Positions 1 through 46,616 of a stretch of DNA of 46,616 bases are shown here, in pieces. The notes beneath the pieces are model-generated. The model saw only the letters and a list, made by a program, of their open reading frames with translations. It was not told the origin of the DNA and did no database searches. The position numbers and the translations under genes are program-made. This DNA is from Octopus bimaculoides (Eukaryota): the NCBI RefSeq assembly GCF_001194135.2, contig NC_068992.1:45118002-45164617 (forward strand), given 5' to 3'. Every line of letters starts with the position of its first letter. The first letter of the stretch is position 1.

Positions 1-48
<48 letters not shown>

Positions 49-610
49 CAATACCCACAGTTTATAGATACACAGATTTGTTAGTAGGTTGTTATGAAGA
101 TGTATATATGTAGTAACTAAACTGATAGATAAGTAGATATATAGGTACATAGGTAATACGGACAGACAAGCACACACAGACATACATACACCAACCTTCT
201 CAGACCTCTTAATTTCACTTACTCTGGCTAATGCTGTAAGAGTAGACAACCTGTTGTGAAGGATCTCACAAAGCCTGTTTCCACGATGCTTAACATTCAA
301 GTATCAATCTCAAAATCCTCACTGTCCCCAATAGAGCAGTTTTTAGGCATACACTACCCTCGTGTCATTACCTACTTCTGCAACAAATTTCTCAATTTAA
401 GAACCAGATTTATGAAAATTATCATTACCTTTATTATTATTATTATTATTATTATTATTGTTATTATTACTATTCTCTAGTTTCCAATAATCTGAACTTA
501 GTAGCTTTTGGAGGTTAGAGCATTTGCATGGCAAGATTACAATGGTAACAAGTTCTATTCTATGAAATCAAATGTGTATGACAGCAAACCACCACTACGA
601 CCACCACAGC

Positions 611-642
<32 letters not shown>

Positions 643-682
643 CTAAACATGCAATTTGAAGTAAAAAAATGAAAATACAAAC

Positions 683-920
683 CCTCTTTGTTGTTTGTGA
701 CCTCTGAAATGCCATTCTGTAGAGCTGCACCATCATTACCATTCTGGAGACTGACACTATCGTTACTGTTCTGAAGAGTAATATCATTCACTGTTACACG
801 AGGGACATCACTTGCAGTACGCATGTGTTTGAAAAAGTTTTTCCTAAAACGTCCTTCAATGTTTTCACCATGCTTTGTTTTAGAATTTTCTTTGATATTC
901 AAAAAAGTGTCTTTTTTCCC
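683..920 (-). CDS. 238-nt low-complexity coding exon (GKKDTFLNIKENSK...SEVTNNKE), probable continuation of the C2/IPT gene
   Basis: ttgtttttgttaattcttag acceptor gives a phase-0 start matching the previous exon, then 79 open codons, then GAGG|gtttgt donor (weaker). Extra exons could be hidden in the N gaps at 4464-4963 and 6880-7196. Confidence 0.72.
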
Positions 921-1897
921 CTAAGAATTAACAAAAACAATAAGACAACAACACAAAAGTAAATTGCAATAATGGCATAAAAGACAACAGGAATATTAAC
1001 AAAATCAACGATCAACATGAGGAAAATTATCCAGTAAAAAATATCATAGAATTAATGTTTAATGAATTAAATGATAAAATTATTTCTTTGGTAATGACAA
1101 AATTATTATAACTCATGGGGTGTACAGCGAACAGCAAGAATCTAAACAGAAACATATCTATCCATTCTTAATACATTCTGGCACATTTGAAAGTGATTAT
1201 CCGATCACTCTTGTTTTCTGTCAAAGGAGAACACTTTAGACAATGTGTGTTCATAACTCATGAGATTCCCCACAGCAAAGGGACTTTGAGACACTATGAT
1301 ATTTCAGCCTTATTGTGTGTGTCTCCTCACTCAAAGTTACCCTGTCTGACTGATGAAGCTATCAAAAACACAAGCTCACGTTTATGGAAATCAGCAAGCA
1401 AATTAATTACTGTTGTGTGCAGAAAAATTGTTCCATTTGTAAATTCAGATTTTCTGTTGAAATATTTCAGTTTTTATTTCTTACAGAAAGAATCCTTGAT
1501 GAGTGGCAGAAATGGCAAAGCACCAGCTAAAATGCCATGTGGTGTTAGATTACATCACTTTATTTTGTGAGTTCAAATCACATTATAGTCCACTTTTCCT
1601 TTTATTACTCTGCGAAAAAAGAACCAGTTCAATATTGGGGCAGTTAAATTGACAATGATTTATTCCACAAAACACAAGCGTTTACCATATTATTTTCATG
1701 TTAGAAACAGTTATGTATCAGTTATTAGTGGATGTAGAATTAATGGAGCTGAACATTCGTGGGTGACAGAATAAATAGTCTCAGTCTAAATGCATGGCTG
1801 TTGGAAATTGACAAAATCAGTATCTATGAGTGTTTGGCTGAATTAAACTGTACAGCTGTTCTCCATCATTAGTTTGTGTCAATGTTAGAAATCAATA

Positions 1898-2265
1898 TCA
1901 TTGGGTATTATTGTAAACAGTGATCTGTATTGGATAAACAACATTTCTAAGATTGCCAAGAAGGCTGAGGGTGTCCCTGCATCACTCAGTAAAACCTTTG
2001 TCGGCTGGTCTCCAGCTGTCTATTTAAAACTGTATATGGCTATAGTACATCCACACTTAGAATCTGCATCACCAGTCTGGAAACCCTATCTTGCTCAGCA
2101 TATCAATCTCCTGTAAAGTCAGAAACTTGCAACAAAATGAATACCCGCCATCAGGCATCTACCATAATCTGAACATCTTACTTTTCTGGGCATGAAGACA
2201 TTGAGGCTCAGAAGTCTGACAACTGACTTAGTAGACACCTATAAGATTATTCACCATCTTTCCAA
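1898..2265 (+). mobile_element. Decayed CR1/L2-type LINE, reverse transcriptase C-terminal region
   Basis: LGIIVNSDL..ISKIAKKA...FVG..PAVYLKLYMAIVHPHLESASPVWKPYL...ATK*IPAIRHLPYSE.L..LGMKTL...DLVDTYKII follows the familiar CR1-clade post-RT consensus (LYKxLVRPHLEYxxxVWSP...RATKxIP...YEERL...DLIxxYKI), with stops and frameshifts. Confidence 0.8.
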
Positions 2266-2708
2266 CAACTTTGGGCATCTTCTTGAATTCCATATGACAA
2301 ACACTCTACCTAGTGACACAGTGGTGCATCTTTATCTCCTATTTAGTTTATTCTTATCTGAGGAACCAACAACGAACCACTGGATCAAGGATCAACTTAA
2401 ATAAATTACACTATGTATGTTATGTATATAAAGTTAAAATCTAAGGATCAAGGTGTAGGGAGTTAGTAAGTTTCAAGCAAGGTATAAGAACACAACTTTC
2501 AGGAACAATAGTGGTTCATTGACATAGAAGGTAGTAAATTTTTCCCATATCGAAGTTCAATAACTTGAAAAAATTTATTTTATAGCTAACGGTGAGCAGC
2601 TGGGGTTGTGTATGTGAATAATATACATATATAAACACACACACACACACACACACTTACTCTACTATATTTAACAATATATACACTCCTATATATTTAA
2701 TGATAGGC

Positions 2709-2864
2709 ATAGGCAGAGTTGTGTGGTTAAAAAGACTGGTTCCCAACAACATTGTTCTAGGTTCAGTCCCTCTACACAGTAACACCAACAAGTGTCTTCT
2801 ACTATTGACTAGGGCTGACCAAAACCATGCGAGTGAGTTTTGTAGACAGAAATTGAAAACAAAG

Positions 2865-2870
<6 letters not shown>
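2709..2870 (+). mobile_element. tRNA-derived SINE, family A (diverged head and body)
   Basis: gttgtgtggttaaaaag...ggttcagtccc...aagtgtcttctactat shared with the copies at 29080 and 32240; followed by (TG)n(GA)n. Confidence 0.7.
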
Positions 2871-2917
<47 letters not shown>

Positions 2918-2922
2918 TGTGA

Positions 2923-2971
<49 letters not shown>

Positions 2972-4463
2972 TGTGTTTATATAATGATAAAATCGATTCC
3001 AAAGTAATCCTTCAACTCACCAAACAGAACAATAATACATAAATGGAAAGAAAGAAAGAAAGAAAGAAGGTAAGACAATATGCCCCCTCCCATTAGTCGT
3101 TACCACCCACCATCATATTCATCCAATATAAACACTTTGGTATTATTATCTCAGCCATTTTATATAGCAATAAACCATTTGATGTGTTTTAAAATCATTA
3201 GTGCTTATATTATATTTCAAAATATATCTGTCACATTAATTTTATCCATCATCATCACCACCACCATTATCATTATTCAGTTGTCTGATTTTTGCTTTCA
3301 CTGCATTATCATGTGCATCTCTGTGCACCTATCTTGGCTATGTGCAATGTGTTGCTTTGATTTTTTTGATTTTTATAGCATTGAAAATATTATGTAATGT
3401 GTGCTGTGATGCCTTGTAGTATCTCCTATACATTGTGTGTATATAAGTCCAACTATACATGATGTAAGACATATATATGGTGTTTAATAGTGCTATTTCC
3501 TATATGTTGTGTGTGGATGTCTAAGACCTGTAGTACAGTGTATGATGTATGTGGCATTACCTCTTGTACACTGTGGGTACCTGTCCAAGTCCTGTGATAT
3601 TCTGTATGATATACGTGTGTACAGTACCTTGTGGTATTATTTCTTGTTATGTTGTGTTTCTAATGCAAGGTTCTAGGTTTGGTTATATATTTGCCTGTAT
3701 TTTTTTTAATCATTCCCAAGGAACATTTTATTACAGAATTTATTTTGTCTTCACCCCCCACATTCTAGCTATCTCCACAGGGCACGCAGAATGATTATTG
3801 CAGTGGATAAAATGCCTTGTGGTATTTAGTAATAGATCTTTAATTTCTAAGATAAAATCACATTGAGAGTAACTGTCTTTCAAAATTAAAAATCAAAAAT
3901 GCATGCAAGGGTAATAACTCTAACAAGATCAGATGATCAAAGCTTTAGAAATGAGAGCATGTGGGTGTGGTATTAAAACCAAAACCAACTGGTGACAGCA
4001 ACAGACACGGTTCCATAGTCATTGATAAGTGAACTCTTGAGACAAAGAGGACTAATTTTGCAATGATCTTCTATCTGACTCCAAAACTGATTGGCAAGAG
4101 TACATCAACACCTAGTAGAGAAACGCTCTGCAGGCCACAATTAATATTATACTAATAATCATTGATGCTCCTGGTGATGATAATAAATATCTAAGTTACA
4201 ATCTGGATGAGTTATGATTATCAGGTAAGAAAGCAATTAGGTAACATGTATTTTACAAACAGAAGCTCTGAGTGGAACAGTAAAGGTAGGCAAAACTTTG
4301 CTAAATTTGAAGATGTAGCATTTAAACTGCAGCAATAAAACTTTGTTTCTTTGTTAGAAACCAGCTCTTTTTTTCTAGGAGAATTGTATTAGATAAAAAA
4401 AAAAAATAAACACACTGATATACAAACAATAAATGTACAGACATACATATATATATATATATA

Positions 4464-4963
4464 NNNNNNNNNNNNNNNNNNNNNNNNNNNNNNNNNNNNN
4501 NNNNNNNNNNNNNNNNNNNNNNNNNNNNNNNNNNNNNNNNNNNNNNNNNNNNNNNNNNNNNNNNNNNNNNNNNNNNNNNNNNNNNNNNNNNNNNNNNNNN
4601 NNNNNNNNNNNNNNNNNNNNNNNNNNNNNNNNNNNNNNNNNNNNNNNNNNNNNNNNNNNNNNNNNNNNNNNNNNNNNNNNNNNNNNNNNNNNNNNNNNNN
4701 NNNNNNNNNNNNNNNNNNNNNNNNNNNNNNNNNNNNNNNNNNNNNNNNNNNNNNNNNNNNNNNNNNNNNNNNNNNNNNNNNNNNNNNNNNNNNNNNNNNN
4801 NNNNNNNNNNNNNNNNNNNNNNNNNNNNNNNNNNNNNNNNNNNNNNNNNNNNNNNNNNNNNNNNNNNNNNNNNNNNNNNNNNNNNNNNNNNNNNNNNNNN
4901 NNNNNNNNNNNNNNNNNNNNNNNNNNNNNNNNNNNNNNNNNNNNNNNNNNNNNNNNNNNNNNN
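4464..4963. other. Assembly gap; other gaps at 6880-7196, 11530-12377, 33018-33078, 36450-37216 and 38295-38614
   Basis: Runs of N, mostly bordered by (AT)n microsatellites. Confidence 1.
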
Positions 4964-5642
4964 ATATATATATATATATATATAATTTTGTTTTCAGGGT
5001 GATACTACTTGTAGTGATTAATTAATCGCTTGGGTATTGTAGTTCCTCTCGTCAACTCCATTCTAATTACTCATCTACATTCACTCTGCAACTGTAAATA
5101 CTTGGGTCTTCATCATAATCAAAACCCTTTGAGACACTGCTTATAGCATGGTCACACTCAGGTGACACAAACCAGTAAAAGAACCAAAGAATATATGAAC
5201 GATTAAATAAAGCAGGAATACAGAAATATATGTCAGGTGGTAAAATATCTGGAAGTGTCATGGCAAGCGATTGGTATAAAATTTGTTGTCATTTCATATA
5301 AATGCCAGAAAATATATATATTTTATCACAGTGCAAATGTAGGAAAGAAGTGAGTAAATATTTTCATAAGGTTTTACAAAATGTTTAACACCAAATCATT
5401 GAATTTTGGTCATAAGAGACTATATGCAATAAAGTTACACATATGTAAGTGTGCATATATGTATGTATGCAGATATACACTCATACATACATGTGTGTGT
5501 GTATATTTAAGTATTAATATAAGCCTCTGTGTGTATGTGTGTGAATGTGCATGTGTGCATGAATACCTGTGTATATAGATAATATATATGCATTAATATG
5601 TACACCTAAATACATTGATATATTATGAATATCTATCCATAT

Positions 5643-5713
<71 letters not shown>

Positions 5714-6520
5714 AAGAGAGAGAGAGAAATACCTTTTTTATGCAAGAAGCTGATTCTGTATTCCTCTGTTATCCATTGTGCATATAAACACAAAACTTTT
5801 GGCAAAGCCATCATATCTAATTATAAAGCCAAAATTGAATGCTGCCAATGCAAATATATAGAAATAAGCTTTACACTACCTTAACCATTCCCATTTCTGT
5901 TTTTAAAGTTATAAACCTGTGCAGTTCTTCTCTTGTGTGCATTATGGTTTATCACATAAAGATATTTTTCCTAACCTCACCATTATTCATTGGTAACAAA
6001 AGGTGAAGTTCCATCTTACTCCTTATTTTCCATTCAATCAATTACATTCCAAGATCAATTCCTGCTCAGACTTCATGCATTTCCTCCATCCACCAGTTTA
6101 TCAATTTTTCTGGAAGTCACTCCTTATGTGTTGTTTCTTAGAAACCAAAACTAGATGTGACAGTTGCTGACGGTGAGAATGATATGAATCTGTAACAATT
6201 ATTTAATATTTATTTACTGTGACTGCCCAAAACCCGTATCACATTTATACTGGAAAGTATATTTGTTGGTAATGTGCAAAACTATGATGCACCTCATGCT
6301 CACCACATCTCTTCCATCCTATCTTCATTTCCCAATCCTTCCCCATTTCTAATCTATTTTCTTTCCCACTGACTACCTTTTATCTAGAAATGCAGACTAA
6401 CAATGCTTTGCATCTCCCATCTCAAACATACAGTATGTAAAACTCTGCTGTCTTCTATTTTTTGAAATGTTGGTAACTCCACTCCCTATAACAATTTTAC
6501 AATGTTCTTTCAGTTGCATT

Positions 6521-6551
<31 letters not shown>

Positions 6552-7219
6552 CATGAATGTGTGTGTATTATTTTAAACTTAAACTTCGTTCAAATTGTAT
6601 TTAAAACAATGATAATTTAAAACAATGATAATTTAAAACAATGATAATTTATGTAAGATGTCTTTTGTATATAATATACATGTTATTATAATGGATGAAG
6701 GGATGATTATTGAATGGTTATTATTTTGATATTATGATATTTTTAATAATTTTTCTATCTTTATATAATAAGTATTTCATATTAATTCATTTGGTACTTA
6801 TTGTTGGTTGAGATATATATATATATATCTAATTATTGTTCTACTTACGATCTGACGAGTAGCTATATTTTTTAATAGANNNNNNNNNNNNNNNNNNNNN
6901 NNNNNNNNNNNNNNNNNNNNNNNNNNNNNNNNNNNNNNNNNNNNNNNNNNNNNNNNNNNNNNNNNNNNNNNNNNNNNNNNNNNNNNNNNNNNNNNNNNNN
7001 NNNNNNNNNNNNNNNNNNNNNNNNNNNNNNNNNNNNNNNNNNNNNNNNNNNNNNNNNNNNNNNNNNNNNNNNNNNNNNNNNNNNNNNNNNNNNNNNNNNN
7101 NNNNNNNNNNNNNNNNNNNNNNNNNNNNNNNNNNNNNNNNNNNNNNNNNNNNNNNNNNNNNNNNNNNNNNNNNNNNNNNNNNNNNNNNNNNNNNNNATAT
7201 ATATATATATATACATATA

Positions 7220-7383
7220 CCTTCTACACTCTTTGAGTGGTTGGCGTTAGGAAGGGCATCCAGCTGTAGAAACTCTGCCAAATTAGATTGGAGCCTGGTG
7301 TAGCCATCCAGTTGCACCAGTCCTCAGTCAAATCGTCCAACCCATGCTAGCATGGAAAGCAGACGTTAAACGATGATGATGAT
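7220..7383 (+). mobile_element. Retroposon 3' fragment with a (GAT)n tail (family C, RTE-like 3' end)
   Basis: ggcgttaggaagggcatccagctgtagaaac...cccatgctagcatggaaagcagacgttaaacgatgatgatgat; a related fragment lies at ~8090-8190. Confidence 0.6.
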
Positions 7384-9634
7384 ATATATACATGAATGTA
7401 TATATATAGTTATAATAATGAAGTTAAACCAAATATTTAAAAATCATTTAATACATACATTTCAGGTTTGCATAATACATAATAAGAAGTGCATCCATTA
7501 CGTAACACAAACTTCCACACTTACAGCATTTCAAAATATTTTCGGAATGATTTAGTGAGGAACGTTTATGTAAGAGATGTGTTTCCTATTGAACATTACT
7601 CAAACCTGACATTTCAAAATATCACTATTTAGTTGACTTCATTATTACAACTAATATGATTTGATGCCAGTACAGACTAGCCGACTTTGACTCCGCTTAA
7701 ACAGATACTCTAACAATGGTTTGGAGCAGCTTGTTATATCTCACACAAGTCAAAAATTCTAATACCGTGTGCTGCTTCTTAGTGTAACATGAAATTATAT
7801 ATATATAAGAGTTTGTAGGAGATACGCTTATTTGTAAATGCAACTTACAGTTTGCTTTTTTGCATGATAAACACAAGATGCAGTTTGAGTCATTTATTGC
7901 CTATGCATGTCGCAATATTGGCATCTTCTGTAGTGGATTTTCATAGTGCAATTCATTCTATCTACAATTTTTCAGGGGAAAACTTTATGGATAATGAAAT
8001 TTTACAGGAAGCTCAGAATTCATCAGTAGCATTATACACCTAATTGTAGATGAAAGAAATTATGTACTTCGTAACCTTGTCAGTGCTGGTGTCATGCAAA
8101 AAGCAGTGGTGTAGTTCCTGGTGTTGCGAGATCCTGTCAAACTGACCAACCCATACAATCTTGGAAAACAGACATTAAATGATGATGAGATAAAGGTAAT
8201 ATATATATCTATGTATGTATGTATGTATGTATGTATGTATATATATATAGTCTTGAATGGTACAACAATACACTATAATACAAACAATGGGCTATATACC
8301 TGTTGTAATTTAGTCACCCATTGCCAGTACTAGCATATAGGATATCCATTTAGTGGTCATCCCTTCTTATACACATGTAATACATTTTTTTCTGAATTTT
8401 CAGATTTTTTATATGCTAGGCCAGTCAGGTGGTACTAAATGTATGTATGTATGTATATATTTGTACATGTCAGTAAATTTACTTTTCTCTTCTAATAACA
8501 ACAGTTATTAGTAGATTATGAATGACAGATTCATTGTCTGTAGCTGATGAAGTATAATAACACAGAAACATGTATCCTGTTGTTGGATAAAAACATTCAC
8601 AACCTAGCTCAGTGTGTTTTCACACAATGTCTAAAAGAACTTCTCTTCTAACTCAATTACTGCAGCAAATGTCTTTCCACATTTGACTGCATATGACTGT
8701 ATTAAATATAAATGTACACAGCTTTGTTATAATCAACACTGCTTTGTGTGCCTCTAATTGACTATGTCATAGAAATACATAACTATGTCACATAACTATA
8801 TAACTATGTTGTATAAATATATACTAATGTTCTAACAGGATATAACTATGTCATATAAGTTCTTGACAATACTTTCAAATACTGAACTATTTTCTTTAGC
8901 ACACTGTAGAATATACAAAGTTATTTTATCTTAAGAATGTTACATACATTCCAGCAAGTATACAATGACAAATTTGTTATTAATGGAGCTACTATAGCTA
9001 TAACAATGTGAAGAGGAGACTACTACCTCCTCTATGCAATGACAGGTTAGAGGGTTGTGTGAAAAGGGGACAATTACTTAAAGCAATTACATAACAATAG
9101 TTGTGAAGAATTGATGAAAGCATCTCAGAAGGAATGATTCACAACTCCTACTTGATCATTTTAAGCCAAATGCTCAAATTCCCGGCATGTGATATGCTAC
9201 TGTTTGAATAGCTGTCAGATATTGAACATAGAAGTTCTGGGGAAGTTACTCAAAGTTGCTCTCAAAAGATTGGTAGCATTGCTATAGATTGGTATTCATT
9301 TCTATTATAATTCAGTGGAGTCTACTTACTGTTATAGTCAGTGGAGTTAAGTAGCAGCTCTATGGACCAATGGTCCTATAAAATTTATGTTCAACTCAAT
9401 TTGTAAATAAAGACAAGTTAGTACATTCATGGTTGCTGGAATCAGAGGTAAGGTAACATCAAAAATTTGAGATCCCTGGCAGGCAAGATCATAATGGTAG
9501 ATTACACAATGAATGATAGGGAGTTGATTAATTAAGAGAAGCGAGAGAGAATACTGAGACTAATACCACAATAGTAAACGATTGTTGTCTATGGGGCAGA
9601 TATACAATGGTAAATATAAGATTGTTCTACTTAC

Positions 9635-10763
9635 TTTGCCATGATTTTCTCCAAGATCTTTGGAATTTTTCCTTGGGGTATTTTGAGCAGGAAACTTTCT
9701 CCGATCAAGTGAAGAAAATTTATTAACAGAAGCAGGATCAGGTGGGATTAATCTTTTATTAGAGCTTAGAGTTTGCAGTTGACTATCTGATGATTTGCGA
9801 GATTCAGTTGATGCTTTGGGGGAATTTGGCGTCGATGAGCTTTCAAAAGGGTTAAGAGAATCATTCTGACCATGTAGTGTTTTAGGAGAATTTGGTGTAG
9901 AAATTGTTATTTGGGTTGGTGGTGTGACTAAGGCTAAAGTACTATGAGAGAGGGCTTTGTTTAAATTTGAAGGTGGTGTGGATTCTGGAGGTTTCGGTGC
10001 AGGTTTTTTATTCCGAGCAGCAACTAAAGTGAAGCCTCCAGTCAAAACAGTTTTACCACCGAATGAAGTCTCAATGACAACATCACCTTGGCCAGTAGGA
10101 CCTGGCAATGTCTCACAGTATATCTGACCTGAAGATTCATATTCTAATGTAGAAAGAATATCAACATCGCAAATACGTAAGGTAACAATATCAGATTTCT
10201 TTAAACCAAGGTTTTCACCTACAATAGTAATACGTGTGCCACCAGCAGCTGAACCAGTATTTGGAGTTATGTAGGATATTTCTGGTTCAACCCCAGCACA
10301 ACTCAAATTAAAAGTACTTCGGGTTTTTAATTTTGATGGTGCACCCTCTGATTCTTCATCATCTGAGTTGTCAGCCTTCGATAAACTAAAAATATCATGA
10401 AAAGATCGAGAGATTCTTTTATTCAGATTTGAAAGGTGACTAGTTGACTTTTGTTCTTTCTTAAAGAAATTACCAGAGAAACCAGGTGATCGTTTAAAAG
10501 TCAAAAAGGGATTAGTTGTAAGCCAACTATTTCTTCTTGGCTTAGATTTCTCATCAACTTCTCCATCTCGATATTTAGAAACATAACACTGGTATATTAA
10601 ACTTCCTTTTGGTTTGGAATTCTTCTTGTGAGGCTGCAAGGCTGTACAAATAACTCTTCCCTTGGCCCCACGAAGAGAGCCTGTAGGAACCAATATTTGA
10701 CCCAAAATATCATCTTTTTCTGTGACATTGAAGAATAAAGCATCCGAGGAATTATTGATGGAA
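9635..10763 (-). CDS. 1129-nt coding exon: C2 C-terminal strands, NPF motif, Sec5/EXOC2-like IPT/TIG domain (~10022-10288), Ser/Pro-rich tail with a second NPF
   Basis: Lies within ORF 9560-10840. Acceptor ttctctttcag at 10763 (phase 2, matching the upstream exon) and donor GGCAAA|gtaagt at 9635 (phase 0). DDILGQILVP...KGSLIYQCYV completes the C2 domain. PEISYITPNTGSAAGGTRITIVGENLG...ICDVD...IYCET...GDVVIETSFGG is a TIG fold resembling the Sec5 N-terminus. Confidence 0.93.
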
Positions 10764-11035
10764 CTGAAAGAGAAATTTGGAAATTGAGTTAAGCAGTTAC
10801 AATGCCTCAACCAACCAACCACATCAATCCAACCAGTCAATCAATCAAATCAGTCCAACTAATCACATGAGTTCAACCAATCAACCAATCACATCAGTTA
10901 GTCACTTATGTAGAGAACTTGTTTCAGTGTCCTCTTTGTGCTTAAAAAAATATAGCAATGTTGAAGTTTAACTCTAAAAATATGCGGTTACATATGACCT
11001 GAGATGCCATTATTTTGTTTGGGTTTTATAGAGTA

Positions 11036-13035
11036 CTAGCAGTATAACCCGACGTTGTCCGGGTGTGACTTATTACGCCATCTACAATAAGTCTTGCTAG
11101 GTGAAAATCAATTAAAAAAGAAAGCCTTACAATGAAAAAACCCTTATGATGTAAATATGTTCATAATTCAAAAGATGAAATTAATAGGGGAAGTCTGAAG
11201 GCTGTTTTGTATAACATTATTAAGTGTACGTAAATTTCATCCGTCTAATTGGCTATACAAATGCTTGTGCAAAACAACTTTTTGCGCTGCCTTGATTACA
11301 CATAGCAGGGTAATTCCTTTTCGCAGGAGGTAGGACGGCAATTTCTGATGAAGCAATTGCTGGCGATTTGTTGCTACACAGTTCTGACAGAATTCTATCA
11401 GATTGGGCAGTAGATGATGATGCACCGTTTTGCATTATGTTCAAAGTAACTTCTGGAATGTGGTGAATTGCTGCAGTCTGTTGCTGTCTTTTTAAACCGG
11501 TTGCTTTCTTTCCCCAGCAAGCTCTCTTGNNNNNNNNNNNNNNNNNNNNNNNNNNNNNNNNNNNNNNNNNNNNNNNNNNNNNNNNNNNNNNNNNNNNNNN
11601 NNNNNNNNNNNNNNNNNNNNNNNNNNNNNNNNNNNNNNNNNNNNNNNNNNNNNNNNNNNNNNNNNNNNNNNNNNNNNNNNNNNNNNNNNNNNNNNNNNNN
11701 NNNNNNNNNNNNNNNNNNNNNNNNNNNNNNNNNNNNNNNNNNNNNNNNNNNNNNNNNNNNNNNNNNNNNNNNNNNNNNNNNNNNNNNNNNNNNNNNNNNN
11801 NNNNNNNNNNNNNNNNNNNNNNNNNNNNNNNNNNNNNNNNNNNNNNNNNNNNNNNNNNNNNNNNNNNNNNNNNNNNNNNNNNNNNNNNNNNNNNNNNNNN
11901 NNNNNNNNNNNNNNNNNNNNNNNNNNNNNNNNNNNNNNNNNNNNNNNNNNNNNNNNNNNNNNNNNNNNNNNNNNNNNNNNNNNNNNNNNNNNNNNNNNNN
12001 NNNNNNNNNNNNNNNNNNNNNNNNNNNNNNNNNNNNNNNNNNNNNNNNNNNNNNNNNNNNNNNNNNNNNNNNNNNNNNNNNNNNNNNNNNNNNNNNNNNN
12101 NNNNNNNNNNNNNNNNNNNNNNNNNNNNNNNNNNNNNNNNNNNNNNNNNNNNNNNNNNNNNNNNNNNNNNNNNNNNNNNNNNNNNNNNNNNNNNNNNNNN
12201 NNNNNNNNNNNNNNNNNNNNNNNNNNNNNNNNNNNNNNNNNNNNNNNNNNNNNNNNNNNNNNNNNNNNNNNNNNNNNNNNNNNNNNNNNNNNNNNNNNNN
12301 NNNNNNNNNNNNNNNNNNNNNNNNNNNNNNNNNNNNNNNNNNNNNNNNNNNNNNNNNNNNNNNNNNNNNNNNNNNNNATTTGAGAAAGATGTCTCGCTGG
12401 TAAATGACGGTGTTAGAAATGGAAAGTAAACTTATAATTCCCGCCAATTAGAATGAGGTCATTGGTAACCATAGGTACATATATATGTGTGTATTTACGT
12501 ATGATTGGCAGTGTGTCTGTTTATTTGACTCTCACTCTCCTTCATTTCTTTGTCTTTTTTCTTGGATCATTCGTAAACGTTCATAAGAGAAAGTAGCAAT
12601 TGAAACGATGTGTAAGAGGAATAGAAATAGTTAATTTTAGAGGGGCAAAGTAATTTTGTATGTACTTTTAGTATCTGTCATTACAATATTGAAATGTGAT
12701 TTGATACTGAAATAGCTTTCTTTTTCTCCTTCCTTTATTTTTGTATTTGTTGTTGGATTTTCCTTAAAGGCTCATAAGAGAAAGTAGGAGTTGAAAGGAT
12801 TTGTATTAGAAAGAGGAAATTAGATTTTATTAGGGAGAAAATGTTTACTTGTGTAGTTTTAAGGATTTTATTCGCTATTAGGAATTTTTTGGAGTGAAAA
12901 AATGACGCAGTGACCTAACTTATTGTATTTAGAATATTAATTGCGATTGTTTAATCGAAGAAATTTGGAATTGTGTAAATGTATGAATTTTAAACATATA
13001 CACACACAGAGAAAATCTGCCTTTTATAGTATAGA
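11036..13035 (-). mobile_element. Non-autonomous Helitron (~2 kb, contains an 848-nt N gap) in the intron upstream of the large exon
   Basis: Minus-strand 5' end A|TCTATACTATAAAAG at 13035. 3' end has a GC-rich hairpin (plus-strand cccgacgttgtccggg, 11048-11063) 8 nt before CTAG|T at 11036. Inserted between A and T with no TSD, as is canonical for Helitrons. Confidence 0.75.
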
Positions 13036-14546
13036 TAGTCTTGCTTATGTAATATGTTGAGTTGAAACACTTTGATGAGCTGAAATTATCCAAGCAATTG
13101 GTAGACAGAATTTCCTTCTATAGGCATTAATCCTTTCATTTCTATATTCCTAAGCAAAATACACCCCTTAATGTGTTTCAATTAAATTTTAAAATAATTA
13201 TGAATTTACACTGGTTTCAAGACACAACCCTTTTACTTATCAACACAATAATGTGATTTAGGAACACAATTTAACAAAAGGTTCATAACCAAATCTGCTT
13301 CATAATTTTTATCTCAAAGCAAATCTAATTACAGATAAATTCAACAAAATATAAAATTTTTAAAATTTTATTTAAACATCAGTGTAGACAGTGAATTATT
13401 AGCTAATATTCATTGAGTATACAACAAAATTTTAATAGAAAAGAATTGTGCAAATTACTGGATTATCTATCAGCTGAATTTAATGCACTTAGATAGGTGT
13501 ACCATAAAGGTAAAACATGAACAAAATACTGGAATTTGCTTTTGAAGTAAATCAGGAAATGAAATACATGCCATCAACTAAATTAAATAAACTTAAATGT
13601 ACATAAATACACAGAAACACATATATTAATGATTCACAATCCAAATTAATCAAACTTTGTCCTGCATCTTACAGGTAAACTAAAATTGCAGGTAAATAAA
13701 AACAAGGTAAATTTTTTTTTAATGTTTAGAAGTAAAATTTATACAAACACACACACACACAATATTCCTGAAAACCTTCTTCCATGTGGGAAACCCCGGT
13801 TTACATTCTGTATAATGACTTATTTCCACAATAATCACTTCAAAGGAAAAAGTAAAAAAAAAAAAAATAATCTAATGGCTTTGTTTCCTTAGAAAGACTG
13901 CAGCTAGGTCTACTATCTTCCTAAAAATAGCTAAGAATAATAGTTTTTAAATTCTTGCTATATTCAAGTGCAAATTCATTTCTTCATCACTATTAGAACT
14001 GTTGTCAGAATCATTTCACATTCAGAAAAAGAAATATCCAATTCATAAAAACACACTGGTTTTTATGTTTGCCATATTTTTTCCTAGATTTTTCTGTCTC
14101 CATTTGAAAATACCTTAAATTCAAACTCACTGCTTGACAACATGAAACTGGTATCCATTTTCCATCTGGAGCGAAACAATTCAGAAATTCGAAATGGCAA
14201 AAAAAATGGTAAAAAATGTATCCAAAGTTTCACAGCACTCGATATCATATACAATAATGTCTGACAGTGTAACTCAGATGTTTTGTATAGTGAAATTATG
14301 TGTTTTCACAAATGTACTAACAAAGTATACATTGAAATTCTCATTAAAATAGGAATAGGTAATTTCAGGCAGTTAAGGACAGTTTTGTAACAAAAGGATT
14401 AATATCTAAAACCAGATTTATCTATGATGCATTCAAAACATATTCAGACCTCTCTTTTACCATTCTTAAGATATTCTTGTCAGAATATGCGTCAATTCTC
14501 CTAAAAACCAAAGAGAGGAATTGTCAAGCTAGACTGTACAACTTAC

Positions 14547-14652
14547 AGAACTGATTCTTCATTCCAAACAGGATTACCCCTAGGATCTTTCACAACTGAT
14601 GTCCGATATTTCTTGTTTCCAAATCCAAATATCACTGAAAATTTATGGCGTC
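14547..14652 (-). CDS. 106-nt coding exon of the C2 domain: (G)RHKFSVIFGFGNKKYRTSVVKDPRGNPVWNEESV(L)
   Basis: ttttctttgaag acceptor and TTCT|gtaagt donor, phase 1 to 2. 'KKYRTSVVK..GNPVWNEE' matches the C2 consensus (kyrT.vvk...nPvWnEef). Confidence 0.92.
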
Positions 14653-15484
14653 CTTCAAAGAAAATAATGTTTTTAAAATTATATTTTAGATATTACTTCA
14701 TTGAGCAGTTGTAATTTATATATATATATATATGTACAGAAGATGATATAAGAATGCTGTACTGAAGTGGGGCTGCCCAACCAATACAGGCATGAAAATA
14801 AGACAAAGTTGATGACAACAATGACGATAATAACAATAGATATACAAATAAAAGGAAAAGGGACTCAACACACGTTGTACAGCATCAATAACAAACATTT
14901 TAAGGACATTCATTTGTCCAAGCATAAATTAGCCAAGCAGTTGCAGGGATTTGGGAAACAGTGCCAGTTTTCTTTATTTCACCCATTTCTTTACATCCCC
15001 AGCACACTAACTCCTTGCCCTTATTTCTTCCTAAACCATCTTACGGATAAAAATATTTCTGATAACATCTTTTACCTTTTATCTTTTACTTGTTTCAGTC
15101 ATTGATGATTCAGTTCATAATTTCATCTTACACATGTGACATTCCCATAGCTTACATATAGGACATTACCATATCATACATTTGTGAATATGTGATATTA
15201 CTACATCTTACGTGTTATTATCACACTTTATACATGTGATATAATCACATCACGCATAGTCTCATAAAATTGGATGTTTTGAGAAACAAAACTCATTACA
15301 ATAACAAAATGCTAAAATATATTTAACTGGTGGTTCCTAGCCCAACATTTGATTAAAATATGGATCAAAGACTTTTCATTTATGAATAGAAGCTCCTTTA
15401 ACCATTTCACCATTTCTCAATAAATTTTAACACAAAAAGACAGAACAGAAACATTAAAATAAAAGTAGCTTGGATCAATCATAC

Positions 15485-15520
15485 CTGGTTTCTTCCCTTG
15501 TAATCCTTTTGCATTGTGAA
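15485..15520 (-). CDS. 36-nt coding exon of the C2 domain: (V)HNAKGLQGKKP(G)
   Basis: tttttccag acceptor and CCAG|gtatga donor, phase 1 to 1. Gives VTVIVHNAKGL, the typical C2 'V.V..A.gL' motif. Too short to appear in the ORF track. Confidence 0.9.
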
Positions 15521-15849
15521 CTGGAAAAACAGGTCGAGAATAAATTATGTCATATTATTGCATTTTACAGACACACACACACGTATAAAGATACACACAA
15601 ACACACACATCATTTCATTATGTGATACAGGAATATCTTTGGTTTTGGCTTGACATCCATTTATCAATGTCAGCATGGATGAGATGGTTTATTTGTTACA
15701 AGTGTCTTTACAGTTGGATGTTGTCCCTTCCTAATGTGAACTGTAAACTACTAGTCAACTGTGAAATAGAAGAGAAACCTGATTCTTGCTCATTTACAGA
15801 AATACTATCAGCAGAATCAAGTGCTTTGTTCAAAGAAACAACACTATAA

Positions 15850-16160
15850 GAGTCATAGTAATCTCTTAACTAATGACTATCATAGCACCACAGTAATCTC
15901 TCAACTAATGACTGTCATAGCATCATAGTACTATCTCAAATAATGACTGTAAGAGCATTATAGCAATACCTCAAATTACGGCTGCTATAATATCATAGTA
16001 AGATCTCAACTGATGACTATCAAAATGCTAAAGTAAGGTCTGAAGTAATGACTTTCATTGTGATGTAATAATAAATGAACTAATGGCTGCTGTAGTAATG
16101 CAGTAAGGACGTAACTAATGACTATTCAAATGTAACATTAGAGCCAAAAGTAATGACTCA
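15850..16160. repeat. Diverged minisatellite, ~40-bp unit (catagtaatctcttaactaatgactatcatag...)
   Basis: About 7-8 decaying copies. Confidence 0.75.
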
Positions 16161-16439
16161 CACAGTTATCATATCTGTTACCATTATTAATTAATTTGTT
16201 GGTATCAGACAGCATGAAGAGTGGAACAAGGGACTAAGTGCATTGTAGTATTTAGTTGTGATACATTGCATCATCAGTTCAAATCTTGACATGGTTCAAA
16301 ATCATCCAGCATTGATAAGATATATACCAGACAAATACTGGTGGTTGATTAAATCCAGTATACCCTCCCTCAATCTGCGTCCTTCCTACCATGGTCCTTC
16401 ATGCACCACTGACCCTTGGAATTTTCTGACATTTCACAC

Positions 16440-16680
16440 TCCATGACCCTTTACATTCCAAGGTCCTTCACACTCTATAACCTTTAGGGTACCACTGGTC
16501 CAAGAAACCTGTCTGGCTCTTTGCATACTATGGCACTTCAAGTAAAACTGTCTTTTGGAAGCCTATAGGCCCTTCAAAAATTATAGCCTACAGGCCCTTC
16601 AAACATTATAGCCTACTGATCCTTAGGACCCTCTGGTCCTTCATACTCACACATACTGTGGCCCTTAGAGCTTAATAGGG
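16440..16680. repeat. Diverged minisatellite, ~22-bp unit (ggcccttcaaacattatagcct)
   Basis: Clear adjacent copies at 16560-16625, degenerate on both flanks. Confidence 0.6.
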
Positions 16681-18158
16681 AAATTTTGATGATTTCATGA
16701 CATATTACATAGGAATTATGTTTGTATGATGAATAACAACCATTTACTTGGGTGTTGTTGTTTGGCCCCATATCAATTCTGATCCCACTGACCTGTGATC
16801 AAAAACACTCTAACTATCCCAACTCATTTTCTAACAATGTACCAAGACCTATTTTACCCAATATGTAATTTTTATCATTAAGATGGCATAGGTTTGAGTG
16901 TAATTTAATAGTTATTTCTAGGTATAAAGAAACCACAATGTGGCAGAGTGCTCAATGACTTGTCCCTTTTCTTGTCAATGACTTGTCCCTCAACAGAAGG
17001 GAGATCAAGCATTCAGTGTGTATAGTTAGTGACCAAATGCCAAGGAGATGGTCACTGTATTTTAAGAAAGAATTCATGCCAAGTTAGTCTATTCCAGGTA
17101 ACATTTCTTGGTGACCTCTGACCTATTTCTGACCAATGACAATACAGAATAGACTGTTCTGCTTGGATAGTGATGTGATCTCATGTACTATGACCAAGTA
17201 ATCCATTTCCTTATTCATTAAACAATTGTGACTTTACACTAAAATATTTCACTAATTTTAAAATTCACTTGAAATACTTCAGCTTCAAATAAAATTTTAT
17301 ATTTTGAACCACAAATTTATAATCTTTATTTAATTTCCTCAGAAGTAGGAAAGGAAAAGGAAGCAGCACACAATTTGGAATTGACTTTTCAAGTGAATAC
17401 CATATGATAAGGAACTCTAGAAAAATGCTGACCTTGAAGCAATGTTGGAATGTATTAATTACAAAATTGCAAACCTTTCAGATTATATCAGAGAAACTCA
17501 GCTGATAGGAATTAAGTCTAAAGACAAAATGTTCAAAGAATGGTAACAGAATTAGGCAATATCTTCTCAATATCATCATTTTAAGATTGCTATATTTAAA
17601 AAACAAAAATTCTGAAATGTTTAATTTGGTAATAGAACAGGGCCTTATTTGAAGCCTAAAATCCAAAAACAAGAATATAATTAGTAAAAAACGAATATGT
17701 AAGTTGGTGAACTTTTTTAAGATTTTAAAATAAAACCAAAAGCAAGAAAGATTACACTAGTGGCATGAAAGATGAAAAGCTTTGAGTAATCAAATCATTA
17801 TAATTAAGAAAAAAGAAGAGTTAACAGGGATACAGACATTAATGAGAGATTACAAAATAAATAACTAGTAATATAAAACCAGTTACCAGAGCTGTGCTGT
17901 CTCTGACAAAGTTTTTAATAACTCGAAATCTGTTGCAGCAGATTTAGTTGACCATGAGGGTAGTGGGGTGTAAAGAAGCAAGAATAATGTCTTTATTCAA
18001 TAAATTCCCTAAGAGAAGTTACAGCAGTCTCCTTCTCCAAGAAGTTGGATATCAACATCATCTAAAGTTTGAACTAAAACACACACTAACTGAGAGTGGT
18101 GGTCATGAAAATGTCCAACAAAAGTTTATAGTTGCTTCACTGCATGTGTGTGTGTGTA

Positions 18159-18207
<49 letters not shown>

Positions 18208-18397
18208 GTTTGTCCGCCCACCATCGCTTGACAACTGATGTTGGTGTGTTTATGTCCCTGTAACTTAGTGGTTTAGCACAAGAGACCGAAAGAATAAGTA
18301 CTAGGCTTACAAAGAATAAGTCCTGGGTTCGATTTGTTTGACTAAAGGCGGTGCTCTAGCATGGCCACAGTCAAATGACTGAAGCAAATGAAAGAAT
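18208..18397 (+). mobile_element. SINE family A, 3' part
   Basis: tttgtccgcccaccatcgcttgacaac...ggcggtgctctagcatggccacagtcaaatgactgaa shared with 29260-29430 and 24352-24560 (minus). Confidence 0.75.
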
Positions 18398-18968
18398 ATA
18401 TACATGTACAAATGTACATTTGTATGTATGTACATGTGAAATATGTAGGAGATATGGTTGTGATGATAAAGACATGTGATATGTGATGTAACAGTATGTG
18501 AGAGGTTTAAGGGTATTGTGAAAGGCCTGGTTGGAGGACCAACCTTCCAAGTTCTTTTACAGATAAGGCAACAGAAGATAAATGCATGTGATGATTTCAT
18601 AAAGTGCAGCAGACCAATCCAACCCATACCTAAAGAGAAAGTAAGCATAAAAACACTGATATTGTTGATAAAGCAGAAAATATATTTTTTTCTGCTATAT
18701 AAAATTAAAAGATTCATCAACTCTAGAACTTTTTTCTAGATTTTCTCACCATCTGAACAAACATTGCATACATATGTACATCTATGTGTGCGCATGCACG
18801 CCTGTGTGCGCATGCACGCCTGTGTGCATGCATTTATGCATATATATGAATGTGTATGTGTGTATGTACACACACACACACACAGATAAGCATACCCCAA
18901 AACAGACCAAATGATATAAATGAGAAATCTTAGATATATCAAAGTACAGAAATCTAGTTAATACATAC

Positions 18969-19180
18969 CTATAACAGTCACTTGGTCAGGAATCGGCTGC
19001 TCACTCTCATCCATTAGTAGATTTGTTAAAACTAGTACATCTACGGCAATTAGTATAACTAATACTGTTGATAAGTTCAATGCTGTTTCTATGTCTACCA
19101 CAGTTGGTACAATTGCTAAGTTGATTTGATGCAGCTCCAATATACCCTACGACATTCTTCATTTTCATCTTGGCATCTTT
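18969..19180 (-). CDS. First coding exon of the C2/IPT gene: 5'UTR plus CDS 19014-18969 (MDESEQPIPDQVTVI + 1 nt)
   Basis: Strong acceptor (ttcttttttgttttcag) before 19180 and donor ATAG|gtatgt at 18969. ATG at 19014. The peptide resembles the first C2 beta strand (PxxVxVxV) and joins in phase 1 to the next exon. Confidence 0.85.
19007..19168 (-). other. 53-codon upstream ORF overlapping the main ATG, with two CxxC motifs
   Basis: MKMKNVVGYIGAASNQLSNCTNCGRHRNSIELINSISYTNCRRCTSFNKSTNG*. Its TGA lies inside ATGGATGAG of the main start. The frame is open from the exon acceptor. Confidence 0.6.
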
Positions 19181-19429
19181 CTGAAAACAAAAAAGAAAGA
19201 AAAACAAAGCAAGTTTTTTAAACAATAGTGTTTCTTGAATATTCTAAGATGCCAGACAAAACAGGAGTGGAAAATAAACTCACTGAAAGTTATTGCAATA
19301 TTTTTGTGGAGGTAAATTCAGAAAGAACAGGTTCAATTCCATGGAATATATGTTTCACAGATGTAAGAAGACAAGAGAAATACACATTTTTGCAATGACA
19401 TAGTCAATCTGCAAAGCCAAGAAAGAGTA

Positions 19430-19665
19430 ATAATAATAATAATAATAATAATGATAATCCTTTCTACTAAAGGCACAAGGTTTGAAATTTTGGGGGAGGG
19501 GACTAGTAAAATTACATTGACCCCCCAGTCTTTCACTGGTACTTAATTTATTAAGGACGAAAGGTAAAGTCAAACTTGGTAGAATTCTCAGAACATAACG
19601 CAGGACAAAATGCTGCTAAACATTTTGCCTGGTGTGCAAATGATTCTGCCAGCTTGCTGCCCTAA
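19430..19665 (-). mobile_element. tRNA-derived SINE, family B
   Basis: Reverse complement of the ggcagcaagctggcagaatc...gagttcaaatt head seen at 40105-40770; flanked by (AAT)n. Confidence 0.7.
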
Positions 19666-19914
19666 TAATAATAATGATAATAATAAGTTATGATGATATT
19701 AAGTGTGATAATTAGCTAGGCCAAGCAAGAGCTTCCTTTTATTTCTAATAACAATTAAAATGGTCAATGTGCCATAAATTACTAACACCAATGCATTGTT
19801 GTCAATGAAACTACTTGTTAGTATGTGAATGCTATATAATTTCCCAACCTCGGACAAATAACAGTAAAGGTGACCCTAGTTGCAATTTCAACAAGGATAA
19901 AAGAATTGCACAGT

Positions 19915-20250
19915 GGAGAATCTCAGGTGAGTTGGTCTCATGGAACCAGGGGTGGTGATCTGAAGGAGGTCAGTATCAAAGAACCAGTGTTGGTTGTTAC
20001 AATGGCAATGACCTCAGGTGAGTTTGTATCCCAGAACTGGGGTGTGGTGATCTTAGGTAGGTTGGTCTTACAGAAGTAAGGGTTGTGATCTCAAGTAGTT
20101 TGGCATCACAGAACAGGAATGGTGATCCCAGATGGATTGGAATCACAGAACCAGTTGTGGTGATCCCAGGTACATTGGTATCACTGAACTGGGGAGGTGA
20201 TTTAAGGTGAGTTGGTATCACAGAACTAGGGGTGGTGATTTTGAAAAGGT
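19915..20250. repeat. ~37-bp minisatellite (ggggtggtgatctcaggtgagttggtatcacagaact), about 9 copies
   Basis: Recurrent gtggtgatc...ggtgagttggtatcacagaac units. Confidence 0.85.
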
Positions 20251-20445
20251 TGCATCTAGGTCCCAAATGGAAAAACAAAATCTTAGTTTAGCATAACATA
20301 AATTGCACCAAATAATGGTAAAATCCATCCTAATCAAGAGGTCTGTCTGTTGGGGAAGACATGGTCTGACATAGAATGAAAAAAGAATTTAAATAAAGGC
20401 AATTCTATTGTGAAAATTGCCCAGCAACAACGGGCTGCTCAGCAA

Positions 20446-20477
<32 letters not shown>

Positions 20478-21183
20478 GTACATATATGTATTTATATACA
20501 CATGCACACATAACAACTATATCAACAATATACTACTGCAAAGAGTTTCAAGCAGAACTGAACCAATTCTTCTCAACATCAACTTATGTCCTTTTAAAAG
20601 AAGTATATAAACTGCAAAGAAATATACAAATCTGTAGACACACACGTGTGTATGCATGTGTGTGTGTGTGTATGTATATATATATATATATATATATATA
20701 ACACAACTAATTGATACAAAGACTTCAATTTAATTAAGAAAGAATGGAGAAAGACGAGAAAGAAATGTAGATTATTTCAAGATGGCATTATTTCATCATC
20801 AAGTTGAATATTTCAAGAATCTTTGACATAATGAGGAAATCTGAACAAGCATGAAAATCTCAAAATGTTTATCTTCGTCATTATTGTTGTTAATGTTGTT
20901 ATTATTATCATTATAATTACTATCAGTAGTAGTAGTAGTAGTAGTAGTAATAGTAGTAAGTTGTGAAGAATCAAAACAAAAGCTAAGTACTTGGAAGTTG
21001 ACATAGGTTGTTATTGATTTTGTGTGTGAGTTTGAATGAATGCTTGTGTGTGTGAGTGTGTGTGTATAAATGTCTGTATGTATGTATGTGTATGCATACA
21101 TACATGTGCATGTATATATAGATACCCATACAAATACACCCATACCCACAAATATATATTATATAAAGATATGCACATGTACG

Positions 21184-21215
<32 letters not shown>

Positions 21216-21298
21216 CAAATAATAAATGAGTATATGCATATATACGTACAGGTATGTGCATACCTACGTCTACATGTATATATAGGTGCATATCTGGG

Positions 21299-21960
21299 TA
21301 CACAAATTAAACCTGTGCCATGGAGGAATGTAGTGGCAGACAAAAAACAAGACAGGAAAACAAACGGAAAAGGCTTTGTGGCCAGACGTGGAAAATTATG
21401 TGTATATGAACGCTGTGAGGCACGAACTTGAAAGTGGGGACGAAGCAAGTTCGCGTGTTTGCTCGGCGATAGCCAAGGAAGAAAAGGATTAGTGACCGGA
21501 AGCATGTGACCATGCAGGGTTAAGGGAGAGAGAGAGAGAGAGAGTGGTAGAGGGAGAAACACAGGGAGTAAGTAGAAGGATGGGTGAGCAACGAGAGAAA
21601 GAGAGGAATATAGTAGTAACAGAAGGAAGTACAAGGGGGGAAAGAGAGAGATATAGTAGTAACAGAAGGAAGAACGAGAGGGGTAAAGAGAGATACGTAG
21701 TAGTAACAGAGGAAGAATGAGAGGAGGAAAAGTGATCGAGAAAGAGATAGAGCCGCGTCAGAAAATATAAAGTTGAAATAACTACTTACAACAGTGATGA
21801 CGCTGGCGTTCGGTCATGTAAAAATACTTACATACATACACATATGCACGTGCATGTACATAATTTTCCACGTCTGGCCACAAAGCCTTTTCCGTTTGTT
21901 TTCCTGTCTTGTTTTTTGTCTGCCACTACATTCCTCCATGGCACAGGTTTAATTTGTGTA
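21299..21960. repeat. Perfect 103-bp inverted repeat (21299-21401 / 21858-21960) with a 456-bp spacer
   Basis: Base-by-base reverse-complement identity of TACACAAATTAAACC...GGAAAATTATGT. The spacer is purine-rich on the plus strand, with three copies of atagtagtaacagaaggaag. Confidence 0.95.
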
Positions 21961-22075
21961 TACAAATTTAATTTGCGGTCCGTGGGAAGAGCCGTTTTAA
22001 CGATGTGTCCTGCCCAACTCTTCGAAACGCCGGTGTTAAAACGGGGGTAGCTGACGAAGGAAAATGTTCTCTATG
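21400..22075. promoter_or_regulatory. CpG-enriched, promoter-like segment upstream of the C2/IPT gene
   Basis: Locally many CpGs in CpG-poor surroundings. ETS-like CCGGAAG (~21497) and a CACGTG palindrome (~21847). Minus-strand gtaagt donors at ~21785 and ~21828. Lies about 2-3 kb upstream of the first coding exon. Confidence 0.35.
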
Positions 22076-24351
22076 TGGCTTGTGTGTTTTCTGTACTCTG
22101 GTTATTATTATTTTCTTGTCTACGTTTTGTTTGCAATGTCCTGTACCCAGATATATGTATGCGTGTATAAAGATATATTTGCATATGTGTGTGTATGAGT
22201 GCATATACACACATACATAAATAAATTTTTCTTTCCTTCTCTTCTCTCTCACTGCTACAAGTTGATACATGCTCTCTCTCTCTCATTTTGTTCTTTTTCT
22301 TATCAGCTGCTGCCAGTCAGTCAAATAAAAAGAAATATACTGATTTTCTCTCTTTTTTCTTTTCTTTTCTTTCCTGTCATCTCAACCCTGAAGAAGGACT
22401 TTGTCCAAAATGTGTGAAACTACACTCCCAACAGCAATATTCCTTTATTCCTTCTTTTATTCTTACACACACACACACTCAAGCACATCTATGGGCTAAT
22501 TCTGCATTCAGTGTAGCATTTACTGACACTTTTTCTCAATGAAACTTATCTGTGTGTTGTACCATGTGTTTATCCTGACTGTTTTCTTAAAAAATCTCTG
22601 TAGCTAATTCTATAGCTTATATAGGATGAGTCTCATTAGGGCAACAGAATTAAAAGACTTTAGGGTGAGTCACATTAGTATCCTTAATTTTTTTCATTTT
22701 TCCTCTTATACAAGAAGTAAAAAGTCTGGTCAGGATACACAAGAATAAAACTACTAAGCTAGCCATTTCTAGGAAGTGAAAGCCAACAACACCCTGCACA
22801 CCATCAAGAAGAGCATCGTAAAAAAATCTACACCAAACATTAACTCACTGGATACCAACCCACCTGAGACCACCCTTGGTTCTATGATACAAACTTTCTT
22901 AATGACTCATAGGTACACATTATTTTATTATACTAATACAATATGCTGCAAAATATATTAAATGCTTTTAAAAGTCAATATTGTGTCCTACTGTGTTAGC
23001 AGTGCTCTTAAATCACGTGTTAAGGTCATCTCTACAGATTTTCTATAGAAATAGCCAGCACTGATTTTATTACATTTCATATCTGAGACAACAGATGTAA
23101 ACAATGAGATCAAAGATGAAAATAATGGGTAATGGGTACATATGCCAGAGTTCAGGAGTTTTTGCTTCTTCATCAGAACCCATCCATCCCATTAATCATC
23201 CACAAATTCTGCATACCCATGCTCAAATAGATTGTCACCACACATGCTAGTTAACCTGAAGCTGGGACCCTGACAGGTGCTACTAATCTGGGTCAGAAAA
23301 GACCTGTAAATGATATTGGCTAAGAGGTGATTCCACAGCCCTCAAACTCTGAGGTTCCTGAACCAGTACCCCATTACTGGATGCACTTTAAAATCATACC
23401 CAGGACATACATGCATACACTCATACTGACATCTAGTCATATTGGTATATTTAGAGTTGCATATGTGTATAATTAGGTGGGAAATCCCAAACAATATATG
23501 AACCTTGGCTGACAAACACTTCAACATACATTTGGACATATGTACACACATACATACTCTCATATATAATACATATAGATGGACATACAGATAGACAGGC
23601 ATTTATACACACGCACACACACATATATATATATATACATATAAATCCAGACATAGACAAACAGCAGAAAGCAGGACTATGTTGTAAGGAAGAAGACATA
23701 TTTCCTTACAATAGACAAGATATGATGGTAACAATATATGTGTTATGTGTGTGTGTAAGTATGTATGTATGTGTATATTGTGTGTTGGTTGAGTAGAATA
23801 AAGCAACCACATGTAATACAGGAAAGAACGTGATAATATATATACACAGACACATCTCAGGTAATTGTATTGAATAAAGTGAGAACTGACAGTGACATAG
23901 AATTTACGCATTCCATTTATAATGTCAACAATAACCTTAACCTACACCACCACCAAACCCTCACTAAAACCTGTATCCACATCGCCAACACCAGCACTAC
24001 TGCTGCCACAGAGAATATAATTAGCACAGTTAATTAAGACTTACTCAAGTGTTACAAATGATTCATCATATATCACAAACACCTTTTAAGATCTATTTCT
24101 CCCAGCTTAATACTTACAAAGTATTTCAAATATCTGACTAACAGCCAACAACAATTATAACAGTTACAACAGGAACAACAATAACAGTTATATGAATCAC
24201 TATTCAAATAGTAACAACAACAACAACAACATACTCTCCACAACACACACATAACAGGGAATCTCTATGTTGTTGCTTGACCTGCTAGAAATAGCGGCTA
24301 AAGCACACTCAAATTACAATATACTTTTATCTTTGATTTTTTTTTATCTCT

Positions 24352-24560
24352 GTTTTGTTTCAGTCATTAGACTCAGGCCATGCTGGGACACCACCTTGAA
24401 GAATTTTTAGTCAAATGAATCAACCTCAATACTTATCATTTTGTTTTCTTTTTTTAAGTCTGGTACTTATTCTATTATTTTGCCGAACTGCTAAATTATG
24501 GGGACATAAACACACCAACACCAGTTGTCAACTGGTACTGGGGGACAAACTCAAGCACAA
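24352..24560 (-). mobile_element. SINE family A, 3' part
   Basis: Reverse complement of the family A tail (tttcagtcatt...ggccatgctgg...caccagttgtcaa). Confidence 0.65.
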
Positions 24561-26444
24561 AGTCACACACACATGTATATGTATACGATAAGTTTATTTT
24601 AGTTTTTGTCAACCAAATCCACTCACAAGGCTTTGGTCAGCCTGAGGCTAGAGTAGAATGGGAAAGAAAAAGACAATGAATAGATGGGATGGTCAAAGAT
24701 GGAATATCTTGAATCATAGGGTCTGTTAGATCAAAGCTGGCAAAAACAATACACACACAGAATACAGCATACACAACACAATACCATAGACACACATTAC
24801 ACACACACACACTCATGCAACACAACATGCGCACACTACACAATAAACACACACAACAGAAGATAACAGCACAATGGTCCCAAATAGTCAACACAACACA
24901 ACATGCAAATACAAACAACATTTCCCCCACAATTCTCACACAAAACAAAGGCAATGATTTTTTAAAATAATAGTAAATAAATTTTCAAATCTAGATTTTT
25001 TATAACATTTCACTTTAATCTTTCAGCATTTAAACCGATCATATCTGGCTAAAATATTCTATTTGTTTTATGTTTAAACTGGACAGATCTGGCATGTCAC
25101 ACCTACCTGAAAATGTCATTCTAATAATAAGCAATTACATCAAAATGTCAAAGCTACAAGATAATGCATTATTTATTCGAAATAACGAGAATAAATAAGC
25201 ACATTTGATAAAATAACATTCACACTGAAGGATTAGTATACACCAATTAAAGCAGTGATGGTGACAGAGAACTTCAAATAGTAAGGGTAGAGCCCCTTCC
25301 CACAGAGTACAAGAACATCACAAATGGTATTGAATGGCCTGAAAATTTCAAGTAAAGAAATTTGTGGGCAAGAAGCAAGAAAAACATGATAACAAAGGTG
25401 TGAAAGGAACAATGGAAATTGGAGAAAAACACTGTAATAAATTAAACTGGAGTAAGTTTGTGCTGATGGGAAAACATGGGAAAATGACAAAAGACAAAAT
25501 ACAAAACAGCAGCAATTCACAAATGTGTGAAAATGTAAGAAACTAAAGTGAGGTGATGTAGCTAACTATATTGAATTACTAAAATGTGAATTGATATATG
25601 AAATAATTACATTTAATGACTGACATGTTAATAGATATATGAAAATAATAATTATATTTATTAAGTAAAATGTTAATTGATATATAATTATATTTAATGA
25701 CTAAAATGAATTTTAAATAGTTTTAAAATGTTATAGTTTTAGTTCATACAATTAGAAGCAAACCTGTAACACATTTAAAGTTACAACTAAGAAATCTTTA
25801 ATTAACCCAGACATCAAATTTAATTACTAATTACTATTATTATTATAACAGGAATTATTATTTAATCAAAACATATACTGAATTATTAAAACATCCAGAC
25901 ATCAATCTAAATTACTAATCAATCCAAAGATCTACCTGAATTCTGATGAGATGTTTAAATCTCTTCAAGATAGGCAGGAGAGACAATTCCAGATCTTAAG
26001 TAATCAAAATAATTAGAATGTTGATTAATCAAGACAGGGAAATATATTTTAAATCGGGAAGATATATTTAATTTTTAGCAGAAAAGGGACAACTCACAGC
26101 ATACTTTGATATTATTAGATATGATTGCAAAACCCATTATAGTATACATTAATATTTACATGGAATTTCATGTGGCAAAATATAGAAGCAATATTGGCTA
26201 ATGTATTTTGCTGCAACAAAATGGGAAATGAATCTGGACATGTGTTCTTCATATTGGAACCCTTCAATAGACTCACTGGAAACTTACAGATTTATTGACA
26301 AATAATAAAATTGTTAAGTAATCAAAGAGAAAAGTATATTCATTGGGTGGAAAGTAATGGAATTATGAAAGCATTAAACAATTCTGGCACACCATTGAAA
26401 TAAATAACTACTACATTGTTACATATACAACCACCACCCCATGT

Positions 26445-26489
<45 letters not shown>

Positions 26490-26975
26490 TTTAAAGCAAT
26501 AAAAAGTGAAAGTAAGATTCAACAATAAAAAAAAAAATAAAATATTGATCTCTAAAATAGATAGGCTATCACATATTCACATATTTTTCAATGAAAATGT
26601 TCTGTATCAACTCCAGTATATTACTGGTAATTTATATTAATGACTCCAGAAAGACAAAACAAAGTGAATTTCTGCAGATTTTAGTGGAATCATATTAAAT
26701 TCATTTTAACTGATGTTAAGTAGGGTGGTAATATATCTTGCTGCATAAATAAAGTATATAAAACACATACACACACAATTCCTCAGTTTCAAGTCTTGTG
26801 TAGATGTGCTTTCCCATGGGAAATGTTTAAGGATTAAGGGATAGAAAAACACAACAGTGGAATATTCTATGATTTCCATCAAGTTACACTTCAAGATTAA
26901 ACTTTTAGCAATTGTTCAACCAGTAGGCATTGAGGCAGAAGCATGTACTTACTTGTTTACTCTCTCTCTCTCTCT

Positions 26976-27017
<42 letters not shown>

Positions 27018-28149
27018 AATATACAAATGCACTTTTTTATACAACTTGACATTAAAAATGAATGATCAAAAAAAAGAGGAAACAAAATATCAGGTAACAG
27101 AAGCCAATAATAGTAAGATAATCTGTGTTAAGTGTTGCCATGCCAACAAGAGAAGTCATCTTTGTTACAATAATGAAATCCCCTGTCCACTGGAGGCTGA
27201 ATGTTTACATTTATAAATCATCATCAACATTATACTACATAAAGTACAACATAGCAGTGTTTTAATTCTCCCAGTCCTTCAATTATTTTAAATCAAATAG
27301 GTTTAGCCCAAGCTAGAGCACTGACTATGTATTTGAATCATTCCATTGTAGGTTGATCTTTCTAAATACTGGGCAAACACGAGGAATGTGAGTCTTAGAA
27401 TGCAACAAAGAATAAATATTGCCAATATTCTTCTTCATTGAATTGTAGATATTGACTTTAGATTGAAAGTAGAAAGTTAAAGTGTCATTTGGGAATTGAA
27501 ATGGAATCAACTTAACCATTATTTCTAACTTGATTTTCCAATTTTTTTTTCATTCTCTACAGAGCCAGGAATAATAAAAGACAAATAATTAAAAGAGAAG
27601 TTGTGAAACTAAATAAAACAGAAATAAAATCTAACACCCACAGACAGTGATGAATTTTAAACTTCCAATATATGGCAGACACTATTTAGTATAGACATGT
27701 CACATGAAGATATGGTAATTTCAGTTGAAGAGTATAAATTAATGAAGAGGTTATCAAAAGTAAGAAGTAGGGAAAGTAAATGTTTTATATGAGATAATCA
27801 GTTCACACTTTATAAGTTTAAGAGCAAATGAAAAAAGTCTAGAATCAAAGGACACTAGTGATGGTGTGCACTGATAAAAACAGTGGATGAACTTAGGTCA
27901 AACTGGGTGAGTCTGGGTGTTGTGAAGGTGAATTATGAGGTGTTGGATATGGTCCTTTATTGAAGAAAAAGGAAATGAGATGGGAGGCTGCAAATGAAGT
28001 TGAGGTGGATCAGAATAAAGAAAAGTGGAAAAGAACATTAAAGTAGATGGTGGATTCAATTTTGAAATGACTTAAGGAAAGAAATTAGTCCATTGTTGTT
28101 CTGCCAGTGGGAGATGACACTTTTTTTCATCAAACTGATAAAAGAAAAA

Positions 28150-28330
28150 TAACTGTGACGCAAGATGTTGAACTCCAGTTCAAATTGTCATAAGATTAAA
28201 CTGAGACCAAGATGTTGGATACTGACCAAATGATATTAACATCAAACTGAAACCAAGGGTCACTGACCAACTGATCATAACATCAAGCGAAGATTAAAAA
28301 CTACTGACTAAATGGCATTAACATCAAAAT
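28150..28330. repeat. Diverged ~47-bp tandem repeat (aactgagaccaagatgttggatactgaccaaatgatattaacatcaa)
   Basis: 3-4 copies. Confidence 0.6.
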
Positions 28331-28981
28331 TTACAGTAAGAACGGCTTCAGAAGCCAAAGAATTTCTCTTGACAAATGGCTATGATGCTCCCCCACTATT
28401 TCTGCTCGTAATCGGAGATATACATATCATCAGTCACCAAGGGGCATGCTCAACTGATTATGGTCAAACAAATGACAAACAAATCTGTGATATTGAGCAG
28501 AACATTTGTTGTAGCCCATCTTTTATATCATAACAAAAATATGTACATGACAACACTTCCAATCAGTTAAGATCAAAAGCCATGAGAGCCAATGCCTTGA
28601 ACTGCATCAGAGCACTGTTATCAGTATTTATTATTATTATTATCATCATCATCATCATCACCATCATCATTATTATCATTATTATTTCATATAATTGATG
28701 GTAGGATTAACAGAATTGGAGAAATTTATTAAAACACAAATTATGTGGGTGTTTGTGCATGTGCATTTGTGTGTGTGTTCACATGTTAGTGTATGTCTGT
28801 ATGTGTGTGTATTTTTTTTTTATATTATGTGCACCCCCACCATTAATCTATATCCATGTTAATCTGTGAAATTAACCTAATCTCATCCACACTACCATCA
28901 TCGATTAAACCAGAAATATGAATGAGTAATCTACAGACAAGACTGTTAGGATTCATGTCACTAAGTAAATATGAGAAAAAT

Positions 28982-29075
28982 AACGGCCACATTCAAAATG
29001 GTGTATTTTACGTGCCACCTGGACTGGCTCCTGTGCAGGTGGCACGTAAAATAGACCATTTTGAGCATGGCCGTT
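28982..29075. repeat. 94-nt hairpin: 39-bp stem (35/39 matched) with a 16-nt loop
   Basis: aacggccacattcaaaatggtgtattttacgtgccacct versus aggtggcacgtaaaatagaccattttgagcatggccgtt. Confidence 0.85.
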
Positions 29076-29079
29076 GCTC

Positions 29080-29437
29080 AAAAGTGTAGGTATGACTGTG
29101 TGGTAAGATGCTTGCTTCCCAACCACAAGTTTCTAGGTTCAGTCCCATTGCATGGCACTTTGGGCAAGAGTCTTCTACTATAGCTCAGGCTGACCCAAGC
29201 CTTGTGTGTGGACGTGGTAGATGGAAACTTAAAGTATTTGTCTGCACCACCATCACTTGACAACCAATGTTGATGTCTTTACATCCCCATAACTTTGCGA
29301 TTCAGCAAAAGAGAACAACAGAATAAATACTACAATTACAAAGAATAAGTCATGTGATCGAAGCATTTGACTAAAACCCCTTAAAGTGGTGCTCCAGCAT
29401 GGCTGCAATCAAATGACTGAAACAAGTAAAGGAAAGA
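29080..29437 (+). mobile_element. SINE family A, near full length
   Basis: Head gactgtgtggtaag...ggttcagtccc (Pol III A/B-box-like), body and tail matching the other copies. Confidence 0.8.
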
Positions 29438-30604
29438 TTATAACCTATACGGTGGTGCACCAGCATGACCGCAGCCACTTGGCTGAAACACATAAATAAA
29501 TAAATAAATATATAATATATATACAACATATACAATATATATATATTTAAAGAGAAAGAGAATGAGAGAGAGACTCAGAGACTTTTATGCTTTTGTTTGG
29601 ATTGTCTCTCTTTCTCAGGTTTACAGGTTTAGCATTGTTATAAGGTTTGGCTGGAAACAATGTTTATTGTGACATTTCTATAACAGACAGAAGAAACCAA
29701 TGAAGCAAGTATTGTCACCATTTCTGTCTGACATAACTGCAAATCTAATTATCAATCTCCAAAATGGCTCAGTGATTAGCAATACAGAGTACCTCTCCAA
29801 AAGTCTCACAACAGAAAACGTTCAAAAATAAGAGAATGTCAAAATCTTGTTTGATAATTTTTTTTCAATACCAAACTTTGCAGAACTATCCAACCCTTAC
29901 CAGCAGAGTAAAATTGATTACAAGGGAAATGGAAAGTTAAGAAGAAAGAAATACTGAAAGAAAATTTTGATTTATCCATAGAAAATGTTTAAAATCTTTA
30001 AAAAATGGTAATATGAAGAGAGGAGAGAAAAAAAATATGTCTAGTAAAAGCGCCATCATTTCTGTGTGTTGTTGCTGGTCTGAGATTTCAAAAAGCAAAA
30101 CTAAGAGATGCCTATTAAATCATGCTGAGATAACTTATGAGAGAAAATCAACAGGATATTCTATAAATATATACATAACAACAACGAGAAAGCCAACAAC
30201 ACAGTGAGACAATGTCGACAGTTGATATATCGAGAAGTTGGAGCCATAAAACAGATGAATTATGGCAATAAATTCAGGGTTTAATATCTGTTAATGGAAC
30301 ATATAGGTGGATGAGAAAGATCTGTTTGTAGAAATAAAACAATGGAACTAAATGGATGAGGATGGGAAGGAGCAGGAAGAGGAGGCTGTTCAATAAACAG
30401 TTAAATATCAGTCCATCATTTTTAATAATCAATATCAATCATTATTCTCCTCCTCATCATTGTCATCATCATAATATATTGTCACAAGTAGCACTGATCT
30501 CTTCAAAAGTAGCAATCTCATTTTTTAAACATTTTTCACCATCTAAGGTGAGTTATGATGGCTGTAGTCTGAAGTTATCACTAAATAATTACCACTGTTA
30601 CTAA

Positions 30605-30905
30605 CATAAAGTACCCACCTATAAATATTATGTATCCAGCTATATAAAGTACCCAGATCTATAACAAAATACCAAGCTTCAGATATAATGTATTCGGTTA
30701 TAAATGTCATATAAGATATCTAGCTCTAAATATAACATGTCAACTATAATTATAATGTACCCAGCTATATAATGTAAAGTACCAAGCCACGAATACGCTA
30801 TAAGTATATTATAATGTCTCAAGCTACATAATGTCATGCACCCAACTCTGAATACACTACAATTTACTCACTCAGCTATATAATGTAATGTACCCAGTTC
30901 AAAAT
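30605..30905. repeat. Diverged ~21-bp minisatellite (ataatgtacccagctat)
   Basis: Recurrent gtacccag/tataatg units. Confidence 0.7.
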
Positions 30906-31705
30906 ACTGATCCATAGCTATAGCTTCTTCTTTCTTCAATACAGAGCAGCTTCAAAGCTAATTATGTAACAACATATGACCTATATAAAACACAAAGACT
31001 AAGACTTCAAGGAAAGTATCGTTGGTGATTTGTTGAAATATAACAGCCCCATTTCAAACATGGTGATTCAACACTTACACACAGCACAGAAAGAAAAGTT
31101 CACTATATCATATGGCAATTAAAGAAAGGCCCAACTCATTACACAATACACTCTATCTATGACATTAGAACTCACTAGTCACACTTTAAACATGATATCT
31201 GTTATTTTACAATTGCTGAACCTATATGTACATAGCAACAATGTGCTTTACACAGTTCTATAAACAAATAGTTCAGAAGCAGATCTGTAATGCTGAACCC
31301 AAAGTTGACACATTAAAATGCTACATAACATTAATAACTGTTTATCATCACAAAACTGAAATGTATATATAATCTAAATGGCAGTCATAAAGCTACATGT
31401 GTAAACGTCAGTAAAAAAGTTTGTATAGAAAACAACAATGTTGACAAGACAATATTAATAACTTAATATTTATTACAGAAATATATGTATAACAAGGCTA
31501 TATTCCTAACTCTTCATTACTACCAACATACAGTCAGGCAAGAAGACATCATTAATAAACATCAACACAATGCCAAAACATTAATACAACAGCAATACGC
31601 ATCTACACAGTAGCAGTACACATCTGCATAGGAACAATACACATCCACACTGTAGTTGTGAATAGCTATACACATCTACACACATCAGACTACATACAAT
31701 ATATA

Positions 31706-32227
31706 CAGGGTGCATAAGATACTTGAGAATATATTTATGTTTATAAAAATATAGATATATAATAACAGATTTATTTATCAAAAATGCTATGAGGATAAAA
31801 ATAAACCCACTTTTCTCTAATGTTATTCAATAAAGCCAACTTCAACCTCAACAACTGCTTCTATATGAGATCTAAGTCATTTATATGGTCGAATCAAGTG
31901 GTCCTGGTTCATTTCGGACATTACTCTGACTATGGCAGCTTTCATAGAATCTTTGGTGTTATGAGTGTATTTATTGACCTCTCTCAACAAACTTTGTAGA
32001 CCTCCTTACAAACTTTGTAGATGAAAGATCTGGCAACTTTTAAAAATCAAAATATTTCTAAATCTCTATGCTTAGCCTTTATAACTACAATAACAGCATG
32101 CCTCTTAATTTCTTGAGTAAGCTGAGGGTCTGCCATTATTATTTTCTGAAACAAAGATTATACAGAGTTAGCAAAAAATGCAGCAATTACTCAAAACAGG
32201 CATGTCCTCAAATACATACGCACCCTG
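31706..32227 (-). mobile_element. Internally deleted Tc1/mariner-superfamily DNA transposon
   Basis: TA at both flanks. Diverged TIRs CAGGGTGCATAAGATACTTGAG and (reverse complement) CAGGGTGCGTATGTATTTGAG. The minus strand ~31990-31825 encodes REVNKYTHNTKDSMKAAIVRVMSEMNQDHLIRPYK*LRSHIEAVVEVEVGFIE*, resembling a Tc1/mariner transposase C-terminus. Confidence 0.8.
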
Positions 32228-32239
32228 TATATACAAATA

Positions 32240-32530
32240 CAGGCACAGGAGTGGCTGTGTTGTAAGTAGCTTGCTTACCAACCACATGGTTCCAGGTTCA
32301 GTCCCACTGCGTGGCACCTTGGGCAAGTGTCTTCTACTATAGCCTCAGGCCGACCAAATGTCTTCTACTATAGCCTCAGGCCGACCAAAGTTAGAGACTA
32401 ATAGAATAAATACTAGGCTTGAAGACAAAACCTAAGTCCAGGGGTTGATTCGTTCAACTAAAATTCTTCAAAATGGTGCTCCAATATGGCTACAGTCTAA
32501 CAACTGGAAAAAGCAAGCAATAAAAAGATA
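32240..32530 (+). mobile_element. SINE family A with an internal ~31-bp tandem duplication and an internal deletion
   Basis: ggagtggctgtgttgtaag...ggttcagtccc head; gtcttctactatagcctcaggccgaccaaa occurs twice. Confidence 0.8.
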
Positions 32531-32749
32531 AAAATAACAGTCTTTAATCTATACTTATATGAATAGCTAGATCTATCAACAGTCTTTAATCTATAATGAT
32601 GTAAATAGCTAGATCTATCAACTATCATAAGTCTTTATTCCACATCCATATCAAAAGTTAGATCTAACATTAGTCTTTAATGCATATTAGTATGACTAGC
32701 CAGATGTATCAATTATCAATAATCTTTAATTCATATTGATATGAATAAC

Positions 32750-33008
32750 CAAGGTCATCAGCTGTCGAACGCCGACGAAGGGAAATAACCCTGAAATCCG
32801 GATACGTTCGTGCTGCTGGTCGAGGTGAGAGGGATAACTCCCTTGGCAAACAGGACACAGTCGTGTGTCGATAAGCCAGCTGGAGGAGATGTCCTCCTGG
32901 GGCTAAAAGCAACAGTAACATCCACCCCTAGGGGTCAGCCACACTTAAGTGGCAATATACTACACTTTATCGTGCAGTTACTGTTAATACTTCATTTAGA
33001 GAATTAAC
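32750..33008 (+). mobile_element. 259-bp GC-rich retrozyme-like element, copy 1, with 15-bp flanking direct repeat ATTGATATGAATAAC
   Basis: Sharp GC/CpG-rich insert in an AT-rich minisatellite. The direct repeat is at 32735-32749 and 33340-33354 (partial at 33009-33017). Carries a hammerhead motif and five further hairpins. Confidence 0.7.
32766..32810 (+). ncRNA. Minimal type I hammerhead ribozyme motif (U4C core variant); second copy at 33097-33141
   Basis: Helix I CGAACG/CGTTCG; core CCGACGA; helix II AGGG-AAATAA-CCCT; GAAA; palindromic helix III ATCCGGAT; cleavage triplet AUA (cut predicted after 32804). Confidence 0.75.
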
Positions 33009-33080
33009 ATTGATATGNNNNNNNNNNNNNNNNNNNNNNNNNNNNNNNNNNNNNNNNNNNNNNNNNNNNNNNNNNNNNAC

Positions 33081-33339
33081 CAAGGTCATCAGCTGTCGAA
33101 CGCCGACGAAGGGAAATAACCCTGAAATCCGGATACGTTCGTGCTGCTGGTCGAGGTGAGAGGGATAACTCCCTTGGCAAACAGGACACAGTCGTGTGTC
33201 GATAAGCCAGCTGGAGGAGATGTCCTCCTGGGGCTAAAAGCAACAGTAACATCCATCCCTAGGGGTCAGCCACACTTAAGTGGCAATATACTACACTTTA
33301 TCGTGCAGTTACTGTTAATACTTCATTTAGAGAATTAAC
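33081..33339 (+). mobile_element. 259-bp retrozyme-like element, copy 2
   Basis: Identical to copy 1 except one C/T substitution (catccacccct vs catccatccct). Separated from copy 1 by a 61-N gap. Confidence 0.65.
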
Positions 33340-34469
33340 ATTGATATGAATAACTAAATCTATCAATAGTTTCCAACTCATATTAATAAAAATAACCAGA
33401 TCTATCAGCTATCATAAGTCTTTAATCGACAGTCATATGAACAGCTACACCTATCATCAGTCTTAAATTCATACTAATATGACTAGCCAAATTTATCACC
33501 ATTAAAAGAGTTTATTATCCATACTAATATGATTAGCCTGATCTATCAATTCATTATTTTTGCTGTAGAAAACAAAAATTGATTCAATTATGAATGTATT
33601 GGATCTTTTTTTTATCTCCTCATATTAATTTTTTTAATAATATTTAATAATGGACACCTTTATGCTTTGGTTCCACCTTCTTTAGTATATCAACATTTTT
33701 GTTTTAAACTGGTTAATTAGCTACAGCTAATTAACAAAAAGTCTGTTTTGTTTTGTTTTTGTTTGGAAACAAAAGAAAGCCTGGAAACCGTTTCTATAAT
33801 ACATAGAATCTTCATTTACATTTATTTAAGAATTTAGTTTTAAATCATGAAATACATGAGGAATGGTCACAGTTGGTACAGAAGATAGGACTAATAATTA
33901 ATGGTAAGATGTTTGAAACCTGTAGTTTTGTGGTTCACAAGTCTATTTTGGCTAAGCATTACCTTTCAAATTTACTGAATAAAATAAAATAAATACAGTA
34001 TTGACTTAGTAGAGAGAAAGTGCATTCTGAATTCAACTATGGATTCATGTACTGAGTGGATGTTTGAGATAAAAGTTAGGAGGCAAACAGTTTTCCGATG
34101 AAATTCTACCATTGCTGTTTTTGAATAGTACTCTGGTAAATACAGAAGTGAAACCGACTAGTGAATATTTTTACCAGTTCATAGTAACCAAGCTGATTCT
34201 AAAATTTTCCTTGTGTCTTACACTCTTTTCAATAGTCATTGACTTTGTCATTTATCAGAGCCGTGTCCTTTTTGTTTGTTTGTGTGCATGTGTATATGCA
34301 TATGTATGTATGTGTGTATGCATGTATGTGTGTGCATATATATGTGTGTGTGTGTGTGTGTGTTTACGTTTGCATGTATGTATGTATGTATGTATGTGTT
34401 CTGCATATTCATGCATTTGTGTGTTCGTGTTTATGTGTTTGTATGTGTGTGTCTGTTTGTAGACTTTAA

Positions 34470-34945
34470 CTTGTCCATAAATAGTACAGCATCATTCCTA
34501 TCCACAGCTAACCCTAGTAGGACAGTTAGATCCAGCTGCAACTACCGATCTGGTGCTGAATGCCTGCTGCAAGCCCATTGCAGAAGATTTAGCATTGTGT
34601 ACCAATGCACTGTCCACAACACACAGCACAATTCTACAAGCCATTACAACGGATCTATAATTAACTTTAAGCAGAGATATTCTGCACATCTGAACTCATT
34701 TAGATATGAAGAGCATAACAAATCCACATCCCTAGCCAACCACAGGTACTATCTGATAAGTAAGAAAATGCCATATAGGATAACCTGGTCCTTAGTAGAT
34801 TTTGATGTCCCATACCAAGGCTAGCACTCTAAATGTTGACTCTGGCTTAAAGAAGCCCTTCAAATATTAATTCACAATTCACCACAGCTACTTAATAGAC
34901 AGCATGAAGCATTCTTTTCACACAAACATAAGTACTATTGTATCT
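34470..34945 (+). mobile_element. Decayed Penelope-like element, GIY-YIG endonuclease region
   Basis: SCNYRSGAECLLQAHC..FSIVYQCTV...SHYNGSIINFKQRYSAHLNSFRYEEHNKSTSLANH..YLISKKMPYRITWSLV...PY matches the PLE pattern CNC...CPL...C....IVY.A.V....Y.G......FK.RY..H..SF........T.LS..IW.L.......I.W. The continuation reads C*LWLKEALQIL...LNR. Confidence 0.8.
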
Positions 34946-37444
34946 TTTGGTTCTTTTGCAGGTTCAAAGGCAAGCAAAAGTTGTAACAATACATGTACAT
35001 TTTCCCTTCATCTATTAATACTTACTACATCAACATAAGTATCTTTGAAGTTCACTAGCCGCATTAATCTTTTTAATAGTTATTTTTAATTGTCAATTTT
35101 AAATTTTAATTTTTAACTCTTAATTTTAAATATTTTCCTTTCTCCTTAAGTTAGTCATCTATTTCTAGCATTTTAACTCTCTTTGCCGACCACTAAACTA
35201 AGGTTTCCTTCTGACCACACTGAATCTAGAATTCATCTATCTAGTTAATTACTCTTTAATAGCCATAAATGTCTTCCTCCTCCACATTACCAAAACCTTA
35301 ACCCTTGACCTCTCACCCTGAACCTACCCTGATGAAGAATAATATTAGCCCTTTTATCTTTATTTTTATTTTACTTTCACTCTTATTCTTCTATTACCAT
35401 TATTTATCCTTTTCCTTTCTCTTCTCTCTTCTCTTCACTCACTCGCAACCCTGCCTTTCTCTCTGATCCATCTGTCCCTCTCACACTGCATACCCATGTG
35501 GACCATTTTTTCCACAAGCTAACCACTTGATCTATTTCCTCCAATCGGAATGTAACATTCAAAATACTGCCTGGAATTATACTTAATTAAACTATAGGTC
35601 TACTGGTTCAATGATAGTCTAGAATCTAAACAGTTATATAAAGACAAACTGATCAGAGTTGAATAAAGAGCAATGAATTCTGCCTTTAGATAAGCCACAC
35701 AAGGTTTATTGAAGCAGAAATGGGGAAAACTAGACGACAACTAACAACCTATCCAGGTGGAGTAGTGTCATTGTGGAAACTGTGATATGTTTTGATAACT
35801 CCCATAACTTAAGCGAGTTGTTGCAGAAAAAACAACAGGAGCAATATAACATATACAGACATCCATTTATCAATTAACATTTAGAAAGTAGTCTCCTTAC
35901 TGCTTAAAATACTTTCCAACCAATCAACATGAAAAACCTGTTCCCATTAAAGATATCATGTACCTATAATAATAAAGTGTGTCTAAACACACACACATAC
36001 ACATTTGTGTGTAAACACATGTATGTAAACACACACCTACACACAAAGATATATATATATATATAGATATATATAGATATATACAAGTCAGTAAATAGTG
36101 GGGTTGTGTTAACCGCACGTGGAGAAATAATAGGAAAATGAAGAATAAGGCAGAATGCTAAATTGGAAGCATGTTTTAATAAAAGATTTCTAACTGGCTT
36201 TCATTGCGAAGCAAATTTTCAAGAAGGAGAATGAAAATGTTTTTTACAAAGAAGTACAAAATGAAGAAAATAATATATAAAAAAAAATAATATACAAAAA
36301 AATAACTATACCAATACATTATATTGTCTTTGAGCTTTTGAAGTTCAATGGCAGTTCATGTATATAATGGTTGGAAAAATAAGGATGCAGGAGAATTGAG
36401 TGTTGTGTTAAAAGTTTGTGTTAAGCAGGAAGTATGGTGTCAAAACAGGNNNNNNNNNNNNNNNNNNNNNNNNNNNNNNNNNNNNNNNNNNNNNNNNNNN
36501 NNNNNNNNNNNNNNNNNNNNNNNNNNNNNNNNNNNNNNNNNNNNNNNNNNNNNNNNNNNNNNNNNNNNNNNNNNNNNNNNNNNNNNNNNNNNNNNNNNNN
36601 NNNNNNNNNNNNNNNNNNNNNNNNNNNNNNNNNNNNNNNNNNNNNNNNNNNNNNNNNNNNNNNNNNNNNNNNNNNNNNNNNNNNNNNNNNNNNNNNNNNN
36701 NNNNNNNNNNNNNNNNNNNNNNNNNNNNNNNNNNNNNNNNNNNNNNNNNNNNNNNNNNNNNNNNNNNNNNNNNNNNNNNNNNNNNNNNNNNNNNNNNNNN
36801 NNNNNNNNNNNNNNNNNNNNNNNNNNNNNNNNNNNNNNNNNNNNNNNNNNNNNNNNNNNNNNNNNNNNNNNNNNNNNNNNNNNNNNNNNNNNNNNNNNNN
36901 NNNNNNNNNNNNNNNNNNNNNNNNNNNNNNNNNNNNNNNNNNNNNNNNNNNNNNNNNNNNNNNNNNNNNNNNNNNNNNNNNNNNNNNNNNNNNNNNNNNN
37001 NNNNNNNNNNNNNNNNNNNNNNNNNNNNNNNNNNNNNNNNNNNNNNNNNNNNNNNNNNNNNNNNNNNNNNNNNNNNNNNNNNNNNNNNNNNNNNNNNNNN
37101 NNNNNNNNNNNNNNNNNNNNNNNNNNNNNNNNNNNNNNNNNNNNNNNNNNNNNNNNNNNNNNNNNNNNNNNNNNNNNNNNNNNNNNNNNNNNNNNNNNNN
37201 NNNNNNNNNNNNNNNNAATACATATACATATTCTTTGATAATAATAGAAAATGTTAGAAACAGTTTAAGTATCAAAATACATATATACATTCTTTGATAA
37301 TAATAATAAGAATATGTTTGAAACAGTTTACAACATTGTTATAACAAAAAGGATTTGGTAAAATATGTATATATATATATACCCAGGAAATATATTTAAG
37401 AGTTCGCAAAAAGTTGAGGAGGAACTGACCTAGCTTTTTTCTCT

Positions 37445-37492
<48 letters not shown>

Positions 37493-38257
37493 CAGATGTA
37501 CTCTACTTTATTGTCTTAAAGGCAATAGATTAGAACAGTTGTCTATAAACATTGGTCAACAGAACATGTTAGAGACGTTAGCAACAAGACACAACATTAG
37601 TGTCACCTATATACACAGATAACATCAATTCAACAAAACAAAGATTACAACGTTTTGTTGGGTTCTTTTATACTTTTTCTTTTTAAATAAAAACTGGTAA
37701 ATAAAATAGATAAATTAAATAAATAGAGCTAAAACATAATAAAAACTGCAAGTAAATGTCGCAGAAAATGGCCTTGTGTTAGGAGAATCAATGTATAAAG
37801 CTGTGTTAGGAGAAAGTCATGTACAGGAATATTATAACTGCTAAGATCAATACTCCAGTTCAGTGTATTGCATGTACATACAAGCCTGGATTAAAGATCA
37901 GCTTCTGGGTTGTTCTTTATTTTTGACTGGCTTTTAGCTTAGAAAGTCTCCAGAAGCTTTATAAACTTGGCCTGTATTTTCTTGATAGCATTGCCATTTA
38001 TTGTTCACAGCGACATAAATAACTAATGATATTCTATTTGGTAAAAAGTCCCTGCTACTGGTATAAACATTACCCAGAAAGCTAATGGAAGCATATACTC
38101 CTGATGGTGGCATAGAATTGATTTAACTATCAAATATCTGTAAACCTCCACCCCCTCACCACCAACCCTACTGTAAAACAAACCTTCGTGCAAAGACAAT
38201 TGAGAGAGAAAGAGTAAAAGAATGAGTGAATATGTGTGATTGATTATATATATATAC

Positions 38258-38294
<37 letters not shown>

Positions 38295-38614
38295 NNNNNN
38301 NNNNNNNNNNNNNNNNNNNNNNNNNNNNNNNNNNNNNNNNNNNNNNNNNNNNNNNNNNNNNNNNNNNNNNNNNNNNNNNNNNNNNNNNNNNNNNNNNNNN
38401 NNNNNNNNNNNNNNNNNNNNNNNNNNNNNNNNNNNNNNNNNNNNNNNNNNNNNNNNNNNNNNNNNNNNNNNNNNNNNNNNNNNNNNNNNNNNNNNNNNNN
38501 NNNNNNNNNNNNNNNNNNNNNNNNNNNNNNNNNNNNNNNNNNNNNNNNNNNNNNNNNNNNNNNNNNNNNNNNNNNNNNNNNNNNNNNNNNNNNNNNNNNN
38601 NNNNNNNNNNNNNN

Positions 38615-38653
<39 letters not shown>

Positions 38654-39369
38654 GTGAATGAGAGGAAGAAATCTATATGGCTGAAAGGTTTTTATGCTAA
38701 AATAGTGTAATTATTGTGCAAGTTAGGAAAGCGATAGTAAATCTTGACCTCCAGGAACATGTATTGAGAACAGTGGCTTTTTAATCTGACAAGAATATAA
38801 ATTACTCGGTGAAAAGGCTGATGGCAGGGACACAAGCAAAATTCCAGTATACAAGTGAAATAATGGTTGCTGTGACTCAGACATTTACACAGTTACGGTT
38901 CAATATATCAACTAACTAATTGATATTATAAAAGTGCTCACCGATGTTTTCTAATCAATTAATTTTCTTCCCAATATTTAAAGCTGATGAGGGGCAGTGA
39001 AGCAGCGGAAATGGCAGCTGACCAAATTAAAGTATAGAGTAGACAGTATTTAGTTTTGGACGAGAACATTCCATGTTCAAATTCTGCTAGAGATGACTTT
39101 CATTGTTTATTGACCTGTATGTTTGGTGGGAAGGTGGGGAGGAGGTGAAAGGAGCATTAATCACCATAATTATTATATTAATTAATACAGTCGAGACAAC
39201 GATTAACATTATAATTTAAAATTCTATCATATCTGATTTTTGTCTTTTATTCTGTTCAACTTCATCAAATGTGTGGGGCCAAGGTGGGAAGAAATAACAT
39301 TCAAGAACTGGGGGAAACAACTATATTCCACAGGTAGTCCATTACCTAAACTATTGGGCCAATACTCTT

Positions 39370-39960
39370 CAATGGATAGTCGCATACCTCTGCTATTGGT
39401 GTTATACACACTCTTCAATAGATAGTTCAATACCTGTATTACTAGTGCTCTATGCCACAATAGATAGTTCAATATTTCAGTTATTGGTGCTATCATAGAC
39501 ACAGCACACCAACCACACTACCATGAAAAGTAATGACGGAGTTGGTCGTAGCGGTAGTGTTAACAGAGATAATGAAAATGGTGTTGAAAACAATACACAT
39601 TAAAAATTATTTTCAAACTGTTAAAGTCTAAATTCAAACTCTGCTAAAATTGATTTTGTTTTTGTTGTTGTGAGGTGAATAAACAAGTAGCAAAGGTAAA
39701 CATCAGTACACTCTACCTCGAAGACAACAATTGCATTATATTTTCCACCGCCACAGATGATATCTGTACCATATATTCCATATATATGCCACCTCAATAG
39801 ATGACACATTACATATTCCATCTCCACAGATGTGATATCATACGTTCCATCTTTACAGATAACAGCTGTACTATATACACTATCTCTACAGATGACATTT
39901 ATATCATATATTCCACCTCTACATATGGCAGTCGCATTATAAATTCTGGCTCTACAGATC
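39370..39960. repeat. Two diverged minisatellites (39370-39500 tcaatagatagttcaata; 39740-39960 tacagatgatatc)
   Basis: Recurrent short units. Confidence 0.55.
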
Positions 39961-40104
39961 TGGGTTTTACACAATTATTTTTAAACTGATTCAGAAGAAA
40001 TTTTCCAGTAATCTCAGGAATTTATAAACTACAAAACTATCATTTGAGCAAATCACAATTTATTTATAATTATTATTACTATTATCATCATCGTTATTAT
40101 TATT

Positions 40105-40770
40105 AGGTGATGAGATAGCAAAATTGTTAGCATGCCAGGCAAAATGCTTAGCAGCATTTCATCCGTCTTCACATTCTGAGTTCAAATTCCACTGTGGATT
40201 GCTTAGCTTTCATCCTTTCAGGGATGGTAAATGATAAAGTACCAGTTAAGCACGGAGGTTGATATAATCAACTTGCTCACTCCCGCGAACTTGTACCAAA
40301 ATTTGAAATCATCATCATCAACATTATTATTATTATATAAAGGTGGCGAGCTGGCAAAATTGTTGGCATGTCAGGCAAAATGCTTAGAGGCATTTCTTCT
40401 GGCTTTACATTGTGAGTTCAAGGTTGACTTTGCCTTTCAACCTTTCAAAGTCAATGAAATAAGTATCAGTTGAGCACTGGCAATAATGTGATTGACTAGC
40501 CCTCTACCCACAAACACCAGGCTTCGTGTCTATCATCTAAAGACTTATTAAATGCAGCAAGCTGGCAGAATTGTTAGCATGTCAGGGAAAATGCTTAATG
40601 ACATTTCTATCTACTCTTTAACTACTGAGTTCAAATAACACAGAGGTCAACTTTGCCATTCATCTTTCAAGGATGATAAAATACAGACCAGTCAAGTACT
40701 AAAGTCAATGTAATCAACTTAACCCCTTCCCTAAAATTGCTAGCCTTGTGCCAAAATTTGAAACAATTTT
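40105..40770 (+). mobile_element. Three head-to-tail SINE family B copies
   Basis: The head (g)agctggcagaattgttagcatg.caggcaaaatgctta...gagttcaa recurs at ~40110, ~40345 and ~40557, separated by (ATT/ATC)n. Confidence 0.8.
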
Positions 40771-41883
40771 TTAAAATTTTTTGATGAACAGTGGTTTAAT
40801 AAAACTATCAAAATTTTATTATTAACAGGTTTTTCTAGATGAAAAAAATTATTCGGGTTTGGATCTTGTTAACATTAACAAGTTTACCTCAGTAGCTGGT
40901 AGGGACAAATGGTCTGCTTTAAACATTATTTTTCTTTTTTTTGGAAATTTATCATGTTTACGATAATTTTCAATATGACTTCCTGTACAAGAAGAGCAAT
41001 AAGAGATAATAACAAGAAAGGGAGTAGCACTCAATATGTTCCTTTGAAAGAAAACAGCTAGTTAATCTTTAAACTAAAGAATACAAATTTTAAAAGAAAA
41101 TGGAAAATGATGATAAAACAAACAAAAAGATTACCAAGTCAGACAGATTTCAAAAGCTGAAAACACAAATATACAAAATAAGCAAACATAACAAGACACA
41201 CTGAAACACACACACATGCACATACATGTACACAACAAACATACACACACATATACAAAGCAACAAAATGACTGAATAGAAAAGGCAACAAAACGATTGA
41301 AAAAGTAGCACTGAGAAAACAAGGCAAGCATTTCCAGCTTCATTAAAGCTACTTTAAACAGATAGCCCTAAATATCAATTATCTGGACAGAGACATAACA
41401 AGAGGGAGTGCATTGATACTTCAGTCCAGAAAATTATATATCTACATTTTGCAAAACACAGGGTCTTTTCATATGCCCCAGAAAGAGCAATTTCAGGCAA
41501 GCTAAGGTGATGGGTTAGGGTTTTGCTATCTGTCATTATCAAAAAAGAAACAGTGAGATCATATGTGCAATATTCCAGACAGACACCAAACAGATGAAGC
41601 TTGTGCATTATAAATCTATCCAGAAAACCATTTTCCATGGGACTATAAACACATAATTAATGGTAAAGGATATTGGTAAAGACACTGACCATTGAATTAC
41701 TGTCACCTTCATAGAACATATATAGGTGGACGGTCAGTACTGACGGGAATTTTGGTGACATGATGCTTATATGGATATATAAGAGCTAATTACCCCACAA
41801 ATTACTAAACAATTCCATAGTTGTACCTTGTAGTAGATGTAAGAAGAAAAAGTTTTATTGCTGGTCATTCAGTGGGTAGATAA

Positions 41884-42108
41884 CCCACCTGCTACATATG
41901 CAGCAGTAAAGATCATCTAAAAGCAGGAAAAGTTCAAAAAGAGCAAGTTAAGGAGGTTGCTGTACCAAGGAGAACAACTGGTACAGTTCTGGAAGCATCA
42001 AAGGAGATTGCCACATCTTTAGTTCTAAGAAATGAGCAGAACACTGAGGACCCAATACCAACCATAATAAACACCATCAACCCATTGTCTTGTGATAATG
42101 AAGAGTAA
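41884..42108 (+). mobile_element. Probable LINE ORF1 relic (L1/Tx1-like) with a degenerate zinc knuckle; the decayed region likely spans ~41400-42250
   Basis: Open frame PTCYICSSKDHLKAGK... (CX2CX4H with the last Cys lost) followed by a charged, low-complexity tail. Flanking frames are full of stops. Confidence 0.45.
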
Positions 42109-42429
42109 ATAGAAAGCGAACAAGGTTGGCAGATTGGTAAATGGGAATGACAAAGAAAATAAAACACACCCAAAAGACAATATATCTCAAGAGAAGGGAA
42201 GCAAAAATCAATGCAAAGAAGTCCCAAGAAGACCCCATGTTGAATCAAGGTTCATAAGTTTTCACAAACTGACGAACTGATAGAATTAATAACAGAAACG
42301 AAATAAAAAAAAAAAGGTAAAAAAAACTTGGAAGATGAAGGAAGTAGCAATGTGTGATATTACTGAGGATCTGCACCTGAATTATACACAGCCAGAGGAA
42401 GCTACATGAGCAGTCTCTGAATTATTTCT

Positions 42430-42650
42430 ATACAATTTCTAATAGGATGTTGGAGATTTAATACTTTCTGATATCAAAGTTGCTCACAGGTACCACTGAG
42501 TATAACAGTTTTGAGGCATGGCAGATCCACTCACAAGCCCTTGGTTAGTCCAAAGCCTTAATAAAAGACACTTGACTAAGGTGCTGCACAGTGAGACTGA
42601 ACCTTAGACCACATGATTTGGAAGCAAACTTCGTAACCACACAGCCACCT
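42430..42650 (-). mobile_element. SINE family A, diverged 5' part
   Basis: Reverse complement of the head: gactgaacc...accacacagccacc. Confidence 0.6.
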
Positions 42651-43176
42651 TTGCACAGTAAGACATGATAATGTGTTAGCAATGTGTGATAATACGCGGT
42701 AATATGTGTAAGTATGCATAGAACTGAAGTAACATGGACAACTACTCAGAACTAAAAACAAAACTATAAATATGTCTTGTAAACTGTGCTACATATTAGT
42801 GTGTTGCAAATTATATTTCCAATTTAGCAATTATATTGATCTAAAATAATAATTAATGCACAACAACTGGTGCATTCATATATGCAACAGGTGGAAATGC
42901 AGGTGGTGCAGCAAGCAGAGCTGATAGGATGCTGCCAAGTGAAGTGAAGCAGAGTCATTCATATAAACAATATTGATATTCTGTAACAGAAAGGGAAATG
43001 GGTGGGGGTGGAGGGGTTAGTGCCTTATACATGATCGACAAATAACGAGAAGTATTTAAGAGAAAGTCAAACCTCTTTAATTTATGACAACAAATCATGT
43101 AAAATATTTACATAGGAGAAAAGATATTAATGAGGTAGAATAGATATTGTGTAAAGTATAGTGCTGCTGAAGTCCT

Positions 43177-43236
<60 letters not shown>

Positions 43237-43887
43237 ATAAGCAGAGTAAGGCAAAACAGGCACTGTACAGATTCGTCTGTGTCTGGTGTGCTTGTGTGTA
43301 TGCATGTGTGCACATGTATGTGTGTGCTCATGTGTATAGGTCAATCTGTATATGTGTACCTATATATAAGTGTCTCTGTGTGTGTTCCTACATTAAAATG
43401 TTTATATGTCTGTGCATGTATGTATACCTAGATGTAAATGTGTATATTGGTAATCATGTCAAATGTTAATTAAATGTCTAATTAATGTCAAAAATAGTTT
43501 TGAAATATCTGAAATGAGTTATTGCTAATAGGATTATAATTTTTCAGAATATTACCGTAAGCTTAGGTTGTAATCCAGCCTGGTACTAAAGAGGACTAGT
43601 TCTAATCTAGTCTGAGGCTGTGAACATATCCAGGTGTAAGACATTTGATATTGATGAGATATTACACTAAATGAAACAGTGTAGATAGACGCTAGGTATA
43701 CATGCTAGGTGTGTGTAGATCGAATTCAGAATGGCATTGTGTACACATCAAGGATTAATTTATCTAATGACAATAGAAGTTAAAATCAATTGAAGTAAAA
43801 TATAGGTGGAAACATGCTCTAAATATTACTGGTTGTAATCCAATCTTTTGATACCAACGTGCCTAAGACCACCCCAAGTTTTATAAC

Positions 43888-44198
43888 AAACTTACTGTTC
43901 TATATTTAAGAGATGAGGAATTATGTACATTATTTACTTTATTTACAATTGACGGATATTTGTCCTCATCTTGTTTGTTGCTAACATGTTTCAGCTGATA
44001 TACCCTCCAGCCTTCATCAGGTGTCTTGGGGAAATTTCAAACCACGGTACTCATTCCAAAGGTATTTTTCGATATTGTTGTTGTTATTATTATCATTATT
44101 ATTATTATTATTCAGGTCACTTCCCACAGGCATATGGCATAGTGGTTAAGAGCACAGGCTACTAACCCCAAGATTCCTAGTTTGATTCCAGGCAGTGA

Positions 44199-44243
<45 letters not shown>

Positions 44244-44399
44244 CATGGAAAAATACCTTAGGAATGAGAACCCAGGTTTGAAATTTCCCCAAGACACCTG
44301 ATGAAGGCTGGAAGGTATATCAGCTGAAACATTGTGTTAACAACAAACAAGATGAGGACAAATATCCGTCAAATTGTAAATGATAAACTTACTGTTCTA
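43888..44399. mobile_element. Fold-back element: tRNA-like core between inverted ~185-bp arms, each carrying a hammerhead motif; 15-bp flanking direct repeat AAACTTACTGTTCTA
   Basis: Arms 43941-44121 and 44194-44381 are reverse complements, including (ATT)n/(AAT)n tracts. The core 44122-44193 has an A-box (TGGCATAGTGG) and a B-box (GTTTGATTCCA). Direct repeat at 43888-43902 and 44385-44399. Confidence 0.75.
44293..44338 (+). ncRNA. Degenerate minimal type I hammerhead motif (mirror copy on the minus strand ~43985-44025)
   Basis: GACAC-CTGATGA-A-GGCTG(gaaggtatat)CAGCT-GAAA-CATT-GTGTT. Helices I and II form. Helix III reads ACAU rather than palindromic ACGU, so this copy is probably inactivated. 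Confidence 0.6.
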
Positions 44400-44959
44400 A
44401 AGTGGTCTAAATAATGAACTTCCATCAAAATTTCATGTTAATTTATTTCAGCCCCCAGCTTAATAATGAGAATATTTTACTACATTCTTCATTATTCTAA
44501 AAATTAAATTGAAACAAAGGCAGCATATGTTAAGAGAAATATGGTAACAAAAGGGATATACTCCTGGCATAGCAGCACTACAACATCCTTGGGCCTATTT
44601 AGCAGGCCAAGTCTCAGAGACCCTGAAAAAATAAAGGGTCATAGAAGCAGCCTTCCCTCTTTAAATAAGGATTAAAAACAATACAGCAAACAACTTACTT
44701 CATAGCCAGGAATTCAGTTTTCTGGGGTTTCTGTAATGTTTCCTGGAAATGCCTCAGGCTACTTGGTTGACAAACAAGTTACACACCTACTACTTAGTTA
44801 TGAGGACATTGATAAGGATGTAATCCAGCTGTGAAAAGAAAAAACAAGTATTTCAGGAATGGTCAAATATCAAAATTTTGAAAGATCATTCCATAAAATA
44901 TATATGTAATAGATATAGGACATAAACAGGTGCAGGAGTGGCTGTGTGGTAAGTAGCTT

Positions 44960-45374
44960 GCAATTTGAGGAGAGAGGCTAAGTTGATTACATCAACCCCC
45001 AGTACTTGAGAAGGATTTTATTTTATTGACCCCAAAACATGAAAGGCTCAGTTGACCTTGGCAGGATTTAACCATAGAGTCGGAAGAAATGCAACAGTGT
45101 TTTGTCCAATGCACTAATGATTCTGCTAGCTTACAACTTAAATAATAATAATACTAATCATCTTTTCTACTGAAGTAACAAGGCCTGAAATTTTATGGGT
45201 GGGAGCAAGTCGATACACTGATCCAAGCTCTTAACTGGTGCTTAGTTCAACAAAAAGATGAAAGGTAAAGTTGACTCCAACAAAATTTCAACTCAGAACA
45301 TCAAGAGGAATTAAATGCTGATTAGCATTTTGTCTGGTGTGCTAATGATTCATTCAACTCACCACCATAATATC

Positions 45375-45413
<39 letters not shown>

Positions 45414-45725
45414 CCTTTCTATGATAGACACAAGGCCTGAAATTTATGCGGAGTGGGTTAGTCATTTTATCCAGCACGCTAACAATTCGGTTATCTAACC
45501 ACCATAATGACAATAATGGTTTCAAATTTTGGCACAAGGTCAGCTTTGGGGGAGGGTGCACATCAATTATATCAACCCCAGTGATCAGTAGGTACTTATT
45601 TCATCGACCCTGAAAGGATGAAAGGCAAAGTGGACCTAAGAATTTAAACTCAGAATGTAAAGACGACCAAAATGCTGCTAAGCATTTTGCCCATACTGCT
45701 AAACATTTTTCCAACTCACCACCAT
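44960..45725 (-). mobile_element. Cluster of 3-4 SINE family B copies
   Basis: Repeated reverse-complement segments (caacccc.agt...gaaagg.aaagttgac...aactcagaa...aaatgctgctaagcatttt) separated by (AAT)n and ending in (GAT)n. Confidence 0.75.
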
Positions 45726-46495
45726 GATGATGATGATGATGATGATGATTCACATGAATATGGTAGGGATGTAAGTGTTGTATTGGGTTATTACTTTTTT
45801 TTTTTTTTTTTCAATGTATAAAATAAGGAAGATATAGAAAGACATATAGATAAAAGAAATGGAACACAGCTGTTCTTAAGACTAAATAAGTAATATTCTG
45901 GAAAGGTTTTCCTGCTGGAAGCCAACAGATATTCTATCAAAGAGAAGATTTCTTTTCCCATCTTCTAATCACCATGGAACCACACTTAAACACTGGTTCC
46001 TACAACGAGTCTTTCACAGACTCAAAGAAACCTTGGCACTTTGATTTACAGCAGAACCAAGATGATATACTCCCAAAAGGTTTTGGCTGTTCTGAGAAAC
46101 ATGGTTATAGTTGAAACAACACCAAGAATGTCATAAACCTGACTAAATATACTGCAATCAGTTTAATATGTGAAAAACAAGACTTGTCTGTCTATTGTTA
46201 TGGAGAGGAATTTTAACAAAAGGTGAGGGAAAAAGAATTTATTTTCATTGAAATAAGATTTTCTCCATCCTTTGTTTCTCATTTCATTGGCCTGGTGTTT
46301 TTAACAAATAAATATTATCACTGCACGCTACCAAGAGAATCGGGAATAACACACACATGCACGCACACACACACACACACACATAAAAATACACATAGAT
46401 ATACACATACAAATACAGGCACGAATATGTAAATATATACACACAATGTTTACATACATACAATTACATTTCTGCATGTATCTCTCTCTCTCACT

Positions 46496-46534
<39 letters not shown>

Positions 46535-46616
46535 CATATATATACATATATATGTATATATATATATACACATACATATATATATATATATATACACATA
46601 CATATATATATATATA

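What the first reader, a model, noticed from the sequence alone, without database searches (positions are those of the whole stretch)
683..19014. Rab11-FIP-type C2 domain, NPF motifs and a Sec5-like (Ral-binding type) IPT domain in one protein
Seen: five phase-consistent exons give MDESEQPIPDQVTVIVHNAKGLQGKKPGRHKFSVIFGFGNKKYRTSVVKDPRGNPVWNEESVLSINN...DDILGQILVP (C2), TNPF, an IPT/TIG domain, then LNPF in a Ser/Pro-rich tail. Established: class I Rab11-FIPs have an N-terminal C2 domain, FIP2 uses NPF motifs to bind EH-domain proteins, and the N-terminal IPT domain of exocyst Sec5/EXOC2 binds RalA. Inference: this could be a lineage-specific adaptor linking membrane lipid, EHD-type recycling machinery and Ral/exocyst signalling. 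I do not recognise this architecture in vertebrates or flies.
Basis: partly seen in the sequence, partly recalled or inferred. Interest (0 to 1): 0.7.

Follow-up and report, generated by a model that had tools for sequence, protein, structure and literature searches.

The report
Octopus Rab11-FIP-like gene with Sec5-type domain
The window holds most of an uncharacterised octopus gene whose protein has the two ends of a Rab11-binding recycling adaptor (a lipid-binding C2 domain and a Rab11-binding tail) around a middle domain otherwise typical of the exocyst subunit Sec5. The same design is old and widespread in animals and their single-celled relatives, did not turn up in vertebrates or insects, and did not appear in the literature I could search.

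Summary
Five minus-strand exons (19014-683) splice with canonical AG/GT sites. Their translation is identical to residues 1-518 of Octopus bimaculoides LOC106870949, a 576-aa 'uncharacterized protein'. All three assembly gaps fall in introns.

Pfam finds a C2 and one IPT/TIG domain. They encode a coiled coil ending in YIEKLLAKVLHHCPEAL, a divergent Rab11-FIP Rab-binding domain. A family profile of this tail hits only FIP1, FIP2 and FIP3 among the top solved structures.

The protein is therefore a class I Rab11-FIP-like effector with an inserted Sec5-type IPT. It is not mollusc-specific. The same C2-IPT(x1-3)-RBD design occurs in sponges, a cnidarian, annelids, a nemertean, nematodes, a nematomorph, echinoderm, hemichordate, and in Pigoraptor and Amoebidium.

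Most non-mollusc members keep Sec5's Ral contacts (Thr11, Arg27). Molluscs, including this octopus, have replaced Arg27 (Val244), so Ral binding here is doubtful. NPF motifs are enriched but patchy. The C2 is not specifically FIP-like by score. Verdict: new variant of a known kind, unpublished as far as I could find.

The parts
18969..19014 (-). Coding exon 1: start ATG (19014-19012), aa 1-15 plus 1 nt; first C2 strand begins at aa 11.
   Evidence: GT donor at 18968-18967.
15485..15520 (-). Coding exon 2 (36 nt): VHNAKGLQGKKPG, C2 strand 1 and basic loop 1.
   Evidence: AG/GT boundaries; collinear in orthologues.
14547..14652 (-). Coding exon 3 (106 nt): RHKFSVIFGFGNKKYRTSVVKDPRGNPVWNEESV(L), the core of the C2 domain.
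9635..10763 (-). Coding exon 4 (1129 nt, aa 63-439): end of C2, post-C2 motif, linker, IPT, and the Ser/Pro-rich tail with the second NPF.
   Evidence: a single open frame; phase 0 at its 3' end.
10580..10763 (-). C-terminal half of the C2 domain (aa 63-124). The whole C2 is aa 11-124 and spans exons 1-4.
   Evidence: Pfam C2 E 7e-9; AF2 pLDDT above 90 for aa 11-124; hhalign to the human FIP2 C2 gives probability 96.6-96.7%.
10484..10513 (-). Post-C2 motif NPFLTFKRSP (aa 147-156), containing the first NPF (10505-10513). It aligns to the class I FIP motif SPFAKLKDKMK.
   Evidence: The hhalign alignment runs through this motif. In other molluscs the same position reads xxF.RL[RK]...SP.
10376..10435 (-). 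Conserved linker motif LSNLNKRISRSFHDIFSLSK (aa 173-192). Function unknown.
   Evidence: N177, K178, S181 and S183 are invariant in 26 mollusc sequences.
10016..10291 (-). Sec5-type IPT/TIG domain (aa 221-312). Ser226 matches Sec5 Thr11 and Val244 matches Sec5 Arg27.
   Evidence: Pfam TIG E 3e-11; Sec5 1hk6/1uad E 1e-10; mollusc profile gives 69 bits to Sec5; Foldseek 1uad_C TM 0.87; AF2 pLDDT above 90.
9845..9853 (-). Second NPF (aa 367-369, context SLNPFESSS), followed by an acidic residue as in FIP2's KNPFEESS.
   Evidence: Conserved in O. vulgaris, lost in Argonauta.
683..920 (-). Coding exon 5 (238 nt, aa 440-518). It includes the basic motif GRFRKNFFKHMRTASD (807-854), which reads GRFKKNFxKHxRRASES in other molluscs.
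   Evidence: GT donor at 682-681. The gene continues beyond the window.
11530..12377 (.). Assembly gap inside intron 3.
4464..7196 (.). Stretch of intron 4 holding two assembly gaps (4464-4963 and 6880-7196).

Best explanation
The window carries exons 1-5 of 7 of Octopus bimaculoides LOC106870949. Its 576-aa product is a Rab11 effector built like a class I Rab11-FIP, with a Sec5-type IPT domain inserted into the disordered middle.

**Proposed mechanism**
- Shown at sequence level: the C-terminal helix (aa 522-566) ends in Y549-I550-E551...P562..L565 and is a divergent FIP Rab-binding domain. By analogy with FIP2, it should form a parallel coiled-coil dimer that clamps two Rab11-GTP molecules on recycling vesicles.
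- Inferred: the N-terminal C2 has basic residues where Ca2+-binding C2 domains have aspartates. It should bind acidic phospholipids of the target membrane without calcium, as class I FIP C2 domains do.
- In most non-mollusc members the IPT keeps Sec5's Ral-contact Thr/Ser and Arg, so those proteins could bind Rab11 and Ral at once.
- In molluscs, including this octopus, the Arg is replaced. Here the IPT either binds Ral weakly or differently, or has another partner.
- Inferred: the acidic-flanked NPF after the IPT can recruit EHD/RME-1-type EH domains.
For: **Gene model**
- The five window exons translate to residues 1-518 of P0001. The remaining exons were mapped on the same chromosome record.

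**Rab-binding domain**
- All 26 members examined end in Y[IVM][DE]x[LIV][LV]x[KR][VI][ML]xxxPxxL.
- A 35-column profile of that tail finds Rab11-FIP1, FIP2 and FIP3 RBDs as its nine best PDB hits, with E from 2.5e-5 to 3.8e-4.
- Pfam RBD-FIP passes its gathering score in relatives: Ptychodera 33.0, Oscarella 29.7, P0108 24.3 and Amoebidium 23.3 bits, against a cutoff of 23.3.
- hhalign of the full family against human FIP2 gives two collinear hits. One covers the C2 plus the post-C2 motif (E 6.8e-10), the other covers the RBD (E 2.1e-5).
- The Ile of the YID motif, whose I481E change abolishes Rab11 binding in FIP2 (PMC9282008), is Ile550 here.

**IPT**.

**Fold**: AF2 gives three confident modules (C2, IPT, C-terminal helix) joined by disorder.

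**NPF**
- 24 motifs observed against 1.9 expected across 41 members.
- EHD EH domains prefer NPF motifs with acidic flanks, FIP2 included (PMC13282721).
Against: - On the octopus protein alone, Pfam RBD-FIP scores 12.3 bits (E 0.15), below the gathering score. The assignment rests on family profiles.
- The C2 is no closer to the FIP2 C2 than to several unrelated C2 domains.
- A C2+RBD profile search of the 5.8-billion-protein set returned no canonical FIPs. Only 1521 candidates were scored, so that search is uninformative.
- No binding was tested.
- Val244 at the Sec5 Arg27 position argues against canonical Ral binding here.
- NPF motifs are absent from gastropods, sponges, the cnidarian and the unicellular holozoans. 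They are therefore not a core feature.
- The first octopus NPF sits in a conserved xPF motif and may be coincidental.
Confidence: 0.62

Rival explanations
1. The octopus protein uses its IPT exactly as Sec5 does, binding Ral-GTP through the edge beta-strand, and so couples membrane lipid, EHD proteins and Ral/exocyst signalling.
For: - The IPT is Sec5-like by sequence and by fold.
- Ser226 is a conservative replacement of Sec5 Thr11.
- Non-mollusc family members keep both Thr/Ser and Arg, plus the VTGISP strand.
Against: - Sec5 Arg27 pairs with RalA Glu38. Sec5 R27E binds only the charge-swapped RalA E38R (PMC3382198).
- The octopus has Val244 at that position. Gastropods and many bivalves have Glu, which is the same as the R27E change. 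None of the 11 mollusc sequences keeps Arg.
- Gly12 of the strand is also replaced (Tyr227).
Confidence: 0.22
2. The IPT is not a GTPase-binding module here. It serves as a spacer, as a dimerisation surface, or as a docking site for a different partner, and the protein is simply a class I FIP with a decorative insert.
For: - The key Ral-contact Arg is lost in all molluscs, yet the domain stays highly conserved (62% mean column identity). Some other constraint must be acting.
- Copy number varies from 1 to 3 between lineages.
Against: - Strong conservation of the Sec5-like edge strand and the Arg in most other phyla points to an ancestral GTPase-type interface.
- No alternative partner is suggested by any data here.
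Confidence: 0.3
3. It is a paralogue or fragment of the exocyst subunit Sec5/EXOC2, as several databases name its relatives.
For: Source names 'exocyst complex component 2' or 'EXOC2-like' for the O. vulgaris, Plakobranchus, Mya, Owenia, Paralvinella and Sycon members.
Against: - Only the roughly 90-aa IPT resembles Sec5.
- There is no Pfam Sec5 core and no helical CATCHR region.
- The IPT is internal rather than N-terminal, the protein is 576 aa, and both flanks match FIP2.
Confidence: 0.03
4. The architecture is a gene-model artefact: two neighbouring genes fused across assembly gaps.
For: - Three gaps lie within the gene in the window, and two more lie before the last exons.
- The link from exon 5 to exons 6-7 rests on the annotated model.
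Against: - C2 end, IPT and NPF share one exon.
- Squid orthologues of 570-572 aa are complete on contigs of 2.0-2.9 kb. These are too short to hold introns of this size and so are presumably transcripts.
- The same full-length architecture recurs in more than 15 phylum-level lineages.
Confidence: 0.03

Closest known systems
Class I Rab11 family-interacting proteins (FIP2, FIP5/Rip11, FIP1C/RCP; Drosophila Rip11)
   Same: - The C2 sits at the extreme N-terminus.
- A short basic xPF-KLK-type motif follows it.
- A long disordered middle carries NPF motifs, as in FIP2.
- A C-terminal coiled coil ends in the YID...P..L Rab-binding motif.
- hhalign gives collinear hits to human FIP2 at both ends.
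   Different: - One globular Sec5-type IPT (up to three in other lineages) is inserted between C2 and RBD. No described FIP has one.
- The RBD is divergent: Cys-Pro instead of Thr/Ser-Pro, His-His instead of Glu-Glu. It is below the Pfam threshold on the octopus sequence.
- The C2 is not distinctly FIP-like by score.
- Whether it is the orthologue or a paralogue of Rip11 is unresolved.
Ral-binding IPT domain of exocyst Sec5/EXOC2 (PDB 1UAD, 1HK6)
   Same: - Best single-domain sequence match and best fold match.
- About 34-36% identity over 89-91 residues.
- Non-mollusc members share the VTGISP edge strand, Thr11 and Arg27.
   Different: - The domain is internal, not N-terminal.
- The rest of Sec5 is absent.
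- In the octopus, Arg27 becomes Val, Gly12 becomes Tyr, and there is a two-residue insertion after Gly18.
Class II Rab11-FIPs (FIP3/arfophilin, FIP4, Drosophila Nuf)
   Same: The C-terminal RBD is of the same type. FIP3 RBDs are hit at E 1e-4 by the family tail profile.
   Different: Class II proteins have EF-hands and an Arf-binding region and no C2. This family has a C2 and no EF-hand.
Plexin and Met extracellular IPT domains
   Same: Same Pfam TIG family. They are the second-best sequence hits.
   Different: Per-domain scores are about half those of Sec5. They are extracellular and occur in tandem arrays. No plexin appears in the Foldseek top 50.

Membership tests
Class I Rab11-FIP | N-terminal C2 domain | tested here: met
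   Pfam C2 at aa 11-92, E 7e-9. hhalign to the human FIP2 C2 gives probability 96.6-96.7%. However, the score against FIP2 (52 bits) is no higher than against unrelated C2 domains (59-67 bits).
Class I Rab11-FIP | C-terminal FIP-RBD passing the curated Pfam threshold (PF09457) | tested here: not met
   The octopus protein scores 12.3 bits against a cutoff of 23.3. Relatives with the same architecture pass or equal it: Ptychodera 33.0, Oscarella 29.7, P0108 24.3, Amoebidium 23.3.
Class I Rab11-FIP | C-terminal helix homologous to solved FIP RBDs, with the YID...P..L motif and the critical Ile | tested here: met
   For the family tail profile, the nine best PDB hits are all FIP1/2/3 RBDs, with E from 2.5e-5 to 3.8e-4. 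hhalign against FIP2 449-498 gives E 2.1e-5. Y549-I550-E551, P562 and L565 are present. The I481E-type mutants are described in PMC9282008.
Class I Rab11-FIP | Only disordered sequence between C2 and RBD (canonical architecture) | tested here: not met
   A folded IPT domain occupies aa 221-312.
Class I Rab11-FIP | GTP-dependent binding of Rab11 and homodimerisation | not testable with these tools
   Needs pull-down, ITC or co-localisation experiments.
Sec5/EXOC2 | IPT domain of the Sec5 subtype | tested here: met
   Sec5 is the best single-domain hit: E 1e-10 for the single sequence, 69 bits for the mollusc profile and 89 bits for the non-mollusc profile. Foldseek 1uad_C gives TM 0.87.
Sec5/EXOC2 | Sec5 helical core that assembles into the exocyst | tested here: not met
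   No Pfam hit beyond C2, TIG and the weak RBD-FIP hit. AF2 shows no helical bundle.
Sec5/EXOC2 | Ral-contact residues Thr11 and Arg27 | tested here: not met
   Thr11 becomes Ser226, a conservative change. Arg27 becomes Val244. None of the 11 mollusc IPTs keeps Arg, against 13 of 19 non-mollusc IPTs. The roles of these residues come from PMC12407918 and PMC3382198.
EH-domain (EHD/Eps15) ligands | NPF tripeptides, preferably with acidic flanks | tested here: met
   The octopus protein has two NPFs against 0.11 expected. The second is NPFE. Family-wide, 24 are observed against 1.9 expected, but only 15 of 41 members have any.

The most novel reading that the evidence does not exclude
C2-IPT-RBD proteins are an ancient holozoan class of Rab11 effector that binds Rab11 (via the RBD) and Ral (via the Sec5-type IPT) at the same time. 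They would tie recycling vesicles directly to Ral signalling, in parallel with or in competition with the exocyst. The familiar IPT-less class I FIPs of vertebrates and flies would then be a derived, simplified form. Molluscs would have re-tuned or lost the Ral interface.
Probability: 0.22. Interest if true: 0.75.

Novelty: new variant of a known kind. Interest (0 to 1): 0.55.

Why it matters
[quoted passage not shown] They are normally drawn as linked only through Sec15 and Sec5.

A conserved protein that joins a FIP-type Rab11-binding tail and C2 domain to the one domain known to bind Ral in Sec5 would be a direct, testable Rab11-Ral coincidence adaptor. It did not turn up in vertebrates or insects in these searches, which would explain why it has gone unnoticed. 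It is present in tractable species such as Nematostella, oysters and Aplysia.

The finding also has three practical uses:
- It corrects a recurring mis-annotation ('exocyst complex component 2').
- It offers a natural experiment: the Arg27 contact is kept in most phyla and lost in molluscs.

Tried and rejected
1. **IPT-only search** of the 5.8-billion-protein set. Only 4 candidates were scored and there were no hits.
2. **C2+RBD fused profile search**. Only 1521 candidates were scored. It returned fragments of the family and plant CAR/AGD C2 proteins, but no canonical FIPs. It therefore could not show whether molluscs also keep an ordinary class I FIP.
3. **Test of the 'FIP-type C2' claim.** The family C2 profile scores FIP2 at 52 bits, against 59-67 bits for Munc13-1, myoferlin, E-Syt2 and Syt7. 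The specific claim was dropped.
4. **Longer 73-column C-terminal profile**. It was swamped by generic coiled coils, with FIPs only at E 0.02-0.09. Trimming to the last 35 columns resolved this.
5. **P0004 as transcript evidence for the exon 4/5 junction.** It turned out to be a genomic contig reading through into the intron.
6. **Search for the squid-specific insertion at the exon 4/5 junction** in the readable part of intron 4. Not found.
7. **Fukai et al. 2003** (RalA-Sec5 structure) is not held in the library. The roles of Thr11 and Arg27 are taken from two later papers.
8. **Rfam scan of the window** gave nothing. **ORF scan of 19015-46616** found no convincing coding sequence.
9. **Literature searches** combining Rab11-FIP with IPT/TIG or with molluscs found no description of this architecture. 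One search was badly framed and gave nothing useful.

Full report

The quoted peptides are on the minus strand. Reading the minus strand from 19014 down gives five exons: 19014-18969, 15520-15485, 14652-14547, 10763-9635 and 920-683. Every internal boundary is AG...GT and the phases agree.

The spliced product is 518 residues with no stop. It is identical to residues 1-518 of a 576-residue NCBI protein, 'uncharacterized protein LOC106870949 [Octopus bimaculoides]'. The window is the same assembly as that record (GCA_001194135.2, CM046612.1), reversed.

Pfam reports a C2 domain (aa 11-92, E 7e-9) and one IPT/TIG domain (aa 223-297, E 3e-11).

The last C2 strands, the linker, the IPT and the second NPF all lie in one 1129-nt exon. 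The C2+IPT combination therefore cannot come from fusing two genes.

**2. The assembly gaps.**

Gap 11530-12377 lies in intron 3. Gaps 6880-7196 and 4464-4963 lie in intron 4. Four lines of evidence bear on whether they hide coding sequence:

- The reading phase carries across both introns.
- Octopus vulgaris and Argonauta hians orthologues are collinear at both junctions, with no extra residues.
- AlphaFold2 folds a complete C2 across the exon 3/4 junction at pLDDT above 90.
- Squid orthologues have 20-25 extra residues exactly at the exon 4/5 junction, but nothing like them is present in the readable part of intron 4. A hidden cassette exon cannot be strictly excluded.

**3.

The gene runs off the low end of the window. 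The missing 58 residues are not encoded anywhere in the window. On the chromosome record they sit in two further exons, about 5 and 12 kb beyond window position 1, past a 1193-N gap.

They read DWSEDAKFAELERLQKENKALRQENADMKAYIEKLLAKVLHHCPEALAADNELTLSQC. AlphaFold2 models aa 522-566 as one long helix. The end of that helix resembles the Rab-binding domain (RBD) of the Rab11 family-interacting proteins. FIP2 there reads ELEDYIDNLLVRVMEETPSILRVP, which I checked against PDB 3TSO.

Evidence on the RBD assignment:

- On the octopus sequence alone, Pfam RBD-FIP is sub-threshold (12.3 bits, cutoff 23.3).
- A long tail profile was swamped by generic coiled coils.
- A 35-column profile of the tail from 26 family members finds Rab11-FIP1, FIP2 and FIP3 RBDs as its nine best hits in the whole PDB. 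E runs from 2.5e-5 to 3.8e-4, aligned over YID..LL..VME..P..L.
- Relatives with the same architecture pass or equal Pfam's own threshold: Ptychodera 33.0, Oscarella 29.7, P0108 24.3 and Amoebidium 23.3 bits.
- One Plectus member is named 'FIP-RBD domain-containing protein' by UniRef.
- A profile-profile comparison of the full-length family with human FIP2 gives two collinear hits. The first covers the C2 plus the motif after it (E 6.8e-10, probability 96.6%), where octopus NPFLTFKR aligns with FIP2 SPFAKLKDK. The second covers the RBD (E 2.1e-5, probability 77%). The FIP2 sequence I had recalled was confirmed as exact by look-up.

According to PMC9282008:

- Class I FIPs are defined by an N-terminal phospholipid-binding C2 domain and a C-terminal RBD within a dimerising coiled coil.
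- Changing the Ile of the YID motif (FIP2 I481E and its equivalents) abolishes Rab11 binding.

That Ile is Ile550 here.

**4. The IPT domain.**

- With the octopus sequence alone, rat Sec5's Ral-binding domain is the best PDB hit (E 1e-10) and plexin-A1 is next (8.5e-9).
- With profiles the separation is clearer once scores are read per domain. The non-mollusc profile gives Sec5 89 bits for its single domain. The best single plexin-A1 domain gets 44 bits, and plexin's higher total is the sum of three domains.
- The mollusc profile gives Sec5 69 bits. The best plexin-A1 chain scores 60 bits.
- Foldseek of the AlphaFold2 model finds 1uad_C (Sec5 in complex with RalA) as the best IPT match: TM 0.87, rmsd 1.8 A, 34% identity over 91 columns. 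No plexin appears in the top 50.

**5. Would it bind Ral?**

- Sec5 Thr11 hydrogen-bonds RalA Tyr36, and T11A lowers affinity (PMC12407918, citing Fukai 2003).
- Sec5 Arg27 pairs with RalA Glu38. Sec5 R27E restores binding only to the charge-swapped RalA E38R (PMC3382198).
- In the alignment to Sec5, Thr11 corresponds to Ser226 and Arg27 to Val244.
- Across the family the pattern is sharp. In 13 of 19 non-mollusc IPTs the Arg is kept, together with a Sec5-like edge strand ([EK]V[TS]GISP). These come from sponges, Nematostella, annelid, nemertean, hemichordate, nematomorph and several unplaced sequences.
- In 0 of 11 mollusc IPTs is the Arg kept. It is V or I in cephalopods, the scallop and the chiton. 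It is E or D in the gastropods and the other bivalves, and E is the same as the R27E change.
- In the two unicellular holozoans, the second of two IPTs keeps the Arg.

I therefore rate canonical Ral binding as plausible for the family at large and doubtful for the octopus protein.

**6. The C2 domain.**

The C2 is real and sits at the extreme N-terminus, as in class I FIPs. However, the family C2 profile scores human FIP2 at 52-53 bits. It scores Munc13-1 C2B, myoferlin, E-Syt2 and synaptotagmin-7 at 59-67 bits.

'Rab11-FIP-type C2' is thus not supported by score. The FIP assignment rests on the RBD, the post-C2 motif and the overall layout.

Loop 1 carries Lys, Arg and His where Ca2+-binding C2 domains carry Asp, and loop 3 is shortened (using a synaptotagmin-1 sequence recalled from memory). 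I infer Ca2+-independent binding of acidic lipids, with low weight.

**7. NPF motifs.**

Across 41 family members there are 24 NPFs against 1.9 expected from composition, but only 15 members have any.

- Present in cephalopods, scallops, heterodont bivalves, the crinoid, the nematomorph and some unplaced sequences.
- Absent in gastropods, sponges, Nematostella and both unicellular holozoans.
- They usually follow the IPT and are followed by acidic residues (NPFE or NPFD). This is the context preferred by EHD EH domains and seen in FIP2 (PMC13282721).
- The first octopus NPF lies inside the conserved post-C2 motif and may be a chance Ser-to-Asn variant of xPF.

**8. Distribution.**

A profile search of 1.84 billion representative proteins gave 162 hits below 1e-30. 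Many are giant multi-IPT proteins hit only through the IPT. Looking up 30 of the family-like hits by name, and checking their domains, shows C2-IPT(x1-3)-RBD proteins in these groups:

- All mollusc classes sampled.
- Annelids (Owenia; Paralvinella, with three IPTs).
- A nemertean (Tubulanus).
- A nematomorph (Gordionus) and a nematode (Plectus).
- A crinoid (Anneissia) and a hemichordate (Ptychodera).
- Nematostella.
- Three sponge classes (Oscarella, Ephydatia, Sycon).
- The unicellular holozoans Pigoraptor vietnamica and Amoebidium parasiticum, each with C2, two IPTs and tails reading YVDRLVVRIIEIDPEAL and YIDRLLVRLINADPSLL.

No vertebrate or insect appeared among the named hits, but I did not name all 150 listed. 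The family is therefore ancient and widespread, not lineage-specific. Its members are either unnamed or labelled 'exocyst complex component 2', although they lack the entire Sec5 core. Four literature searches found no description of the architecture.

**9. Interpretation.**

The best-supported reading is a Rab11 effector of class I FIP design with a Sec5-type IPT inserted in the disordered middle.

- Homology of the three folded modules is shown at sequence and model level.
- Dimeric Rab11 binding, lipid binding, EH-domain recruitment and any GTPase binding by the IPT are inferred.
- I could not decide whether the family is the orthologue of Rip11/FIP1/2/5, which would make the canonical FIPs IPT-loss derivatives, or an old paralogue. 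The one search that might have found canonical FIPs in molluscs scored too few candidates.

**10. Verdict.**

It is right on the Sec5-like IPT and on a FIP connection. It is wrong on lineage specificity. It is unsupported on the C2 subtype. It is doubtful on Ral binding in this species.
- The finding is a new variant of a known kind, of moderate-to-good interest. It offers a concrete, testable candidate for a direct Rab11-Ral adaptor, and molluscs provide a natural loss-of-contact variant.

Noticed in passing
window 19440-19700, 40308-40444 (opposite strand) and 45141-45462: A dispersed repeat of about 270 bp at 70-84% identity. One copy sits just upstream of exon 1. It contains a (TAT/ATA)n-like run that translates as poly-Tyr. 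It is probably an octopus SINE-like element. Rfam finds nothing.
   Followed up: partly
window 1 (= L001 29014), next to the gap at L001 29015-30207: The window starts immediately after a 1193-N assembly gap in the chromosome record. Two further gaps (1193 and 1213 N) lie in the introns before exons 6 and 7.
   Followed up: yes
P0005 and P0006 (decapodiform cephalopods), at the position of the octopus exon 4/5 junction: Squid orthologues carry 20-25 extra residues (ETISPKKSPEKSYKAHLKEMKQ...) exactly at this junction. This may be a lineage-specific exon. No counterpart exists in the readable octopus intron.
   Followed up: partly
window 807-854 (aa 462-477) and the alignment: Conserved basic motif GRF[KR]KNFxKHxR[RT]AS[ED]S upstream of the coiled coil. 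Its RRxS core looks like an AGC/PKA-type phosphorylation site. Function unknown.
   Followed up: no
window 10376-10435 (aa 173-192): Strongly conserved linker motif LSNFNKKxSRSIHDIFSF between C2 and IPT in molluscs, with four invariant residues among 26 sequences. No known counterpart was recognised.
   Followed up: no
P0059 (957 aa), P0067 Paralvinella (809 aa), P0061, P0080 Pigoraptor, P0152 Amoebidium: The number of IPT domains varies from one to three between lineages. In the two unicellular holozoans only the second IPT keeps the Sec5 Arg27 equivalent.
   Followed up: partly
P0210 (Liolophura sinensis isoform X1): An annotated chiton isoform replaces the coiled coil and RBD with an unrelated hydrophobic tail. 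This is either alternative splicing that removes Rab11 binding or a prediction artefact.
   Followed up: no
window-wide, for example 2800-3000, 5500-5800, 18140-18360, 20400-21300, 34240-34500, 43100-43470, 46330-46616: Very dense (TA)n, (CA)n and (TATG)n-type microsatellites at 33% G+C. They produce long spurious open frames rich in Y, I, C, V and H. No convincing second gene lies in 19015-46616.
   Followed up: partly
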